Positions 1 to 64,000 of a DNA stretch of 64,000 bases are shown piece after piece. The DNA comes from an uncultured Leptospirales bacterium. GTDB lineage: Bacteria > Spirochaetota > UBA4802 > JAKQUI01. Location of the stretch: positions 753 to 64,752 of the forward strand of contig CAZZCF010000008.1 in assembly GCA_964652955.1 (NCBI GenBank). The letters run 5' to 3'. The position numbers were made by a program, and so were the translations under genes. The notes beneath the pieces are model-generated. The model made no database searches and had not been told where the DNA came from. It saw only the letters and a list, made by a program, of their open reading frames with translations. Every line of letters begins with the position of its first letter. Within the stretch, counting starts at the first letter, position 1.

Positions 1-42
1 ATTCTTGAATTTGTAATGAGTCGCTCTCATTTTATTTGACAT
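1..42 (-). CDS. N-terminus of a gene running off the left edge (MSNKMRATHYKFKN...)
   Basis: Minus-strand ATG at 42 preceded by AAGGAG (ctcctt at 45-50); the frame stays open to the window edge. Confidence 0.55.
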   Translation of the reverse strand, partial: MSNKMRATHYKFKN

Positions 43-216
43 ATCTCCTTCTATCGGATAGTGCCTTATCCGGTTATTCCAGAATGATTCCCAATGTGCA
101 CTATTGATGAAACAGAAGAGGCGGGAAGACTACACTATTGAATTCGGTCATATAGGCCCTGTCGGTGAGTCCAAAGCGCTCATTCTCAGGGCAAACCGGA
201 GTTGTGAGAAGAGCTT

Positions 217-447
217 TTGGGAACTATTTCCCGAAATAAATCTCTTGCACCGCGTGAGCGTGCTGAGTACCGGCTTAAGCGATACATCTCCGGTGGATAT
301 CTCGATTTTGTGAAGCGATGTGGCAGGTATGATGAACAGCTTGAAGAACTCATTGGGAGAGCATCAAATGCCCTCAGAAATGGGACTGACTCGCTCGAAT
401 TCGTCGAGGAGGTAATTCTGGCAATAAAGTCGAAGGTTATTCCGTAG
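217..447 (+). CDS. Hypothetical protein (76 aa), possibly a fragment
   Basis: ORF track only; TTG start and no recognised motif. Confidence 0.3.
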   Translation: MGTISRNKSLAPRERAEYRLKRYISGGYLDFVKRCGRYDEQLEELIGRASNALRNGTDSLEFVEEVILAIKSKVIP

Positions 448-480
448 ATATATGATATGTCTTTATAGAGGGAATATACA

Positions 481-921
481 ATGATCCTAATCTTAAAAGC
501 AGGAGTGCTCTACTGTGTGATTGTGTTCGGAGTGGGATTTGTGCTCAGGTTCATTCGAGTGTTGCGGACTGTCCCGCGTTTCGGCACCATGGTGGCAGAG
601 CTGATGAAGATGCCCCTCATGCTCGTGGCAATTATTTTCGCAGCACGCTTTACGATTCGGCGTCTCGGCATGCCATCCGCACCGTTGAAACGGCTTGGCG
701 TCGGCTTTATCGCGCTCGGTCTTCTGCTCATGTCGGAGGGTACTATCGTTTTCTCGCTCCAGGGCTTTTCGATTCAGGAATACATTGAAGACCGGGAACC
801 GGTTTCCGGCATCGTTTACCTCGTGATGCTTTTGATTTTTGCCATTATGCCGCTTCTCGTACTGCGGAGCGTGAATTCCGGGTTTCGCTATGATGCCGGT
901 CCTGACTGCATTCAGATATAA
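481..921 (+). CDS. Conserved hypothetical membrane protein
   Basis: About four hydrophobic segments. The pattern AGVLY..IVFG.GFVL..IRV...VPRFG...AEL...P.ML and RE/DPVSG.VY resembles a widespread family of unknown function. Confidence 0.7.
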   Translation: MILILKAGVLYCVIVFGVGFVLRFIRVLRTVPRFGTMVAELMKMPLMLVAIIFAARFTIRRLGMPSAPLKRLGVGFIALGLLLMSEGTIVFSLQGFSIQEYIEDREPVSGIVYLVMLLIFAIMPLLVLRSVNSGFRYDAGPDCIQI

Positions 922-986
922 CAGTTGATATTCACCCATGCTACTGTAGTAAATGTGAAGGAGGCAACGTAAAATTCACACCGTCA

Positions 987-1196
987 ATGAAAATGAAAGC
1001 GAAGTACAAGCATACGAACATCATCGCACGTGACAGGCGGGTGCTCGCGGAATTCTATCAGGCAGTTTGCGGTTGCATTGTTGTTCCTACTGAGCGGCAT
1101 CTCGTTGAGGAGTTGCTGAAGCGTGGAACAGGGGTCCCCGACGCCTGCTTTCCGGCGCTCGCTTCGATTTCGAGTAAGATTCTTATTCATGACTAA
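987..1196 (+). pseudogene. Truncated VOC/glyoxalase-family protein
   Basis: N-terminus KAKYKHTNIIARDRRVLAEFYQAVCGC..VPTER matches VOC family starts (HTNIIARDW..LA.FY..VFGC). Resemblance is lost after GTGVP and the ORF stops at 69 aa, about half a VOC protein. Confidence 0.6.
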
Positions 1197-1421
1197 TACG
1201 GCTTAACCCGATAACAGAAACGTGATATTTAAAGTTTGAGTGATACAATAGGAAATCCGATAAAGATAAAAAATCAGTTCTTCCGTTTCAAGGTAACGCA
1301 CAGGAATAATCCGCTGCTGTAAGAACGGTTACCTTCTTGACATAAAGACTCGAGTGTGTAATGAAAAGCTCAATGTTCACTCAATATATGGTTTTATGAT
1401 GCCCAACAGGAGGATTGGAAT

Positions 1422-3128
1422 ATGAAGAAAAATGCGAAGTGGGATGACTTGAAAACAGTCGGGGATCGCATATGGCATAAGTCCTATGTGGCCGGCGTGC
1501 CGAAAAATGTCGACTTCGAGGACATAACCATGCCGGAGGTCCTCAGCAGGACTGCCGGGAAGTACCCGGAGCGGACGGCGCTCCTCTTCCTGGGAAAGGA
1601 GATATCCTATGCCGAGCTGGAGCAATTGGTCAACCGCTTCGCCAACGTCCTCATCGACCTCGGTGTCAAGCCGGGCGATCGGGTGGCACTCCTCCTCCCC
1701 AATATCCCCCAGATTGTTATCGCCTTTTACGGCATCTGGAGAATGGGGGCCATTGCGGTTCCCAATAATCCCCTCTATACCGACCGTGAGCTCGAATATC
1801 AGCTCAACGATTCCGGCTCAACCGTCCTGGTGACCCTTGACCTCCTCGCGCCGCGGATGCTGGCCCTCAGGCCGAAGACGAAGCTCAAAGAGATTATCAC
1901 CTGTCACATAAACGACTATCTCCCCTTTCCGGCAAAACAGCTCTTTCCGCTGGTGAAGAGGGAAATGTATGTGAAATACGAAAAGAGCCCGGGATACCGT
2001 CAGTTTCTCGATGTGATGAAGAATGCGTCTCCCGAATTCAGCGGTGCTCCCCCCTCACTCGACGATATCGCCTTCATCCCCTACACCGGAGGGACGACCG
2101 GTGTCTCAAAGGGTGTCGTGCTCACTCACCGGAACGTCACCTGTAAAAATCAGATGATGGAGGCCTGGTTTGCGGATTTGAAGGGTCTGCCCGAGCGTGA
2201 GCTCGCGATATTCCCCTTCTTCCACCTGGCGGGCATCGTTGCTGTGATGATAATTGCCATAAAGATGGGATGGACGGATATTCTGGTTCCCCGGCCCGAG
2301 CCCCGGGCGGTAATGGATATGATGATCAAGTATAAGCCCACGGTTATTCCGGCGGTCCCCACCATCTATGTGGGGATTCTGGAGCTTCCCGAATTCAAAA
2401 AGGCCGATCTCTCCTTCGTCAGGGGCTTCTTTTCGGCGGCCGCCCCCCTTGCCGTCGAGACCATACACGACCTGAAGGAGGCCACGGGCGCCACTATTGT
2501 GGAAGCCTACGGCCTTACCGAATCTACCGGTCTTGTCACCCTGACACCGTGGAGGGGGAAGCAGAAGGTAGGAAGCGCGGGTGTCCCGCTCCCCAATACC
2601 GACATGAAGATTGTGGATCTAAAAACGGGAAAGAAAGAGATGCTCGTGGGTGAAGAGGGGGAAATCGTGTTCCGCGGTCCGCAGCGGTGCCAGGGTTACT
2701 ACAACATGCCCAAAGAGACCAAACAGGCCATACGGGACGGCTGGTTTCACACTGGCGACATCGGAAAGGTGGATGAGGAGGGATATATCTATATCGTCGA
2801 CCGGAAGAAGGATATGATCATCGCCGGAGGCTATAACATCTATCCCAGGGATATAGACGAGGTCCTCTTCGAGCACCCGAAGATCGTGGAGGCATGCGCC
2901 GTGGGCGTGCCGGATAAATACCGGGGGGAGACCGTAAAGGCTTTTGTCGTCGTGAAGCCGGGAGAGACGCTCACCGAAGAGGAGCTCGACAGATACTGCA
3001 GGGAGAATCTTGCCGCCTACAAGGTGCCGAAGATATACGAGTTCATTGAATCCCTCCCCAAATCGCCGGTCGGTAAGATATTGAGACGCGAGCTGAGAGA
3101 CAGGGAGCTGAAGAAGATGGGGAAGTAA
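1422..3128 (+). CDS. fadD: Long-chain fatty acid--CoA ligase (AMP-binding family)
   Basis: YTGGTTGVSKG AMP-binding motif, EAYGLTE, GWFHTGDIG, DRKKDMII, and terminal LPKSPVGKILRR; RBS AGGAGG. Confidence 0.93.
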   Translation: MKKNAKWDDLKTVGDRIWHKSYVAGVPKNVDFEDITMPEVLSRTAGKYPERTALLFLGKEISYAELEQLVNRFANVLIDLGVKPGDRVALLLPNIPQIVIAFYGIWRMGAIAVPNNPLYTDRELEYQLNDSGSTVLVTLDLLAPRMLALRPKTKLKEIITCHINDYLPFPAKQLFPLVKREMYVKYEKSPGYRQFLDVMKNASPEFSGAPPSLDDIAFIPYTGGTTGVSKGVVLTHRNVTCKNQMMEAWFADLKGLPERELAIFPFFHLAGIVAVMIIAIKMGWTDILVPRPEPRAVMDMMIKYKPTVIPAVPTIYVGILELPEFKKADLSFVRGFFSAAAPLAVETIHDLKEATGATIVEAYGLTESTGLVTLTPWRGKQKVGSAGVPLPNTDMKIVDLKTGKKEMLVGEEGEIVFRGPQRCQGYYNMPKETKQAIRDGWFHTGDIGKVDEEGYIYIVDRKKDMIIAGGYNIYPRDIDEVLFEHPKIVEACAVGVPDKYRGETVKAFVVVKPGETLTEEELDRYCRENLAAYKVPKIYEFIESLPKSPVGKILRRELRDRELKKMGK

Positions 3129-3197
3129 TGTTCTTTATCGCATTGGTGATACCGCTTATTTCTGGAAGTGGTGCCGGATAAAAAGGAGAGGTGTTCC

Positions 3198-4595
3198 ATG
3201 GCTGGATTTCTCAAAGGCAAGAAGGTAATTGTAGTGGGTACGGGAATCGGCGGCTCCGGCGTTTCAGCGCTCCTGGTAAAAGAGGGCGCGGATGTTCTGG
3301 TTCTCGAGCGAAACGCCTTTCCCGGCGGGAAGGCGGCAAGCTTCGATCGAGAAGGATTCATTTATGATTCGGGAGTGCACTGGCTTGCCAGGGGAGAGCG
3401 AGGTCCGCTGGGAGAGATAGCGAAAGAGGTAGGTGCCGAGCTCGTTTTCCGCTCTATGGATGAGGGTGTTCGATTCAGCATGGGAGGCCGGCGAGGAACG
3501 CTCCCCGCGGATATGGATGATGAAGGTTCCATGAAAAAGTTCTTTTCGGAGCTGGGAGTGCGCGCTGAAAATATGTCGGGTGCATGGGCTTTCTTCGAAG
3601 ATGTCATGCGCGAGAAATCCCCTGTCGAGCTCGAAAAGCTTGACGGCATCTCCCTGACTGACTATGTTTCGCGATTTGTCACGGATGAGCAGTTTTCGAG
3701 ACTTATCGAAGCTTTCACGGGAATTTATATGGTAATCGGCCCGCGGCAATCCTCCGCCGGAGAATTCATCCTCTGTCTCTCTACGCATATACGCGAGAAG
3801 AGCCTCTCCTATCCTCTCGGGGGGATGCGGGCCATACCCCTGGCCTATCTGAAGGCTGCGGAGTGGGGAGGAGAAGTCCGCTATTCGGCTCCGGTTACGC
3901 GCATTGTCGTCGAGAAGGGGAAAATCAGGGGAGTCGAAGCCGGCGATTTTATAGCGTCAGATATCGTGATCAGCAATACCGGCATCAAGGAGACGGTGGA
4001 GCTTGCCGGGCGCCGTAATTTTCCGGATGAATATCTGGAGATGGTCGATAACCTTCGGCTCTCCTACGGGGCGGTGAGCGTCAAGTACGCTCTCGATGCC
4101 GAGATTGTTAAACCGCACATAATATTCCACTACCCGGATATAACCGATCAAAAAATGGCGGGGCGGCAGGCTGCTATCTTTATACCGGTACCGTCGGCGG
4201 CCGATCCCTCGCTGGCGCCGCCCGGCTGCCAGATTGTGCTCGTCGCTTCACTGGTCCCGCCGGAACTCGAAGATGAACAGGCGGCAGCCAGTATCTGTGA
4301 AGTGGTAATGGACCGCGTCGAGAATACAATGCGGGATCTCTTCCCCGATATCGAGCGCCATGTGATATGGAAGATGCGAACCGGTACGCGGTATATCGCA
4401 GAGATCTCAGGACGGAAAACAGGTGAGGTTGTCGGTCTCGCCCAGAATCGCTATCAGACGGGCAAAAAGAAGCCGGAAAACAGGATGCCGGTAGAGGGGC
4501 TTTTTCTGGTGGGCGCCGACAGCGGCGGAAGGGGGGTCGGAACCGAAATGGCCGCAGACAGCGCATTGACCCTCTGGAGGATGCTGAGGGATTGA
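3198..4595 (+). CDS. FAD-dependent oxidoreductase, phytoene desaturase (CrtI)/amine oxidase superfamily
   Basis: Rossmann VVGTGIGG...LER...PGGKAASF...FIYDSGVH and C-terminal GLFLVGAD..GRGVGTEMAADSA. Start moved to the ATG at 3198 behind AGGAGAG. Confidence 0.85.
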   Translation: MAGFLKGKKVIVVGTGIGGSGVSALLVKEGADVLVLERNAFPGGKAASFDREGFIYDSGVHWLARGERGPLGEIAKEVGAELVFRSMDEGVRFSMGGRRGTLPADMDDEGSMKKFFSELGVRAENMSGAWAFFEDVMREKSPVELEKLDGISLTDYVSRFVTDEQFSRLIEAFTGIYMVIGPRQSSAGEFILCLSTHIREKSLSYPLGGMRAIPLAYLKAAEWGGEVRYSAPVTRIVVEKGKIRGVEAGDFIASDIVISNTGIKETVELAGRRNFPDEYLEMVDNLRLSYGAVSVKYALDAEIVKPHIIFHYPDITDQKMAGRQAAIFIPVPSAADPSLAPPGCQIVLVASLVPPELEDEQAAASICEVVMDRVENTMRDLFPDIERHVIWKMRTGTRYIAEISGRKTGEVVGLAQNRYQTGKKKPENRMPVEGLFLVGADSGGRGVGTEMAADSALTLWRMLRD

Positions 4596-4633
4596 TCTGA
4601 TATGCCGGGGTTCGACATGCTGAAAGTAGTTAA

Positions 4634-4672
4634 CCATGCACACCGGCCGCCGAAGGCGGGCTGGGAGCATGG
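4634..4672. repeat. Intergenic GC-rich hairpin (ccatgc...ccgcc-gaa-ggcgg...gcatgg)
   Basis: Nested inverted repeats downstream of the CrtI-like gene, with no U-tract. Confidence 0.45.
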
Positions 4673-4784
4673 CATCAATGCTGTGTAAGCAGCCGGGCGT
4701 TGTTCTGTGGCAATCGTCATAAAACAGTTATATGTGGCTGTGTGATATAATCGACTCAATGAACGGATTGGGAAGGAGAATCTT

Positions 4785-5378
4785 GTGGCTGAGATTAAAC
4801 AGTTAAAACCAAATCAGATCTATCAATTGAAGATATCGCTTGATCATATCAAGCCGGAAATATGGCGAAGATTTATGGTGAATTCAAACATCAAATTGCC
4901 CGATTTGCATAAAGTTATACAGACGGTAATGGGCTGGTATAATTCGCATTTACATCAGTTCAGAATCGATAATACAATATACTCAATGCCGGACGAAGAA
5001 GCGTATACGGAATATGTCGATTATCGGAAGATAAGGCTTAATCAAGTTATTGATGGAGAGAATCAAGAATTCTATTATGATTATGATTTTGGCGATGGCT
5101 GGGAACATACCCTCATTCTTGAAAAGATAACAACCGAGGATAAAAAAACAGACTATCCCCGCTGTTTGGATGGGAAGCGCAATTGTCCTCCTGAGGACTG
5201 TGGAGGCTGGGGGGGATATGAGGATCTGCTCGAAATCATTAAAAATCCCGAGCATGAGGAATACAGTTACATGATGGACTGGCTTGGCGGAGCGTTCGAT
5301 CCTGAAGAGTTTTACATTGATGAAATCAATGAAATGCTGAGAGAAAAAGATTATGGTTGCATAAGCCTCTTCGATTAA
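4785..5378 (+). CDS. Plasmid pRiA4b ORF-3 family protein
   Basis: YQLKISL...IWRR, LH.VIQ.VMGW..SHLHQF, YDFGDGWEH, YP.CLDGKRNCPPEDCGG; GTG start after GAAGGAG. Confidence 0.9.
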   Translation: MAEIKQLKPNQIYQLKISLDHIKPEIWRRFMVNSNIKLPDLHKVIQTVMGWYNSHLHQFRIDNTIYSMPDEEAYTEYVDYRKIRLNQVIDGENQEFYYDYDFGDGWEHTLILEKITTEDKKTDYPRCLDGKRNCPPEDCGGWGGYEDLLEIIKNPEHEEYSYMMDWLGGAFDPEEFYIDEINEMLREKDYGCISLFD

Positions 5379-5652
5379 TTCGGATACTATTAAATTCGTC
5401 GGTATTCGTTCCATGAAATTACATTTGGCTAGTCTCAATCGAGCGGAATTGTTGACACTGAAAGGGGAGAGTCTGCAAGGTGTATTCGAAAGTGGACGAG
5501 GAATGGAAGATGACCATGCACAAGGGGGTGCTCGAGTATTGATGGACACCGCCTTTGTGGTTCGAAACGGTGTCTCTCCTTCTGATAAATCAGGAGGAAG
5601 AATGAATTAATGCTCCACTGAATGTTTCGATTCTCTGAAAACCATATCAGAT

Positions 5653-6096
5653 TTATTCAAGCATATTCCCAATCTCGAAATCAACATCTATTGAGACTCC
5701 GGACATCGCCTTGACGGGGCAGGCAATTTTGCAGAGCCCGCAGGCGACGCATTTCTCCGGGAAGAAGAGCACCTCCATCGTTTCACGGTCGATGGTGAGC
5801 GCATCAACCCTGCAGACGGAGGTACAGGCGCCGCAGTGAACACATCGTTCATCATCCCGCTTAATGCGGTCGGCAAGAATCTCGACAATCACCAGTTCAT
5901 CTTTCAGGTATTGAATGCTTTTCTCTATCTGATCTCCGGTGCCTCTCAGCTCGAGAATGAGCCTCCCCTCCTGCTTGGGGAGGATCTTTGCTTCCAGGAC
6001 GTTGAAGATTATCCTGTAATCGGTCGCAAGCCGGTAAATGAGCGGTTTATACATTATATCCTTGTTGAATATGAGCAGGACATTTTTTGATTCCAT
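5653..6096 (-). CDS. NIL domain + 2x[4Fe-4S] ferredoxin (MA1822-like partner of homocysteine synthesis)
   Basis: N-terminal NIL-like KPLIYRL..DY...FNVLEAKI and C-terminal CVHCGACTSVC / CVACGLCKIACP. Confidence 0.88.
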   Translation of the reverse strand: MESKNVLLIFNKDIMYKPLIYRLATDYRIIFNVLEAKILPKQEGRLILELRGTGDQIEKSIQYLKDELVIVEILADRIKRDDERCVHCGACTSVCRVDALTIDRETMEVLFFPEKCVACGLCKIACPVKAMSGVSIDVDFEIGNMLE

Positions 6097-6114
6097 TGGG
6101 AATACCTTTCCTTA

Positions 6115-6927
6115 TTACGGTATTTCTGAATGCTCTGAAACTGCCGCATCGGCTGCTGGGTTTTCCTCAGGGCTCTCATGCCCTTCGCAGCCTTCGAGTC
6201 GCGGGATCAGTTCCACCGCTCCCATGGCCGCCAGTTTATCACCGTACAGAACAATTGCGCCGGTGACACCATCAATACTCATGGCGAATTCAACGGCCCT
6301 CGTGAGATCTTCTGCACTGTGCACGAGGTTCCCTGTTGCTGTTGCGGCGGCGTCAGCGAGTGCAGCGTCAGGTGAGAGGACCGTTGCCGCATCCGCTTCC
6401 CCGAAGCTGAGCGAATGACCGATCCTCCCGGAAGAGGTACAGATGCTCAGCGGGGTTTGCGATGACGTGATCCGCATGGCGAGTGAATCGGTAAAAGGAG
6501 AATTTCCCGCATAGACACTTACGGAAACAGGTTCCTGTAGGCTCAACCAGATATCGCCGCCATTTTCGACAATGATCTCATCGGATAGTGGCGCAATCTC
6601 CCTCCCGACATATTCGGAGAGGGCTCCCGCCACTGCGGCCATGGGGCCGACTCCTGTTGCTGCTGATGCCCGGTACATCCGCTGCACCACAAGAGAATCG
6701 GTTTTCTGCTGCTCGAGCGGTGTGTATGATGAGAAAAAGTCAGGGTACAGTTCGATGTGATATTCTATCTCTCTTCGTAATTGTATTACGGTTTTTCGAA
6801 CGCTCTCCGAAAAATCGCTGCGGGCACGTATATAGAGATCGGTGGTTGCAACACAAACCCTGAAGCTGGTCCACCGCTGTGTATTCGTAAAATCTCTGTA
6901 GAATCGCGCAGTGTTACTCATCACCAT
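6115..6927 (-). CDS. UPF0280 / ApbE-like family protein
   Basis: TDLYI, GVGPMAAVAGA, IVENGGDI, ICTSSGRIGHSLSFGEADAATV, ADAAATA.GN. Start set at the ATG overlapping the DUF39 stop. Confidence 0.88.
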   Translation of the reverse strand: MVMSNTARFYRDFTNTQRWTSFRVCVATTDLYIRARSDFSESVRKTVIQLRREIEYHIELYPDFFSSYTPLEQQKTDSLVVQRMYRASAATGVGPMAAVAGALSEYVGREIAPLSDEIIVENGGDIWLSLQEPVSVSVYAGNSPFTDSLAMRITSSQTPLSICTSSGRIGHSLSFGEADAATVLSPDAALADAAATATGNLVHSAEDLTRAVEFAMSIDGVTGAIVLYGDKLAAMGAVELIPRLEGCEGHESPEENPAADAAVSEHSEIP

Positions 6928-8107
6928 TTCCCGTATACCTGATGCCGGGAAGGAGAACCTGTGGGATGCCGAGAACAAAATCGCCCTTCTGTATCCACTC
7001 CTTGAGAGTGCCGGCGATCCTCCTCGCCATGGGATAGCTCGAGAGGGGGGCTGTTGGGATCGTCTTACCCTTGATCTGTATCCACCCCGATTTCAGTTCC
7101 GCATAGCTTACCTCACCGATTGTTCGGTTTATGGCATTGGGATAATCATCACCGTAATCCACAACCGGACAGAATATATCCTTGTCCGAGAGGCCGGTGA
7201 AATAGGCGAGATCCTCATTGATGATGGGAATCGGTATACCGAGCCCCACCATGAGCGAGCATCCGTAGCCGGTAATTGATGCACCGCGGATGAATTCCCG
7301 TGACATCTGTTTCATATCACCGGTAACGGCTATGGTTCCGGCGCCCTCCCTCACCATGCCGGTATTTCCCCGCGGGACATCGGGATTGTGCTGGGTTCCT
7401 CTCCAGCTTACCACGCCAACCGCTCCGCACAGGAATATTTTCGTTCCCACACCGATGGTCCAATAGTAGGGATCGTTCAGAAGGGGGCTGAGCTGTCCGG
7501 CACTGGAGTAATTGGCATTGCCCATGTCTGGCTTGAGTATGCCCATATAGGTGTAGATAGTTCTCTTCGACAGGTTGATACCGCAGTTGTAATTCTGATA
7601 TGCGTTTCTTGGATTATAGAGAAAGGCATCTCTCAAATCATCGAGGCAAATGGATGTTTCATACTGCCTGAGGGGATAACAGTCGGTGCCATATGATTTC
7701 GCCTTTAAGGTAACCCGCTTGCCCGCAATGAGATCCTCAATGACGTGGCCGCCGCCGTAGCTGAAATTTCCGGGATATACCCGGTTGAGGGGATCCTCCT
7801 CCTGTACCTGTGTTGCACCGATGTATATGTCGACCGCCGCGATGCCGGCATAGGCCTCGACATCGTTCAGCCATACCTTCGATGCTTTGATCTTCGGTTT
7901 GGTGTGTCCGAAGTTTATAAAAGCCCCTGATGAGCACATGGCGCCGAAGGTGCCGGTGGTGACAACATCAACATCCTGAAACGCCTTCTTTACCCCTTTC
8001 TCCTGAACAACCTGCACCATCTCCTCCGCGGTAACCACCACGGCCTTTCCTGCTTTAATTTTCTTGTTTATCTCATCGTAGCTTTTCTGGATGGGTACGT
8101 CGTTCAT
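6914..8107 (-). CDS. DUF39 homocysteine biosynthesis protein (L-aspartate semialdehyde sulfurtransferase-like, MA1821 family), no CBS domains
   Basis: KSYDEINKKIK.GKAVVVTAEEM, VDVVTTGTFGAMCSSGA, YGGGHVIEDL, RNAYQNYN, NANYSSAGQLSPLLNDP, TAPLSSY..AR.IA..LKEWI..G.F; RBS GGAGAG before ATG 8107. Confidence 0.92.
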   Translation of the reverse strand: MNDVPIQKSYDEINKKIKAGKAVVVTAEEMVQVVQEKGVKKAFQDVDVVTTGTFGAMCSSGAFINFGHTKPKIKASKVWLNDVEAYAGIAAVDIYIGATQVQEEDPLNRVYPGNFSYGGGHVIEDLIAGKRVTLKAKSYGTDCYPLRQYETSICLDDLRDAFLYNPRNAYQNYNCGINLSKRTIYTYMGILKPDMGNANYSSAGQLSPLLNDPYYWTIGVGTKIFLCGAVGVVSWRGTQHNPDVPRGNTGMVREGAGTIAVTGDMKQMSREFIRGASITGYGCSLMVGLGIPIPIINEDLAYFTGLSDKDIFCPVVDYGDDYPNAINRTIGEVSYAELKSGWIQIKGKTIPTAPLSSYPMARRIAGTLKEWIQKGDFVLGIPQVLLPGIRYTGNGDE

Positions 8108-8476
8108 GACTCTCTCCATTCGCTCCTGCGAAATCTTCACGCCCCGAGGTTCGGTGAAAAGGCATCATAAACGGTTCCATGCCTTACACCTGGCATGAGA
8201 TTTTGTGCCGCTGGGTGCTCTCTCGCCGCGGGAATATACCAGAGGGTATACGTTTTATATGTGCCGTCAAATTAAATTTATCACGGTCGGTAAAAACGTG
8301 CTTCACTGTCCGCAGGTGATGCATGCATTTCGATTTATACCCTGGAATGCTGAAGTCAAATGGTTAGTACGGAAACCGCAGAAATCGCCGATAAATTTTT
8401 ATTGCATTTTAATGCCTCCGAGATACTATTACAATTGTAATTGCGGAGACTATGATTAATACTGGGAGAGAGGGTA

Positions 8477-8872
8477 ATGGCGTCACGAGTTCTGAAGTAC
8501 TCCAATGGTGAGCGGATAATTGAAATGGGAAAGGTTGAACAGCGGATGTATATCATTCTCGATGGAATGGTGGAGATATGGCTCTCGGATGGGAAGAATA
8601 AGATATCGGTTGCGGAACTCAAGAAGGGAGATTTCTTTGGAGAGATATCACTCTTTAATAATACGCCCCGAAGCGCCAATGCAACCGCCATTGACGACGT
8701 CCTGCTTGCCTATATTGACAATCTCCAGCAGCTTAAGGCCTTTTTGCTGAAGAACCCGAATTTTGCAGCTAAGATGGTGCACATTCTCGCCAAGCGGCTC
8801 GCGCAGACCGATGACATCCTGATCGGGAAGATAAGCGAGTTGAACAGACTTCAGCTTACCGGTGAAGTATAA
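8477..8872 (+). CDS. Stand-alone cyclic nucleotide-binding domain protein
   Basis: MYIILDG.VEI, GDFFGEISLFNNTPRSANATA; no HTH domain. Confidence 0.88.
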   Translation: MASRVLKYSNGERIIEMGKVEQRMYIILDGMVEIWLSDGKNKISVAELKKGDFFGEISLFNNTPRSANATAIDDVLLAYIDNLQQLKAFLLKNPNFAAKMVHILAKRLAQTDDILIGKISELNRLQLTGEV

Positions 8873-8943
8873 TCAAAAAGAGTTGACAAACTCCCCTTAA
8901 CCGCTCATCTCTCGCCTGTAATGAGAAAGCGTATTTATTTGTT

Positions 8944-9885
8944 ATGAAATTTCTGTTTGGACCGGTTAACTCCAGGAGGCTTGGAAGATCGCTGGGTATT
9001 GATCTGCTGCCCCACAAAACGTGCACGCTCAACTGTATTTACTGCGAGTGCGGGCCCACCACCAACCTCACGACAGAGGTTCGGGAATACGTCCCCACCG
9101 ATGCGGTTATTGAAGAGCTGCGGGGATTCCTTTCAGCACGGCCGCCCCTCGATATTGTTACCTTTGCCGGGTCGGGAGAGCCGACTCTTCACAGCGGTAT
9201 CGGAAGAATTATCGATTTTTTGAAGAAGGAGTTTCCGGAGTACCCTGTTGCCATCCTGACAAACGGGACGCTCCTGTGGCAGGGAAAAATAAGAAGATCT
9301 CTCCTCGGTGCCGATATTATTATTCCCTCGCTCGATGCGGTAAGCGCCGATCTCTTTGATACCATCGGCAGACCGGCGCCGGGAGTGAATTCCCGTCTCC
9401 TCATGCAGGGATTGATCAAGCTGCGAAGTGAGTTTACGGGTAAGATATATCTCGAAGTGTTTATAATACCCGGTGTCAACGATAGTGACAATGAGTTGAA
9501 CAGGATCAGAGAAGCGTGCTCTCTGATTATGCCTGATCGCATTCAGCTCAATGCCCTGGATCGACCCGGGTCCGAGGACTGGGTTGAGCAGGCAACAGGA
9601 AAACGGCTGGAAGAGATCAGCACCCTGTTACAGCCCCATATGGTGGATGTCGTCGGGCAACCTGCTGCACTGCCCGGCCGGGATGATGTATCGGCCGATA
9701 AAGTCGACGCCGTCATCGCGACCATTGGAAGGCGTCCCTCCACTGCGGAAGACCTCTCGAGGGCGCTTGGAATGCGGATGGTCGAGGTGCTGAAGATTAT
9801 GAGCAGCTTGACCGATCGGGGCGTTGTCGAGAAAAAGGAGATGGAACGGGGCACTTTTTATGTGCTGAAAACGAATAGTTCGTAA
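8944..9885 (+). CDS. Radical SAM protein (COG0731/Tyw1-like) with C-terminal winged-helix-like tail
   Basis: FGPV.SRRLGRSLGIDL, CTLNCIYC (CxxxCxxC), GSGEPTLH, LTNGTLL, PSLDA, IQLNALDRP. Confidence 0.88.
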   Translation: MKFLFGPVNSRRLGRSLGIDLLPHKTCTLNCIYCECGPTTNLTTEVREYVPTDAVIEELRGFLSARPPLDIVTFAGSGEPTLHSGIGRIIDFLKKEFPEYPVAILTNGTLLWQGKIRRSLLGADIIIPSLDAVSADLFDTIGRPAPGVNSRLLMQGLIKLRSEFTGKIYLEVFIIPGVNDSDNELNRIREACSLIMPDRIQLNALDRPGSEDWVEQATGKRLEEISTLLQPHMVDVVGQPAALPGRDDVSADKVDAVIATIGRRPSTAEDLSRALGMRMVEVLKIMSSLTDRGVVEKKEMERGTFYVLKTNSS

Positions 9886-9928
9886 GGGGCATTCCGTTTT
9901 CCCGATTGACGGGAGATCACTTTCAGGC

Positions 9929-10543
9929 ATGGCGGGTAATTCGATGGCGGTGCGAGATTTAGAAAAAATCAAGAAACGGAGATTGCAGATAATTCAAGCT
10001 GCGTATGATGCCATCGCCCTGAAAGGGTATAATAACTTTACCGTTGATGATATTGCACAGATGGCAGGATTGTCCAAAGGGGGGGTGCTGCACTACTTCA
10101 GATCAAAGGATGATATACTCATTCACCTCCTGGAGCATATCTATCGGCTGGTTGAGACGCATATACAGAAGAGAACTGCAAAGTACCGCACCCCGGAGAA
10201 AAAGCTCAAGGCGATGATTATCTCCTATATCATCGTCGCCAAGATCCAACCCACTTTTTATACCGTCATGGTCGATTTCTGGGCACAGTCATCAATCAAC
10301 AGGCGCATGAAGGAGATCAGCACCCGGATATATGGGAAGATGTGTCTGGAGATGAAGAAGAGCATCGACCTCGGTATCGCCTCGGGGGAATTCAAGGAGG
10401 TGGATTCACAGAATGCGTCCTTTGCCATCATTGCCATGGTGACCAATATCGCGGTTCAGTGGACGTTCAACAACAGCATTTACAATATTGATCATGTTCT
10501 CAGGAAGTGCATGAATCTGGTCATGTCATATCTCAGGAGGTAG
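9929..10543 (+). CDS. TetR/AcrR family transcriptional regulator
   Basis: II.AA...IA.KGY...TVDDIA..AGLSKGGVLHYF.SK HTH; start could be 9944. Confidence 0.9.
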   Translation: MAGNSMAVRDLEKIKKRRLQIIQAAYDAIALKGYNNFTVDDIAQMAGLSKGGVLHYFRSKDDILIHLLEHIYRLVETHIQKRTAKYRTPEKKLKAMIISYIIVAKIQPTFYTVMVDFWAQSSINRRMKEISTRIYGKMCLEMKKSIDLGIASGEFKEVDSQNASFAIIAMVTNIAVQWTFNNSIYNIDHVLRKCMNLVMSYLRR

Positions 10544-10607
10544 GGTCGGGCTCGCAACTGCGAGGTGTACGTCACGGGGGATTGATGGAGGATCGATGTG
10601 CTCGGAA

Positions 10608-11264
10608 TCATAAACGCAATGGTATGTACAGCGTTGCGTATGTCTTCTGCTCCCAGTCGGTTTTGAAAACGAAGTTTTTATAGCTCACGTTAATGCTCTT
10701 GAGCAGCACCACGACCATTGAGAGTCCCAATCCCATTCCCTCCGCGACCGGGTCGGGATTCTCCAGATAAAAATCGGCGATGCTGTCATAGGTTGAGGAA
10801 CGCTCGATTCTGTCGATGATTCGCTTCAGTTCTTCTTTGCTGAGGGGGAGGTTATTTATCACCTCAATGGTAAGGGTATCCCCGTTTACTTTAAAATAGG
10901 TTCGTGTTGATAGCCTGTTTTTCTTCGCTTTTATCCCGTATGCATGAAGGGCGCGTTCATTTAAGATAGCCCGTATTTTCCGTACTACTTCAAGCGGGTT
11001 GTCGGGATTTTCTATTTTCCCCTCCTTGACGAGAATCTGCTTGGCATTTGCCTTGGTGGCATTGGAGATGAGCTCTTTGGTGCACGAGTACAGCGGTGTG
11101 AAGAGTTCTTCTCGTTGATGCTTTTTCAGTATTTGCGTCAGGGCATATTTTATCTTCTCCTCGGTATCCTCGAGAATTGAGTATGAGATGAAAACGATAT
11201 CGCTGCCCTGCTCGATAGCAGCATCAATAATCGTCTTGAATGTCCCTTCGCTCTGTTGCTTCAT
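10608..11264 (-). CDS. Orphan HATPase (GHKL)-like protein without phospho-acceptor domain
   Basis: N-box ELISNATKAN and G-box EGMGLGL; no HisKA histidine motif, no sensor and no TM segment. Confidence 0.7.
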   Translation of the reverse strand: MKQQSEGTFKTIIDAAIEQGSDIVFISYSILEDTEEKIKYALTQILKKHQREELFTPLYSCTKELISNATKANAKQILVKEGKIENPDNPLEVVRKIRAILNERALHAYGIKAKKNRLSTRTYFKVNGDTLTIEVINNLPLSKEELKRIIDRIERSSTYDSIADFYLENPDPVAEGMGLGLSMVVVLLKSINVSYKNFVFKTDWEQKTYATLYIPLRL

Positions 11265-11635
11265 ATCCTGCGCCGGTTACACGATCGCCTTCCGTTCTGC
11301 AGCGGCATGGAATTACCCGGCTCCCATCCCCTTTCACGGAAGTTTCCTGTGATAGGTGCTCTTTAAAAAAAAGGGGCATTTCCGGAATATGTCAAGAATA
11401 TTCGCATGTGCGGTTCAAAATTCGTTATCGGTATTACTGTGCCGGCGAGGGTAAAGATTGAGTAGTGAAATATAATGTGTTGCAAGAGGGGGTGATTTTT
11501 TTGTTGACGGCTTTAATTTTTCTTATTAGCAATTTGATAATAAGTGTAGAGGGATTGATTGTGCATTAAAAACGATATTTAATGGATTCATGGGAGACCA
11601 GGATGAGACAGGTGATAAAGTACTATTCAACCCGT

Positions 11636-12097
11636 ATGGCGAAAATGACAGTCTGTACGCTGATAGCAATAAGTTTCGTGTTCTTGCTGGGCTGTGGAAA
11701 GTCATCTGACACCGAGAAGGGGGAGGTTGAGAAAAAGGGAGAGGAGCAATCAACCGAAGCACAAGTTCCCACTCGCGAGGATTTCGAGAAGCGGCTTTCA
11801 GCATTAAACCTTCCTGTCTATGAGGGGGCCGAGTTTGATGCCGTTAAGAAAAATAAGCACGGGGAAGGGTATTCGATTTTTTATAGTATACCTGATAAGA
11901 GCAATCAGGCTGTCGAGAAGGTCCATCTGTTTTACGATAAGCTCCTCAATGCGCTTGCCAGAGAGAAGGGGTGGAAACGGATTGATGCAGGGAATCTGAT
12001 AATGCTCCAGGATGGTGCCGAGGTGCCGGTATCGGTTTCCAACGCGATTAATATACAATCGAAGAAACACCTGTTGCAGTTTCAGATGAAATTTTAG
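11636..12097 (+). CDS. Putative lipoprotein
   Basis: Hydrophobic stretch ending in the lipobox LLGC, followed by a charged linker; start uncertain (11582/11636/11645). Confidence 0.65.
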   Translation: MAKMTVCTLIAISFVFLLGCGKSSDTEKGEVEKKGEEQSTEAQVPTREDFEKRLSALNLPVYEGAEFDAVKKNKHGEGYSIFYSIPDKSNQAVEKVHLFYDKLLNALAREKGWKRIDAGNLIMLQDGAEVPVSVSNAINIQSKKHLLQFQMKF

Positions 12098-12199
12098 GGT
12101 GTGGTTTTTCGATCTTCGCATTGACTCTCCGCGGTAACGGGTATTTGTCGTGTTGTCGAAAAAACAGTCTTGCGATACAAAACATAATGGAGGTGCGCA

Positions 12200-13150
12200 A
12201 TGGCAACGGGGAAAGTGCTCGGTCTAACGGGTTCCTTCGGGTATATCGGGAGGAGGCTCCTCGAGCGACTCAAACGGTCGGAAGATTTCGAGCGGGTATT
12301 ATGCACTGACATTATCGAACCGAAAGAGAAGCTGCCGGAGCGGTTTGAATATCATCACTGTGACATACTCGACGGCGAAAAGCTTCATCGCATCTTTAAG
12401 GAGGGGAAGGTCGATACCGTTTTGCATCTTGCCTTTATTGCCAACCCTATCCGCAATCGGGAATTCGAGCATGAGGTTGATATTGCCGGAACGAGAAACG
12501 TTCTGAACGCCTGCGAGTCCCTCGGGGTACGGAAACTGGTTGTGACCAGTTCTGATTGCGCCTACGGTTTTTTCCCCGACACACCTGATTATCTGACTGA
12601 AGATGCTCCGCTTCGCGCGACCCCCGGGTTTCCCTATGCTGAGAACAAAGTTGAAATGGAGAAGATCGTCGCCGAGTTTGCCGAGCGGGTCAAGAGTTGT
12701 TCTGTTGTGGTTATCCGTCCCTGTACGGTTTTCGGACCGAATGTGAAAAATCAGACCTCCGATGCGATGAAACAGCCATTCATTCTCGGGTTTACCGGCT
12801 GCGATCCCATCATGCAGTTCATACACGAGGAGGATGCCGTTGAAGGATTTTATCTGGCGCTGGTAAAGGATGTGCGGGGCGCCTTCAACCTCGCTGCCGA
12901 CGAGGGGCTTCGCTACCGGGAGATGGCAAAAGTTATCGAAAAGCCCTTTCTGGCGCTCCCGGTCTGGCTGATCTATCCGCTCGTGGAGGCGCTGTATCGA
13001 TTGCATCTGTTGCCCTTCGGGAAAGCGGAATTGAGCTATATCCGTTATCCCCTCTCGATGAGCATTGAGCGGATACAGAAGGAGCTGGGGTTCAGGCCGA
13101 AGTACTCAACGGCGGAGGCGCTGATGGCATTTATGGACACCCTGAAGTGA
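12200..13150 (+). CDS. NAD-dependent epimerase/dehydratase (extended SDR)
   Basis: TGSFGYIG, VLHLAF, TSSDCAYG, YAENK (YxxxK), RPCTVFGP, QFIHEED. Confidence 0.9.
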   Translation: MATGKVLGLTGSFGYIGRRLLERLKRSEDFERVLCTDIIEPKEKLPERFEYHHCDILDGEKLHRIFKEGKVDTVLHLAFIANPIRNREFEHEVDIAGTRNVLNACESLGVRKLVVTSSDCAYGFFPDTPDYLTEDAPLRATPGFPYAENKVEMEKIVAEFAERVKSCSVVVIRPCTVFGPNVKNQTSDAMKQPFILGFTGCDPIMQFIHEEDAVEGFYLALVKDVRGAFNLAADEGLRYREMAKVIEKPFLALPVWLIYPLVEALYRLHLLPFGKAELSYIRYPLSMSIERIQKELGFRPKYSTAEALMAFMDTLK

Positions 13151-13195
13151 TCCGGTTCCTTTCATTATAATACCGATAACTATCGGGAGGCGATC

Positions 13196-13224
13196 TCCTC
13201 TTCGTGTCCCTCCTCTGAAGAGGA
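13196..13224. terminator. Possible terminator hairpin between convergent genes
   Basis: tcctcttc (13196-13203) pairs with gaagagga (13217-13224); it lies between the convergent genes at 12200-13150 and 13331-14251. No immediate U-tract. Confidence 0.3.
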
Positions 13225-13330
13225 ATTCCTGATTATTTTTACCGAACACGCCATTTCATTCAGCGTCGCGGCCGGTTTCTTAAAGGGAAAGATATAAAGA
13301 TACCGGCATATCGGCCTTTGCCATATCTGT

Positions 13331-14251
13331 TCATTGTGCGAGAAGTGCATCGGCGATCGGCACTTCGGCTATTCCACGTCCGGTAAGCACGTAGGCGGTT
13401 TTCTTATCAGCGGTGATGGTGATCGTTGTGTTATAGGGACCAACATCAATCGAAGGGGATTGATTTTTTTTCTGAAGTGAGAGATGGTACACATTATGCT
13501 TCCCGGGAATCAGAAACTGTTTGTCACCTAAATGTGCAGATGCAGGGGTGGGGTAATTGGATGCGTGAATCGGGAATGTTGATGTTCTGAGCGTTTGAAG
13601 ATCAAGCTCGTAATATTCCGGTGCATTGAGAAATATCAATATCGTCCTGTCATCTCTCCGGAACAGTGATGTGAATTCGTCATATTGTTTCAGGGTAAAT
13701 GATTTTAACAGCTTCATTGCGCAGCTGGAGGGATTAAACATAAAAAGTTTATTCCCGGAGAGCAACAGGATGCTTGCATCATATAAAAGAGCGTCAACGA
13801 GTTGTTTCTTGATGGCGCACTTCATGCGGCGTGCGGTTCTTTCGGTCACATCCAGTTCCCAGATTGAGCGGGGCGTAAGCGCATACGCGACACCCTCACG
13901 GTGGTTGGCAAGAATACGCTGTACCGGCCCATCGACAGCATACCTTGCAATTGGCTTTCCGTCTGATATTCGCAGTTGATAAATTGTGCATCGTGCTGAT
14001 CCGCTGTCTGTTTTACCGTTTATCTTCTGTAATTCTTCCCACTGAACATTGCTGTACAGGAGCTCACTTCCGTTACATGCCAGAGAACCGTGCACGAAGG
14101 TGGTGCCTTCCCCCGCGGGATGGGGATAGGGTATATACCGCTTGACGTCGTCGAAGCGGACAAAGGGGCACATCAGTCCGTGAAAACAAAACATAATGCT
14201 CAGAAAGGCTATTACGGGTATACGATATCTTTTCAAAGACACTCTGCTCAT
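13331..14251 (-). CDS. Hypothetical exported/membrane-anchored protein, beta-propeller-like
   Basis: N-terminal hydrophobic segment, then repeated short beta-strand-like units (AYALTP.SIWELD, LLLSGNKLFMF, AYVLTGRGIAEV); RBS GAGGA. Confidence 0.6.
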   Translation of the reverse strand: MSRVSLKRYRIPVIAFLSIMFCFHGLMCPFVRFDDVKRYIPYPHPAGEGTTFVHGSLACNGSELLYSNVQWEELQKINGKTDSGSARCTIYQLRISDGKPIARYAVDGPVQRILANHREGVAYALTPRSIWELDVTERTARRMKCAIKKQLVDALLYDASILLLSGNKLFMFNPSSCAMKLLKSFTLKQYDEFTSLFRRDDRTILIFLNAPEYYELDLQTLRTSTFPIHASNYPTPASAHLGDKQFLIPGKHNVYHLSLQKKNQSPSIDVGPYNTTITITADKKTAYVLTGRGIAEVPIADALLAQ

Positions 14252-14496
14252 AAGAAAGTCCTCTTGGTCAACAGGGATAGTGATGATTATAATAATCGCC
14301 CTTCAATCGTCAACCCAATTCGCCGTCGGTGCCTTCACCGGGGCTAAAGAGCACGCAGCGTCTCCTTCCCGTGGAAGAGGTGACGGGGGTGATATCTGCT
14401 ACCACTGAATTTTCGTCGGCAGGTGTTTGATGTGAGAAAGACGGGGTGAATTTCCTGAATTTTCGATCACCACTCCAATCGACCACTGAGTTTTTA

Positions 14497-16320
14497 TCAG
14501 TGCTCGTGAGGGTATGATCCAAGTTCGTGTATGAGCTCATTCTCTTCATCAATTTCTACTCCGGAGAGAGTAATTGCTGTGTCAATGAGTGCAAGATGAG
14601 AATATCCCTGGGGGAAGTTCCCCACAAGCCGTTTTGTCACGAAATCGATGCCTTCACTGAAGAGGCCGAGGTGATTCGCATATCCGAGCACTGTTGCAAA
14701 CATATCCTCGGCTTCTTTTTCTTTTCCGATGATGTAGAGGCTCTTGATCATCCAGAAGGTGCAGATGGTAAAGGATGTTTTGGGCTCTCCGAAATCATCA
14801 CTGTTCCTGTAGCGGTACATGAGCCCGTCGAAACATAACTCCTGCTGTATTCTCTCCACGGTACTGATGTATTTCGGGTCGTCGGCGCTTATGAATCCGT
14901 AGAATTGCATCAGCAGATTTGCTGCATCCATATTGCTGCTGTCATAGTACTGCGTAAAGGCATTGATCGCCGGATTCCATCCTCGTTTGAGTATATTTTT
15001 CTTTATGGCGTCCCGGGTCGGCAACCATTCCGTTTCCAATTTCTGATTCCCCAGGAGTTTCGCTATCTTCACTCCTCGATCAATTGCCACCCAGCTGAGC
15101 ATCTTGGAAAAGGTAAAATGCCGCTTCTGCGTTCGAAATTCCCAGATGCCGGTATCCGGCTTCATCCAGTTGTTCTTAACCGTTTTGATAAGGCTTCTCA
15201 CAATGGTCCAGATCTCCTCACTGTTGGAAAGGGTGTGTTTGAAGAGCTTGAAATATTGATAGAAGAGATCGATGAGCACGCCGTAGATATCGTTCTGTTT
15301 TTGAAGGTATGCGGCGTTGCCGATCCTCACCGGTCGTGATCCCTCATACCCGGAGAGCCAGGGGAGCTCCCGCTCTATCAACCGCTTCTCACCGTGTATG
15401 CCGTACATAACCTGCATTTTCTCATCCTTGTACGGGATCACATCCGTAATGAAGTTGAGAAATCGGCGGGCGGAGTTGTAATGCCCCAGTGCGGTCAGGG
15501 TCGATATTATCATGGAAGCGTCTCGAATCCAGCAGAAGCGATAATCCCAGTTGCGGTTCGCTCCGGGAATCTCCGGCAGTGAAGTGGTTATCGATGCAAG
15601 AATGGCACCCGATTTATGATAGCTCAGCAATTTGAGCACCAGCGCGCTTCTGCCTATCTCCTCGTTGTACTTCTTGAATCTCCTGGTCGATTCCATCCAG
15701 TTGAGCCAGTAAACCTTGGTTCGTTCAAATTCAAGGTGTATTCTGTCACAATTCAATTTAATCAGCTTCTGATTGTAACTCAGCAGGAAAAAGCAATGTT
15801 TATCAATAACGACCTCCTCCTCGTTGAGTATAGTCGCGAGATTAATATCGGAGTAGAGATAAATCGATTCATATTTCCCTGCAACGGTGAAGCTCTTTAT
15901 GTAGTCTTCTTCAATGACGGATTGTGTGTCATGCTGTGCATAATAGAGCTTTGGGCGATAGATGAATCTCGCCCGTGGTTTGCCCGAGACGTGTCTGACG
16001 TATCGGATGATTTCAGGGGGAGTGTGATAGTATCCCAGCTCTGTTTTATAACGGGGCATGAAATCGATAACCTCGAATCTGTTCTCATTGTGCTGGAAAC
16101 CGGTGAGAAGAATATTTGTTCGGTCAAAATAGCGCTGCGTTATCGAATAATCTCCTTCAGGTGAAATGCCGAAAAAGCCGCCGCGCTCGGTATCCAGTAT
16201 TCTGGCAAGGATAGACGAGGAGTTAAAGTTCGGAAGGCAGCACCAGTCGATACTCCCCTCTTTCGAAACGAGCGCAGCGGTTCTGCAGTTTCCGATGATA
16301 CCGTAATCAAGATTCTTCAT
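14497..16320 (-). CDS. Glycoside hydrolase family 15 (trehalase/glucoamylase-like)
   Basis: YGIIGNCRTAALV...GSIDWCCLP.FNS, TTSLPE..G..RNWDYRFCWIRDAS, PDTGIWEFR, FTICTFW, LGLFSEG, GNFPQGYSHLALI. Confidence 0.92.
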   Translation of the reverse strand: MKNLDYGIIGNCRTAALVSKEGSIDWCCLPNFNSSSILARILDTERGGFFGISPEGDYSITQRYFDRTNILLTGFQHNENRFEVIDFMPRYKTELGYYHTPPEIIRYVRHVSGKPRARFIYRPKLYYAQHDTQSVIEEDYIKSFTVAGKYESIYLYSDINLATILNEEEVVIDKHCFFLLSYNQKLIKLNCDRIHLEFERTKVYWLNWMESTRRFKKYNEEIGRSALVLKLLSYHKSGAILASITTSLPEIPGANRNWDYRFCWIRDASMIISTLTALGHYNSARRFLNFITDVIPYKDEKMQVMYGIHGEKRLIERELPWLSGYEGSRPVRIGNAAYLQKQNDIYGVLIDLFYQYFKLFKHTLSNSEEIWTIVRSLIKTVKNNWMKPDTGIWEFRTQKRHFTFSKMLSWVAIDRGVKIAKLLGNQKLETEWLPTRDAIKKNILKRGWNPAINAFTQYYDSSNMDAANLLMQFYGFISADDPKYISTVERIQQELCFDGLMYRYRNSDDFGEPKTSFTICTFWMIKSLYIIGKEKEAEDMFATVLGYANHLGLFSEGIDFVTKRLVGNFPQGYSHLALIDTAITLSGVEIDEENELIHELGSYPHEH

Positions 16321-16468
16321 ACTGTCCCCGTTCCCTCCGGTCTGTGTGGCTCCGTATTCCCATCGAGCGAAAAAGGATGATGATCACGACAGCTCATCTC
16401 CCTTCAAGCTTTTTTCATGGAACATATGGCATAAAGTACCTTTTTTCAATTGTTTTTTCAGGTGAACC

Positions 16469-16497
16469 TTGACATTCCTCGTTATATAACATAGGAT
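16469..16497 (+). promoter_or_regulatory. Sigma70-type promoter for otsAB
   Basis: TTGACA (16469-16474), 17-nt spacer, TAGGAT (16492-16497). Confidence 0.55.
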
Positions 16498-16530
16498 AAA
16501 ATGCACTTTCTGACTTTTTTGAGATATGCT

Positions 16531-18717
16531 ATGATTGAAAAACTGTTTTTTGTTTCCAATCGGTTACCGGTAACCCTCGAGAAAAAGAGGGGGTCAATCA
16601 CTTATAAACGGAGCATCGGCGGCCTCTCCACTGGATTGGGCTCCTTTTACCGAACCTTCGAGAGTGTATGGCTTGGCTGGTGCGGTATCCCGAAGGAGAA
16701 TCTCTCGGCGGAGGAGAGGGATACGGTTCAAACAACTCTCATGAATGAGTACCGCAATATTCCCGTCTTTCTCTCACGTTCCAATATCAAGCGATTCTAT
16801 TACGGTTTCTGTAATAAGTCCATTTGTCTCCTTTTTCACTACTTTTCCGGATTTACGGTTTATGATAAGATCTTGTGGAATTCCTATGTGCGGGTGAATG
16901 AGAAATTTTGCGATGCCGTTGTCCGGAATGCGGAAGAGGGCGATCTGATATGGATTCACGATTATCAACTTCTCCTCCTGCCCCGCCTCGTCAGAGAGAA
17001 ATTGCCGAAGGCGAAAATCGGTTTTTTTCTTCACATCCCCTTTCCGTCATTCGAGATTTTTCGCCTGCTCCCCTGGGCGGGGGATCTGCTCGAGGGGATG
17101 CTCGGTGCCGATCTTGTCGGTTTTCATACCTATGATTACGTACGGCACTTTTTGAGCAGCGTGCGTCGTCTTCTGGGATATGAGCATACCCTGGGACAGA
17201 TCTTTGCTGGCACGAGGGTCATTCAGGCTGATGTTTTCCCAATGGGCATCGATTATAAACGATATGCCGATGCTCATTCTGATAACATGGTGCAGAAAGA
17301 GATCGACAAGATAAAGAGACGAATGGGTGATCGCACATTAATACTCTCGGTTGATCGGCTGGATTACACGAAGGGGATTCTCCAGCGCTTACAATCCTTT
17401 GATTATTTTCTAAAAAAGTATCCCGAATTTCACGATAAGGTTACGCTCATCCTCGTTGCGGTGCCTTCGCGGACAAATGTTGAAACCTATGCGAAGCTTA
17501 AAAGCGATCTCGATGAGGTCATCGGGCGAATTAATGGCCAGTATGGGAGTCTCGGCTGGGTACCCGTCTGGTATCTCTACCGCGGGCTTCCCTTTCATGT
17601 CCTGACCGCCCTGTACATTCTCGCGGATGTTGCACTCGTCACGCCGATACGTGACGGGATGAACCTCATCGCCAAGGAGTACATTGTCGCACGGGGAGAT
17701 CGTGGTGGTGTTCTCATCCTCAGTGAGATGACCGGTGCAGTTCATGAGCTGAGTGAATCACTGGTGGTGAATCCCCATAACATTGAGCAGGTTGCTGAAG
17801 CACTGAAGAGCGCAATTGAAATGCCCATTGACGAGCAGAGAAAACGCAATACACCCATGCAGGCCCGTTTGCAGCGATACAATATCGAGCGATGGGCGCA
17901 CGACTTTGTTGACCGCCTTGATAAAGTATTTGAGCATCAGAAGATGCTCTACGAGAGGAGACTCACCGATGCGGTGAAGGAGATCATGTTTCAGGCATAC
18001 GGAAATTCGAACAACAGGCTTCTGCTCTTTGACTATGATGGCACCCTTACCCCTTTTTCGACAAAGCCCGAAAAGGCTTTTCCCGATGAAGAGATACTCG
18101 ATTTGATTCACACCCTCTCCGCAAGCGAAAAGAACGAAGTGGTAATCATCAGCGGTCGGGATCGGGATACGCTGTCCCGGTGGTTCGGCACTCTGAGCGT
18201 GGGACTGGTGGCAGAGCACGGGGTCTGGATACGTGATAAATCATCCGAATGGACTGAAATTGAGCCGCTCCGGAGCGACTGGAAGGAGGAGGTGAGACCC
18301 CTTTTCGAGCTCTATCAGGACAGGACGCCGGGATCGTTCATTGAGGAGAAACACTACTCTCTGGTATGGCATTATCGCATGTCAGATCCAGATCTCGCAC
18401 TGGTGCGCGTCAATGAGCTTAAGGAGAACCTTCTCAAGTTGACAGAAAATCTGGACCTTGGAATTCTTGAAGGAAACAAGGTTGTCGAAGTCAAGTCGTC
18501 CAACATCAATAAGGGAAGAGCCGCACTTCACTGGTTGAAAAATAAAAAGTGGGATTTCATTCTTGCAATGGGTGATGACATTACCGATGAAGATGTCTTT
18601 GCAGTTCTCCCGCAAGACGCATATTCCATTAAAGTTGGTCTCGGTGTTACGCAGGCATCTTATAATGTGCTCGATGTCAATGAGACGAGAAAGTTGCTGA
18701 AGGAGCTGATTCGCTGA
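16531..18717 (+). CDS. otsAB: Bifunctional trehalose-6-phosphate synthase/phosphatase
   Basis: [49 protein letters not shown] (GT20), followed by the HAD domain FDYDGTL...ISGR...[10 protein letters not shown]. Start set at 16531, consistent with the promoter position. Confidence 0.94.
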
Positions 18718-18994
18718 GATGAAGCAAGCGCTCCCTGTTCCGGCGCCAGAATGCCGGGCCGCAGCATCTTGTCCGGTTCATCCCGGCATATATACTCTTC
18801 GAAAACCCGGGACGGTGTATTATGCTGTCTTCGGGAAACAGCTCGTCGAGGAGATCCGCCTTGCCATTATCGATAACTTCATTCATGCATTTCCGCGCTT
18901 CCGGCCTGTGAGGCCCGTTGGGGTTCCCATCACTCCTTTGTGCACCTTGTCTTTATCCGCTGCTTGATGCATCATTTACTCACATTGTAATCAC

Positions 18995-19291
18995 TCACTC
19001 CGTAGGGCCGACATCCTTCCTCTTCTCCGCCGGCCGGAAAGAGCCACCCTCTTCATAGTCGACAACCCTGAGCGGGCTTTCTCTGGTGAACATCTTGATG
19101 ATTTTCCCTATCGTCAGGGCGTTATCCTTCAGTATCAAATGGCAGCTAGCGAACTCGCAGTTCTTCAATTCCGTTTCGCCTTTCCGTATGATTATCATAC
19201 ACTCTTTGAAGGTACAGTTCTTGAATGAGTGATCGTCCAGCTCAACGATTTCCTTTTGAAAGGTCTTGTTCTGATAGTTTGTCTTATACAT
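18995..19291 (-). CDS. Small hypothetical protein with FxxCxFxxC repeats
   Basis: LDDHSFKNCTFKECMI and LKNCEFASCHL; GAGG 6 nt upstream of ATG 19291. Confidence 0.6.
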   Translation of the reverse strand: MYKTNYQNKTFQKEIVELDDHSFKNCTFKECMIIIRKGETELKNCEFASCHLILKDNALTIGKIIKMFTRESPLRVVDYEEGGSFRPAEKRKDVGPTE

Positions 19292-19590
19292 GTGAAACCT
19301 CGTCATATCTTTTCTGATGGCTTATTCCAAATCATCTACGGAGGCAGATCAATTATTATTTTTTTATAAGAGTCACTTCCTGTCCTGTTGCCCTTTGCAT
19401 AAGGGAGATTCCGAAGTTGTCAAGCGAATCGGCTGTTGATCTTTATAACAGCCGTGGAAAGGGTGTGGTGCCGCGGATGAATGAAGATGGGGTGTTATGA
19501 TGAAATCCTCTCTGAGCGTTATCATGCTTCTGCATCGGATCTTCGAGTCCGGCGGTGCGGCGAGGTTGATGGTCAAAGAGTTTTTTTGCT

Positions 19591-19619
19591 TTGACATATC
19601 ATCATAATCAGGATACTAT
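19591..19619 (+). promoter_or_regulatory. Near-consensus sigma70 promoter
   Basis: TTGACA (19591-19596), 17 nt, TACTAT (19614-19619), upstream of the cNMP-domain gene with RBS AAGGAG. Confidence 0.7.
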
Positions 19620-19672
19620 TTTAACAGGAGTAGTTTTTTTGTGAATAAGTATTTTCAGTAAGGAGTTCGTTC

Positions 19673-20140
19673 ATGGATGCAAAGAAGATTGCTGACCTTC
19701 TTGGAGATTGCGATATCTTTGGTGAGCTCACAAGAAAGGATGTTGAGAAGATAGCGCGCCTTGGGCATGTCGAGTCGTACAAAGCGGGTGAGCAGATATT
19801 CAGTCAGGGAGATCATTGCAAGGATTTCTGGGTAATTACCGAGGGCAATGTTTATCTTGAGCGGGCGATAGACCTCGGTGGACGGAAGGGGAAGGCGACC
19901 ATATGCATTCTGGGAAAGGGGAGGGCCCTGGGGTGTTGGTCATCGCTCCTCGGTCAGAGTCATAATCTCCTGTCATCCGCTATCTGTCAGAAGCCGACCA
20001 CGCTTGTTGTGATAAATGGACATGAGCTTCGCAAGATAATGGTCGAAGATCATGAGCTGGGATTCAGTATAATGCAGGAACTGTGTGTGCTGCTCGTTGA
20101 CAGAATAAAGTGTGCCTATGGTGCTATGGAGAACATCTGA
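19673..20140 (+). CDS. Stand-alone cyclic nucleotide-binding (Crp N-terminal-like) protein
   Basis: IFGEL...V.KIA, QIFSQGD...FWVITEG.V, G.ALGCWSSLL; no HTH domain. Confidence 0.85.
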   Translation: MDAKKIADLLGDCDIFGELTRKDVEKIARLGHVESYKAGEQIFSQGDHCKDFWVITEGNVYLERAIDLGGRKGKATICILGKGRALGCWSSLLGQSHNLLSSAICQKPTTLVVINGHELRKIMVEDHELGFSIMQELCVLLVDRIKCAYGAMENI

Positions 20141-20409
20141 TACTGCATGGTACACGCACAACTCCTCTCCGTATCTACGCTTCTCACGCTCTGGTGAAAT
20201 GCAATAACAGCAGTAAGCCCATGGTGAATCGGGCAGGATGATTTCGAAAAAGCTCTAATCATTTTGAACGGAGTTATGTGCTCAGGACGGATATTGAAAG
20301 GTGAAATGCAAATGGGCAGGATAATTCGGGCAAACGAGAATGCTTATCGGATAATATTTTCTTGACAAATATGAGTACTAAAATGGAATAGGAAAAGGAT
20401 CGATTATGG

Positions 20410-20465
20410 GTGACGAGCAACGATTGACGGGCGACGAGTTGCAAGTTACGAGTTACCGGTCACGT
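20410..20465. repeat. Degenerate heptamer tandem repeat (8 units)
   Basis: gtgacga gcaacga ttgacgg gcgacga gttgcaa gttacga gttaccg gtcacgt. Confidence 0.7.
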
Positions 20466-20577
20466 ATTATAAAATCACTGCTCACTCTTAACTTTTCACC
20501 ATATCATCATTATCCTGTTATGGAACATAATACTGTTCCGTTATCAACTGCAACTGTGCTTGAATGGGATTTTTTAG

Positions 20578-21123
20578 ATGGACCAGAATGATATTGAACA
20601 GCAAGAACAGGCGATGGTTGAGGCAATTGCCTCAAAGCTCGATGAATTTGATAAGGAACGGGCCAGTCTCATACCGATACTGCAATGGATTCAATTTACC
20701 TACTCCTATCTTGATCCGAGGGCCATTGTGATGGTCGCTGATCATCTTGATATCAACGCCTGTGAGGTATACGGTGTTGCGACCTTCTATAATCAGTTTC
20801 GCTTTCATCCACCGGGGAAACATCAGATAAAGGTTTGTCTCGGGACCGCCTGTCATGTCAAGGGGGGAGATATCATTCTGGAGAATTTCGAGCGCAAGCT
20901 GGAGATCAAAGCAGGAGAGACAACTCCTGATCGGGAATTCAGTATCGATAAAGTCGCCTGTGTCGGGTGCTGTGCTCTTGCGCCGGTCGCAATCGTCGAT
21001 GATGAAGTTCACGCCTATGTTGCCCCGAGCAAGATAGAAGGGATTTTTCTCGGTTTCGAGCTTGAAAAGGAGAAGCAGCAGAGGGAAGAAGAAAAACAGA
21101 ATAAGGAAGAGCACGTTGATTGA
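20578..21123 (+). CDS. NuoE/HydC/HoxE-like [2Fe-2S] subunit
   Basis: LIPILQ.IQ..Y.YL, VYGVATFYNQFR..PPGKHQIKVCLGTACHVKGG, ACVGCCALAP. Confidence 0.92.
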   Translation: MDQNDIEQQEQAMVEAIASKLDEFDKERASLIPILQWIQFTYSYLDPRAIVMVADHLDINACEVYGVATFYNQFRFHPPGKHQIKVCLGTACHVKGGDIILENFERKLEIKAGETTPDREFSIDKVACVGCCALAPVAIVDDEVHAYVAPSKIEGIFLGFELEKEKQQREEEKQNKEEHVD

Positions 21124-23095
21124 TATAGACATAAAGGCAGTCGAACAGAAATATACCGCACTCAAAGATGAGGCAGAGAAGCGGTTAAGTGAGTGGGATG
21201 ATGGTACTCCTCGATTCCATGTTGGCATGGCAACCTGCGGCAGAGCAGCAGGTGCTCTGGAGACTGTCGCCGCTCTTGAAGAGACGCTCAAGGAACGGAA
21301 TATTAATGCGCGTATCGTACCCGTTGGATGCATCGGTCACTGTTATGCTGAACCCCTCGTTATTGCGCATAACCCCGGATTTCCGCCCATAGCCTATTAC
21401 GAGGTTACCCCGGGCAAGGCCCGGCTGCTGGTAAAATCGTTTCTCGAACGTGGCGATCCGCTCTTTGAATACGTTCTTGGCGCTATGGAACAGAACGATA
21501 TGGTCCCTTCGGTGATGGAATTCCCCCGCTTTAATCTCGAAAAGCGGATCGTCATGAAGGAGTGCGGTCTCATTGATCCGGGTGATATCTATCAGTATAT
21601 TGCCCGTGATGGCTACGCGGCGCTCGTCAAGGCGCTGTCCATGAAACGGGAGGATATCGTCGACGAGATTATCGACTCGGGGCTCAGGGGAAGAGGGGGC
21701 GCCGGATTTCCCACCGGCATGAAGTGGGAATTCGCAATGCACGCCAGTGAAGAGGATCGATATGTGATATGTAATGCGGATGAGGGTGATCCCGGCGCCT
21801 ATATGGACAGGACGATTATCGAGAGTAATCCTCATCAACTCCTTGAGGGTATCGCTATCGCTGCCTATACGGTGGGAGCGGAGAAGGCGATTATTTATGT
21901 CAGATCGGAATATCCCCTTGCCGTGGAGATCGTGCAAAAGGCGATTGAGCAGGCTGTCAGCGTTGATCTTCTCGGTACCGGTGTGCTGGGATCACCGTTC
22001 AATCTTGAGATTTCTGTTTTTCAGGGGTCCGGTGCTTTTGTATGCGGCGAGGAGACAGCCATGATTCAGTCTATTGAGGGGAAGCGGGGTATGCCTCAGC
22101 ATCGGCCCCCCTTTCCGGCTTCCAGCGGCCTGTATAATAAACCGACCGTTATCGACAACGTGAAGACGCTCTCCACGGTTCCATTCATCCTGCGAAGCGG
22201 TAGTGCCGCCTATAAAGAGGTGGGGACCACGAGCAGCCCGGGTACTGCCATATTCTCGGTGGTGGGGAACGTCGTCCATGCCGGGCTCGTTGAGATTCCC
22301 ATGGGTGTGACCATCGGTTCCCTTATATTCGATGTCTGCGGGGGTATCCCCAATAGAAAGAAGTTCAAAGCGGTTCAGATTGGCGGTCCCTCGGGTGGCT
22401 GTCTGCCGGAGAGCTTTCTCGATACACCCATCGATTTTGATTCGCTCACCAAGGCGGGAGCGATGATGGGCTCTGGCGGAATGGTTGTTATGGATGAGGA
22501 TTCCTGTATGGTTGATGTTGCGAGGTATTTCCTGGAGTTTACCCAGAATGAATCCTGTGGGAAGTGCACCTTCTGTCGCATCGGTACCAAGCATCTTCTC
22601 GAGATATTGACACGCCTCACGGAGGGAGAGGGGCGGGAAGGGGACCTCGAAATCCTGGAAACGCTGAGCGAGGATATCAAACGGGGCTCACTCTGTGGTC
22701 TGGGAAAGACAGCGCCGAATCCGGTTCTGACATCATTGAAGTACTTTCGTGATGAATACGAAGCGCATCTTTATGAGAAGCGCTGCCCGGCACTGAAATG
22801 TCGACATCTTATCGCCTTCTATATCGATCTCGACAAGTGTTCGCGGGGTTGTGATGCCTGTGTCGGGAGTTGTCCTGTTGAGGCGATATTCACTACCAAG
22901 GATCGGAAAAAAGCAATTGACCAGACCCTGTGCGTAAAATGTGGAGAGTGCGTGACCGCCTGTCCACCTGAATATGATGCAGTCAGGAAAGTATCACCTC
23001 CGGAACTTGCACCGATTATTGAACGACCGGAAAAGCCCGAAGGTAATGGAAAGGAAGAATCGTCGGATGGCTCAGAAGATAACGCTGCACGTTGA
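21116..23095 (+). CDS. Long NuoF/HydB-like FMN/NADH-binding subunit
   Basis: N-terminal thioredoxin-like Fe-S region (GMATCG...GCIGHCYAEP), SGLRGRGGAGFPTG, NADEGDPGAYMDR, GAFVCGEETA, ESCGKCTFCRIG, and C-terminal 2x[4Fe-4S] (CSRGCDACVGSCP, CVKCGECVTACP). TTG start overlaps the nuoE-like stop. Confidence 0.92.
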   Translation: MIDIDIKAVEQKYTALKDEAEKRLSEWDDGTPRFHVGMATCGRAAGALETVAALEETLKERNINARIVPVGCIGHCYAEPLVIAHNPGFPPIAYYEVTPGKARLLVKSFLERGDPLFEYVLGAMEQNDMVPSVMEFPRFNLEKRIVMKECGLIDPGDIYQYIARDGYAALVKALSMKREDIVDEIIDSGLRGRGGAGFPTGMKWEFAMHASEEDRYVICNADEGDPGAYMDRTIIESNPHQLLEGIAIAAYTVGAEKAIIYVRSEYPLAVEIVQKAIEQAVSVDLLGTGVLGSPFNLEISVFQGSGAFVCGEETAMIQSIEGKRGMPQHRPPFPASSGLYNKPTVIDNVKTLSTVPFILRSGSAAYKEVGTTSSPGTAIFSVVGNVVHAGLVEIPMGVTIGSLIFDVCGGIPNRKKFKAVQIGGPSGGCLPESFLDTPIDFDSLTKAGAMMGSGGMVVMDEDSCMVDVARYFLEFTQNESCGKCTFCRIGTKHLLEILTRLTEGEGREGDLEILETLSEDIKRGSLCGLGKTAPNPVLTSLKYFRDEYEAHLYEKRCPALKCRHLIAFYIDLDKCSRGCDACVGSCPVEAIFTTKDRKKAIDQTLCVKCGECVTACPPEYDAVRKVSPPELAPIIERPEKPEGNGKEESSDGSEDNAAR

Positions 23096-23714
23096 TGATC
23101 GGGAGATTGAAGCGGAAGAGGGGACAATACTTCTCCAGGTATGCCTTGATAATGATATCTATATACCCAATCTCTGTTATCTCAAGGAGCGAAAGAAAGC
23201 TGCTGCTTCCTGTCGACTCTGTTTTGTGGAAATTGGCGGGGAGAATAAGCCGGTAACGTCCTGCACCACCAGAGTTCGCGAAGGTATGACGGTGCGAACT
23301 GATACCCCGGAAATCAGAGCATTACAGAAAACGGCATTCGAGCTGCTCATGAGCACTCATAATGTCGACTGTAAGAACTGCCCTGCCAATAAGCGGTGTG
23401 AGTTGCAGAAAATAGCGAAGTTTCTCCATACCGGTTTGAAACCGAAGCGGATCGAAAAACTCGAGCGGGAAATACCGGTCGAGGAGCATCCCTTTTTGCA
23501 ATATTTTCCCGATAAATGCGTTCTCTGTGGCAGATGTATCGACATCTGCGAGCGAGTGCAGGGACGCCCCTACCTCACCTTTGCCCGACGGGGATTTAAT
23601 ATGTTCGTAAGCTTCTATGGCGAGGAGAGCCCGGATGATCTCCCCTGTGGGAGCTGTTATCAGTGTGTGGAGATATGCCCCGTCGCTGCTCTTCGTAAAA
23701 GAGATATGAACTAG
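23067..23714 (+). CDS. NuoG/HydA N-terminal-like (HoxU-like) Fe-S subunit lacking a catalytic domain
   Basis: [2Fe-2S] IP.LC...SCRLC...SC, HNVDCKNCPANKRC (HxxxCxxCx5C), CVLCGRCIDIC, CGSCYQCVEICP; the stop follows immediately. Confidence 0.9.
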   Translation: MAQKITLHVDDREIEAEEGTILLQVCLDNDIYIPNLCYLKERKKAAASCRLCFVEIGGENKPVTSCTTRVREGMTVRTDTPEIRALQKTAFELLMSTHNVDCKNCPANKRCELQKIAKFLHTGLKPKRIEKLEREIPVEEHPFLQYFPDKCVLCGRCIDICERVQGRPYLTFARRGFNMFVSFYGEESPDDLPCGSCYQCVEICPVAALRKRDMN

Positions 23715-23953
23715 CTCATTCGGGTAAATTTATTTTTTCGTAAAAAAATTTGTTGACCGGTAACCCATTTTTTTTAATGTGGCTCAAGAACCGTAATAAT
23801 ATTTTCATATTTAAATATTTAAAAGAAAGGAGTAGCGATAAATATCTGAACCTGGTTGAATAGCGGTTCAAACGATACATATTGTGTCATATCGTCGGAT
23901 ATTTGTCCCCTGGAAAGGGAAATTACAATCAAACGAAGTCAAGGAGGTAGTAA

Positions 23954-25720
23954 ATGGCACAACTTGATCCAACCAAGTATGCTGACTGGCAGATTGCAGC
24001 GGAAGCAGAGAAGAATATGCCGCTCCCTGAAGAGTGGCGTGACAAGTTAGGACTGGAAAAAGACGAAGTCATTACCTACGGAAGAATTTGCAAATTGGAT
24101 TTTTTGAAGATCATCGACCGTCTGAAGAAAAAGGCCGATGGCAAATACATAGAGGTTACCGCTATCACTCCGACTCCGTTGGGAGAGGGGAAAACGACAA
24201 CCTCTATGGGTCTCATTGAAGGAATGGGGAAGAGAGGAAAGAACGTCGGCGGAGCAATTCGCCAGCCCTCGGGCGGGCCCACCATGAATATCAAAGGAAC
24301 GGCTGCCGGCGGGGGAAATGCGCTCCTTATCCCCATGACGGAGTTCTCCATGGGTCTGACGGGTGATATTAACGATATCACCAATGCTCACAATCTTGCC
24401 CTGGTGGCGCTCACTGCCCGGCTCCAGCACGAATTCAATTATGATGATGAAGAGATGAAGAAGCGGGATCTCGGACCTCGTCTGAATATTGACCCGCGCC
24501 GCGTCGAGATGCTCTGGGCAATCGATTTCTGTGCCCAGGCATTGCGGAGGATAATTATCGGTCTCGGCGGCAAGATGGACGGTTTGATGATGCAATCGGG
24601 ATTCCAGATCACGGTAAGCTCCGAGCTCATGGCTATTCTCGCCATTGCCCGCGATCTCAAGGACCTGCGTGAGCGAATCGGCAAGGTAACGGTAGCATAC
24701 AGCAAGAAGGGTGACCCGGTTACCGCCGAGGAGCTGGGAGTTGCCGGTGCCATGACCGCCTGGATGAGAAATACCATCAATCCGACGCTGGCATGCACGG
24801 TTGAATATCAGCCCTGTATGGTACACGCCGGTCCCTTTGCAAACATTGCTGTAGGACAGTCTTCCATCATCGCCGATCGTGTCGGTCTTAAGATGTTTGA
24901 CTATCATATCACCGAAAGCGGTTTCGGCGCTGATATCGGTTTCGAGAAGTTCTGGAACGTGAAGTCACGGCTCAGCCAGCTCGCACCGAACGTTTCGGTT
25001 ATTACGGCGACCGTCAGGGCGCTGAAGATGCACGGCGGCGGCCCGACCGTCTCACCGGGACGACCGCTCCCCGATGAGTACACCAAGGAGAACCTCCAGC
25101 TCCTGGAAAAAGGAGTAGAGAATCTCCTTCACCATATCAAGATTGTACAGAAATCGGGCATCAAGCCGGTTGTCTGTATCAATGCCTTCCACACCGATAC
25201 CAAGGACGAAATCGCCCTGGTGCGCCGCTTTGTTGAGGAAGCGGGAGCGCGCTGCGCGCTCAGCGAGCACTGGTTAAAGGGAGGCGATGGAGCTCTTGAG
25301 TTGACCGACGCGGTTATCGATGCATGCGAGGAGAAGGTTGATTTCAAATTTCTCTACGATCTGAGCCTGCCGCTGCGACAGCGCGTGGAGACTATTGCGA
25401 AAGAGGTTTATGGCGCCGATGGAGTGAACTGGACTCCCGAAGCGGAGGAAAAGGCGAAGCGTTTTGAATCAGACCCGAAGTATAAGAACTTCTACACCAT
25501 GATGGTGAAGACGCATCTCAGCCTGACCCATGATCCTACCATCAAGGGTGTCCCGACGGGTTGGAAGCTTCCCGTGCGCGACATACTCCTTTTCTCAGGT
25601 GCAGAGTTCCTCTGCCCCATGACCGGAACGATAAGCCTGATGCCGGGTACCTCATCACTGCCGGCTTTTAAGAAGGTTGATGTGGACACGGGTAACGGCG
25701 AGGTAACCGGATTGTTTTAA
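23954..25720 (+). CDS. fhs: Formate--tetrahydrofolate ligase
   Basis: [84 protein letters not shown]. Confidence 0.96.
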
Positions 25721-25764
25721 CGCGAGGATGATTGTTCTCGCCTTTGTGATGCTATTTGTCAGCG

Positions 25765-25797
25765 CTCCGGGCGAGAGAGTGTCTCTCTCGCCCGGAG
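25765..25797. repeat. Perfect 15-bp hairpin downstream of fhs
   Basis: ctccgggcgagagag-tgt-ctctctcgcccggag; no U-tract. Confidence 0.85.
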
Positions 25798-25831
25798 ACT
25801 GTCATCTATCTCGGGTAACTCGACGGAGAGA

Positions 25832-26152
25832 ATGTATATGTCACTTTTTGAGAGAAGCGTGAGATTCTTCCCGGGCAGCAGAACCGGAGTTTGTGCGGGG
25901 GAGGGGAATCTCCTGCGCGCTGCTGAGAGCGCAGGAGAGAATATCGCCCTCCTCGACTGTGCCCTGCGTGAGTATTTCCCCTACCGGCAGTGGGAAGAAT
26001 CCGCTTCCGGAAATCCGATGAATCTCGTACGCCTTCCCTGTTTTGAAAAGCAATTATCCTTTATCTCAATGTGCTCACCGGTGCATGAAGATGTTATATC
26101 GTGCTCTGCCGGTAATAACACAATAAAGCTGGACCAGGAGATCGTTCAATGA
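25832..26152 (+). pseudogene. Probable relic of an AcsV/RACE (ASKHA-domain corrinoid activator) N-terminal ferredoxin domain
   Basis: SVRFFPGSRTGVCAGEGNLLRAAESAGENI resembles the V.F.P...GENL.RAA..AGV.I start of AcsV-type proteins, but the CGGxGxCGKC motif and the rest of the protein are absent. RBS GGAGAG; the stop overlaps the cooC ATG. Confidence 0.45.
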
Positions 26153-26904
26153 CTCGTATTATTGCAGTTGCTGGAAAGGGAGGAACCGGTAAGACAACCG
26201 TTTCATCGTTGATAATACGCTCACTGGTAAAGCGTGGCGAAACTCCCATTCTCGCTATTGATGCTGATCCCAACTCAAATCTTGCGGAATCTATCGGTCT
26301 TAACGTGCAGGATACTATCGGAAGCATGCTCGCCGATTTTCTTCGCACGCGGGCGGCGATCCCGCAGGGGATGACCAGACAGTCCTTTCTGGAGCTCAAG
26401 CTGCATCAGATTCTGAAAGAGGGAAGGGATATCGATATGCTTGCCATGGGGTGTCCCGAGGGACCCGGATGTTATTGTTCGGTTAATGCTCTGTTGAAGA
26501 GCTATTTCGAGGATCTCTCGAAGAACTATAAGAATGTTGTGGTTGACAATGAAGCCGGTATGGAGCATTTTAGCAGAAAGACCGCGAATGAGATAGATGT
26601 ACTCATATTCGTTTCAAACTATACGATGAAGGGGCTCAGGACGATTGAGACAATCTCTTCCATGATAGAAGAGCTGAAAATCGATGTTCGGGAGCAATAC
26701 CTTCTGGTGAGCAAAACGCCTGAGGATCTCAACGGTGAATTCATGAAGAGAATAGAAGAAATGCAGATCCCGTACCTCGGGAACATCGTAAGTGATTCGC
26801 GTATTGAAGAGTCGGACATAAGCGGCACACCGCTTATTGAGCTTCCGGATGATTCGGTTGCGGTACAGAGCATTGATTCAATGATGAACAGGATTTTACA
26901 CTGA
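26149..26904 (+). CDS. cooC: CODH/ACS nickel-insertion ATPase (CooC/AcsF)
   Basis: GKGGTGKTT, IDADPNSNL, GPGCYC, VDNEAGMEH.SR. Confidence 0.92.
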   Translation: MTRIIAVAGKGGTGKTTVSSLIIRSLVKRGETPILAIDADPNSNLAESIGLNVQDTIGSMLADFLRTRAAIPQGMTRQSFLELKLHQILKEGRDIDMLAMGCPEGPGCYCSVNALLKSYFEDLSKNYKNVVVDNEAGMEHFSRKTANEIDVLIFVSNYTMKGLRTIETISSMIEELKIDVREQYLLVSKTPEDLNGEFMKRIEEMQIPYLGNIVSDSRIEESDISGTPLIELPDDSVAVQSIDSMMNRILH

Positions 26905-26970
26905 TTGTTTTTATTCTCATGTTAATGTGTTGGTTTTCATGCTGAAATAATTAACCAAAGGGAGGAACGT

Positions 26971-27864
26971 ATGGCTGCAAAGATTATCAGCGGGACTGAA
27001 GTGGCCAAAGAGATACGAGAAGAGCTCAAGGCCGAAGTTGATAAGCTCAAGAAGGAGCACAATGTTGAACCGGGGCTCGTTACTATTCTGGTTGGGGAAA
27101 ATCCCGCCTCAGTTAGCTACGTCACAGCGAAGCAGAAAACATCCAAGGAGCTCGGCTTTAATTCGATTCAGGACAATCAGCCTGAAGACATATCCGAGGA
27201 GGATCTGCTCAAGCTGATTGATAAATACAACAAGGATCCGAAGATACACGGTATTCTGGTTCAGCTGCCGCTTCCGAAGCATATCAATGAGAACAAGGTT
27301 CTCTATGCAATTGATCCTGATAAGGACGTTGATGGTTTCCATCCGGTGAATGTTGGCCGGTTGATGATCGGTGAAGCACGCTTTTATCCCTGTACGCCTT
27401 ATGGAATACAGCAGCTGCTCATACGATCCGGTACGAAGATGGAAGGAGCTGAGGTTGTTGTCGTTGGAAGGAGCAATATTGTCGGCAAGCCCATTGCGAT
27501 GATGCTCATTCAGAAGAAGGAAGGGGCAAATTCGACCGTTACCATCTGCCATACGAGAACGAAGGACATGAAGGCACATACCCTCAAAGCCGATGTTCTC
27601 ATCGTCGCGGCAGGGGCGCCGAAGGCGGTCACAGCCGATATGGTGAAGGAGGGTGCAGTCGTCATCGATGTGGGTGTTAACCGCGTCGGCAAGACCCCCG
27701 AGGGGAAAGCGATTCTCGAGGGCGATGTTGATTTCGATGCGGTTAAGGAGAAGGCCAGTGCCATAACCCCCGTTCCCGGCGGTGTTGGCCCCATGACGAT
27801 AACAATGTTGATGTTGAATACCGTCAGGGCTGCGAAGATGGCCGCAGGTATTGAGGTTGATTAA
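26971..27864 (+). CDS. folD: Methylene-THF dehydrogenase/cyclohydrolase
   Basis: PASVSYV..K, GILVQLPLP, KDVDGFHP.NVG, PCTP.G, GRSNIVGKP, DVGVNR, PVPGGVGPMT. Confidence 0.97.
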   Translation: MAAKIISGTEVAKEIREELKAEVDKLKKEHNVEPGLVTILVGENPASVSYVTAKQKTSKELGFNSIQDNQPEDISEEDLLKLIDKYNKDPKIHGILVQLPLPKHINENKVLYAIDPDKDVDGFHPVNVGRLMIGEARFYPCTPYGIQQLLIRSGTKMEGAEVVVVGRSNIVGKPIAMMLIQKKEGANSTVTICHTRTKDMKAHTLKADVLIVAAGAPKAVTADMVKEGAVVIDVGVNRVGKTPEGKAILEGDVDFDAVKEKASAITPVPGGVGPMTITMLMLNTVRAAKMAAGIEVD

Positions 27865-28054
27865 GCGTTCCGGATGCCCGGATGCGATAGAAGGGTTCAG
27901 TTAATCAATGAATTGTTTGACAGTGTTGACATACGCTCCGGCTTCCAGAAATCTGTTTGAATGGAGAGAAGCCTGGCGGCGGGAAGCACTGCAAATTTTA
28001 CATATTAGGTAGTCTACGTCTTCTGATAAAAAATGTTTAGGGGGTAAAGATACT

Positions 28055-28273
28055 ATGGAATATACGTTCGTTGAAAAGAAGGATTTTATGGGTAAGACAG
28101 TTAAGGTCCTTGATGCAACCTATGAGCCGGGAGAACCCGAGATAATGGGCGTCGGAGAGGATCTCGGCTGGAGAAAGCACAATGTTGGAAAGGACGCTAT
28201 GTTGAAGTATTTAAAAAGCGCTCAGCGGTACTGGTACAGTGAAGATTGGTACGGAAGCGAGAAGAAAAGGTAG
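28055..28273 (+). CDS. Small hypothetical protein (72 aa) directly upstream of acsD
   Basis: Compact ORF in an intergenic gap, co-directional, with codon usage like its neighbours; Trp/Tyr-rich C-terminus AQRYWYSEDWYGSE. Confidence 0.75.
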   Translation: MEYTFVEKKDFMGKTVKVLDATYEPGEPEIMGVGEDLGWRKHNVGKDAMLKYLKSAQRYWYSEDWYGSEKKR

Positions 28274-28312
28274 TATTCATTTATTGTAAAATGTGACAAG
28301 GAGGAAAGGTAC

Positions 28313-29260
28313 ATGGCATTTGAAATACCGAAGATTGATTATACGGGGAAGATACGGGATATTACGCTGGGGAAAGGCGACAAGGCAGTAACGGTCGGCG
28401 GTGCGACCTGCTATCCCTTTCATCTCTTTGAGGGTGAGATGCCTCATCTTCCCAAGATCGCAATGGAGGTTTACGACTACGAGCCTGATGACTGGGCTGA
28501 AGCGGCTGTTGAGCCTTTCAAGGATGTAATCGGTGATCCGGCCGCCTGGGCGAAAAAGAACGTCGAAGAATACGGTGCCGAGCTCATTGCACTGCAGCTT
28601 CGGAGCATCGATCCCAACGGATTGAACCGTTCGGCCCAGGAAGCAGCAGATATCGCAAAGAGCGTTATTGAAGCCGTTGATGTTCCCGTCATACTCTGGG
28701 GCGTTGCCAATCACGAGAAGGACACCGAGGTTCTCCGGCTCATCGCAGAGCAGTGCGAGGGGATGAGCCTTGTTCTGGGGCCCGTCGAGGAGGGAGATTA
28801 CAAGCAGATAGGTGCCGGTGCGATTGCCTACAAGCATACGGTTATTGCATCAACGCCTATTGATATCAACCTTGCAAAGCAGCTGAATATTCTTCTCGAT
28901 AATCTCGGGGTTCCGGCAAACCAGATCATCGTTGATCCCACAACCGGAGCGCTCGGCTATGGCCTGGAGTATACCTATTCCGTTATGGAGAGGGACCGAA
29001 TGGCCGCACTTACTCAGGAGGATGTGAAGCTTCAGTATCCGATCATCTGTAATGTCGGTTACGAGGCATGGAAGATGAAAGAAGCGAAGATCAAGGAAGA
29101 GGATGAGCCGATTCTGGGAAATGCGAAGGATCGAGCGATTATCATAGAGTGCATAACCGCAATGAGTCTTCTCCTTGCGGGTGCTGATGTGCTCATCATG
29201 AGACATCCCGAATCGATTGAGCTGATAAGAAAGATGATCACCGGTCTTACGACTGATTAA
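28313..29260 (+). CDS. acsD: Corrinoid Fe-S protein small subunit
   Basis: TVGG....PFHLFEG.MP, PIDINLAKQLNILL, DPTTGALGYGLEYTYSVMER.R.AAL; RBS AGGAGG. Confidence 0.95.
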   Translation: MAFEIPKIDYTGKIRDITLGKGDKAVTVGGATCYPFHLFEGEMPHLPKIAMEVYDYEPDDWAEAAVEPFKDVIGDPAAWAKKNVEEYGAELIALQLRSIDPNGLNRSAQEAADIAKSVIEAVDVPVILWGVANHEKDTEVLRLIAEQCEGMSLVLGPVEEGDYKQIGAGAIAYKHTVIASTPIDINLAKQLNILLDNLGVPANQIIVDPTTGALGYGLEYTYSVMERDRMAALTQEDVKLQYPIICNVGYEAWKMKEAKIKEEDEPILGNAKDRAIIIECITAMSLLLAGADVLIMRHPESIELIRKMITGLTTD

Positions 29261-29281
29261 TTATTTAAAGGAGGATTTTAA

Positions 29282-31231
29282 ATGGCCGAAGAAAAAGCAA
29301 AACCAATTAGTGCCGATAAAGCGACCGTTGAAGCCTACGAACATGCGAAGAGTCTGGGCATAAACACGGTTTTCGACAGAAATGAGGATATGAAACCCTG
29401 TCCCATAGGTGCCGCGGGCAGTTGCTGCAAGAACTGCTCCATGGGACCGTGCCGCGTTCCCGCACCGAAGAAGGAAGGGGAAAAGCCAAAGGTTGGCATC
29501 TGCGGTGCGACGGCGGAGACCATAGCCGCCCGTAACTTTATCAGGATGATAGCCGGTGGCGCTGCCGCTCACTCCGATCACGGCAGGGGCGTTGCAGAAG
29601 TGTTCATTGCCGCGGCGAAAGGAGAGATACCCGGCTACGAGATCAAGGACGAACAGAAGCTCCTGGCCGTAGCGATGGATCTCGAGATCGATGTCGAGGG
29701 AAAGGATATCAAGGAGCTTGCTCTTGAGGTCGGCGAGAAAGCGCTGTCCGAATGGGGCAAACAGGAAGGGCAGGTTCTCTTTCTGAAGAAGGCGCCTCAG
29801 AAGAGACAGGAGGTCTGGAAAGCGGCAGGTGTCTGGCCTCGAGGCGTTGATAGAGAGATTGTTGAGATAATGCACCGAACGCACATCGGTGTTGATATGG
29901 ATTACAAGAGCCTGATGCAGCAGGGGACGCGAGCAGCACTCGGTGACGGCTGGGGCGGTTCCATGATGGCAACGGAGCTTCAGGATATCCTCTTCGGGAC
30001 ACCGGTACCGGTATACGGCGAAGCGAACCTCGGGGTGCTGAAAAAGGATGAGGTGAATCTCGTTGTTCACGGTCATGAGCCCCTCCTCTCCGAAATGATC
30101 GTTATTGCATCACGCGACCCGGAGATGCTGGATCTGGCGAAGTCGGTGGGAGCAAAGGGGATCAATATATCGGGCATCTGCTGTACCGCAAACGAGGTCC
30201 TGATGCGGCACGGTATTCCCATCGCCGGTAATTTCCTGCAGCAGGAGCTGGCCATCACCACCGGCGCTGTGGATGCGATGATTGTCGACGTACAGTGCAT
30301 CATGCAGTCGCTGCAGAACGTCGCTTCCTGCTTCCACACCAAGCTCATCACCACAAGCCCGAAAGCCCATATCACCGGTGCCGACCGGATTCTCTTCGAT
30401 GAGCATGACGCCCTGAACTCGGCGAAGAAGATTGTCAGGACAACCATTGAGAATTTCGCCAATCGAAAGGGTGAGATCATCATTCCCGATGAGAAGTCGC
30501 CGATGATAGCCGGGTTCAGCCATGAGACCATCAACTATCTCCTCGGCGGAACTTTCAGAGCCTCTTACCGACCGCTGAACGATAATATCATCAACGGGCG
30601 GATTCGGGGAATTGGCGGCGTCGTCGGTTGCAATAATGTCAGGACGACTCACGACAACGATCACCTGACCGTTATCAAGGAGCTCATCAAGAACGATGTT
30701 ATCGTTCTTACGACCGGCTGTAGCGCCATCGCGGCTGCCAAAGCGGGACTTATGACTCCTGAGGCTGCTGGTAAGTATGCCGGAGAGGGTCTCGCCGAGG
30801 TCTGTGAGACCGTGGGTATCCCACCGGTTCTTCACATGGGCTCATGCGTTGATAACAGCAGAATACTGATAGCAGCGGCCGCCGTGGTGAAGGATGGCGG
30901 TCTGGGTGAAGACATCAGCGATCTCCCGGCTGCTGGTTCTGCGCCTGAATGGATGAGCGAGAAGGCGATCTCCATCGGTCACTACTTTGTTTCCTCCGGT
31001 GTGTACACTGTTTTCGGGACGACCTTCCCGACAGGCAGCAAGGAATTCACCGAGTATCTGTTCAAGAACTTTGAAGAGACCTATGGTGGCATGTGGGATT
31101 TCGAACCGGATCCGGTTGAACATGCAAGGAAGATGATTGCCCATATCGACAGGAAGCGCAAGGAGCTCGGCATTGACAAGGCGAGGGAGCGTATTCTCTA
31201 CGATATGGAAATGAGAAGAGAGCTTGCTTAA
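29282..31231 (+). CDS. acsA: Anaerobic CO dehydrogenase catalytic subunit
   Basis: CPIG..GSCCKNCSMGPC, HSDHGR, HGHEP, ICCTANE, VDVQCI, GGVVGCNN, TTGCSA, HMGSCVDNSR, EWMSEKA. Confidence 0.96.
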   Translation: MAEEKAKPISADKATVEAYEHAKSLGINTVFDRNEDMKPCPIGAAGSCCKNCSMGPCRVPAPKKEGEKPKVGICGATAETIAARNFIRMIAGGAAAHSDHGRGVAEVFIAAAKGEIPGYEIKDEQKLLAVAMDLEIDVEGKDIKELALEVGEKALSEWGKQEGQVLFLKKAPQKRQEVWKAAGVWPRGVDREIVEIMHRTHIGVDMDYKSLMQQGTRAALGDGWGGSMMATELQDILFGTPVPVYGEANLGVLKKDEVNLVVHGHEPLLSEMIVIASRDPEMLDLAKSVGAKGINISGICCTANEVLMRHGIPIAGNFLQQELAITTGAVDAMIVDVQCIMQSLQNVASCFHTKLITTSPKAHITGADRILFDEHDALNSAKKIVRTTIENFANRKGEIIIPDEKSPMIAGFSHETINYLLGGTFRASYRPLNDNIINGRIRGIGGVVGCNNVRTTHDNDHLTVIKELIKNDVIVLTTGCSAIAAAKAGLMTPEAAGKYAGEGLAEVCETVGIPPVLHMGSCVDNSRILIAAAAVVKDGGLGEDISDLPAAGSAPEWMSEKAISIGHYFVSSGVYTVFGTTFPTGSKEFTEYLFKNFEETYGGMWDFEPDPVEHARKMIAHIDRKRKELGIDKARERILYDMEMRRELA

Positions 31232-31279
31232 TATACGAGCAGCGTTTTACAACAATAACCTTTCTACAGGAGGAGCAAA

Positions 31280-33484
31280 GTGTCTAAAATAATAGCTTCA
31301 GCAGCCATCAGAGGCGCTCACAAGATAGTAGAGAGAGCTGATAAGAAGATAAAAGAGGCCATAGATAAATTCGGCCCCAATCAGGAAGTGGCTTTCCCGA
31401 ACACGGGATACTATCTCCCTGTTATCTATGGCATTACCGGAGAGAAGGTCGAGAAGCTCGGTGATATGGAGGGGGTACTGAAGATAAGTAAAAATCTTCT
31501 CCCGCCCTTTGTCAAGGAGAAGCATCACCTCCCGTATCTCGGTCCGGTGCTCGATGCAGGTATGGCGACCTTCTTCGCCGAGGAGATGATAGAGGCGATA
31601 AAGTATATCGAAAACCCGAATATCTATGTTCAGGGTGAGGATCCCACGGATGATAATATCTGGCTCGGGGCGGCAGATGATGTTATTCTGAGAAAGAGAG
31701 GCGTCGAGTTCGTTGACGGAACGGCTCCCGGATTTGCCGCCATGCTCGGTGCGCCGGAGGATCCGGAAGTTGCCTCGAAGCTCGCCCTGGAGCTTCAGGA
31801 GAAGAACCTCTATGTCTTTATGGCATCCGATACGGATGGCAGAACCATGTCGGAACAGCTGGTTCAGCAGGGGGTGCAGATCGGGTGGCCAACACGACTG
31901 GTCTCCTTCGGCCCCGAAACCAGCTCCGCGATATTCGCTATCGGTTTCGCGACGCGGGCCGCCATGTCCTTCGGGGGAATTGAGGCGGGTGACTATAGAA
32001 GGATTCTCATCTATAACAAGGACAGAATTTTTGCGTTCGCCATAACTTTCGGTACTGTAAACGATGAGTGGTACGCAAACGGTGCGGGATGTATTAACTG
32101 GGGATTTCCCGTTATCACCGATTCGCCGACACCTCAGATTCTGCCGACCGGTATCTGTACCTACGAACATGTCGTGGCCAACATTCCATATAATGACATC
32201 GTCGCTAAGGCCATCGAGGTGCGGGGACTCAAGGTTACCGTATCCAAGGTTCCGGTACCCGTTTCATACGGCCCGGCTTTCGAGGGTGAGCGTGTTCGCG
32301 GTGACGATATCTATCTTGAAGCCGGCGGCGGCAGAACGCATGCGGTTGAGCTGGTTACCTCTGCTGATATGGACAAGGTGACCGATGGCAAGATTGAGGT
32401 CGTCGGACCGGATGTGACGGATGTCGAGCCTGGAAGCCAGCTTCCCCTCGCTATCTATGTCGAGGTTGCCGGTCGTGAAATGCAGGACGACTTTGAGCCG
32501 ATTCTCGAGCGGCAGATACACCATCTCATCAACTATGCTCAGGGGACGATGCATATCGGTCAGCGCGATATTGCATGGCTTCGTGTCAGTAAACAGGCGG
32601 TCGAGAAGGGATTCAAGCTCTCCAACCTCGGTGATATTCTGCATGCGAAATTCCATCAGGATTTCGGCACCATCTTCGACAAGGTGCAGATAACCATTTA
32701 CACCGAAGAGGACAAGGTCAATGAGATTCTCGAAAAGGCCAGGGGAATATATAAGCAAAGGGATGATAGAATTGCGGGCATGACCGATGAAGACACCGAT
32801 CCCTTCTACTCCTGTACGCTGTGCCAGTCCTTTGCGCCGAATCACGTCTGTATTGTAACCCCTGAGCGGACCGGTCTCTGTGGAGCCTATAACTGGCTTG
32901 ACTGCAAGGCGTCGTTTGAGATAAATCCTACCGGTCCGAATCAGCCGGTTCCCAAGGGTGATGTTATTGATGCCAAATTCGGACAGTGGAAAGGAACCAA
33001 TGAGTTTGTTGCCAAGGCGTCACGCGGCAATGTTACGATCGTTGATGCATACAGCATTATGAGAAACCCGATGACCTCATGCGGGTGCTTCGAATGTATC
33101 GCTGCGGTGCTTCCCAGCTGCAACGGTATCATGACCGTCGACCGGGATACATCTGTTATGACCCCCTGCGGGATGAAGTTCACCACCCTGGCGGGGACCG
33201 TTGGAGGTGGGAATGTCACGCCGGGATTTGTCGGGCACAGTAAGTACTATATTACGAGTAAAAAATTCATATTAGCCGAAGGTGGGCTGAAGCGAATGGT
33301 ATGGATGCCGAAATCTCTTAAAGAGGAGATAAAGGAGAGATTTCTTACGCGGGCTGAAGAGCTCGGTATTCCCGATCTTCTCGATCGAATTGCCGATGAA
33401 ACGGTTGCGACTACCGAGGAGGAGGTGCTGGCGTACATTACCGAGAAGAAGCATCCTGCGCTGGAGATGGAGTCTATCATTTAA
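31280..33484 (+). CDS. acsB: Acetyl-CoA synthase (bacterial type, with N-terminal domain)
   Basis: FPNTGYYLP, PAFEGERVR, YSCTLCQSFAPNHVC..PER.GLCGA, MTSCGCFEC A-cluster ligands; GTG start after AGGAG. Confidence 0.97.
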   Translation: MSKIIASAAIRGAHKIVERADKKIKEAIDKFGPNQEVAFPNTGYYLPVIYGITGEKVEKLGDMEGVLKISKNLLPPFVKEKHHLPYLGPVLDAGMATFFAEEMIEAIKYIENPNIYVQGEDPTDDNIWLGAADDVILRKRGVEFVDGTAPGFAAMLGAPEDPEVASKLALELQEKNLYVFMASDTDGRTMSEQLVQQGVQIGWPTRLVSFGPETSSAIFAIGFATRAAMSFGGIEAGDYRRILIYNKDRIFAFAITFGTVNDEWYANGAGCINWGFPVITDSPTPQILPTGICTYEHVVANIPYNDIVAKAIEVRGLKVTVSKVPVPVSYGPAFEGERVRGDDIYLEAGGGRTHAVELVTSADMDKVTDGKIEVVGPDVTDVEPGSQLPLAIYVEVAGREMQDDFEPILERQIHHLINYAQGTMHIGQRDIAWLRVSKQAVEKGFKLSNLGDILHAKFHQDFGTIFDKVQITIYTEEDKVNEILEKARGIYKQRDDRIAGMTDEDTDPFYSCTLCQSFAPNHVCIVTPERTGLCGAYNWLDCKASFEINPTGPNQPVPKGDVIDAKFGQWKGTNEFVAKASRGNVTIVDAYSIMRNPMTSCGCFECIAAVLPSCNGIMTVDRDTSVMTPCGMKFTTLAGTVGGGNVTPGFVGHSKYYITSKKFILAEGGLKRMVWMPKSLKEEIKERFLTRAEELGIPDLLDRIADETVATTEEEVLAYITEKKHPALEMESII

Positions 33485-33499
33485 GCGATACCGTATTCC

Positions 33500-33526
33500 T
33501 CCCGGCCCCGCAGAGCGGGGCCGGGA
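33500..33526. repeat. GC-rich 12-bp hairpin between acsB and acsC
   Basis: tcccggccccgc-aga-gcggggccggga; no U-tract. Confidence 0.8.
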
Positions 33527-33595
33527 ATCTACCAAGCGGAGAGAGATTATTTGCATTAATGGTTCACAGAAATAAGACATAAAGGAGAAATCGAG

Positions 33596-34933
33596 ATGGC
33601 GCTAACAGGAATACAGATTTATAAGTTGTTGCCACAGACTAACTGTGGTGATTGCGGTGTGCCCACCTGTCTCGCCTTTGCGATGAAACTCGCAGCAGGC
33701 CAGGCGGAGCTGAGCGCATGCCCGCATGTTTCGGAAGAGGCGAAGGAGCAACTCGGTGCTGCATCGGCACCTCCGGTGCTGCCGGTCACCATCGGGAAGA
33801 ATTTCAAGACCGGCGGTGAAACAGTGCTCTTCAGGCACGAAAAGACCTTTGTCAGTCCAACCGGTGTCGCGGTTCTCGTATCGGATAAAATGGATGATGC
33901 CGAAGTTGATAGAAAATTGAAGAATTTTAAAGAACTTCAATTCGAGCGGGTGGGAGTGATTCTGAAGTCGGATCTCATTGCGGTGAAGTCGGAAACCGGT
34001 GATGCGGCTGCTTTCGAAAAGCTGGTTGCTAAGGTAAAGGGTGCTGTTGAAGCAGGCATCATTTTAATGAGTGACAAGCCTGAGGTTCTTGAGGCCGGTG
34101 CGAAGCTTCTGGAAGGGGAAAAACCTCTCCTCTATGCTGCAACAAAGGATACGGTCGAGGCGGTTGGAAATATCGCCAAAGAGCAGAAGTGTCCCGTTGC
34201 GGTAAAGGGTGACGGCCTGGAAGATGTTATTGCGCTCACCGAGAAGCTCACGGAGATGGGGATCAAGGAGATCGTTATCGATACCGGTTCACGGAAGCTT
34301 AAAAAGGCATTTGAGGAACAGGTCATAATCAGGCGAGCTGCAATCAAGAATACCTTCAGACCGCTCGGATTCCCGACCATAACCTTCCCCTGCGAGATGA
34401 CGGACAATTTCCTGGAGGAAACCCTCATCGCATCGACCTTCATTGCGAAGTACAGCGGTATTGTGGTGCTTTCTGATCTTGCAGGCCACAGCCTCTTCCC
34501 GCTGCTGGTTGAGCGGATGAACATATTCACCGATCCGCAGCGGCCAATGGCCACCGAGGAGGGTATCTACGAGATTAACAATCCGGATGAGAATTCTCCG
34601 GTTCTTGTCACGACCAATTTCTCACTGACCTATTTTATTGTCATGGGTGAGATAGAGGCGAGCAGGGTTCCCACCTGGCTGCTGGTTATGGATACCGAGG
34701 GGCTTTCGGTCTTAACCGCCTGGGCAGCCGGTAAATTTGTTGCCGATGCTATCGCTCCCTTTGTGAAGAAGTGCGGAATTGCAGATAAGGTTAAGAATAA
34801 AACACTGGTGATTCCCGGGTATTCTGCAACGATAAGCGGAGAGCTCGAAGAGGAGCTTCCCGATTGGACTATTACCATTGGCCCGCGTGAGGCGGCGCAC
34901 ATTCCGGCGTTCCTGAAAGAGCAAAAAGCTTAG
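33596..34933 (+). CDS. acsC: Corrinoid Fe-S protein large subunit
   Basis: LPQTNCGDCGVPTCLAFAMKLA...CP, ETVLFRHEKTF, FTDPQRPM, TTNFSLTYF, SVLTAWAAGKF. Confidence 0.96.
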   Translation: MALTGIQIYKLLPQTNCGDCGVPTCLAFAMKLAAGQAELSACPHVSEEAKEQLGAASAPPVLPVTIGKNFKTGGETVLFRHEKTFVSPTGVAVLVSDKMDDAEVDRKLKNFKELQFERVGVILKSDLIAVKSETGDAAAFEKLVAKVKGAVEAGIILMSDKPEVLEAGAKLLEGEKPLLYAATKDTVEAVGNIAKEQKCPVAVKGDGLEDVIALTEKLTEMGIKEIVIDTGSRKLKKAFEEQVIIRRAAIKNTFRPLGFPTITFPCEMTDNFLEETLIASTFIAKYSGIVVLSDLAGHSLFPLLVERMNIFTDPQRPMATEEGIYEINNPDENSPVLVTTNFSLTYFIVMGEIEASRVPTWLLVMDTEGLSVLTAWAAGKFVADAIAPFVKKCGIADKVKNKTLVIPGYSATISGELEEELPDWTITIGPREAAHIPAFLKEQKA

Positions 34934-34954
34934 AACAGAATAGAGGTAAGAATA

Positions 34955-35842
34955 ATGGGAAAATTTATTCGAATCGGTGAAAATCTGAATGTTATGTCAA
35001 AGGTTCTCGGTCCGGCGATGAAGGAGCGAAACGCCGGCCCTATTCAGGAGATGGCAAAGCGTGAAGCTGAAAAGGGAGTTGATTATATTGATGTGAACAT
35101 AGGGCCTGCCAGAAAGGCAGGGGATGAGATGATGGAATGGCTTGTGAACACCATTCAGGAAGTAACGGATATTCCCCTTGCTCTTGATACAACAAATCTT
35201 GTCGCGATGGAAGCCGGCTTGAAGGCCAGTAAGGGTGGTGCTCTGATTAACTCAGTTTCGCTTCAGACCTCGCGGCTGATTCCCGGGCTAGAGCTGGCAG
35301 CAAAGTACAATGCGGACGTTATAGCCCTCCTGTGGAGCGATGATGGAATGCCACGCGATGCAAATGAGCGCGCGATGCACATTGTCGACTTCATGCACAA
35401 AGCGACTGAGATCGGTGTTCCCACCGAAAAGCTCTGGGTTGATCCCATTGTCACACCCGTATCCGTTGAGGTCAATCAGGTGAAGGCCTGTATTGAGTTT
35501 ATGGGCATGCTCAAGGATATTGCGCCTGAAGCAAAGTCCACATGCGGCCTGTCCAATGTATCGAATGGTGTTCCCGATGAGCTCAGGCACTGGTTGAATA
35601 TAACCTACCTCATCATGCTGATGAAGAATGGGCTCCATTCGGCCATTATCGATTCATTCGATGATGAGCTTACGTCCTTTGTGAGCGGCGAACGGGATGA
35701 CATTGTCAATCTCGTTCACCGGGTGATGGACGGCGAGAAGATTGATATGGGCTCCCTCAGTGATGAAGAGGTCAAGTTCGTTAAAACAGTGCGTGTCTTG
35801 ACGGGTGAGTCGCTGTTTTCAGATTCCTGGCTCGATATTTAA
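34955..35842 (+). CDS. acsE: Methyl-THF:corrinoid Fe-S protein methyltransferase
   Basis: IGENLN, IDVNIGP, LDTTN..AMEAGL, INS, DPIV.P, CGLSNVSNG pterin-binding barrel motifs. Confidence 0.92.
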   Translation: MGKFIRIGENLNVMSKVLGPAMKERNAGPIQEMAKREAEKGVDYIDVNIGPARKAGDEMMEWLVNTIQEVTDIPLALDTTNLVAMEAGLKASKGGALINSVSLQTSRLIPGLELAAKYNADVIALLWSDDGMPRDANERAMHIVDFMHKATEIGVPTEKLWVDPIVTPVSVEVNQVKACIEFMGMLKDIAPEAKSTCGLSNVSNGVPDELRHWLNITYLIMLMKNGLHSAIIDSFDDELTSFVSGERDDIVNLVHRVMDGEKIDMGSLSDEEVKFVKTVRVLTGESLFSDSWLDI

Positions 35843-35926
35843 GTATTCAGCAAAACCGGGAGACAGCATCCCGGCTCCCGGTAGGAAAGTTCTGTGCTTG
35901 AGAGAAGCGAAAGTTGAAGTTGAAAA

Positions 35927-36604
35927 ATGGTTGATACACAGGCGAATTCTGAAGGAGCCTCATCGATTAAGCCGGGAGGGCAGAAAAGTACTTACGAATC
36001 AGCTTATACGGAGGCTGTTGCAAAGCTTTCAGAACGCACTGTCGAAGCGATAGCAGAGAAGAGCGGTTCGCGGATCGGCGAGAAGGATGGCATCACCTTC
36101 ATCACGGTTCCTTTTTTAGATGATGAAATCGATATATTCTTTCCCGATATATCCTTTCGCTATCAACGAAGGGATGATACGGTGCCGCTGTGGCTTCAGG
36201 TACTCGTTCTTCACTATCTCCTTGCTGCGACGGGTGTAACGGAGACGGGCGTTCAGATAACCTTCAAACAGCTTAAAGGGGGAATGGCGTATTATCCGGT
36301 TTTTCAGAAGAGGGCCATTACCCCCCTTATTAACACCTTCGGCGAGCATCTCGAGGATTTCATTACATTCGGCGTTATGATAGGGGGCACCAGGGCTGAG
36401 CACGGGGACTATGCGCTCACCTTCAGGGCATTTCCCTACGTTGCGGTAACCTTTGTTATCTGGGAGGGGGATGAAGATTTTCCACCTGCCGGGAATGTTA
36501 TTTTTGATTCGTCGGTTGAACAGTATCTTACCTCGGATGATGTCGCCATGCTCTGTACCATGCTTGCTGTGATGATTATAAAGAAGAAGTTTGAGAGAGA
36601 ATGA
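35927..36604 (+). CDS. DUF3786 domain protein
   Basis: LVLHYLL.A, ITFKQL.GG..Y...FQKRA..PL, FP.VAVTFVIWEGDEDFP.AGN.IFD; typical neighbour of acs genes. Confidence 0.85.
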   Translation: MVDTQANSEGASSIKPGGQKSTYESAYTEAVAKLSERTVEAIAEKSGSRIGEKDGITFITVPFLDDEIDIFFPDISFRYQRRDDTVPLWLQVLVLHYLLAATGVTETGVQITFKQLKGGMAYYPVFQKRAITPLINTFGEHLEDFITFGVMIGGTRAEHGDYALTFRAFPYVAVTFVIWEGDEDFPPAGNVIFDSSVEQYLTSDDVAMLCTMLAVMIIKKKFERE

Positions 36605-37362
36605 TGAAACTGGCAATTACCGGAAAAGGGGGTGTCGGAAAGACAACCCTGGCCGCGCTCCTCGTGCAGCATCTTGCCGAAGAGGGGAAGCGGGTTATTG
36701 CAATTGATGCCGATCCGGATGCCAATCTCGGTCTGGCGCTGGGATTGTCGGGCACGAAGGACATCGTGCCCATTGCGGAGATGGAATCACTGATTTCAGA
36801 GCGAACGGGATCCAAGCCGGGCGTCTATGGGACCTATTTTAAATTGAATCCGAAGGTTGACGATCTCCCGGAAAAACTCTGGCTCGAGAAGGGAAACATC
36901 CGGCTGATGGTCATGGGTGGTGTCAAGAAGGGAGGCAGCGGATGTGCCTGTCCAGAAAATACCCTTCTGAAAACGCTCATTTCCCATCTGATTTTCTTTC
37001 GCGATGATGTTGTGGTTATGGATATGGAAGCGGGTATTGAGCACCTCGGAAGGGGAACCGCTTCTGCGATGGACATGTTCATCGTGGTTGTTGAGCCGGG
37101 GAAGCGGAGCATAGAGACTGCTGAGCGAATACAGGTTCTCGCACGGGATATCGGATTGCAGAATATCGTCGTGGTGGGGAATAAGATTCGGGGACCGAAT
37201 GATGAGGAGGTGATACGGCAGAGCCTCACCGGGATGGAAGTTATCGGATTTCTCCCCTACGATGAAGCGCTTGTTGAGGCTGATCTCAAAGGAGATCCTG
37301 CGCCTGTGGCTTACTCGGAGACGGTCAGAGTGATACTGGAACGCATTCGTGATGTATCGTAA
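36601..37362 (+). CDS. cooC: Second CooC-type ATPase
   Basis: MKLAITGKGGVGKTT, DADPDANL, FKLNPKVDD.P, GGSGCACPEN, DMEAGIEHLGRGTA. Confidence 0.93.
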   Translation: MMKLAITGKGGVGKTTLAALLVQHLAEEGKRVIAIDADPDANLGLALGLSGTKDIVPIAEMESLISERTGSKPGVYGTYFKLNPKVDDLPEKLWLEKGNIRLMVMGGVKKGGSGCACPENTLLKTLISHLIFFRDDVVVMDMEAGIEHLGRGTASAMDMFIVVVEPGKRSIETAERIQVLARDIGLQNIVVVGNKIRGPNDEEVIRQSLTGMEVIGFLPYDEALVEADLKGDPAPVAYSETVRVILERIRDVS

Positions 37363-37459
37363 AGGTATAGTAAAGGGAAGAGAGAATTCTTTTCCGAGGC
37401 GGTTGTTGACAGCGCGAGAGCGAAGCGAGTGGGTAACTTGAGTTGAGGAGGAAAGGGGC

Positions 37460-38146
37460 ATGTACGAATTTGTCCGCGGACCATTGATGTGGATTTCTTT
37501 TATCATTTTTATCGTGGGGCTGAGCTATCAGCTCTACCGGCTCATAACCCTGACGCGCAGTAAGGATATCGTTCGAATCGGTGATGATGAGGAGCCCCCT
37601 CCCCGCATTTCAAAACTCATCTGGAAACGCCTTGTCAGGAAAATAAAAGACTGGTCGGTGATGAGGAAGGGAACCATTCTGGGCACCCAGCCGCTCCTCG
37701 CACTCCTGACCACTGTTTTTCACATCTGCCTTATCATCACTCCGCTTTTTCTCGTGGCGCATAATGTTCTCCTCTTTGAATCATGGCATTGCAGCCTCCC
37801 CAGTTTTGCGGAGCGAACAACCGATATTTTAACCGTTATTGTTCTTCTCGGTGCGTCGATATTTCTTATCCGCCGTTTATTCGTGCCTCGTGTCAGGGCG
37901 ATATCCTCGCTGTACGATTATCTTCTTCTCCTTATCACCCTGGCGCCATTTATCACCGGTTATATGGCCTATCACCAGATGATGGATTATGAGACCATTA
38001 TTATCGCTCATATACTTGCGGGCGAGATAATGCTTGTGGCAATCGGGGTGACAAAACTCAGTCATATGATATTTTACTTTTTCGTGCGGTTTTTTATTGG
38101 AAGTGAATACAGTTTCCGGGGTGGAAACAGAACATGGCAATACTAG
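37460..38146 (+). CDS. NarI-like diheme cytochrome b membrane subunit (TmcC/HmcE-like)
   Basis: MYEFVRGPLMWISFIIF start, about five TM segments, and four His in TM context (VFHIC, VAHNV, IAHIL, LSHMI). Confidence 0.85.
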   Translation: MYEFVRGPLMWISFIIFIVGLSYQLYRLITLTRSKDIVRIGDDEEPPPRISKLIWKRLVRKIKDWSVMRKGTILGTQPLLALLTTVFHICLIITPLFLVAHNVLLFESWHCSLPSFAERTTDILTVIVLLGASIFLIRRLFVPRVRAISSLYDYLLLLITLAPFITGYMAYHQMMDYETIIIAHILAGEIMLVAIGVTKLSHMIFYFFVRFFIGSEYSFRGGNRTWQY

Positions 38147-38580
38147 TGAAGGGAGCAAAAGAGATGGAAGCAGTACATGACGCTGATGAGCGGCCGGTTG
38201 ATACCGAAACCATCAGGAAAATGCTCAAGCAGAAGAAGAGGATGAAATTGTTTCTCTCCATCTGTGCTTCCTGCGGGTTTTGTGCCGATAGCTGTTTTCT
38301 ATATCGAAATCATCAGGATCCCAAGTACATGCCTTCGTATAAGGCGATTAACTCATTGGGCAAGCTCTTCAAAAAACGGGGAAAGGTGGATCGAAAGACT
38401 CTCGAGGAGATGAGTGAGCTCATCTATGGGCGCTGTGTGATGTGCCGCCGCTGTTATTGCCCGCTGGGTATCGATATTTCGAGTATGATTTCATGGGCCC
38501 GAACCATCTGTCGTACGCAGGGGGTCTACGAACGGTATGATGAGGATGCGATGGGGTATGGGAAAGAGATTGGGGCATGA
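38134..38580 (+). CDS. Short 2x[4Fe-4S] protein: TmcB/HmcF/DsrK-like N-terminal domain without CCG domains
   Basis: CASCGFCADSC...PSYK and CVMCRRCYCPLGIDI; only 148 aa, and the next gene starts 13 nt after the stop. Confidence 0.82.
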   Translation: MAILVKGAKEMEAVHDADERPVDTETIRKMLKQKKRMKLFLSICASCGFCADSCFLYRNHQDPKYMPSYKAINSLGKLFKKRGKVDRKTLEEMSELIYGRCVMCRRCYCPLGIDISSMISWARTICRTQGVYERYDEDAMGYGKEIGA

Positions 38581-38593
38581 AGGGGTATCAAGG

Positions 38594-39001
38594 ATGAAAC
38601 GTTTCGGTATGGGAGTATGTATCATTGCTGTTTTCGGTATCGTATCGCTGCTCGTGGCGCAGCCTGATAGTATCGTTATCAATAACGTTGAGGTTTATGG
38701 GACGAAGAATCGTCCGGCGGTAGCCTTCCCCCATTTATTGCACATGGAGAGCATCGCCTGTACCGACTGTCATCACTGGTATGCGGCGAACGGAAAAAAT
38801 ATGCTCGATGAGAGCAAGCTGGAAGAGGGGAAACCTGGCATCAAGTGTCGCGACTGTCACTGGAAGCAGGGAAGACGAGAGGTTCGATATTCTCTCATGG
38901 AGGCATATCATCTGCAGTGCATGGGGTGTCACGGCAGGATGAAGAGGGACGGCAAGAAAACAGGACCGCGGCTCTGCGGCGAATGCCACCCCTGGAAGTA
39001 A
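38594..39001 (+). CDS. Periplasmic tetraheme class III cytochrome c (TmcA/type II c3-like)
   Basis: Signal peptide, VAFPHLLH, and four CxxCH motifs (CTDCH, CRDCH, CMGCH, CGECH) with GPR before the last. Confidence 0.9.
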   Translation: MKRFGMGVCIIAVFGIVSLLVAQPDSIVINNVEVYGTKNRPAVAFPHLLHMESIACTDCHHWYAANGKNMLDESKLEEGKPGIKCRDCHWKQGRREVRYSLMEAYHLQCMGCHGRMKRDGKKTGPRLCGECHPWK

Positions 39002-39026
39002 TGTTGATACAGTATGGGAGGCGTAC

Positions 39027-39701
39027 ATGGTAATAGCTGATTGCAAACCGATTGAAGAGATCAAGGATATGATCAAGGATTATAAGCGGGTGCTGAACGT
39101 CGGTTGTGCGGGATGCACAGCTGTCTGTCTCGTTGGCGGCCAGAAAGAGGTCGACATCTTAAATGCGAAGCTTATAAAATCATTCAAGGAAGATTCCAAA
39201 TCGATACAGATCGATGGGTACACCGTTGAACGGCAGTGTGAGATGGAGTTCATTGCCGAACTGGATGAGATGAAGGATCAGTACGATGCGATAATCTCTA
39301 TGGCATGTGGTGCGGGCGTTCAATTTGTCGCCGAACGGTACCCCGATAAGCCGGTATACCCCGCTCTCAATACCACCTTCATCGGTGTCAACAGGGATGT
39401 GGGGTGGTATGAGGAGAAGTGCCGATCCTGTGGTGATTGTCAGCTCGCCTATACCGGCGGCATCTGTCCGGTGACGCGGTGCGCGAAAGGCCTTTTCAAC
39501 GGGCCCTGCGGCGGTACGCAGGCCGGCGGAAAGTGCGAGGTTGATAAAAACGTTCCCTGTGCCTGGTATGAAATCTGCGAGCGGTTAAAGGCTCAGGGAA
39601 GGCTGGATAATATTACGAAGATACGGGTTCCGATGAACTGGAAGAATCAGGTTCAGGGAACTCTTGTCCTTGAAGCGTACAAGGACCGATACACGACCTA
39701 G
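39027..39701 (+). CDS. metV: Methylene-THF reductase small subunit
   Basis: GCAGC...C..GG, ERQCE, ACGAGVQ, EKCRSCGDC.L..TGGICPVTRCAKGLFNGPCGG, CEV....PCAW. Confidence 0.92.
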   Translation: MVIADCKPIEEIKDMIKDYKRVLNVGCAGCTAVCLVGGQKEVDILNAKLIKSFKEDSKSIQIDGYTVERQCEMEFIAELDEMKDQYDAIISMACGAGVQFVAERYPDKPVYPALNTTFIGVNRDVGWYEEKCRSCGDCQLAYTGGICPVTRCAKGLFNGPCGGTQAGGKCEVDKNVPCAWYEICERLKAQGRLDNITKIRVPMNWKNQVQGTLVLEAYKDRYTT

Positions 39702-39817
39702 AATGATGGAGCTTGATGCTGATGCAGACCTTTTCCTGTCATCGAACGACATCTGCCGCAGCGGAGAAGGTGTGTAGGATGCAGTGTTAAACTTTCAGAG
39801 AAGAAGGGCATATCAAT

Positions 39818-40747
39818 ATGAAAGCAGAAAGCAGACTTGAGAAGTTACTCAATGCAGGTGAGTTTGTAATTACTGGCGAGCTCGGCCCGCCCAAGGGGAA
39901 TGATATTGAGGTTATCAGTAAGAAAGCGGAGATGCTCAAAGGAAATGTTGACGCCGTCAATATTACCGATAATCAGACAGCGGTGGTCAGGATGTCCAGT
40001 ATCGGAGCGAGTGCGCTTGTTGTTCAACTGGGAATGGAACCGGTTATGCAGATGGTCTGCCGTGATCGGAATCGCATCGCGATGCAGAGCGACATACTCG
40101 GCGCAACGGCACTGGGAATACGCAATATGCTCTGTTTAAGCGGAGACCATCAGACCTTCGGTAATCAGCCCTATTCGAAGAATGTCTACGATATTGACTC
40201 CATTCAGCTCATCGGAGTGGTAAAGCGGATGCGCGATGAGAAAAAAATTCTCGATGTTGAAGAAGAGATGGAAGGCGACCTGAAGATATTTATCGGCGCT
40301 GCGGCGAATCCCTTTGCAGAGCCCTTTGATTTTCGACCGCTGCGGCTCAAGAAGAAGGTTGAAGCTGGCGTTGATTTTATACAGACGCAGTGCATTTACG
40401 ATATGAAGATGTTCAAGGAGTTTATGAAGCAGGTCAGGGACCTGGGCCTGCATGAGAAGTGCTACATCCTTGCCGGGGTGACTCCCCTTAAGTCCGGAGG
40501 TATGACGCGATATATGGCAAAGAATGTGGCCGGGATAATTATACCCGATGAGATTGTCGATCGGATGGTCAATGCGCCGAAGGGACAGGGTGCTGAAGAG
40601 GGGATAAAGCTCTGCTGCGAGCAGATACAGGAGTTGCGCGAGATCGAGGGCGTTCACGGCATACACCTCATGGCAATCGAGTGGGAACACCGGGTTGCCG
40701 AGATCGTCGAGCGCGCGGGATTGCTCCCCCGCCCGACTGTTGATTGA
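39818..40747 (+). CDS. metF: Methylene-THF reductase catalytic subunit
   Basis: ITGELGPPKG, NITDNQTAVVRMSS, CRDRNRIAMQSD.LGA, LCLSGDH, GVDFIQTQ, GIHLMAI. Confidence 0.95.
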   Translation: MKAESRLEKLLNAGEFVITGELGPPKGNDIEVISKKAEMLKGNVDAVNITDNQTAVVRMSSIGASALVVQLGMEPVMQMVCRDRNRIAMQSDILGATALGIRNMLCLSGDHQTFGNQPYSKNVYDIDSIQLIGVVKRMRDEKKILDVEEEMEGDLKIFIGAAANPFAEPFDFRPLRLKKKVEAGVDFIQTQCIYDMKMFKEFMKQVRDLGLHEKCYILAGVTPLKSGGMTRYMAKNVAGIIIPDEIVDRMVNAPKGQGAEEGIKLCCEQIQELREIEGVHGIHLMAIEWEHRVAEIVERAGLLPRPTVD

Positions 40748-40792
40748 TCTCATGGTTTCAATGTTTCCCCTCTCCGATAAAAAAGATAATTG

Positions 40793-40853
40793 GACGGGAT
40801 TAACAGTATGGAATGTTAAGAGTATGTGATACCTCTTATCCTGTAATCCTGTA
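40793..40853. repeat. Degenerate inverted repeat (acgggattaacagtat ... atcctgtaatcctgta)
   Basis: Imperfect match between the left arm and the reverse complement of the tandem atcctgta octamer at 40838-40853. Confidence 0.5.
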
Positions 40854-40936
40854 AGGGGGGATACGAAGCACCGTAAATGGTATTTTTCTGTCGTAGAGCA
40901 GGTGATGAGGAAAAGTGCATCGATAGAGCGACTTCT

Positions 40937-41620
40937 TCAGAACTGAATCTTAATGCCGGTCGATTTCATAAAGAATCTTGCGAGAAGCAGCGTGAGAATA
41001 AATCCCACCGCAATTGAGATGGCGAGGAGGATAGAGGACCACTGCATCATCCTTCTCGCGTCATCGGCAGTCTGGTTTTTAATATCAACCCCGATCTTTT
41101 CCTGGAGATCAATGAGCCGATATGTTTGATCCCGAAGCTCCCGGTACTTCACCAGCCACTTCTTCAGAAGCATGTTGCTCCGGGCGAATTGACGGAAATT
41201 TATCGCCTCATGGTACTGTTTCAGTATCGCCTCGAGATCTGCCGATTTCTCCTGCCACTGTTTCGCAAGCAGCTGTCCCTCCCCGGTCCGGTTTCGGTTT
41301 TCGAAGTTCAACCAGAGATCGCGGTACTCGTGGCTGAGATTGTCTGATGAAGTCTGTCTCCAGAGCAGTTCATTCATGTCGCTCGACTCGGCTGCCCTCA
41401 TCTCCCCGAGCATGTTTATTCTGATCTGGAGGAGGTCCTTGACGATACGGTACAGGTACTTCACTGAGCTGAACTGGTACCGGTAGAAGGATTCAAATGA
41501 ATCGGATGCCTTGTTGAGGTAGTAGATGCTCTGAAGTGAGATGAAGGTGATTATGAAGAGAAAGATAATGCAAATGAGAAAGACCTTATAGATTACCTGT
41601 AGGTTTTCTGTTTTTCTCAT
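40937..41620 (-). CDS. Membrane protein with MCP-type four-helix-bundle sensor domain and no signalling domain
   Basis: TM1, helical region (F.SFY.YQF.SV.YL..I...L..IR..ML), TM2, then only about 10 cytoplasmic residues. Confidence 0.75.
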   Translation of the reverse strand: MRKTENLQVIYKVFLICIIFLFIITFISLQSIYYLNKASDSFESFYRYQFSSVKYLYRIVKDLLQIRINMLGEMRAAESSDMNELLWRQTSSDNLSHEYRDLWLNFENRNRTGEGQLLAKQWQEKSADLEAILKQYHEAINFRQFARSNMLLKKWLVKYRELRDQTYRLIDLQEKIGVDIKNQTADDARRMMQWSSILLAISIAVGFILTLLLARFFMKSTGIKIQF

Positions 41621-41813
41621 GTGTACCCCCGCCAGTCGCTTTAACGATGCTTCCGTGAATTAGTCCGGGGAGCCTTTCTGCCGATGGAGATCAACCATAT
41701 GGGAGCGTCAGAAAAAGTCAAGCCGGATTGTTTCCGATCTTTTCCTTGATTTTAGCATCAGGGGGTATAGACTATGTCTGGAGTGAGGGTATCGGTAAGA
41801 GGGATCTGTTTCC

Positions 41814-43190
41814 ATGGAGCGTCTGAAAGTGCAATTCAACGACCGGTATAAGACAGTCATCATTGGCATTCTGATCTCCATATCGATTGGCGCAATCTTC
41901 TACTTTCACATCTTTCTCAACGTCGGGAAGGTGTTCACACAGTTTTTTTACATTCCTATCATTTTGAGCTCGCTCTGGTGGCAGCGGAAGGGTATTGTGG
42001 TTGCTGTTGTTTTCGGAGGGTTGCTTATACTGAGCAATTATTTTTTGCGGGATAACAGTCAACCGCTCAATGACTCTTTACGGGCGCTGTTTTTTATCGT
42101 CGTCTCCTACGTGGTGGCTGTTCTGAGTGAGCGGGAAGCGAGATGGAGAGAGGAGATCGCCCGCCACCTTGCCGAGATAAGCAGAACAAATCTCCAGTTG
42201 AAACAGGAGGTCACCGAGCGCTGCAATGCCGAGAAGATCTACTATGCGATTCTCAATGTGACAACCGAATCGATAATCATGATAGACACGAACGGCGTAA
42301 TACTGACAATTAACGAGATAGGAGCGACCAGGTTCGGTATGCGGCAGGATGAGATTCTCGGGAAATCACTGTATGACTTCTTCCCTCCCGAGGTGGCGCA
42401 ATCCCGGAAGAAGAGAATACTGGAGGTTATCTCATCCAGAAAGGGTATTCGCTTTCAGGATGAACGGGATAATGTCTTCTTCGACATCAATCTCTATCCC
42501 GTCTTCGATGAAGGCACGGTAAAGAGAATTGCGCTCTTCGCAAGGGATATCACACCCATTATAAAGCTGCAGAAGGAGATTATTACTATCAGCGAGAATG
42601 AGCGTCAGGTACTCGGCCAGGATCTCCACGATGATCTCGGTCAGTATCTCACCGGAATCAAATATATGGTGACCAGTCTGAAGCAGAAGATGATTGAGCG
42701 GAGTTATCCCGAGGTTGACGAAGTTGTTGAGATATCATCTCATATCGGAAATGCCATTGATCGAATACGGCGGCTGGCACGAAATATGTGTCCCGTTGCC
42801 CTTGATGAGAATGGGCTCATCGTCGGACTCGAGGAGATGTGCCAGGAGGTTGAGCAGATCTTCAATATCTCCTGTACGGTGCACGCCCGGGGGAAAATCG
42901 ATTTCGACAATCGTGATGCATCAATTCATCTGTACTACATAGCGCAGGAATCCATCAATAATGCCCTCAAGCACGGGAATGCCAGCCACATCGCGGTTCT
43001 CCTGAGCCGGGATGATTCCCGGGTGCGCATGAGAATTGAAAACGATATCGGGTATCACGAGGAGATGCCGAAGAAGGGGAAGGGTATCGGAATCGAGATA
43101 ATGAGATACCGGGCCAATTTAATCGGCGCTGATATTGATTTTCTGGAGAGCGCCGAACGGTATGTTGTTGACCTCAGGTTGAAGGTGTAG
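41814..43190 (+). CDS. Membrane PAS sensor histidine kinase (HisKA_3, NarX/UhpB type)
   Basis: N-terminal TM bundle, PAS domain, LGQDLHDDLGQ H-box, QESINNALKHG, GIGI..MRYRA.LIG. Confidence 0.9.
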   Translation: MERLKVQFNDRYKTVIIGILISISIGAIFYFHIFLNVGKVFTQFFYIPIILSSLWWQRKGIVVAVVFGGLLILSNYFLRDNSQPLNDSLRALFFIVVSYVVAVLSEREARWREEIARHLAEISRTNLQLKQEVTERCNAEKIYYAILNVTTESIIMIDTNGVILTINEIGATRFGMRQDEILGKSLYDFFPPEVAQSRKKRILEVISSRKGIRFQDERDNVFFDINLYPVFDEGTVKRIALFARDITPIIKLQKEIITISENERQVLGQDLHDDLGQYLTGIKYMVTSLKQKMIERSYPEVDEVVEISSHIGNAIDRIRRLARNMCPVALDENGLIVGLEEMCQEVEQIFNISCTVHARGKIDFDNRDASIHLYYIAQESINNALKHGNASHIAVLLSRDDSRVRMRIENDIGYHEEMPKKGKGIGIEIMRYRANLIGADIDFLESAERYVVDLRLKV

Positions 43191-43196
43191 TCAATG

Positions 43197-43280
43197 GTGA
43201 CGGGAGATAAGTAACGAGTAACGAGTAACGAGTAACGGGTGACAGATGACTGGTTACATGTTACCGGTTACACGTCACAA
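43197..43280. repeat. Heptamer tandem repeat (12 units), internally quasi-palindromic
   Basis: gtgacgg gagataa (gtaacga)x3 gtaacgg gtgacag atgactg gttacat gttaccg gttacac gtcacaa; GTAAC units are followed by their reverse complement GTTAC. Confidence 0.85.
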
Positions 43281-43353
43281 AATAACAATCTGCGTTCATC
43301 TGAGGTTACACTTCCCTCAAAGGGGAATCACAGTATATGAGAGGCCTTTGAGA

Positions 43354-44025
43354 ATGGTCAAGAAGAGAGGGAAAGAGATAAAGATACTCATCGTTGACGA
43401 TCATCCCATCGTGAGGCGCGGTCTCAAGATGATCATAGAGAAAGAGGATGATCTGCGAGTATGTGCGGAAGCCGCGAACGCGAATGAAGCTATTAAGGCG
43501 ATCGTTGATAATAATCCTGACGTCGCCATTGTTGATATCTCGCTTGAGGGGAGCATCAACGGTATTGAGCTGGTAAAGGCAGTAAAAGATCGGTTTCCCG
43601 GCGTGATAGCGCTGGTCCTCTCGATGTACAATGAGTCATTGTATGCCGAGCGTGCCATTCGAGCAGGGGCGAGCGGGTATGTAATGAAAAAGGAAGCTGA
43701 TGATAACATTATTGCCGCCATCCGAATGGTCCTCACCGGTGAACTCTATCTGAGCAGCTCCATGTCAAAGAGCATTGTTCAGAAATTGTTGCATGCGCCG
43801 GTTGAAGGGGAGCACAGCCCGGAAAACGTCCTTTCCGATCGCGAGCTTGAGATATTTATGATGATCGGAAATGGAATGAGCATTCGTGAGATCGCATCGC
43901 GGCTCAGTCTCAGCCTGAACACGGTCGAAACGCATCGCAGGCATATTAAAGAGAAGATGCATTTCAGGGATTTAAATGAGCTGGTAAAGTATGCTGTGCA
44001 GTGGGTTTTTGTGCAGCACAGATGA
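43354..44025 (+). CDS. NarL/LuxR family response regulator
   Basis: ILIVDDHPIVRRGL, VAIVDISL, GASGYVMK, LSDRELEIF.MIG.G...EIA..L.LS..TVETHR..IK.K. The ORF-track extension to 43246 runs through the repeat and was discarded. Confidence 0.93.
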   Translation: MVKKRGKEIKILIVDDHPIVRRGLKMIIEKEDDLRVCAEAANANEAIKAIVDNNPDVAIVDISLEGSINGIELVKAVKDRFPGVIALVLSMYNESLYAERAIRAGASGYVMKKEADDNIIAAIRMVLTGELYLSSSMSKSIVQKLLHAPVEGEHSPENVLSDRELEIFMMIGNGMSIREIASRLSLSLNTVETHRRHIKEKMHFRDLNELVKYAVQWVFVQHR

Positions 44026-44365
44026 CCTATCACCATCACGCAATTTGTTATCACCCATCACAAAAATCGGTATATCTATTTTCACCCTCCCGTGAATTTA
44101 CATCTTCCCCTGAATGAATTACCTTATCGCTATACCCGGCCGATTATTCTACGCGGAAAGTGCATTCGACAAGAGTAATCATGCCGGAAGTAAATACGAA
44201 GCCCAAAGGGATTTACCCGTAGAGGTGGAGAGAGGCAGTTCGGTTTTTACACGGTGCCCATGATCATCGATTCGGTGCTGGCATTTCCGGTTATGAAAAA
44301 ATGCTTCGGAGGAGCGGATGTTCACTTGTGGGGATACGCCATACGGGAGGTTGGATGGACAACAC

Positions 44366-44731
44366 ATGGATACTGAGGATAAATACCGGACAATCATCGA
44401 GCGGTTCTCTGATGGTATTCTCGTTTTGCAAAATGGATTCGTCTCATTCCTGAATCCTGCCATTATGGAGATTACCGGTTTTACCTGGAAGGAGCTCTCG
44501 ATGCGTCCGGCGATAAAATTTGTTCATCCCGAGGATAGGCAACAGGTTCAAACGCTGTGCCAGCGTATTTCTGCGGAGGAGTTGGATACGTGCAAACTTG
44601 AGTTCAGGATTATCACCAGGGAGAAAGCGGAAAAGTGGGTATCGGTCAGGACAAACAGAATAGTCTGGGAAGATTCATCGGCACTGCTCGTTTTCCTGAC
44701 TGATCTATCAATACTGAGAAATGAGAAATGA
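44366..44731 (+). CDS. Stand-alone PAS domain protein
   Basis: KYRTIIE...DGILVLQ.G....LNPA..EITG, FVHPED, EFRIIT..KWV.V; start uncertain (44351/44366). Confidence 0.82.
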   Translation: MDTEDKYRTIIERFSDGILVLQNGFVSFLNPAIMEITGFTWKELSMRPAIKFVHPEDRQQVQTLCQRISAEELDTCKLEFRIITREKAEKWVSVRTNRIVWEDSSALLVFLTDLSILRNEK

Positions 44732-45016
44732 GCACCGGTTCTCGATTCAAATTGGTACTGATGTTGAAAGTAATTATGGTATTCGATGGCTATCACGTTT
44801 TTTGTTATTACTCATCACGTATATTGTTAGTGCTTAATTGTTGCTCTCGTGCATTGACATGGCGTGGTTATCGTTTGACAGTATATTTTGCACGGACCGA
44901 TGATGACATCGATGAATGTAACAGAGGAAATAGGATACACCGATCTCGTGCGCATTGTACCGGAGAAGAAAGGAACACTGTTCCTCCGGGAGAGATGCCA
45001 TGATGATGAGGAAAAG

Positions 45017-47548
45017 ATGAAGAAGACACTTCATAATTCCAGCATTGCCATCGTGGGGGGAGGGCGCGTCTGTAGGGCTATCCTCGAGATACTGTTGGGC
45101 GTTCATTTCCCCAATTACCATGTGCGGGTACTCGGTGTCGCCGATATTGATGAACAGGCTGAGGGCTTGCTCTTTGCCGGAGAAAAGGGAATTTTCGTTA
45201 CCAGCTTATACCAGGATCTCTTTGTGATCCGGGAACTGGACTTGATTATTGAATTGACCGGAGACAACAGGGTGCTGGCTGAATTGCGGGCAAACAAGCC
45301 GGATCGGTTGCGGTTGATTGACCACTTTGAGGCAATGACAGTCTGGGATTATCTGCAGATAGAGGAGAAATCGATCGAAATCAGAGATGAGCTGACGAAG
45401 ATGAACACTGTTGAGGAGATCGAAAAGCAATTTGATCATTTCGCGAAGGAGATCGCCGAAATTGTACAGGAACGAACAGAGCACCTCCAGGAGGTGGAGA
45501 AGGAGCTCGTTGAGCGGGAGCGGATTCTCGCGCAGATTGTTGAAGGGAATACCATTCCTACGTTTGTTATCGACCGCGATCATATCATAACTCACTGGAA
45601 CAGAGCATGTGAGACGCTTACCGGGTTTCCCGCCAGGGAAATGGTCGGAACCCGGAAGCAGTGGGTCCCTTTCTGGCAGAAGATGCGTCCGGTTATGGCT
45701 GATATTATCATCGATGAGATGCAGGAAAACGGTATCCGAAAATATTATGGTGACGACTGGCGCACCTCGGCGCTCATTGAAGGTGCCTATGAAGCTGAAG
45801 CGTTTTTCCCCAGCATCGGTGATGACGGGAAGTGGCTCTTTATCACTGCTGCGCCGATACGGGGACCCGAGGGCACAATTATGGGTGCCATTGAAACCCT
45901 CTGGGATAAAACCGACGATAAAAAGCGTGAAGAGGAGAAGGAGCGGCATAACCGGGAACTCTCGGCACTGTGCAGCATCACGACCGCATTGAGCTCATCA
46001 CTGGATCTGGAGGTTAAGTTGAATGCGGTGACCCGGGAGATATTCAAGAGCCTTCCGGTGGATGGCGTATGCATTTTCCTCCTGGAGAATGGCCATTTTG
46101 TGCTGCGATATTCGCATGGCATTTCGGATGCGCTCTGCAACCTCAACTGTACAGTTGCTGGCAGCAGTATCATCGAGCATGTTGTTGAAACGGGAGCGCT
46201 CACCATTTACGAGGATATCGAGGCGAGTGATGATACTGAGATAAGTTTACTGGCGCGGGAAAAATTTAAATCGCTGGCATATATACCTATCAGCGCAAAG
46301 GAGGGCAAAGTCTTCGGCGTAATCCGCATCGGAAGCAATGTTTCGAGGACGTATACGCATGAGGAGAGGAATATTCTGGAGCTAATCGGAAACCGTGTCG
46401 GGGTTGCAATCGAAAATTCAATTTTTTACGAGCAGTACAAAAAATCCGAGGAGAAGTACCGATCGCTCTTTGACAACGATCCCAATCCCATATTCATCAT
46501 CGATAGGGATTCTTTCGAGATACTCGATATGAACCGGCGGGCAGAGGATTGTTACGGTTTTTCGAAGGATGAGCTCCTCGGGAAATCGTTTCTCACGCTC
46601 GGTGAAGAGCGGGATGAGGAGATTATCCGTAAACTGCGTCAGCTCGATGAGGGAGAGTCTGTCCTCTTCTCGAAAAAGAGGCATTACCGAAAGGGGAGAA
46701 AAGTCTTCTTTGTGAACATCAATGTCTGTCATGTGATGTACAACGAAGGAGCCGCGCTCATTGCGACAACGACCGATATGAGCGAGAGCATTGAACGGGA
46801 GACGCAGCTAATCCAGGCGAGTAAAATGACCACACTGGGGACGATGGCGGCGGGGATGGCTCACGAGATAAATCAACCGCTCAATGTGATTCAGGTTGGC
46901 GCTGATTTCTTTCTGAAGAAGACAAGTCGGAATGAACCCATTGACTACGAAGAATTGCGCACGGTCGCTGCTGAAATAAGCAACAATGTGCAGCGGGCGG
47001 CCGATATAATCAGGCACATGAGGGATTTTTCACGGCAGTCTGATGTCGTTTCCACCAGATTGAATATCAACAAACCCATCCGCGATGTTTTTAAGGTTCT
47101 GGGGCAGCAGCTCCGGGTGCATCAGATTGAAGTTGTACTGGATCTGGATGACTCCATTCCCCTCATCAAGGCAGATCACAACCGGATGGAGCAGGTTTTT
47201 ATGAATCTGGTCACCAATGCCATGGATGCAATGGACGAGAAGGGGCTCATGGAGGAGGGAAACACATGGCAGCGACTCTTAACCATTCGTTCGTTTTATG
47301 ACGGAGATGTCGTTGTGACGGTTGCCGATACGGGGATTGGCATGTCAGCAGAGATTCAGGATAAGATATTCGAACCGTTTTTTACCACCAAAGAGGTTGG
47401 CAAAGGGACGGGATTGGGAATTAGCATCAGCTATGGAATCGTGAACGATTACGGTGGCACCATTACGGTGAAAAGCGAGGTACATAAGGGAACCACCTTT
47501 GAATTGCGATTCCCCTCGAGAGCCGAAAAACGCAGGAACAGAACATGA
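45017..47548 (+). CDS. Cytoplasmic sensor histidine kinase: Rossmann-like N-terminus, PAS, GAF, PAS, HisKA, HATPase
   Basis: IAIVGGGRVC..IL...VLGVADID...GL..A...GIF.T..Y.DL....LDLIIELTG; WNRACE.LTG PAS; GMAHEINQPL; [22 protein letters not shown] before ATG 45017. Confidence 0.9.
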   Translation: MKKTLHNSSIAIVGGGRVCRAILEILLGVHFPNYHVRVLGVADIDEQAEGLLFAGEKGIFVTSLYQDLFVIRELDLIIELTGDNRVLAELRANKPDRLRLIDHFEAMTVWDYLQIEEKSIEIRDELTKMNTVEEIEKQFDHFAKEIAEIVQERTEHLQEVEKELVERERILAQIVEGNTIPTFVIDRDHIITHWNRACETLTGFPAREMVGTRKQWVPFWQKMRPVMADIIIDEMQENGIRKYYGDDWRTSALIEGAYEAEAFFPSIGDDGKWLFITAAPIRGPEGTIMGAIETLWDKTDDKKREEEKERHNRELSALCSITTALSSSLDLEVKLNAVTREIFKSLPVDGVCIFLLENGHFVLRYSHGISDALCNLNCTVAGSSIIEHVVETGALTIYEDIEASDDTEISLLAREKFKSLAYIPISAKEGKVFGVIRIGSNVSRTYTHEERNILELIGNRVGVAIENSIFYEQYKKSEEKYRSLFDNDPNPIFIIDRDSFEILDMNRRAEDCYGFSKDELLGKSFLTLGEERDEEIIRKLRQLDEGESVLFSKKRHYRKGRKVFFVNINVCHVMYNEGAALIATTTDMSESIERETQLIQASKMTTLGTMAAGMAHEINQPLNVIQVGADFFLKKTSRNEPIDYEELRTVAAEISNNVQRAADIIRHMRDFSRQSDVVSTRLNINKPIRDVFKVLGQQLRVHQIEVVLDLDDSIPLIKADHNRMEQVFMNLVTNAMDAMDEKGLMEEGNTWQRLLTIRSFYDGDVVVTVADTGIGMSAEIQDKIFEPFFTTKEVGKGTGLGISISYGIVNDYGGTITVKSEVHKGTTFELRFPSRAEKRRNRT

Positions 47549-49092
47549 AGAAAATTTTGCTCGTAGATGATGAAAAGTCAATTGTGAATGTTCTCTCAAT
47601 TTCTCTGCGGAATGATGGCTATGATGTATTCACGGCGTACAGCGGGAAGGAGTGCCTTGAGAAGTTCATGGAGGAAACACCGGACATTGTGATAACCGAT
47701 ATGAAGATGCCGGGCATCGACGGGCTTGAGGTCTTGAAGCGGATCAAGAATCTCAATCCTCATACGGAGGTTATCATCATTACCGGGCACGGCGACATGG
47801 ATTCGGCGATTGAAGCACTTGAGTACGGTGCGTCTGATTTCATCAACAAGCCGATACGCGATGAAGCTCTTTCTGTCGCCCTTGAGCGGGCGAAGGAGAA
47901 GATTGCCATTCGATTGAAGCTCAAGGAGTATACTGATGATCTCGAAAACATGGTGCAGATAGCGACGGCCGAGGTTCGGCGGAAATCAGATTTTCAGACG
48001 AGGCTCATCACCAGTTCCAACGACGGTATTGTTGCCACCGATGAGGAGGGTTCCATCATTATTTTCAATCCCGCCGCTGAACAGATATTCGGATACTCGC
48101 GGCTTGAGGTTGTGAGGAAGATGAAGATTTCCGATCTCTACCTCAGGGAACTGGCAGATGAGTTCACTGCTGGTTTGAAGCACCGTAACAAGATTGTGGA
48201 AACGAGGTTCCCCTGGAGGGAGATTACCGTTGTTGACAGGAACGGTGAGCGGGTACCGACACGATTCTCCGGTACTATTCTCTATGAAAAGGGGCAGGTA
48301 ATGGGAAGCGTTGCCTTTTTTCAGGATCTCAGGGAGATAAAGCGTCTGGAGCGAGAACTGGTTCGATCTGAGCGACTGGCGGCAATTGGACAGACCGTTG
48401 CGGGTCTGGCACACTATATCAAAAATATCCTGACCGGCCTCAAAGGCGGTTCCTATGTGGTTAACATAGGTTTCTTAAAAAATAACACCGACAAGCTGAA
48501 GAGCGGATGGGAGATGATTGAGAAGAACATTGAAAAGATTTCGGAACTGGTCATGGATCTGCTCACCTATTCCAAGGATCGTGAGCCTGACTATAGGCCC
48601 TGCCTCCCCAATGAGATAGCAGGTGAGATTTTTGATCTCATGGCAGATCGCGCAGCAACGCATCGGATTGAGCTGATAAGGGATTTTGATCCTTCCGTTG
48701 GCGAGGTCCTCATGGATCCGGATACCATTTACCGTGCTCTCCTGAACCTGGTAACGAATGCGATCGATGCCTGCGTCTTTGACAAGAACGCGGATAAAAA
48801 GTGGATAGTGCGACTTGCCACCGCCGTGGAGAACAATGAAGTAATCAGATTTGAGGTAACGGATAACGGCTGCGGCATGAGCGATGAAGTGAAATCGCAA
48901 CTCTTCTCATCTTTTTTCAGCACGAAGAAAGGCAAGGGAACAGGACTCGGGTTGCTCGTTACCAAGAAAATAATAGATGAGCACGGTGGCAGTATCTCAG
49001 TTGCGACCAGGGAAGGTGAGGGCTCTTCCTTTACCGTACGGTTGAGTTATAAACCGTATAACCGTGCAAAGGGAAAGGTTGCTAATGCCTGA
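47545..49092 (+). CDS. Hybrid receiver-PAS-histidine kinase
   Basis: [42 protein letters not shown]; ATGA overlap with the upstream kinase. Confidence 0.92.
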   Translation: MKKILLVDDEKSIVNVLSISLRNDGYDVFTAYSGKECLEKFMEETPDIVITDMKMPGIDGLEVLKRIKNLNPHTEVIIITGHGDMDSAIEALEYGASDFINKPIRDEALSVALERAKEKIAIRLKLKEYTDDLENMVQIATAEVRRKSDFQTRLITSSNDGIVATDEEGSIIIFNPAAEQIFGYSRLEVVRKMKISDLYLRELADEFTAGLKHRNKIVETRFPWREITVVDRNGERVPTRFSGTILYEKGQVMGSVAFFQDLREIKRLERELVRSERLAAIGQTVAGLAHYIKNILTGLKGGSYVVNIGFLKNNTDKLKSGWEMIEKNIEKISELVMDLLTYSKDREPDYRPCLPNEIAGEIFDLMADRAATHRIELIRDFDPSVGEVLMDPDTIYRALLNLVTNAIDACVFDKNADKKWIVRLATAVENNEVIRFEVTDNGCGMSDEVKSQLFSSFFSTKKGKGTGLGLLVTKKIIDEHGGSISVATREGEGSSFTVRLSYKPYNRAKGKVANA

Positions 49093-49136
49093 TAAGATTG
49101 GCAGGCAGCATACTATAACAGTAAGGAGGCTATACA

Positions 49137-49529
49137 ATGAGGAAAAGGGTGCTTGTGGTTGATGATGATCCCGATATCATCACCTTCGTGGTGACGGTAT
49201 TGGAGGAGAATAATTTTACCCCTATCATTGCAAAGGATGGAGAAGAGGCATCACGCAAGATCAAGGAAGAAAAACCCGATCTGGTGATTCTGGACATCCT
49301 GATGCCCAAGCAGAGCGGCATCAAGTTGTACAGGGAGCTGAAAACAGATGATTCACTGAAGGACGTTCCCGTCGTCGTTCTCTCGGGGATTGCGAAGAGG
49401 ACATTCCTTCGGTCGCAGGAGGCATTGACCGAGTTCGGCGAGAATAATGTTCCTGAGCCAAATGCGTATATTGAGAAGCCGGTTGATCCGGACGAGCTGG
49501 CGGAGCAGGTAAAGAAATTTCTTGCATAA
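49137..49529 (+). CDS. Single-domain response regulator (DVU0259/DivK-like)
   Basis: VLVVDDDPDI, LDILMPKQSG.KLYREL, VLSG, AYIEKPVDP; RBS AAGGAGG. Confidence 0.9.
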   Translation: MRKRVLVVDDDPDIITFVVTVLEENNFTPIIAKDGEEASRKIKEEKPDLVILDILMPKQSGIKLYRELKTDDSLKDVPVVVLSGIAKRTFLRSQEALTEFGENNVPEPNAYIEKPVDPDELAEQVKKFLA

Positions 49530-49600
49530 GGGATTCGGCTCAGGAGTCCGAGCATATGCCGGCTTCGCAGCAAATTACCATTAATGAAGGATGATATATC

Positions 49601-50479
49601 ATGAAAATTGAAAAGCTGCTTTTTGTGACAGAATTTGAGGAACTCTGGTACGACGCTGTTCAGCCACTCCTGGAGCTGAGGAAAGCGGGACTGAAACACG
49701 TCGTGTTTCTCCATGTCATCGACAGGGATAAGGTTGCCATGCACCGGGGTGTTGGCTATCTCAAGAGCGAAGCGGTCAAGCTCAAGGAGGTGGCGAATGT
49801 CCGCTTCATCGACTGGGCGGAGAGTCTCTTCGAGCAGGGGATGGAAGTTGGTGCTCATATTGTCGTGGGCAATCTCGTTGCGAAGATAGTATCCGTTTCT
49901 GAAGATGAGGATGTTGATCTCATTATAACCGGGTGCCACAAGAAGGGGGAGATGAAGGATCTCGTTGCCGGTTCAGAGATCATGGAAGTATTGCGGCGCT
50001 CATCGAAGCCGGTTCTGGTATTAAAGTATGCGGAATCGGGAAAGATAGATGAGAGGCTCTTTGAACGTCCCCTTTTCGCAACGGATTGGTCGCCGGCGAG
50101 TAATGCCGCGCTCCAATTCATCTCCCTGCTGAAGGATCTCGTAAAAGATGTCCGGTTAATTCATGTAGCGAGCGAGAAGAGCGTGGAAGGAACATCCGCA
50201 ATGGAGGTGCAGAAGATCAGGAAGGAGAACCGTCAGAAGCTCGAAGATGACTGCGCCGTGCTGCGGGATCAGGGGATTGCCGTTGAGCAGCATCTCTATA
50301 TCGGTGAGGTTGTCGAGCAGATAAAGAAGGCGGTACAGGAACGAAATGCGAGCATGATTGTCGTCGGCACCACAGGCAAGGGCCCCATGCGGGAGCGATG
50401 GCTCGGGAGCGTTCCCAGGCATCTCGCCGAGGAGTATAATCTGCCCGTGTTGATAGTTCCTCCGGACAGGGAGGCGTAA
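49601..50479 (+). CDS. Tandem universal stress protein
   Basis: Two USP repeats: LLFVTEF...VFLHVI...DLII.G; LFATDWS.AS..A...MIVVGTTGKG....WLGSV...L.....PVLIVP. Confidence 0.88.
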   Translation: MKIEKLLFVTEFEELWYDAVQPLLELRKAGLKHVVFLHVIDRDKVAMHRGVGYLKSEAVKLKEVANVRFIDWAESLFEQGMEVGAHIVVGNLVAKIVSVSEDEDVDLIITGCHKKGEMKDLVAGSEIMEVLRRSSKPVLVLKYAESGKIDERLFERPLFATDWSPASNAALQFISLLKDLVKDVRLIHVASEKSVEGTSAMEVQKIRKENRQKLEDDCAVLRDQGIAVEQHLYIGEVVEQIKKAVQERNASMIVVGTTGKGPMRERWLGSVPRHLAEEYNLPVLIVPPDREA

Positions 50480-50513
50480 GCAGAACGCAAATAATGTGAC
50501 AGGACGTGGCTCT

Positions 50514-51269
50514 ATGAGCGTTGAACGAATTCTATATGTGACTGATCGTGTCAAAGAGCTTCCCCTGGCTCTCAGGGGCTTGCTGCCCCTGGGAACCAGG
50601 GGGTTGCAGGAGATTATCGTTTTACTAAAAGCGGGATCTCCTGAGGTATCCGGATTATCAGCGGATGGCATCACCGTGAAAGTACTTGCGGCGAATCGTC
50701 TGAACGCTTCTCGCATTGTCGAAGTGGCCAGCGGCGAAAAGGCTTCTCTCATCGCTGTCGATCTGGACAGAAATGTCAACATCTCCTGCGGGTCACTGTA
50801 CCGGAAGCTTATCCGGACGGCGGATATTCCGATCCTCTTTATGCATCATTCGGGGAGTGTGCAGGATGGTGAGGGGAAGGGATTCTTTTCGAATGTTATC
50901 TTTCCCACTGACTGGTCCTCTGTTTCTGAGAGGGCTCTGCGGCAGCTCCTTGAATTTAAGGAGCTGCTGGGTGAGCTTGAGCTGGTAACGGTTATCAGCG
51001 GCAAGCTCTCGGTGCGGGATATGCGGCAGTTGCGGGGTCGGATTTCAGAGACGCGAAAGCGCTTGCTCGACAACAGGATTGATGCGGAATCGCACATCTA
51101 TGCCGGTACGGTGCCGGAGGAGATTCTGACAGCGGCTGGAGATTACCACGCGTCGCTTATCGTTATGGGCGGGGAGTCTGAAAAGAAGAGCCTGCGGAAG
51201 GCGATCAGAGGGAGCGCGACCAGTCGTGTTGCAACGGATGCCGCTCTGCCGGTACTGGTGGTCCCCTAA
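50514..51269 (+). CDS. Second universal stress protein (divergent first repeat)
   Basis: VIFPTDWS.VS..AL, IYAG.V.EEIL.AA.DY.ASLIVMG, GSAT.RV.....PVLVVP. Confidence 0.82.
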   Translation: MSVERILYVTDRVKELPLALRGLLPLGTRGLQEIIVLLKAGSPEVSGLSADGITVKVLAANRLNASRIVEVASGEKASLIAVDLDRNVNISCGSLYRKLIRTADIPILFMHHSGSVQDGEGKGFFSNVIFPTDWSSVSERALRQLLEFKELLGELELVTVISGKLSVRDMRQLRGRISETRKRLLDNRIDAESHIYAGTVPEEILTAAGDYHASLIVMGGESEKKSLRKAIRGSATSRVATDAALPVLVVP

Positions 51270-51332
51270 CGGAGTCCCGTATCTGACATGAGGGAGGACA
51301 GGAATGGATATTTATTTTTGGAGGAATGACCT

Positions 51333-52055
51333 ATGGAAGTAACACTGTTGGTTGAGGCCATGGATAATTCCTTTCGACTCATGGAGAATGCCAAGACACA
51401 GGCGATAGAATTGCTGAACAGCGCCGTGCGGCTCACCTCGGAAACGAGAGCGGTTGAGAAGAAGAAATTTGAGACAATCTTCACGGGAGCACGGGAAGCG
51501 CGGGCGAGAGTGCAGAACATGATTGCGACCTTTGGTATCCTCTTCGTCTTCTGGCTTGTTCTCTCGGCAAAATTTGATCTCTTTCACTTGAGCCTTGGCG
51601 TTATCTGCTCCGGAGTTGTTACTTTCATGTCACACGATCTCCTCTTTGCCAATGTCCGGGTGGGTGATATACGGCTTATGCTGTGGCGGTTTGTCACCTA
51701 CATTCCATGGCTTCTCTATCAGATTCTCCTTGCCAATTTCCATGTCGCTTCGCTGGTCCTTTCACCACGGATGCCCATCTATCCGCAGGTTGTTTGCTTC
51801 AAGACAAAGCTTGAGAGCGATATGTCCTGGGTGACGCTCGCGAATTCCATAACCCTCACGCCGGGAACGATTACCATGGATATCAGAGAACGGGAATTTT
51901 TTGTCCATGCACTCAGCAAAAAGGTGGCCGACGATCTGAGCACCGGCGAGATGGAAGACCGGGTCGCCCATATGTACATGGAGGCTGACCACATCTACAT
52001 TCAGGATGTTCTGGATGTAGCACCGATTTTCGGTGAGTTGAGAAGGACGCTCTGA
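51333..52055 (+). CDS. mrpE: Mrp antiporter subunit E with N- and C-terminal soluble extensions
   Basis: FWLVLSAK.D..HL.LG, PWL..QI..ANF.VA..VL.P, LANSITLTPGTIT, VHAL; about 60 extra helical residues at the N-terminus. Confidence 0.88.
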   Translation: MEVTLLVEAMDNSFRLMENAKTQAIELLNSAVRLTSETRAVEKKKFETIFTGAREARARVQNMIATFGILFVFWLVLSAKFDLFHLSLGVICSGVVTFMSHDLLFANVRVGDIRLMLWRFVTYIPWLLYQILLANFHVASLVLSPRMPIYPQVVCFKTKLESDMSWVTLANSITLTPGTITMDIREREFFVHALSKKVADDLSTGEMEDRVAHMYMEADHIYIQDVLDVAPIFGELRRTL

Positions 52056-52109
52056 TGAGCGCAATGCTCGGAGCGGCTCAATCTCATTGCACACGAGGGA
52101 GATATCATA

Positions 52110-52562
52110 ATGATACACGTAAGCGATGACATCATCATACGGACATTAGCAAGAATTCTGGTCCCCTTCATTCAGCTCTACGCGCTGTACGTCATCATGC
52201 ACGGGCATTACAGCCCCGGCGGCGGATTTCAGGGGGGCGTTATCCTCGGAGCAAGTATGGTGCTTCTGCTCATAACCCATGGATACGGAGAAACGAAAGT
52301 GCGATTTTCAGAGCGGGGAGCTGTGATATTTAGCAGCATCGGATTGCTCATCTACTCGGGGATTGGAACGCTCTGTCTGGTCTTTTTCGGGAACTTTCTC
52401 GATTACGGGAAGCTGTCAACCCTTTTGCAGGTCGTTCCCGCACATGCACGATCACTCGGAATTCTGGGTGTCGAGCTCGGGGTTGGCTTTGCCGTTATGG
52501 CGGTGATGTTCTCCATTTTCTTTGATATTTCAACCAGCGGAGAACTCCCCGTTGATGAGTAA
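52110..52562 (+). CDS. mrpB: Mrp antiporter subunit B (MnhB domain)
   Basis: LYALYVIMHGHYSPGGGFQGGVILG, ELGVGFAV. Confidence 0.9.
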   Translation: MIHVSDDIIIRTLARILVPFIQLYALYVIMHGHYSPGGGFQGGVILGASMVLLLITHGYGETKVRFSERGAVIFSSIGLLIYSGIGTLCLVFFGNFLDYGKLSTLLQVVPAHARSLGILGVELGVGFAVMAVMFSIFFDISTSGELPVDE

Positions 52563-52581
52563 AAAAGGATTATGACGAGGT

Positions 52582-52857
52582 ATGGTCATGACAACGTTTT
52601 TTTTGGGTATTGGCGTCGGATTGTGTATTCTGGTTTTCTTTGTACTCTATCGGGTTGTATTCGGGCCCGGTATCTTTAACAGGGTAGCAGCTATTTCGGC
52701 GATTGGAACCAAGACGCTGGTTATCCTGCTCATTATCGGGTATCTATATGATCGGATTGATATGTTCGTTGATATCAGTATGGTATACGCGCTCCTGAAC
52801 TTTATTGGGACCCTGGCGGTGGCGAAATATCTGGAAATGGAGGGAGAACGGAAATGA
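52582..52857 (+). CDS. mrpF: Mrp antiporter subunit F
   Basis: R...GP..F.R..A, D...VYALLNFIGTLA.AKYL. Confidence 0.88.
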   Translation: MVMTTFFLGIGVGLCILVFFVLYRVVFGPGIFNRVAAISAIGTKTLVILLIIGYLYDRIDMFVDISMVYALLNFIGTLAVAKYLEMEGERK

Positions 52858-53168
52858 GCGTTTCGTCAGTACTATCGATACTGTTTATGATTGGCGGGTT
52901 TTTCTTCTTTTTTACCGCGACCGCCGGCCTTCTCCGCTTTCCCGATTTCTATACCAGATTACATGCGACCGGAAAGGGGGATACGCTGGCGGTACTGCTT
53001 GCGCTCATCGGCATCAGCATTCATGAGGGTATCACGCTGAATGCCCTGAAGATACTGTTGATAGCCGTATTCATGTTTCTGGCTCAGCCGACTGCAACCC
53101 ACGCCATTTCAAAGGCCGGGATGAGACGCGGTCTGGAGCCATGGACGAAGAAAGAGGAAGAGCAATGA
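52854..53168 (+). CDS. mrpG: Mrp antiporter subunit G
   Basis: GLLRFPDFYTRLHATGK.DTL, P.ATHAI.KA. Confidence 0.9.
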   Translation: MSVSSVLSILFMIGGFFFFFTATAGLLRFPDFYTRLHATGKGDTLAVLLALIGISIHEGITLNALKILLIAVFMFLAQPTATHAISKAGMRRGLEPWTKKEEEQ

Positions 53169-53410
53169 CCTTACCATTTAATTTTATTATTCTCATTTTT
53201 GTCATGATATGCGCAGTCACGGCCATCACGGTCAGGGATCTCCTCAGTGCAGTTATGATCCTCGGCGCCTACAGCTTTTTCATGTGTCTGATATGGTCTG
53301 AGATGGGTGCCGTTGATGTTGCCTTCACCGAGGCATCCGTCAGTGCCGGTATCGGGACCATTCTCTTCATCGCAGCTATCATAAAAACGACGAGGAGGTC
53401 AAAAGATTGA
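53165..53410 (+). CDS. DUF4040 / MbhD-like subunit (split MrpA/B domain)
   Basis: RDLLSAV..LG.YS......W..MGA.DVAFTEA.V.AG; start overlaps the mrpG stop. Confidence 0.85.
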   Translation: MTLPFNFIILIFVMICAVTAITVRDLLSAVMILGAYSFFMCLIWSEMGAVDVAFTEASVSAGIGTILFIAAIIKTTRRSKD

Positions 53411-53682
53411 AAGCGCTGAACCTGTTGATAGTTTTTTTAACCGGTGCTCTCCTCATCTACGGGACGCTCGATATGCCGGATTTCGGCGATCCCAACTCTC
53501 CTGCGAGCCTCCACGTTTCGCCTGAGTACCTGCAGAACATAATACAGGACACGGCAACTCCCAATGCGGTTACCTCTCTTCTCGCCGATTATCGTGGATA
53601 TGATACGATGGGTGAGACAACGGTAATCTTCACGGCAGGGATTGCCTGTATTCTGCTCCTGAGAACGATGAGGAAGGAGTAG
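53407..53682 (+). CDS. MbhE-like subunit (split MrpA/B domain)
   Basis: P.FGDP, NAVTSLLADYRGYDTMGETTVIF motif; TTG start overlaps the previous stop. Confidence 0.85.
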   Translation: MKALNLLIVFLTGALLIYGTLDMPDFGDPNSPASLHVSPEYLQNIIQDTATPNAVTSLLADYRGYDTMGETTVIFTAGIACILLLRTMRKE

Positions 53683-53687
53683 CGCCA

Positions 53688-54071
53688 ATGATAGAGTTGA
53701 TTGCAGGCAAGTATAATTACTGGATTTACATCATTCTGATGATGATCGGTTTCTATGCCATGATAGGCAAGCGGAATATGGTCAAAAAGGTTATCGGGAT
53801 GAACATCTTTCAGACATCGATAATTCTCTTTTACATTTCCATTGCCTTCAAGAAGGGCGCCACCCTGCCGATTATCCGCGAAACGGCTGATCATGTCGCT
53901 GCGGCGGTGGAGGTTTCACAATATATCAATCCTCTGCCGCATGTGCTCATGCTGACGGCCATCGTGGTTATGGTTGCTACTCTTGGTGTCGCGATTGCGA
54001 TTCTGATTCTCATCTACCGGCGATACGGTACGCTGGAAGAGGATGAGATTCTCAAGAAGGTGAAATCCTAA
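53688..54071 (+). CDS. mrpC: Mrp antiporter subunit C
   Basis: N..KK.IGMNIFQ...ILF, NPLPHVLMLTAIVV..AT, Y..YGTLEEDEI. Confidence 0.92.
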   Translation: MIELIAGKYNYWIYIILMMIGFYAMIGKRNMVKKVIGMNIFQTSIILFYISIAFKKGATLPIIRETADHVAAAVEVSQYINPLPHVLMLTAIVVMVATLGVAIAILILIYRRYGTLEEDEILKKVKS

Positions 54072-54081
54072 AGAGGACACT

Positions 54082-55566
54082 ATGAAAGAACATGCACCCG
54101 TTCTTATTGTTGTTTTCCCCATAATGTTTGCGTTTATCACACCGTTGCTCGGCTGGATACGGAAAAGCCTCTGTTATCCCTGGGTTATTCTCGCCCTCTC
54201 CCTTTCGACAATCTGCTCCCTTATTACACTCGAGGAGGTGATGACAGGGGGAGTCATTCACTATTATCTCGGGAGCTGGCTCCCGCCCTGGGGGATTGAG
54301 TACGTTGTCGATCACCTCAACGCCATGATGCTGGTTATTGTTTCGGGAGCGGCACTGCTCGTTGCCATTTATTCCCGGAGGAGCATTGAGGCGGAACTGC
54401 CGGGGAAGATGGTCTACTTCTATACGATATTTCTGCTCCAGACAACCGGCTTTCTGGGCATTGTAGTTACCGGTGATATGTTCAATCTCTACGTCTTTCT
54501 GGAGATTGCATCGCTGGCGGGTTATACCCTTATAGCAATCGGCGAGGATGGCGCACCCCTGGCGAGTTTCAGGTATATCATCATGGGGACGGTGGGCGCC
54601 TGCTTCTACCTGCTTGGCGTGGGATATCTCTACATGGTAACCGGGTCGCTGAATATGGCCGACCTGGCGACCATTATTCCGCTTATTTCCGACTCGAAGG
54701 TGGTCCTTACCGCCTTTGCCTTCTTCATGGCGGGCATCGCCATCAAGATGGCGCTTTTTCCGCTTCATGTCTGGCTTCCCGATGCATACACGAGGGCACC
54801 GTCGACGAGCAGCGCGCTGATTGCCCCGTTGATGACCAAGATATCGGTCTATGTGATGATACGCATCTTCTTTACGGTATTCAATCCATCCTTTACCGTT
54901 GATGTGCTTCCTGCAACCGATATACTTCTCTGGCTGGGGACGATTGCCATATTCGGTGGCGCCATCATGGCGCTGGCACAGACCGATTTCAAGCGCATGC
55001 TCTGTTACATCGTCGTCGCCGAGGTCGGCTATATGGTTGGTGGCATCGGAGTCGCCAATTCGATTGCAATGCAGGGTGCCGTTCTCCACCTGCTCAACGA
55101 TGCGGTGATGACGCTGGGGCTCTTCATCGTTGCCGGAATTGTTACCTATCAGATGAAGGGTCATTTGCTTTCTGATTTCAATGCACTGTTCAGGAAAATG
55201 CCGCTTACCATGGTGACCTTCGTGGTCGTTGCGCTCTCGGTTATCGGGGTTCCGCCGACCTGCGGTTTCTTCAGCAAGTGGTATCTCCTGCAGGGTGGCA
55301 TCATGGCAGGTGCATGGGGATTTGTGGTCGCCCTGCTCCTCTCGAGCTTGATCAATATTATACTCTTTTTCAGGATTTTCGAGCTTGGTTATGTCTTTCA
55401 GAGCGACGGTTCTCATCACGATCATGGACACGGGGGTTTCATTCACGAGGCTCCGGCGAGCATGCTCCTCCCCTCGGTCGTGGTCGCGCTCGGGATTCTC
55501 GCTATCGGGATTTACAATCAGGTGATTATTAACAATATCATCACATACGTGATTCCAAAATTTTAA
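54082..55566 (+). CDS. mrpD: Mrp antiporter subunit D (copy 1)
   Basis: GDMFNLYVFLEI, IKMALFPLH.WLPDAY..AP, TKIS.Y, KRML.Y, LSVIGVPPTCGFFSKW. Confidence 0.92.
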   Translation: MKEHAPVLIVVFPIMFAFITPLLGWIRKSLCYPWVILALSLSTICSLITLEEVMTGGVIHYYLGSWLPPWGIEYVVDHLNAMMLVIVSGAALLVAIYSRRSIEAELPGKMVYFYTIFLLQTTGFLGIVVTGDMFNLYVFLEIASLAGYTLIAIGEDGAPLASFRYIIMGTVGACFYLLGVGYLYMVTGSLNMADLATIIPLISDSKVVLTAFAFFMAGIAIKMALFPLHVWLPDAYTRAPSTSSALIAPLMTKISVYVMIRIFFTVFNPSFTVDVLPATDILLWLGTIAIFGGAIMALAQTDFKRMLCYIVVAEVGYMVGGIGVANSIAMQGAVLHLLNDAVMTLGLFIVAGIVTYQMKGHLLSDFNALFRKMPLTMVTFVVVALSVIGVPPTCGFFSKWYLLQGGIMAGAWGFVVALLLSSLINIILFFRIFELGYVFQSDGSHHDHGHGGFIHEAPASMLLPSVVVALGILAIGIYNQVIINNIITYVIPKF

Positions 55567-55588
55567 AGGATGGGTGAAGGGCAATCAC

Positions 55589-57058
55589 ATGGAAACAGCA
55601 TCAGTTAAACCGGTACTCGCAATTGCAGTTTCACTCTTCGGAACGCTTCTGATCGTTGCCTTTCGAAAAAAGCCGAACATCAGGGAGTTATGTACCTTTA
55701 TTATTGCCTTTGTAAAATTCGGCATCATCGCCTCAATGCTTCCCGCAGTGCTCGCTGGTTCGCGGCTGAGGTGTGATCTCGTCGATCTCCTGCCGGGTGT
55801 TGGTCTCGCCTTCAGGGTTGATTCACTGGGGCTTCTCTTCGCGCTCGTTTCATCATCGCTGTGGATTGCGACCTCCCTTTATTCTGTCGGCTATATGCGG
55901 TCTCTGAAGGAGCACTCACAGACCCGATACTATGCCTTCTTCGCGCTTGCACTCTCCTCGGCAGTGGGTGTTGCCTTCGCGGGGAATATTCTCACCCTGT
56001 ACCTCTTTTATGAGATGCTCTCCCTGTCGACGTATCCTCTCGTGACGCATCATCAGGACAGTGAAGCGCGCTTTGCCGGGAGGAAGTACCTGACCTATCT
56101 CATGGGGACTTCGATCGGCTTCTTTCTCCCTGCGGTGATCCTGACCTATTATTTCTCCGGTACGCTGAACTTCACGGAACAGGGGATTCTGACCGGTGCG
56201 GCTTCAGACACCATGCTCACGGTTGTCTTTATTCTTTACATACTCGGCATCGGTAAGGCGGCGATAATGCCGATACACGCATGGCTCCCCTCGGCGATGG
56301 TTGCCCCAACACCGGTAAGCTCGCTCCTGCATGCGGTCGCGGTTGTCAAGGTGGGGGTGTTTTCGGTACTCCGGATCTGTCTGCACGTATTCGGTCCCTA
56401 TATGATGCACGACCTCTCCCTCAATGTTTTTCTGCTCTATTTCGTGTCGGCCACGATTCTCCTCGGCTCGCTCTTCGCGTTGAAGCAGGACAATCTCAAG
56501 GCGCGGCTCGCCTATTCGACTATCAGCCAGCTCTCCTATATTGTTCTGGGAGGCGGGCTCGCGGGAATCATCGGCATTACCGGCGGCATCCTGCACATTG
56601 TCATGCACGCCTTCGGAAAGATTACTCTCTTCTTCTGCGCCGGCGCCATCATGGTCAATACCGGCCTGAAGAACATCAGCGAGATGCGGGGAATCGGCAG
56701 GAAGATGCCGGTGACCATGGCGGCATTCTTCTTCGGTTCGCTGAGCATTATCGGCATCCCGCCCCTCGGAGGATTCTGGAGCAAGTGGTATCTCGCCCTG
56801 GGCTGCATTCAGGTTGATCAGATACCGATACTGGTTGTTCTCCTGACGAGCTCACTGCTGAATGCCGCCTACTTCTTGCCTATTTCCTATAACGCCTTTT
56901 TCGCCGATCAGGACAGGTATTCGGAGGTGCGGGAAGCCCCGCTGCTGACGGTAATACCGCCGGTTTTTACGGCACTGGTTTCTTTCCTGCTGTTCATCTA
57001 TCCGGGTGTCTTTCTCGATCTGGCGAAGATGACGGCGCAAGCACTCCTGGGAGGATAG
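55589..57058 (+). CDS. mrpD: Mrp antiporter subunit D (copy 2)
   Basis: FRVDSLG, LYLFYEMLSL, GKAAIMPIHAWLP.AMVAPTPVSSLLHAVAVVK.G, LKARLAYST.SQL, SIIGIPP.GGFWSKW. Confidence 0.92.
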   Translation: METASVKPVLAIAVSLFGTLLIVAFRKKPNIRELCTFIIAFVKFGIIASMLPAVLAGSRLRCDLVDLLPGVGLAFRVDSLGLLFALVSSSLWIATSLYSVGYMRSLKEHSQTRYYAFFALALSSAVGVAFAGNILTLYLFYEMLSLSTYPLVTHHQDSEARFAGRKYLTYLMGTSIGFFLPAVILTYYFSGTLNFTEQGILTGAASDTMLTVVFILYILGIGKAAIMPIHAWLPSAMVAPTPVSSLLHAVAVVKVGVFSVLRICLHVFGPYMMHDLSLNVFLLYFVSATILLGSLFALKQDNLKARLAYSTISQLSYIVLGGGLAGIIGITGGILHIVMHAFGKITLFFCAGAIMVNTGLKNISEMRGIGRKMPVTMAAFFFGSLSIIGIPPLGGFWSKWYLALGCIQVDQIPILVVLLTSSLLNAAYFLPISYNAFFADQDRYSEVREAPLLTVIPPVFTALVSFLLFIYPGVFLDLAKMTAQALLGG

Positions 57059-57061
57059 ACA

Positions 57062-57181
57062 ATGGAAGATGAAAAAATAGAGCTCACTCATGACCCGGTC
57101 CCGGGATACCGGGCAGCCTTTATCATTTCGCTGTGCATCGCGGTGCTGTATCTCGGCTATATACTGTACCAGACTCTTTAA
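57062..57181 (+). CDS. 39-aa single-TM microprotein (MEDEKIELTHDPVPGYRAAFIISLCIAVLYLGYILYQTL), missing from the ORF track
   Basis: GGAGGA RBS inside the mrpD2 3' end, ATG 3 nt after that stop, and one clean hydrophobic helix. Confidence 0.75.
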   Translation: MEDEKIELTHDPVPGYRAAFIISLCIAVLYLGYILYQTL

Positions 57182-57222
57182 GCGGTCGCGGGAAGATACC
57201 TGTATGAGAGAGGATTAAGGAG

Positions 57223-57474
57223 ATGAACGAGAGAGGAAAGAAGTATCTCTTTGATAGTGAGAAGAATATAAAACGGCTTCTGGGGTTCGTGTATAGTGGC
57301 CTCGGTGTGCTGATAGTGTTCGATTTATTCTATCCCAAGCACGCTGAGTTCCCGTGGGAAGGATGGACCGCCTTTTACGCGGTTTTTGGTTTTGTCGCCT
57401 TTTGTTCAATCGTGCTCGCGGCAAAGTACCTGCTCCGAAAAATTGTGAAACGGGATGAGGACTATTATGATTAA
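57223..57474 (+). CDS. Small two-TM accessory protein of the Mrp operon
   Basis: RBS AAGGAG; FD..KN.KRLL, H..FPWE...FYA..GF, R..V.RDEDYYD; overlaps the next ATG. Confidence 0.78.
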   Translation: MNERGKKYLFDSEKNIKRLLGFVYSGLGVLIVFDLFYPKHAEFPWEGWTAFYAVFGFVAFCSIVLAAKYLLRKIVKRDEDYYD

Positions 57475-59224
57475 CACGGTTCCACCAGCATTAATATTTA
57501 TCGTTGGCGCACTGCTTATCCCCTTACTCAAGGGGAGGGTAAAATCTGCCTATCTCCTGTTTCTACCGGTTCTGGGAATGATAAACCTGTTACAGATACC
57601 GGAAGGGACGCACTGGGTGTACCGGTTTATGGATTATACCCTGATCTTCGGCAAGATTGACCGGCTCAGCTTGGTCTTCGGGTATATCTTTCATGTAATC
57701 TCCTTTATCGCCTTTATATACGCGCTGCATGTGAAGGATGATATTGAGAATATTTCCGGTGTCGTGTACGGCGGAGCTGCCCTGGGCGTCATCTTCGCGG
57801 GTGATCTCATCACCCTCTTCATCTTCTGGGAGCTCCTGAGCGTGAGCGCGGTGTTCCTCATCTGGGCCCGTCGTACCGGAGGAGCGCTCAACGCGGGATT
57901 CAGATATATTCTCGTTCATATCGTTGGGGGTCTCTGCCTGCTCGCCGGCATCCTGATACAGACCTATACGACCGGCTCTACCGAGTTCGGATATATCGGC
58001 CTGAACGGAGCGGGATCGTACCTGATTTTCCTCGGGTTTGGGATTAACTGTGCCTGGCCGTTGCTGCATGCATGGCTTACCGACGCCTATCCCGAATCGA
58101 CGCTTACGGGGATTATATTCCTGAGCGTCTTCACGACGAAATCGGCGGTGTACGCCCTGGCACGGGCTTTCCCCGGAACGGAGGCGTTGATATGGATTGG
58201 CGCTGCCATGACGGCATTCCCCATTTTCTATGCGGTTATTGAGAACGATCTGCGGCGGGTGCTCTCGTACAGTCTCATCAACCAGGTGGGCTTCATGGTC
58301 TGCGGCATCGGTATCGGAACCCAGATGGCTATCAACGGCGCCGTCTGCCATGCCGTCAACGATATTCTCTTCAAGGGGCTCCTCTTCATGTCAATCGGGG
58401 CGGTGATGTATCGAACCGGAAAGACCAGGTGTACGGATCTCGGGGGGCTCTACAAGTCAATGCCGTTAACGAGCATATTCTGTATCATCGGTGCGGCGTC
58501 AATCTCGGCACTTCCCCTCTTCAGCGGTTTTGTGAGCAAGTCGATGATAATGAGCGCGGCCGCCATCGAGCATATGCCCATTATATGGTTTGTGCTCCTC
58601 TATGCCTCTGCCGGCGTTTTCGAGCACGCGGGTATCAAGATTCCCTTCTTCGCCTTCTTCTCACATGACTCCGGAATACGGACAAAGGAGGCGCCCGTGC
58701 ACATGCTCATCGCGATGGGCATTGCGGCTTTTCTCTGCGTTTTCATCGGATCATATCCCTGGCCGCTGTACAGCCTCCTCCCCTATCCGGTCGAGTACAC
58801 ACCCTATACGGTATCGCATGTGCTGGCACAGACAGAGATGCTCTTCTTCTGCGCTTTTGCCTTTATACTCCTCCTCCTTTCGGGCATCTATCCATCTGAG
58901 AAGCGGGCACTTAATCTCGATGCGGACTGGTTCTACCGGAAGGGATCGCAGGTTGTGGTGGCCTTTCTGACAAAAATCTTCGATGAGCTCTTTGCAGGTT
59001 TCGAGCGACTATTTGTCAAGCGCATTCCACAAACACTGGCAGCGGTGAGTAAGAGGCCCCTGACGATGGCGACGCAGTATTATGCCAGCGTACGCGGAGA
59101 GACGGGAACCGATACTGAGGAACCTTCCGTGCTGCCGGAAGCGGCGAGTCTGATTCCCATCGGGATTGTGGTGCTCTTTGCCGTTGTGCTTCTCTTCGCC
59201 CTCACTGCTGCTTTCAGCCTGTGA
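57467..59224 (+). CDS. mrpD: Mrp antiporter subunit D-like (copy 3, long form)
   Basis: GDL..LFIFWEL, INCAWP.LH.WL.DAYP, FTTKSAVY, ENDLRRVLSYS.I.QVG, GASISALPLFSGF.SKS. Confidence 0.9.
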   Translation: MINTVPPALIFIVGALLIPLLKGRVKSAYLLFLPVLGMINLLQIPEGTHWVYRFMDYTLIFGKIDRLSLVFGYIFHVISFIAFIYALHVKDDIENISGVVYGGAALGVIFAGDLITLFIFWELLSVSAVFLIWARRTGGALNAGFRYILVHIVGGLCLLAGILIQTYTTGSTEFGYIGLNGAGSYLIFLGFGINCAWPLLHAWLTDAYPESTLTGIIFLSVFTTKSAVYALARAFPGTEALIWIGAAMTAFPIFYAVIENDLRRVLSYSLINQVGFMVCGIGIGTQMAINGAVCHAVNDILFKGLLFMSIGAVMYRTGKTRCTDLGGLYKSMPLTSIFCIIGAASISALPLFSGFVSKSMIMSAAAIEHMPIIWFVLLYASAGVFEHAGIKIPFFAFFSHDSGIRTKEAPVHMLIAMGIAAFLCVFIGSYPWPLYSLLPYPVEYTPYTVSHVLAQTEMLFFCAFAFILLLLSGIYPSEKRALNLDADWFYRKGSQVVVAFLTKIFDELFAGFERLFVKRIPQTLAAVSKRPLTMATQYYASVRGETGTDTEEPSVLPEAASLIPIGIVVLFAVVLLFALTAAFSL

Positions 59225-59325
59225 GAGAAGAGAGTCGGGGTATCGGGGATCAACGAAGACACGCGCGCCGAGAATGGGGGAAGCATAGGGTTGAACGACG
59301 AGGGGAAAACGGCAAGGTATGATTT

Positions 59326-61308
59326 ATGGAGGGACAATTCAAACCGAAAATACGCGTTAAGCTCATGGGAAGCCTCCTCTCCGTTGTCATTATTGCCGGA
59401 ATAGGCTCAACAGGGATAGGTGTGAAGATAATCAATGATAATATTCTCGGGCAGGCTTATGTGGATGTTGAAACGCAATTGAACATGGCGCAGCATATTT
59501 ACAATGACCGGATAAATGTAATTCACCTCTTTATTCAGCACCTCGCCTCGCTTACCTATTTCAAGGAAGCAGTTGCTGCGAAGAACCGACGCTTTATCGT
59601 GAATAAGCTCCTCGAGGTAAAGAAGGAGCTCGATCTCGACATACTGAACATTGCCGATGGACGGGGGCGGATTATTGTGCGGTCCCGTAATTACAGTTTG
59701 TACAATGATGATGTGAGCGAAGCGCTGTTTATCCGCTCAGTCATGGAACGGAGGCGATCCTGTTATGGCACCGAACTGATATCACAGGAATACCTTCAGC
59801 GAGAGGGGAGGGATCTCTCCGAACAGGCCTTCATCGAGGTCGTTCCAACGCCGCGCGCTCGTCATCGGGAGAAGACTTTTGAGGATGTCGGAATGATTCT
59901 GATGGCTGCCGCGCCGATCTTCTTCAGGGGGACGATGATAGGTATTGTATACGGTGCCAAGCTGCTCAACAATAACTTCGAGTTTGTTGATCGGATAAAG
60001 AACCTCGTCTTCAGGGATGAGAAGCTCAACGGCTCTGATATCGGGACGGCGACCATTTTCAAGGAAGATCTGCGTATCTCGACCAATGTCAAGAAGGCGG
60101 ATGGGAAGCGAGCAATCGGCACCCTTGTCTCGAAGGAGGTCTACACCAAGGTTTTCGAGCATGAGAAGCTCTGGCTCGATAAGGCATTCGTGGTCAACAA
60201 CTGGTATATCTCTGCCTATCGGCCTCTTTACAACATCGAGAACCGAGTGATCGGGATACTCTACGTTGGCATTCTGGAGGAGAAGTACAACATTATCAAG
60301 CGGGATATCGCGGTGTACTATATAGTAATGACCTGCATCATCGCCGTAATCGCGGTGATAATTTCACTGTACCTGATTCGGAACATCGTCAATCCCATTC
60401 GATCGCTCGTCGACACTGCCCGCGGGATCGGGCTGGGGCGTTATCAGGAGAAGATTGAAATACGCTCCGATGATGAGATCGGCTATCTCTGCGCTACCTT
60501 CAACATGATGATGGATACAATCAGTGAGCGCGATCTGAAGCTCAAGGAGCAGACGGAGCGGAAGATAGTTCAGTCGGAAAAGCTTGCCTCTCTCGGGCGG
60601 CTTGCCTCGGGCATCGCCCATGAGATCAATAATCCGTTAACCGGTGTTCTGGGATACAGCACCGTGCTCCTCGAAGACCTTGCCGAAACACCGTATCAGG
60701 AGGATCTTGAGATAATTGTCAATGAAACAAAACGCTGTCGTGATATTGTTCGGGGAATTCTTGATTTTGCCCGGGAGACCAAGATCGAGGGGGAGCGGGC
60801 AAATATCAATTCGATTATTTTGGATGTTCTCTCAATTTTACATAAGCATGTGAACTTTCAGAACATTCGCGTCGAGACCCGTCTCGCGGATGATCTCCCC
60901 GATATGAGTCTCGATGTCAATCAGATAAAGTCGGTAATCAATAACCTTGCGGTTAATGCGGCCGATGCGATGCCTGATGGCGGAACCCTGACGATTGCGA
61001 GCTATCGCAGGGGGAACGAGATCATTATCGAGGTATCCGATACGGGAACCGGTATTGCCGAGGAGAATCTGAGCCGAATCTTCGATCCTTTTTTTACCAC
61101 TAAGGAGGTGGGGAAGGGAACCGGTCTCGGATTGGCGGTTACCTACGGAATTATTGAGCGGCACAACGGCTCCATCGAGGTGAAGAGCACCGAGGGGAAG
61201 GGGACAACCTTCTACATTCACCTGCCACTGCAGAAGGAGCAGTGCCACTATGGAGATGATGTGTTCATGAAGAGATTGTCATTGCGAGCGCCTGGCGGCG
61301 GGCAGTGA
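59326..61308 (+). CDS. Cache-HAMP sensor histidine kinase (NtrB type)
   Basis: TM, Cache-like (R..TNV....G.RA.GT, WYISAY.P), TM, HAMP (DEIG.L..TFN.M), [25 protein letters not shown]. Confidence 0.92.
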
Positions 61309-61343
61309 GTGATGATAGTGTACGTGGCATGATACTCTGAGCA

Positions 61344-62438
61344 ATGGAACATATGAAGAAACAACCGGAAATACTGATAATCGATGATGAGGAGATTGTT
61401 TTGAGGAGCTGCCGTCGTATTCTCCGGAAGCTGTCGTATACGGTCGACACGGTGCTCTCCGGCGAGGAGGGATTGCAATGTATCGAAAAGAAAGACTATG
61501 ACATAGTGATAACCGATTTAAAAATGCCGGGCATAGACGGGATGAAGGTTCTGGAAACGATACAAGAGAAGAAGCCCGAGATGACCGTAATTATCTTTAC
61601 GGGATTTGCGACCGTTGAGAGCGCACGCCGTGCCTTAAAAATGGGAGCTTTCGATTATGTTCCCAAACCCTTTACCGCTCCTGAATTGCGCGAAGTCATT
61701 CATAATGCCCTGCAGGCGCGGGAGGACAGCTCTCAGAAAATGCTCGATCTCATGGCAATTGTGTCCCACGAGTTGAAAAGCCCCCTTTCGGTGGTGCATA
61801 CCACCGCTGATACACTCTACCGGGGGTATTTCGGGAAGCTGGCGCCGGAACAGCAAAAAACCATTGAATCCATCCTCAAGAACTGTCAGTACCTGGAAGA
61901 TATTATCCGCAACTATATCGATCTCTCGAAGATGGATCTCGATGACCTTGAATCATTCGAGAAGGAGTTGGATTTTGTCGGTGACGTCATCGTGCCTGTT
62001 CTCGCCCTGCCCGATCACGCCGAGAACATGAAGCGGATGCGCATCGTCACCGATTTTCAGGTGAGGCCTGTCATCTACGGCGATCCCAATCTGCTCGGGA
62101 TTGTTATCACCAACCTTATAAATAATGCGATCAAGTACGGCACGCCCGGCACCGATATTATGGTGCGCCTCATTGAAGAGAGGGGCCGGTATGTCCTCTC
62201 CGTCCGCAACGAGGGCGTCGGTATATCCAGGGAGGATATCGATACCAGGCTCTTCAAGCGGTTCAGCAGGCTCAAACAGGAGGGCACCGAGGGGGTGAAA
62301 GGATCGGGGCTGGGTCTCTATATATGCAAGAAGATAGTCGAGAAACATCAGGGAACCATTCGGGCAACGTCGCAACCCGGGGAATGGGTTGAATTTTATG
62401 TATCATTGCCGGGAGCACCGGCAGAAAGGAGAAATTGA
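61344..62438 (+). CDS. Hybrid receiver-histidine kinase without sensor domain
   Basis: ILIIDDE, ITDLKMPG, VSHELKSPL, NLINNAIKY, GSGLGLYI.K.IVE.H.G. Confidence 0.9.
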   Translation: MEHMKKQPEILIIDDEEIVLRSCRRILRKLSYTVDTVLSGEEGLQCIEKKDYDIVITDLKMPGIDGMKVLETIQEKKPEMTVIIFTGFATVESARRALKMGAFDYVPKPFTAPELREVIHNALQAREDSSQKMLDLMAIVSHELKSPLSVVHTTADTLYRGYFGKLAPEQQKTIESILKNCQYLEDIIRNYIDLSKMDLDDLESFEKELDFVGDVIVPVLALPDHAENMKRMRIVTDFQVRPVIYGDPNLLGIVITNLINNAIKYGTPGTDIMVRLIEERGRYVLSVRNEGVGISREDIDTRLFKRFSRLKQEGTEGVKGSGLGLYICKKIVEKHQGTIRATSQPGEWVEFYVSLPGAPAERRN

Positions 62439-62441
62439 GAT

Positions 62442-62816
62442 ATGGCATGCAAGAAAAGGATTTTCATTATCGATGACGATCCGGACATCGTGCACTCGGT
62501 GAAAACGATACTTGAATCAAATGGCTATGAAGTTGTGGCGGCGCTGAACGGGAAGGATGGCCTCCAGACGCTTTGGTGGGCGAATCCGGACCTCGTTCTC
62601 TGCGACATGATGATGGAGCGACTCAACACCGGACTCAGGATTGTGCAGGATATTCGCCGGTGGAAGAACGATGTGCCGATCATCCTCATGAGCAGCATAG
62701 GCGAAGCCACGGCGATGAATGTCGATATTCACGCATGCGGTTTTAATAGTGTCTTGCAGAAGCCGGTACATCCCGAGATGCTCCTCTCCGCCGTCTCTGG
62801 CTTGCTGAACAGCTGA
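62442..62816 (+). CDS. Single-domain response regulator
   Basis: IFIIDDDPD, VLCDMMME, IILMSS, QKP. Confidence 0.88.
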   Translation: MACKKRIFIIDDDPDIVHSVKTILESNGYEVVAALNGKDGLQTLWWANPDLVLCDMMMERLNTGLRIVQDIRRWKNDVPIILMSSIGEATAMNVDIHACGFNSVLQKPVHPEMLLSAVSGLLNS

Positions 62817-62833
62817 TACCGGCGTGAGCTCTC

Positions 62834-63781
62834 TTAACACCGAAACTGCAACGCATCAGTGGGACAGACTTCGATGCATCTCCCGCAGCAATGGCAGTCC
62901 GGCCGGATGCGCTTCTCCTGAATGATTGATTCGACGGTGGGGCAGGGTGTCTGCTCGATGCAGATCCTGCAGTCGGTGCACCGCTCGCGATTGAGTCGGA
63001 TCTTCAGCGGCGTCACCTGCTCGAGTATCCAGGTGATGATGCCGATGGGGCATATCAGATAGCAGTAGGGCCGGTACAGGTAGACTGAGGCGACGAGCGT
63101 TATGCCCAGAAACGCCAGGCTATAGATTGCAAGCGGATCGCTGATGCCCCATCGCAGCGGTGCGAAGGGATTGAAGAGATCGTAGAGGATCTGGCCGGTC
63201 AGATAGAGAACCGGTACGAAAAGAATGATGAGCAGTGCCCTGATGATATTCATCCAGAAAAAGGGGAGCTTTATCTTTTGAGCTCTGAGCGGAATATAAT
63301 TCACCGCCTCCTGAATGGCACCGATGGGACAGACCCAGCTGCAGAACAGCTTGTTCCCAAACAGGCTCAGTGCCCCGATGGCCACGATGGAGACAATAAA
63401 CTTGAGGGGCAGGTTGGGGTTGCCGCTCTTGAGTATCAGGATCGGCTTGATGAGGGTGCAGAGGGGGCTCGGCTCACGGAGAGCACATCTCAGCCCGCTC
63501 AATGCCGGGAGGATGCCGAAGATACAAAATACCAGCACCATGAGGGTCCCCCTGAGCCACCGCTTCATCTTGATAAACATGAGGAGGGCAGCTCCGCCTA
63601 ATCCGAAGAGAATGGTTATCCAGAGACGTGAATACTGAAGGTATTCCAGCAGGGTGAGCTTCCTCTGCGGGTGCCAGAGCATTTTATCTTCACTGCCGAG
63701 GCAGAAATTCTGAACAAGGAGTACCAGGGTTACGATGAGGAGGAGCATCAGCCACCTCCCGCGGCGTGCCACATGATTCAT
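62834..63781 (-). CDS. Membrane-bound polyferredoxin (NapH/NosR/YccM-like 4Fe-4S binding protein)
   Basis: TM helices, FCSWVCPIGAIQE, RPYCYLICPIG, CTDCRICIEQ.PC, CHCCGRCIEVCP. Confidence 0.88.
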   Translation of the reverse strand: MNHVARRGRWLMLLLIVTLVLLVQNFCLGSEDKMLWHPQRKLTLLEYLQYSRLWITILFGLGGAALLMFIKMKRWLRGTLMVLVFCIFGILPALSGLRCALREPSPLCTLIKPILILKSGNPNLPLKFIVSIVAIGALSLFGNKLFCSWVCPIGAIQEAVNYIPLRAQKIKLPFFWMNIIRALLIILFVPVLYLTGQILYDLFNPFAPLRWGISDPLAIYSLAFLGITLVASVYLYRPYCYLICPIGIITWILEQVTPLKIRLNRERCTDCRICIEQTPCPTVESIIQEKRIRPDCHCCGRCIEVCPTDALQFRC

Positions 63782-64000
63782 AGATATTCACCTGTCTGAA
63801 CAGCATCAATACAGTATCGCCATAACGATAAATGGCTCTCCAGAAAAACGAAGGCGTTTTCATCGCATTACATCTATTCTGAAAATACAGCCTCTGTTTA
63901 CAGCAATTTGTGCCCTTCTATTGCAAATCATATATGATGTAAATGGATTTTTTAATTGTATTTTTTGCAATGACGCCATAAATGAGAAGACCTCCCCGGA

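Follow-up and report, generated by a model that had tools for sequence, protein, structure and literature searches.

Three overlapping genes in an uncultured Leptospirales bacterium are predicted to encode a stand-alone BfuABC-type flavin and iron-sulfur complex, the core of HydABC/NfnABC-like bifurcating enzymes. As judged from their sequences, the three proteins pass every test for the Bfu (HydABC-type) bifurcating family, and they belong to an undescribed branch of it. The catalytic subunit is missing throughout the clade, and its absence here is therefore not a matter of local decay. We favour the reading, with a probability of about 0.45, that this orphan Bfu core works in trans for the Wood-Ljungdahl carbonyl branch, with CODH/ACS, CoFeSP or RACo as its partner. 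The genes lie in a window of 64,000 nucleotides, the whole stretch of DNA analysed here, from an assembly of 375 contigs that is 93% complete.

The trio is found upstream of fhs and the acs cluster (Table 1). Its full open reading frames span 20578-21123, 21062-23095 and 22974-23714. The likely start of the nuoF-like gene is a TTG at 21116, with the ribosome-binding site aaggaag 7 nt upstream, and that of the nuoG-like gene is an ATG at 23067, with the ribosome-binding site ggaaaggaag. These starts give overlaps of 8 nt (nuoE/nuoF) and 29 nt (nuoF/nuoG), confirming the overlapping nuoE-, long nuoF- and short nuoG-like genes described in an earlier, sequence-only reading of this DNA. The 239 nt that separate the trio from fhs leave no room for the remains of a catalytic domain, and a reading of this gap found no frameshifted one downstream of 23714, as had been stated. 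The short nuoG-fhs junction is no assembly artefact, since contigs from two sources span it: a single contig of run X1 covers 20431-24964 with zero differences, and a contig from another study covers 23071-24965. A promoter and terminator consensus scan around the trio and the gap gave nothing above shuffled background, and a transcript search found the trio locus in no RNA run. The Wood-Ljungdahl genes follow in the order fhs, a 106-aa ORF, cooC, folD, acsD, acsA, acsB, acsC and acsE, and then DUF3786, cooC, a NarI-like membrane protein, cytochrome c3, metV and metF. The 106-aa ORF (25832-26152) was considered as a decayed RACo or AcsV and rejected, as BLASTP shows no similarity (E 2.7). Consistent with the earlier claim, no ORF of at least 150 aa in the window is a hydrogenase or a molybdopterin enzyme. 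A fragment of a [NiFe] large subunit of the periplasmic group-1 type lies just beyond the window end.

Table 1. Positions of the trio and its surroundings in the window, with the basis of each assignment
Feature	Position	Strand	Description and basis
Stand-alone cNMP-binding-domain protein	19673..20140	+	155 aa; PF00027 only
BfuC, NuoE-like subunit	20578..21123	+	181 aa; thioredoxin-like [2Fe-2S] cluster (C1); PF01257, 1.2e-46
BfuB, long NuoF-like subunit	21116..23095	+	659 aa; Pfam and solved relatives
BfuA, short NuoG- or HoxU-like subunit	23067..23714	+	215 aa; Pfam; no catalytic domain
AT-rich gap, trio to fhs	23715..23953	.	239 nt; sequence read; no coding remnant
Wood-Ljungdahl cluster (context)	23954..40747	+	Pfam

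BfuB combines an N-terminal thioredoxin-like [2Fe-2S] region, an FMN/NAD(H) domain, an SLBB domain, an N3-type [4Fe-4S] cluster, the B2 site and a C-terminal 2x[4Fe-4S] domain. This is the long HydB architecture that had been proposed for it, and it is borne out by Pfam, which matches Complex1_51K (PF01512), PF10531 (SLBB, weak), NADH_4Fe-4S (PF10589) and an Fer4 dicluster at residues 587-636, and by alignment to the closest solved relatives, namely NfnB 9N5U, 8OH5_B and HydB 7T2R, 7Q4V and 7P5H (E ~1e-200). Pfam gives no match in the N-terminal (B5) region; residues 34-130 align with the N-termini of NfnB, 8OH5_B and HydB and keep the cysteine pattern TCG...GCxGxC. In a gap-free alignment to 7T2R_B, the B2 ligands of BfuB are C464, T502, H551, C557 and C562, and those of A. 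mobile HydB are C438, C476, H525, C531 and C536 (Cys, Cys/Thr, His, Cys, Cys). The translation contains GDPGAYMDR, GSGAFVCGEE, IGGPSGG, PPFP and NVKT. Bifurcating beta-subunits have been defined by A/E-x-M after GDPG, the Phe in GAGAF, and GGPSG (Losey 2020). BfuB has all three (A-x-M, GAF and GGPSG). Of the residues first offered as diagnostic, GDPGAYMDR coincides with this published criterion and PPFP does not discriminate, as the bifurcating NfnB has PPYP.

BfuA matches Fer2_4 (PF13510), NADH-G_4Fe-4S_3 (PF10588) and Fer4_Nqo3 (PF22117) and no other Pfam family, and it carries a [2Fe-2S], a His-ligated [4Fe-4S] and 2x[4Fe-4S]. Its match to T. maritima HydA (7P5H_A) covers HydA residues 3-204, and the protein stops 12 residues past its last CP motif, in agreement with the remark that the third gene ends straight after its last [4Fe-4S] motif. 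Orthologues in the clade measure 209-224 aa, and 54 of 56 retain the His-cluster motif. Among NCBIfam models, BfuC passes NuoE (148 bits, cut-off 141) and fails HoxE (131 versus 224), BfuB fails NuoF (478 versus 558.65), and BfuA fails HoxU (156 versus 333). The domains of BfuB, the [2Fe-2S] of BfuC and the 2Fe-2S and 4Fe-4S clusters of BfuA all fit the Bfu definition of Schut et al. 2022 (PMC9304861). A third-substrate domain or subunit, also part of that definition, is found neither in the trio nor in the 239 nt downstream, and the same is true of 62 of the 69 subclade loci; the same authors describe some Bfu clades without an assignable function.

The three subunits resemble those of HydABC (T. 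maritima 7P5H; A. woodii/T. kivui 7Q4V/8A6T), NiFe-HydABCSL (7T2R), NfnABC (9N5U) and the 8OH5 complex, and BfuB shares with these relatives its domain order and all cofactor ligands, including B2, at ~50-55% identity. Unlike HydABC, NiFe-HydABCSL and NfnABC, the trio has no catalytic domain (H-cluster, NiFe subunits or NADPH-binding GltD) in or beside BfuA. The pattern first noticed at this locus, a bifurcating-type core without a neighbouring catalytic subunit, extends to the entire clade. A Rosetta-stone search for fusions of short BfuA found none of this clade among the best 150 of 11,091 matches, where the long proteins are of the FdhA/NuoG type with a similar N-terminus.

Codh-Bfu (type 2 Bfu), predicted in Acetohalobium and Clostridium cellulovorans (Schut et al. 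2022, PMC9304861), is likewise a Bfu core with a short BfuA that is genetically linked to CO dehydrogenase genes and whose third substrate is proposed to come from the carbonyl branch. This type also occurs inside acs clusters of other Desulfobacterota (L181-L185), as a separate Bfu lineage between acsA and acsB. In Codh-Bfu, the bfu genes are interleaved with those for CODH and a CooF-like protein, the motif in BfuB reads NVET, and BfuA is without the His-ligated cluster. The trio, by contrast, is separate from CODH (fhs, cooC, folD and acsD stand between it and acsA), lacks CooF, retains the His cluster and falls in a different BfuB clade. The trio is thus not a Codh-Bfu. Nor is it a HoxEFU diaphorase, given its model scores and the lack of hoxYH: HoxEFU is also a three-subunit NAD(H)-binding module, with a third subunit (~215-240 aa) that bears the same four clusters, but the BfuB of the trio has in addition the C-terminal double-cluster domain and the B2 site. 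The trio does not match the NAD-linked or bifurcating formate dehydrogenases (FdsABG, Fdh-Bfu and HylABC-FdhF) either, as FdhA in this genome and its relatives pairs with a different NuoF lineage. Soluble NuoEFG-type genes without a membrane arm have been reported in Wood-Ljungdahl organisms that lack complex I, for example in 'Ca. Syntrophonatronum acetioxidans' (PMC6295475), an acetate-oxidising member of the Syntrophomonadaceae, and reports of this kind leave the role of such genes unexplained. The Syntrophomonadaceae supply a large share of the clade of the trio, and the likeness to the PMC6295475 genes is drawn at the level of their published description.

A tree of 160 BfuB sequences places the protein from the window in a clade of 80 tips (support 0.82) sampled from Desulfobacterota, Bacillota and Chloroflexota. 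Compared with solved Bfu proteins, the clade shows Q142E, the pair E350K/K378A, the loss of His599 and, in the first ferredoxin motif, a single inserted residue (CX3C). K350 is present in 80/80 members, A378 in 78/80 and E142 in 77/80, and the clade is further marked by the CX3C insertion and a C-terminal tail, PPEYxAVxKxSPP. The NVKT motif, singled out in the sequence-only reading as unusual, is indeed present and proves not to be peculiar. It is one half of the coupled swap of E350K with K378A, which recurs across the Bfu family; the tree contains at least five independent E/K switches at position 350, each accompanied by a change of K378 to A, M, Q or V. NVKT is therefore a compensated variant and not a lesion or defect. 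Its use as a unique functional marker was rejected, since a DNA pattern scan found it in several other Bfu subfamilies, where it adjoins FdhA, CooS, GltB-like proteins and NuoF-GltD/MetVF sets. The literature on Wood-Ljungdahl evolution in Desulfobacterota, on syntrophic sulfate reducers and on Desulfobacteraceae proteogenomics does not mention these genes.

Three lines of evidence link the clade to the Wood-Ljungdahl pathway: the position of one subclade inside cdh/acs operons, recurrent adjacency to acs or RACo genes, and strong co-occurrence with AcsB. Subclade A is found inside cdh/acs operons in 11/11 cases, in the order acsB-acsC-nuoE-nuoF-cooC. Within subclade B, which includes the trio, 7/69 loci touch acs, fhs or RACo genes: acs or fhs in the window, L023 and L042, and RACo in L021, L022, L024 and L033. 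Most of the loci stand alone, and 62/69 (~90%) have unrelated, variable neighbours. The trio lies away from acs genes in its nearest three carriers (G269, G050 and G061; 66-75% identity), and in the complete genome of Desulfonema magnum the two loci are megabases apart. The placement of the module at the head of a Wood-Ljungdahl cluster is thus borne out in part: comparative genomics backs a link to the pathway, and the position itself is not conserved. AcsB is present in at least 40 of 54 trio genomes, with a count of 43, compared with 45/301 (15%) in a phylum sample in which all 4 trio carriers are AcsB-positive, a co-occurrence confounded by phylogeny and lifestyle. The trio is dispensable for the pathway, as only 4 of the 45 AcsB-positive genomes in that sample carry it.

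The idea that a Bfu core replaces RACo in acs operons was discarded, as RACo is present in 7/11 subclade-A genomes. By sequence inspection, the conserved neighbours of the Bacillota trio loci look housekeeping (asparagine synthase, HAD phosphatases, NAD kinase-like, GlmM and SfsA), and an FAD-dependent disulfide-reductase-like gene recurs in eight of these loci. A homologue of the cNMP protein is found directly upstream of nuoE in 16/69 trio loci, with a gap of -4 to 43 nt in several, and in L022 the genes for RACo, the cNMP protein and nuoE overlap start to stop. Pfam detects no DNA-binding domain in the cNMP protein, which may be a regulator or a regulatory subunit of the trio.

In the carbonyl-branch reading, NAD(H), a low-potential carrier and a third partner with its genes elsewhere would trade electrons through the complex. 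The third partner would most probably belong to the carbonyl branch, either as CODH/ACS itself or as the corrinoid protein with its activator RACo, and acetyl-CoA cleavage or synthesis would thereby be tied to the NADH pool. In solved relatives, the domain that corresponds to the C-terminal double-[4Fe-4S] domain of BfuB binds ferredoxin. By its sequence, BfuA is no more than an Fe-S wire, ending in the His-ligated cluster and the ferredoxin-like pair that form the two exit ports of other family members, and the small cNMP-domain protein upstream would probably regulate the complex. A carbonyl-branch partner is favoured by the links to acs, fhs, RACo and AcsB described above and by the other Bfu lineage between acsA and acsB, and the evidence below makes formate dehydrogenase, complex I and hydrogenases less likely. 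Of the enzymes suggested earlier as a docking site for the third electron port, CODH/ACS is the best candidate, as a putative partner. Several observations count against it: the unrelated neighbours of most trio loci, with the closest relatives not beside pathway genes; the lack of a CooF-like bridge here, unlike in the predicted Codh-Bfu clusters; and the lack of any domain fusion pointing to a partner. Moreover, CO oxidation does not need bifurcation thermodynamically. A more specific form of this reading is conceivable, though we hold it to be doubtful. Here, a dedicated Bfu core would dock on CODH, or on the corrinoid protein and its activator, and couple acetyl-CoA cleavage or synthesis, or reductive corrinoid repair, to NAD(H). 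The ferredoxin-binding domain would have been remodelled (CX3C, the lost His and the conserved C-terminal tail), the cNMP protein would be a switch, and the trio would represent a detached, trans-acting form of the module still found in Chloroflexota cdh/acs operons.

Somewhat less likely again is a self-contained diaphorase with no fixed catalytic partner, in which electrons would pass between NAD(H) and a soluble carrier such as ferredoxin, flavodoxin or a further small redox protein. Isolated cyanobacterial HoxEFU acts in this way, and its HoxU has the cluster complement of BfuA. A compact, translationally coupled three-gene unit with variable neighbours would suit such a role, as would a BfuA strictly conserved in length and clusters, with no added domain and no fusion partner found. 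However, a diaphorase leaves unexplained both the near-confinement of the clade to AcsB-positive genomes and the sister subclade inside acs operons. Ferredoxin:NAD+ exchange is already covered by Rnf in this genome, and a simple diaphorase would not need the full bifurcation-type cofactor set.

A remote formate dehydrogenase, with the trio as its NAD(H)/ferredoxin module (Fdh-Bfu or HylABC-FdhF type), is an improbable partner. Formate is a classic third substrate of Bfu enzymes, and a genome search does find a cytoplasmic Cys-type FdhA without adjacent NuoEF, on contig C143 (TIGR01591, 928 bits); in addition, a basal tip of the tree (L136) has FdhA beside a clade-type NuoF. Yet the C143 FdhA has its own NuoG-like N-terminus, which would make a separate BfuA redundant, and a nuoE-hndB-nuoF-fdhA operon in G269, the closest of the carriers, joins orthologues of this FdhA (70%) and of the other NuoF, on C343 (79%). 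A different NuoF also stands beside FdhA in G050 and G061.

There is little to recommend MetVF, the methylene-tetrahydrofolate reductase that the trio might feed or drain. Although the cluster carries it 15 kb downstream of the trio, MetV occurs near the module in L044, and an 'X-type' reductase linked to NuoEFG has been put forward for Desulfobacterales and Chloroflexi, metVF adjoins the trio in no subclade B locus. A NarI-like and cytochrome c3 module of its own stands ahead of the window metVF, a pairing kept in the trio-less G191, and a second metVF on C100 has its own NuoG-Mo, NuoE and NuoF-GltD set.

A hydrogenase (HoxYH or [FeFe] HydA) missing from the incomplete assembly is just as hard to credit, even though the trio shows the HoxEFU/HydABC subunit pattern and the assembly is fragmented enough for one NuoF paralogue to sit on a 2-kb contig. 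The genome search that had been proposed found no HoxYH and no H-cluster domain, the one [NiFe] large subunit present belongs to the periplasmic group-1 type, the cut-offs of the HoxE and HoxU models were missed, and a hydrogenase gene adjoins 0/69 trio loci. Finally, the view of the trio as an NADH-input module split off from an 11-subunit complex I, as suggested for orphan nuoEFG in genome papers on Chloroflexi and syntrophic acetate oxidisers, was rejected: NuoA is absent from this genome and 19 other carriers (including G269, G050, the complete D. magnum and 14/15 Bacillota), the third subunit lacks the large NuoG body, and BfuB scores below the NuoF cut-off.

If the docking proposal is true, CODH/ACS would not depend on ferredoxin alone in the carrier lineages, which comprise complete-oxidising sulfate reducers, syntrophic acetate oxidisers and Dehalococcoidia. 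E142, K350/A378, CX3C and the C-terminal tail provide annotation markers that set these proteins apart from complex I, Hox and hydrogenase subunits, and Desulfonema magnum is a cultured, fully sequenced carrier of the trio. The near-restriction to pathway carriers, the full bifurcating cofactor set without a catalytic subunit and the sister lineage in cdh/acs operons make the clade a concrete candidate, open to testing, for a link between NAD(H) and CODH/ACS. The clade may therefore bear on the electron source for reactivation of the corrinoid protein, and on the ferredoxin/NADH balance in Wood-Ljungdahl organisms, especially those that run the pathway in reverse.

The three co-directional open reading frames (20578-21123, 21062-23095 and 22974-23714; all gene calls are ORF-based) encode products of 181, 659 and 215 amino acids. 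Ribosome-binding sites point to probable starts at TTG 21116 for the second gene and ATG 23067 for the third, which give gene overlaps of 8 and 29 nt. The alignment of the short NuoG-like protein to T. maritima HydA covers HydA residues 3-204, and the protein ends 12 residues past its last cluster motif. An AT-rich gap of 239 nt separates its gene from fhs, after which the order is fhs, cooC, folD, acsD, acsA, acsB, acsC, acsE, DUF3786, cooC, NarI-like, cytochrome c3, metV and metF; the short nuoG-fhs junction was found without differences on contigs of two independent studies. No hydrogenase or molybdopterin enzyme is encoded among the other window ORFs of at least 150 aa. ORF layout, Pfam domains, the HydA alignment and this survey of ORFs bear out a trio with no catalytic subunit in the window, as the sequence-only reading had it. 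For the small ORF that separates fhs from cooC, Pfam gives no match and no similarity can be detected to RACo, which activates the corrinoid protein in an ATP-dependent manner.

Features of the trio, its surroundings and related loci (window positions unless a contig, C, or compared locus, L, is named)
Feature	Location	Strand	Content
cNMP-binding-domain protein, upstream of trio	19673-20140	+	155 aa, no effector or DNA-binding domain
nuoE-like product (BfuC)	20578-21123	+	Pfam: thioredoxin-like [2Fe-2S] domain
Long NuoF-like product (BfuB)	21116-23095	+	Pfam: Complex1_51K, NuoF 4Fe-4S region, C-terminal 4Fe-4S dicluster
Short NuoG-like product (BfuA)	23067-23714	+	Pfam: solely the three N-terminal Fe-S domains of NuoG/HydA
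ORF between fhs and cooC	25832-26152		106 aa
Membrane-bound polyferredoxin-like protein	62834-63781	-	Fer4_5
Periplasmic-type [NiFe] large subunit	C8:64818-65732		Truncated by contig end
Second trio, own genome	C3:79334-86256		NuoE 173 aa, long NuoF 641 aa (NVET), short NuoG 221 aa
Best RACo homologue, own genome	C6:20527-25462		In methyltransferase/corrinoid-protein cluster
metVF operon, own genome	C100:4181-11904		NuoG-like molybdopterin protein (836 aa), NuoE, NuoF-GltD fusion (1037 aa), MetV, MetF
HndB-like protein and NuoF, own genome	C343:1-2058		
FdhA locus, own genome	C143:4634-9260		Cys-type FdhA, glyA
Insertion in Desulfonema magnum trio (NZ_CP061800.1)	L019:10020-12635		871 aa, between nuoF and short nuoG

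The nearest solved relatives of the long NuoF-like protein are NfnB (9N5U), 8OH5_B, 9BOV_B, NiFe-HydB (7T2R) and HydB (7Q4V, 8A6T, 7P5H); it aligns from residue 34 on, with E-values of 1e-204 to 1e-174 against solved bifurcating flavoprotein subunits. The Bfu family is defined by a conserved BfuBC core in which the five-ligand [2Fe-2S] site B2 is singled out (Schut et al. 2022, PMC9304861), and a gap-free alignment to A. mobile HydB places the B2 ligands of the window BfuB at C464, T502, H551, C557 and C562. All the residues by which Losey et al. 2020 divide bifurcating from non-bifurcating beta subunits are present (GDPGAYMDR, GSGAFVCGEE and GGPSG). GDPGAYMDR thus holds as a bifurcating-type marker; PPFP, proposed alongside it from sequence, is not among these residues, and the bifurcating NfnB has PPYP. 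The trio falls below the NCBIfam cut-offs for HoxE, HoxU and NuoF, and by sequence it is a Bfu-type core, neither a Hox diaphorase nor a complex I module.

The window BfuB lies within a clade of 80 sampled sequences (support 0.82) in a FastTree estimate whose sampling was driven in part by the NVKT pattern and many of whose genomes are incomplete bins. Several features are essentially limited to this clade: the substitutions Q142E and F138R, a first ferredoxin motif lengthened by one inserted residue to CX3CX2CX3CP, the loss of a conserved histidine (H599K) and a C-terminal tail, PPEYxAVxKxSPP. The inserted residue, H599K and the tail all fall within what is, in solved relatives, the ferredoxin-binding domain. 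Subclade A (11 tips, chiefly Chloroflexota) is found within cdh/acs operons in 11 of 11 cases, in the order acsB-acsC-nuoE-nuoF-cooC, and BfuA is missing from 10 of these loci. Subclade B (69 tips, support 0.99) spans Desulfobacterota, Bacillota (Syntrophomonadaceae, Moorellales-type) and Dehalococcoidia and has the E-F-short-G architecture, with BfuA of 209-224 aa and its ligands conserved. In D. magnum the trio lies at about 6.72-6.74 Mb of NZ_CP061800.1; the insertion that breaks this otherwise tight trio reads by sequence as a methyl-accepting chemotaxis protein. Near the trios of eight Desulfobacterota and Bacillota loci (L020, L031, L104, L107, L125, L139, L141 and L168) lies a gene of ~410 aa resembling FAD-dependent pyridine-nucleotide-disulfide oxidoreductases, an assignment made by sequence and a weak BLAST match to the GltD part of the NuoF-GltD fusion on C100.

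The NVKT motif, noted earlier as unusual, is indeed present and fixed in this clade, but it is not unique to it. Of 81 homologues compared initially, the 30 closest carry NVKT and the 51 others NVET; a DNA pattern scan also finds NVKT in further Bfu subfamilies, and the tree places at least five independent E/K switches outside the clade, one of which divides the own genome's NuoF-GltD from its Dehalococcoidia sisters. In 160 BfuB sequences, position 350, where NVET has its E, covaries without exception with position 378 (the K of GTK): 54 pairs are E/K, 96 K/A, 6 K/M, 1 K/Q and 1 K/V, and none is E/A or K/K. This pattern suggests that the two residues are in contact, probably through a salt bridge that is replaced when the lysine moves. 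Because the positions covary and the switches recur independently, NVKT is best read as a compensated variant and not as a defect.

Trio orthologues (at least 66% identity) occur in only 4 of 301 genomes drawn evenly from the phylum, all in the window's order, and none of the other three carriers has the trio near acs. AcsB is found in 45 of the 301, including all four carriers. Counted across phyla, AcsB is matched in 43 of 54 carrier genomes, at full length in ~40 of these; kinship of the genomes inflates these counts. Where AcsB is unmatched, the carrier genome is a small metagenome bin (1.0-3.2 Mb); two such bins, L033 and L034, are labelled Desulfobacteraceae or Deltaproteobacteria at only 2.0 Mb, and L033 has RACo beside its trio. 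From these counts, the 80-tip clade is therefore close to restricted to carriers of the Wood-Ljungdahl pathway. The trio is an accessory of the pathway, not a core part.

Contacts with pathway genes occur in 7 of the 69 subclade B loci, among them trio-fhs in the window, fhs-trio-acsDABC in L023 and trio-cooC-acsE in L042; the other 62 have unrelated neighbours. In the remaining four of the seven, L021, L022, L024 and L033, the trio adjoins RACo, as Pfam confirms. A cNMP-domain protein is encoded directly upstream of nuoE in 16 of the 69 loci, the window included, and in L022 RACo, the cNMP-domain gene and nuoE overlap start to stop. In some loci the cNMP-domain gene is translationally coupled to RACo and nuoE alike. 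The best RACo homologue of the own genome shares only 33% identity with the trio-adjacent RACo and sits in a separate cluster away from the acs genes, and no RACo match exists in G269 (96% complete), the nearest trio carrier.

Which enzyme the trio serves can be approached through the rest of the own genome (4.96 Mb, 375 contigs, 93% complete). Complex I is rejected, as no NuoA occurs in this genome, in G269 or G050, in the complete genome of D. magnum or in 14 of 15 Bacillota carriers; an apparent fifth NuoF on C105 is RnfC. A hydrogenase is unlikely, since the genome has no H-cluster domain and its sole [NiFe] large subunit, encoded immediately beyond the window, belongs to the periplasmic group-1 type. 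The polyferredoxin-like gene adjoins this subunit.

The sequence-only reading had offered CODH, MetVF or a remote formate dehydrogenase as docking partners, and the latter two are unlikely. The one cytoplasmic Cys-type FdhA, on C143 beside glyA, has a NuoG-like N-terminus built in; its orthologue (70%) belongs in G269 to an operon, nuoE-hndB-nuoF-fdhA, with that of another NuoF (79%) on the 2-kb contig C343, and a different NuoF adjoins FdhA in the carriers G050 and G061 too. As orthologues of the C343 and C143 genes form one operon in G269, the assembly is either fragmented there or rearranged. Both metVF copies come with other electron modules. A dedicated NarI-like and cytochrome c3 module accompanies the window copy and is kept in the trio-free genome G191, and the C100 copy shares one operon with its own Nuo set, corresponding to the "X type" of methylene-THF reductase (Yi et al. 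2021). Dehalococcoidia versions of the C100-type operon carry NVKT.

With these partners made unlikely, and given the genomic association, the carbonyl branch of the Wood-Ljungdahl pathway is the best partner candidate; within the branch, CODH, the AcsC cluster and RACo are all candidate contacts. Independent support comes from other Desulfobacterota, because there a different, NVET-type Bfu set with a CooF-like protein lies between acsA and acsB. Five such loci (L181-L185, from G021, G118, G097, G035 and G090) read cooC-acsA-cooF-nuoE-nuoF(NVET)-short nuoG-acsB-acsC-RACo-cooC-acsD. These modules, each embedded in a complete CODH/ACS operon, correspond to the Codh-Bfu type that Schut et al. 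2022 (PMC9304861) predicted. The second trio of the own genome, on C3, has a short NuoG with the His cluster missing and a Cys-rich tail present, and is flanked by two glutamate-synthase-domain-like FMN proteins of 525 and 534 aa; the same NuoF/GltB-like pairing is seen again in loci of Terriglobia and Bacillota (L099, L106, L127, L121 and L155).

The cofactor sites of the trio are established from sequence and suggest how a bifurcating module could work. Firstly, NAD(H) would react at the FMN of BfuB. Secondly, the remodelled C-terminal double-cluster domain would serve a low-potential carrier, though in this clade perhaps a protein partner instead. Finally, BfuA would provide exit ports at two places, its His-ligated cluster and its distal ferredoxin-like one. 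Because NAD+ and ferredoxin can both be reduced by CO oxidation with no need for bifurcation, a plain NAD-linked route is also possible, above all in subclade A, where BfuA is missing. Schut et al. 2022 (PMC9304861) have already described the Bfu family with its orphan clades and a predicted Codh-Bfu, and the literature mentions orphan NuoEFG genes in pathway organisms but leaves them unexplained. What the present analysis adds is the delimitation of a pathway-restricted clade with its markers, the E/K-K/A covariation at 350/378, the trio's link to RACo and the cNMP-domain protein, and a case that, in its own genome, the trio is not partnered by formate dehydrogenase, MetVF, complex I or a hydrogenase.

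Follow-up and report, generated by a model that had tools for sequence, protein, structure and literature searches.

Which partner exchanges electrons with the MetVF-type methylene-tetrahydrofolate (methylene-THF) reductase, and whether energy is conserved at the strongly exergonic step that this enzyme catalyzes, have been matters of debate since the 1980s. Reviews have stated that genome sequences gave no sign of a membrane localization for MetVF-type enzymes (PMC8578096). In Sporomusa ovata, a membrane-attached MetVF complex has been described and the membranes catalyze H2-dependent methylene-THF reduction, but that study did not succeed in identifying the partner embedded in the membrane (PMC9430772). 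A 64,000-nt stretch of DNA from an uncultured Leptospirales bacterium, referred to here as the window, poses the question of whether such a partner is encoded directly beside metVF, where three genes resembling subunits of the Tmc and Hmc complexes are found.

A five-gene set at the end of a Wood-Ljungdahl cluster

A first-pass annotation, made from the sequence alone, had recognized five genes at this locus, and our analysis confirmed all of them, with their coordinates, on the + strand. They comprise the genes for a TmcC/HmcE-like diheme cytochrome b (37460..38146), for a short 2x[4Fe-4S] protein (38134 or 38164..38580) and for a TmcA-like tetraheme cytochrome c3 (38594..39001), followed by metV (39027..39701; 224 amino acids; PF12225, 5.6e-35) and metF (39818..40747; 309 amino acids; PF02219, 6.3e-41). 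This set forms the end of a Wood-Ljungdahl gene cluster. Directly upstream on the + strand lie the carbonyl-branch genes acsD, cooS, acsB, acsC, acsE, a DUF3786 gene and cooC (28313..37362), and upstream of these are fhs, a second cooC, folD and nuoEFG-like genes (20578-27864), all assigned through Pfam scans. Between the end of metF (40747) and position 41814 the + strand is free of genes; the next gene after metF encodes a 4HB_MCP sensor on the minus strand. Promoter and terminator scans gave results at chance level, so that the transcription unit is not delimited by any signal, and an Rfam search of the window returned no match.

The genes are closely packed. The gap between the Fe-S gene and the c3 start codon at 38594 measures 13 nt and that between the c3 gene and metV 25 nt, as originally annotated; metV and metF are separated by 116 nt. 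The 13-nt overlap that had been read between the cytochrome b and Fe-S genes exists if the latter begins at 38134, which yields a protein of 148 amino acids. Translation from the ATG at 38164, yielding 138 amino acids, is more likely because GAAGGGAG precedes this codon and a 99%-identical database protein (P0001) has a length of 138 amino acids; the overlap is therefore probably replaced by a 17-nt gap.

A MetF protein with an adjacent MetV, the combination by which a MetVF-type methylene-THF reductase is recognized (Oppinger et al., 2021; PMC8760232), is encoded here. MetF is the predicted flavin-containing catalytic subunit of this enzyme and MetV the predicted Fe-S subunit, thirteen Cys residues of which are conserved in ~76/76 sequences. 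The genetic marks of the subtypes with dedicated partners are missing, as had been noted in the initial annotation: among the scanned window ORFs of at least 130 amino acids, we detected no RnfC-type domain, which would point to the rnfC2 gene located beside metVF in type III enzymes, and no HdrA (Pyr_redox_2), HdrB (CCG) or MvhD (FlpD) domain, as would be expected from the hdrCBA and mvhD genes accompanying type IV enzymes. A TmcD-like gene was not found either, and the HdrC-like di-cluster protein is the sole Hdr-like element in the window. A PDB sequence search recovered no solved relative of MetV, and its AF2 model (pLDDT 80.6) proved uninformative, since its only matches were to Rossmann-like lobes of a generic kind in periplasmic binding proteins.

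Three proteins related to Tmc and Hmc subunits

The cytochrome b (228 amino acids) scored 193 bits against the NCBIfam TmcC model (cut-off 240) and 174 bits against HmcE (cut-off 275); matches to DsrM (NCBIfam) and Nitrate_red_gam (Pfam) were weak, as was the NarI match that was the only one returned by a PDB sequence search. Because the TmcC score lies below its cut-off, the protein probably belongs to a sister subfamily of TmcC and not to its equivalogs. It possesses five hydrophobic segments, with H88 and H101 located within residues 81-104 and H184 and H202 within residues 179-208; all four His residues are invariant in 77/77 relatives. This is the arrangement of the NarI/DsrM/HmcE family, in which five helices span the membrane and helix II and helix V each contribute a pair of His ligands to the two hemes b. 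The loops rich in K and R (residues 30-75 and 139-149) and the C-terminal tail fit the topology predicted from hydropathy, in which the C-terminus is cytoplasmic. Natural fusions of this TmcC-like cytochrome b to the short Fe-S protein (P0123 and P0127) show the two proteins to be predicted partners in a complex formed at the cytoplasmic C-terminus.

The short Fe-S protein had been annotated as matching only the N-terminal 2x[4Fe-4S] part of TmcB, HmcF and DsrK, and the profile searches bear this out. Its best NCBIfam match was HmcF (107 bits), followed by TmcB (91 bits) and DsrK (64 bits), in each case restricted to model positions ~22-152, the N-terminal di-cluster region; within the 430 positions of the TmcB model, only 22-141 were covered, with 91 bits against a cut-off of 735. 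In Pfam, Fer4_8 (34 bits) and Fer4_17 (30 bits) both exceeded their cut-offs, while the CCG domain PF02754 gave no match to this protein. The protein has about 396 homologues, and those listed are 114-165 amino acids long. Eight Cys residues are invariant in 56/56 short Fe-S proteins. The first cluster motif has the canonical form of the HdrC-type alpha-helical ferredoxins, CxxCxxCxxxC(P), and the second reads CxxCxxCxCP in all family members, a signature that among 150 representatives is exclusive to the short family, whereas the longer CCG-bearing relatives all carry CxxCxxCxxxCP. This private motif indicates a putative dedicated lineage, and the short protein represents a real family and not a truncation; the idea of a truncated pseudogene was rejected on the family-wide conservation. 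A complete TmcB may be encoded elsewhere in the genome, beyond the 64-kb window, but given these family-wide data it would be irrelevant to the role of the short protein. Its AF2 model (pLDDT 82.6) is all-helical, and a Foldseek search with this model gave nothing significant (HdrC 7bkb_C, TM 0.36); a PDB sequence search detected no solved relative.

The cytochrome c3 comprises 135 amino acids from the ATG at 38594 (the mechanical ORF begins at 38537) and matched PF02085 (1.4e-15) and NCBIfam TmcA (80 bits; cut-off 114). Each of its four CxxCH motifs, like each of the four distal His residues, is kept in 54-55/55 sequences. A single hydrophobic segment (residues 4-22) forms a signal-like N-terminus, and the predicted topology places the c3 in the periplasm and the Fe-S protein on the cytoplasmic side, together with MetV and MetF. 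By NCBIfam, all three genes are Tmc/Hmc-like, as first annotated, and all of them fall below the equivalog cut-offs.

Conserved linkage of the membrane module with metV

The short Fe-S protein is encoded in at least 581 species genomes, most of them from Desulfobacterota, with others from Spirochaetota, Myxococcota, Acidobacteriota and Thermodesulfovibrionia. To describe its gene neighborhood, we used the loci, 58 at species level, in which the sequence extends for 2.5 kb or more on both sides. The cytochrome b gene is adjacent to the short Fe-S gene in every one of them (58/58), and metV stands beside this pair in 57, the exception being a single locus without metV (L045). A TmcA-like c3 gene is present in 51/58 loci, and 42/58 have a metF (50% identity or more) no further than 3 kb away, Desulfonema being among those that do not. 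Gene order varies (with F, C, B, A and V denoting metF, cytochrome b, Fe-S, c3 and metV, it is FCBAV in 28 loci, CBAV in 9, AVCB in 6, CBAVF in 5 and CBVF in 4, besides others), and the linkage outlives this permutation between lineages and across phyla. An acsB-acsC-acsE-module order recurs in Spirochaetota and Desulfobacterota loci; in one Myxococcota MAG and in Desulfonema limicola, the module lies apart from any Wood-Ljungdahl cluster. A reverse search starting from the nearest MetV homologues found the cytochrome b gene in 3/3 loci; a short Fe-S gene had been called in 2/3, and in the third locus the Fe-S interval is obscured by gene calling. The association of these genes goes far beyond chance, as virtually all of the related loci examined carry the set. 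The first-pass annotation had proposed a synteny search for the NarI-like, short HdrC-like, c3, metV and metF genes, and had named a lack of conserved linkage to metVF in other genomes as an argument against its reading; the family-wide synteny across phyla, in which metF is not always included, removes this objection.

In most of the loci devoid of c3 for which enough downstream sequence is available, HmcABC-like genes directly follow metVF; the HmcA protein exceeds its cut-off (426 bits; cut-off 400) and is accompanied by HmcB-like and HmcC-like proteins. In these Hmc-type variants, metVF sits between the hmcE/short-hmcF-like genes and the HmcA/B/C-like genes, the position that would be expected of MetVF if it belongs to the complex as a subunit. 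No fusion of the short Fe-S protein to MetV was present among the locus ORFs and the top 120 MetV homologues; over-long ORFs that appeared to be such fusions were rejected as start-codon artefacts. Mantel correlations of the pairwise-identity matrices of the five proteins were positive, with the highest value for the Fe-S protein versus MetV (0.69); since any genes inherited together by the same genomes would show a correlation of this kind, it favors one complex only weakly.

A transmembrane conduit with MetVF as its proposed cytoplasmic head

We propose that the products of the five genes form a single transmembrane electron conduit of the Tmc/Hmc type, with MetVF serving as the cytoplasmic head, and assign to this reading a probability of about 0.65. 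MetVF would take the place of the CCG domains, the DsrC- or disulfide-reducing part of TmcB and HmcF, as the catalytic head, a replacement already suggested in the first-pass annotation and now supported by comparative genomics. Electrons would pass from the periplasmic tetraheme c3 to the two bis-His hemes b of the five-helix cytochrome b, from there, on the cytoplasmic side of the membrane, to the two [4Fe-4S] clusters of the short Fe-S subunit and, through a contact between this subunit and MetV that we infer, via the MetV Fe-S clusters to the MetF flavin and the methylene-THF/methyl-THF couple. Against a single complex stand the absence of an Fe-S::MetV fusion from the sequences searched, the approximately one quarter of the full-flank loci without metF within 3 kb, the one locus without metV, the chance-level promoter and terminator scans and the 116-nt gap between metV and metF.

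Both directions of flow may be envisaged. In CO2 fixation and in acetogenesis, the oxidation of periplasmic H2 or formate would send electrons inward; H+ would be set free on the outside and taken up on the inside, making up a redox loop of at most ~2 H+ per 2 e-. During acetyl-CoA oxidation by complete-oxidizing sulfate reducers and syntrophs, the membrane potential would pull electrons outward, removing the barrier to methyl-THF oxidation (about -200 mV) and feeding the periplasmic cytochrome c pool. Since outward flow into the c3 pool would cost membrane potential, the benefit to a sulfate reducer would depend on the downstream complexes. More tentatively, and with odds that we place somewhat below even, the conduit might operate as such a redox loop, constitute a fifth type of methylene-THF reductase and represent a major unrecognized respiratory complex. 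It would then generate proton-motive force when electrons from periplasmic H2 or formate reduce methylene-THF, and in reverse the membrane potential would drive an otherwise blocked methyl-THF oxidation in complete-oxidizing sulfate reducers and syntrophic acetate oxidizers.

On the sequence evidence, the module is a strong candidate for the long-sought membrane partner of MetVF that couples this step to energy conservation. The first-pass annotation knew of no earlier description of such an arrangement. This holds for the membrane anchor, as linkage of Tmc/Hmc-like genes to metVF is nowhere described in the full-text literature searched, while the concept of a membrane-linked MetVF already has biochemical support in S. 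ovata (PMC9430772). The genome paper on Desulfobacterium autotrophicum shows an unexplained figure label, 'MetF-ABC', and two TmcBCA clusters, with no link stated. A conserved operon of metVF, a diheme cytochrome b, a dedicated Fe-S connector and a periplasmic cytochrome c offers a concrete and testable partner candidate, and Desulfonema limicola and D. ishimotonii are cultured organisms suited to testing it. If the proposal is true, it would explain how electrons from methyl-THF are disposed of without recourse to NAD+ in complete-oxidizing sulfate reducers and in syntrophs. On the more tentative reading, an occurrence in at least 581 species-level genomes, among which marine Desulfobacterales dominate, would make the module a major respiratory complex in the anoxic cycling of carbon.

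Alternative explanations

An alternative close to our proposal keeps the complex and changes its membrane-side partner, which would be the menaquinone pool instead of, or besides, cytochrome c; the enzyme would then be a methyl-THF:menaquinone oxidoreductase with a quinone site in the NarI-type cytochrome b or in HmcC/NrfD-like subunits, and with c3 as an accessory. In nitrate reductase, cytochromes b of the NarI family oxidize quinol, even if the NarI match is weak here, and the Hmc-type variants have an additional membrane subunit from the NrfD family, of the quinone-binding kind present in Qrc and Hyb. Electron transfer from methyl-THF (-200 mV) to menaquinone (-74 mV) would be exergonic, a TmcA-like c3 is missing from 7/58 full-flank loci, and S. 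ovata membranes reduced AQDS with methyl-THF (PMC9430772). Nearly all loci, however, encode a cytochrome c, either tetraheme or HmcA-like. Moreover, the closest relatives, TmcC and HmcE, are part of complexes regarded as exchanging electrons with periplasmic c3 and not with quinone. We consider the menaquinone route unlikely.

Slightly less probable again, in our estimation, is that two systems are co-located for the sake of co-regulation, the conduit and a soluble MetVF sharing ferredoxin or flavodoxin without forming a stable supercomplex. Reduced ferredoxin does serve type II MetVF in vitro (PMC8760232), ferredoxin could dock onto a small helical di-cluster protein, and metF is often unlinked. 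Yet the linkage is specific to metV, which encodes the Fe-S adaptor subunit (57/58), and not to ferredoxin genes; metVF is inserted within the Hmc-type gene set; and the module is intact outside Wood-Ljungdahl clusters. That a degenerate or truncated Tmc operon happens to lie beside metVF by chance is very improbable. The absence of TmcD and of the CCG domains, and three Tmc-like proteins scoring under the equivalog cut-offs, might be read in this way, but ~400 short homologues with invariant ligands and a private motif, spread over at least 581 species genomes, and a near-universal metV linkage speak against decay.

Relationship of the proposed MetVF conduit to known systems

The TmcABCD complex of Desulfovibrio vulgaris (the complex of type II cytochrome c3) has in common with the module a tetraheme c3, a NarI-type diheme cytochrome b and an Fe-S subunit resembling the N-terminal part of TmcB, together with the same predicted topology and transmembrane electron-transfer logic. 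In contrast to TmcB, the Fe-S subunit of the module lacks both CCG domains, the proposed DsrC-directed catalytic site; the tryptophan-rich TmcD is missing, the second cluster motif is CxxCxxCxCP, and metV and metF are genetically attached. With HmcABCDEF of Desulfovibrio, the c3-less variants share HmcA, HmcB-like, HmcC-like and HmcE-like proteins and a fragment resembling the N-terminus of HmcF, whereas the window carries the Tmc-type tetraheme version; the HmcF homologue is ~135 amino acids long and without CCG domains, and no HmcD was seen.

The type IV enzyme HdrCBA-MvhD-MetVF (Moorella thermoacetica and S. ovata) shares the MetV/MetF core and has a di-cluster protein of the HdrC family in its electron path, as proposed for the module. 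The window lacks HdrA, HdrB and MvhD, and hence the flavin-based bifurcation module, and while the S. ovata complex contains no subunit with transmembrane helices (PMC9430772), the cluster described here includes genes for a dedicated cytochrome b and for a periplasmic c3. As in the type III enzyme RnfC2-MetVF of Acetobacterium woodii, a dedicated electron-input subunit is encoded beside MetVF and a MetV domain would act as the adaptor (PMC8760232). RnfC2, however, is a soluble NADH-oxidizing flavoprotein within a soluble enzyme that is not energy-coupled, whereas the input predicted here is a membrane conduit of hemes and Fe-S clusters. DsrMK, HdrED and HmeCD likewise consist of a two-subunit membrane module with a cytochrome b fold and an N-terminal ferredoxin domain. 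They end in a CCG site reducing a disulfide or trisulfide, in place of which the module has a folate reductase genetically attached; Tmc/Hmc-type conduits would accordingly appear to be modular, with exchangeable cytoplasmic heads.

A Five-Gene Module Containing metVF

The ORF listing of the window contains five module genes that lie head to tail on the + strand, and direct reading of the sequence reveals a Shine-Dalgarno-like purine run ahead of each of them. The first gene (37460-38146) encodes a cytochrome b of 228 aa that resembles TmcC (193 bits) and HmcE (174 bits) but remains under both NCBIfam equivalog cut-offs (240 and 275 bits, respectively). It is followed by the gene for a short Fe-S protein (38134-38580; 148 aa), whose matches to HmcF (107 bits), TmcB (91 bits) and DsrK (64 bits) are confined to the N-terminal ~120 positions of the NCBIfam models; searches against Pfam and NCBIfam detected no CCG domain, the catalytic part of these proteins, in it. 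The third gene (38537/38594-39001) specifies a class III tetrahaem cytochrome c nearest to TmcA (80 bits; equivalog cut-off 114 bits), and the last two encode the Fe-S subunit MetV (39027-39701; PF12225 in Pfam) and the flavin-containing catalytic subunit MetF (39818-40747; PF02219) of a methylene-THF reductase (MTHFR). The window ORFs, Pfam and NCBIfam confirm the five-gene set put forward by the first-pass annotation. Its spacings are likewise correct in the sequence, except that the 13-nt overlap of the first two genes depends on the start chosen for the Fe-S gene. ATG 38164 sits behind GAAGGGAG and is the start used by a 99%-identical database protein (P0001); translation probably begins at this codon to give a product of 138 aa, and the overlap then becomes a 17-nt gap. 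Among the matches listed in a species-level genome scan, the nearest relatives of all five proteins belong to Spirochaetota MAGs such as 'Spirochaetes bacterium RBG_16_49_21' (57-83% identity), which makes a spirochaete the most likely source of the window.

We scored the conservation of cofactor ligands across relatives extracted from 88 loci. Four His residues are invariant in the cytochrome b, two on hydrophobic segment 2 (H88 and H101) and two on segment 5 (H184 and H202), an arrangement that matches the NarI pattern of two bis-His haems predicted to be stacked across the membrane. The c3 relatives retain four CxxCH motifs and four distal His residues, and the MetV relatives retain 13 Cys residues. 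Hydropathy and the positive-inside rule predict five transmembrane segments and a cytoplasmic C-terminus for the cytochrome b; by hydropathy, the N-terminus of the c3 is signal-like, and no hydrophobic segment is present in the Fe-S protein, MetV or MetF. Because of these conserved ligands and the predicted topology, the geometry would allow a chain from the c3 outside the cell via two haems b, two [4Fe-4S] clusters and the MetV clusters to the MetF flavin inside.

The Short Fe-S Protein Belongs to a Conserved Family

A database search yielded 396 homologues of the short Fe-S protein, and all 120 that were listed are 114-165 aa long. An exhaustive profile search of clusters formed at 50% identity recovered 15 clusters at E < 1e-30, followed by longer proteins of the TmcB/HmcF/DsrK type. 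Eight cysteines are invariant across the short family, and its second cluster motif reads CxxCxxCxCP in every member, whereas the canonical CxxCxxCxxxCP is found in all longer relatives within the 150 best representatives, those with CCG domains included. The CxxCxxCxCP motif is the mark of a dedicated lineage. That the protein is a mere truncation is ruled out by the existence of a conserved family of similar length. Two database proteins, P0123 (375 aa) and P0127 (partial), are natural fusions in which the short Fe-S protein is attached to the C-terminus of a TmcC-like cytochrome b; P0123 and the window cytochrome b share 34% identity over 235 aa.

Linkage with metV and metF across Genomes

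In a scan of 185,579 genomes, each representing one species, at least 581 were found to encode the short Fe-S protein. The best 80 of these carriers belong mostly to Desulfobacterales, Syntrophaceae and other Desulfobacterota, but also span Spirochaetota, Myxococcota, one Acidobacteriota and one Thermodesulfovibrionia. Flanks of 2.5 kb or more on each side were available at 58 loci. When the window proteins were mapped onto these, a cytochrome b gene was adjacent in 58/58, metV was present in 57, the TmcA-like c3 in 51, and metF at 50% identity or more in 42. The module gene set stays together though its order varies by lineage: metF-cytb-FeS-c3-metV occurs at 28 loci, cytb-FeS-c3-metV at nine, c3-metV-cytb-FeS at six, the window's own order cytb-FeS-c3-metV-metF at five, and cytb-FeS-metV-metF at four. 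Linkage of the NarI-like, short HdrC-like, c3 and metV genes, often with metF, by which the first-pass annotation could be judged, is kept across genomes despite this rearrangement. A Myxococcota MAG and the isolate Desulfonema limicola, for their part, have the module where no Wood-Ljungdahl genes lie nearby; D. ishimotonii is another cultured carrier. A reverse test starting from three of the closest MetV homologues on long contigs found the cytochrome b gene adjacent in all three cases and a called short Fe-S gene in two; at the third (L088), minus-strand gene calling obscured the interval.

The only full-flank locus lacking metV stems from an Acidobacteriota MAG (L045:2051-5499), where metF, cytochrome b, Fe-S and c3 genes precede an ORF of 161 aa without a Pfam match, itself followed by a sensor kinase gene. 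Syntrophaceae-type loci possess, besides an upstream metF at ~70% identity, a second, divergent MetF paralogue (~35% identity; PF02219) 3' of metV (L029:7625-8539; same position in L032-L034, L036, L037, L039, L041, L043, L048, L063, L067, L070 and L076). At L088:7373-9412, a protein of 679 aa unites MTHFR and MetV (PF12225) domains in a MetF::MetV fusion; the module a few kb away includes a separate metV and two metF genes of its own.

Most c3-less loci with sufficient downstream sequence bear HmcA, HmcB-like and HmcC-like genes right after metF (L012, L042, L055, L062, L064, L077 and L087). Their HmcA is a hexadecahaem cytochrome (426 bits against an equivalog cut-off of 400 bits), the HmcB-like protein a periplasmic Fe-S protein, and the HmcC/HybB-like protein an NrfD-family membrane protein. 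At L087:3813-10635, for instance, the order is HmcE/TmcC-like, short Fe-S, metV, metF, HmcA, HmcB-like and HmcC/HybB-like, with the tetrahaem c3 replaced. Among the other c3-less loci, the contig ends within L081, and no cytochrome gene was found at L011. The module thus has a Tmc-type and an Hmc-type form, mirroring the known kinship of the two complexes.

A Putative Electron Conduit to MetVF

We favor, with a probability of about 0.65, a conduit akin to Tmc and Hmc that would carry electrons across the membrane and would have lost its CCG domains, with MetV, a known Fe-S adaptor of MetF, occupying their place. The computational tests, comparative in nature, support the proposal of the first-pass annotation that MetVF acts as the cytoplasmic head. 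Were the module instead a degenerate Tmc lying beside metVF by chance, a reading that we consider hardly credible, the recurrence of metV at 57 of 58 loci would have to be fortuitous. Two separate systems linked through a soluble carrier are quite unlikely; in the Hmc-type loci, metVF is flanked by the hmcE/short-hmcF-like pair on one side and by hmcABC on the other, a placement within the set that is hard to explain unless MetVF is part of the complex. The same complex might also be linked to quinone, which we regard as improbable.

If the conduit operates reductively, electrons from periplasmic H2 or formate oxidation would pass inward to methylene-THF, with protons freed outside and consumed inside. 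Electron transfer from H2 (-414 mV) to methylene-THF (-200 mV) would provide about 41 kJ/mol, which would suffice for about 2 H+ (PMC9430772). In the oxidative direction, outward electron transfer would be helped by the membrane potential and could overcome the obstacle known to hinder NAD+-dependent oxidation of methyl-THF (PMC6295475; PMC9430772). For both modes, we infer direction, partners and stoichiometry.

The MTHFR gene clusters of acetogens have been classified into type I (MetF alone), type II (MetVF), type III (MetVF with RnfC2) and type IV (MetVF with HdrCBA-MvhD) (PMC8760232). None of these types includes a membrane protein, whereas the module described here encodes a cytochrome b; it belongs neither to types III and IV nor, lacking CCG domains and TmcD and scoring under threshold, to TmcABCD. 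A 2021 review noted that genome sequences offered no evidence of membrane localisation (PMC8578096). Membranes of S. ovata catalyse H2-dependent methylene-THF reduction, and its HdrCBA-MvhD-MetVF complex is membrane-attached (Kremp et al., 2022; PMC9430772). As read from its genes, the module would resemble the Tmc/Hmc conduit and the S. ovata chain in its manner of working. The concept of a membrane-linked MetVF is therefore already known; as far as full-text literature searches show, what is new is the cytochrome module with its dedicated membrane anchor. We found no description of it alongside metVF, an earlier remark in the literature on sulfate reducers being possible. The genome paper of Desulfobacterium autotrophicum HRM2 labels the reductase 'MetF-ABC' without explanation (figure 1 legend) and reports two TmcBCA clusters (PMC2702500); it is possible that its authors had come across a similar arrangement of genes.

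Genomic Surroundings of the Module

According to Pfam, a full Wood-Ljungdahl cluster lies 5' of the module (nuoEFG-like, fhs, cooC, folD, acsD, cooS, acsB, acsC, acsE, DUF3786, cooC). As previously noted for hdrABC, mvhD and rnfC2, no Hdr, MvhD, RnfC or CCG domain was found among the scanned window ORFs of at least 130 aa. The NuoE-, NuoF- and NuoG-N-terminal-like genes (20578-23714) directly upstream of fhs are candidates for an NAD(H)/ferredoxin-linked module serving another Wood-Ljungdahl step. The acs cluster includes two CooC-type maturation ATPase genes (26149-26904 and 36601-37362) and the DUF3786 gene (35927-36604); the placement of cooC and DUF3786 relative to the module differs among the spirochaete relatives L005-L008.

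Downstream of the module are genes for a histidine kinase (41814-43190), a LuxR-type regulator (43246-44025) and hybrid kinases (44888-49092). PAS-domain histidine kinases and response regulators flank the module repeatedly in unrelated lineages (window 41814-49092; L001, L029, L045, L086 and L088) and may be its dedicated regulators. Farther away, MnhE, MnhB and three subunits of the Proton_antipo_M type are encoded in a multi-subunit cation/proton antiporter cluster of the Mrp type (51333-59224). A homocysteine-biosynthesis gene of the HcyBio family (PF01837) together with a NIL-domain ferredoxin gene (5653-8140, - strand) constitutes the methanogen-type sulfur-incorporation route to homocysteine. 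At 14497-18717, a GH15/trehalase-like gene (- strand) adjoins a fused trehalose-6-phosphate synthase/phosphatase gene (+ strand), a pair that suggests the use of trehalose as an osmolyte.
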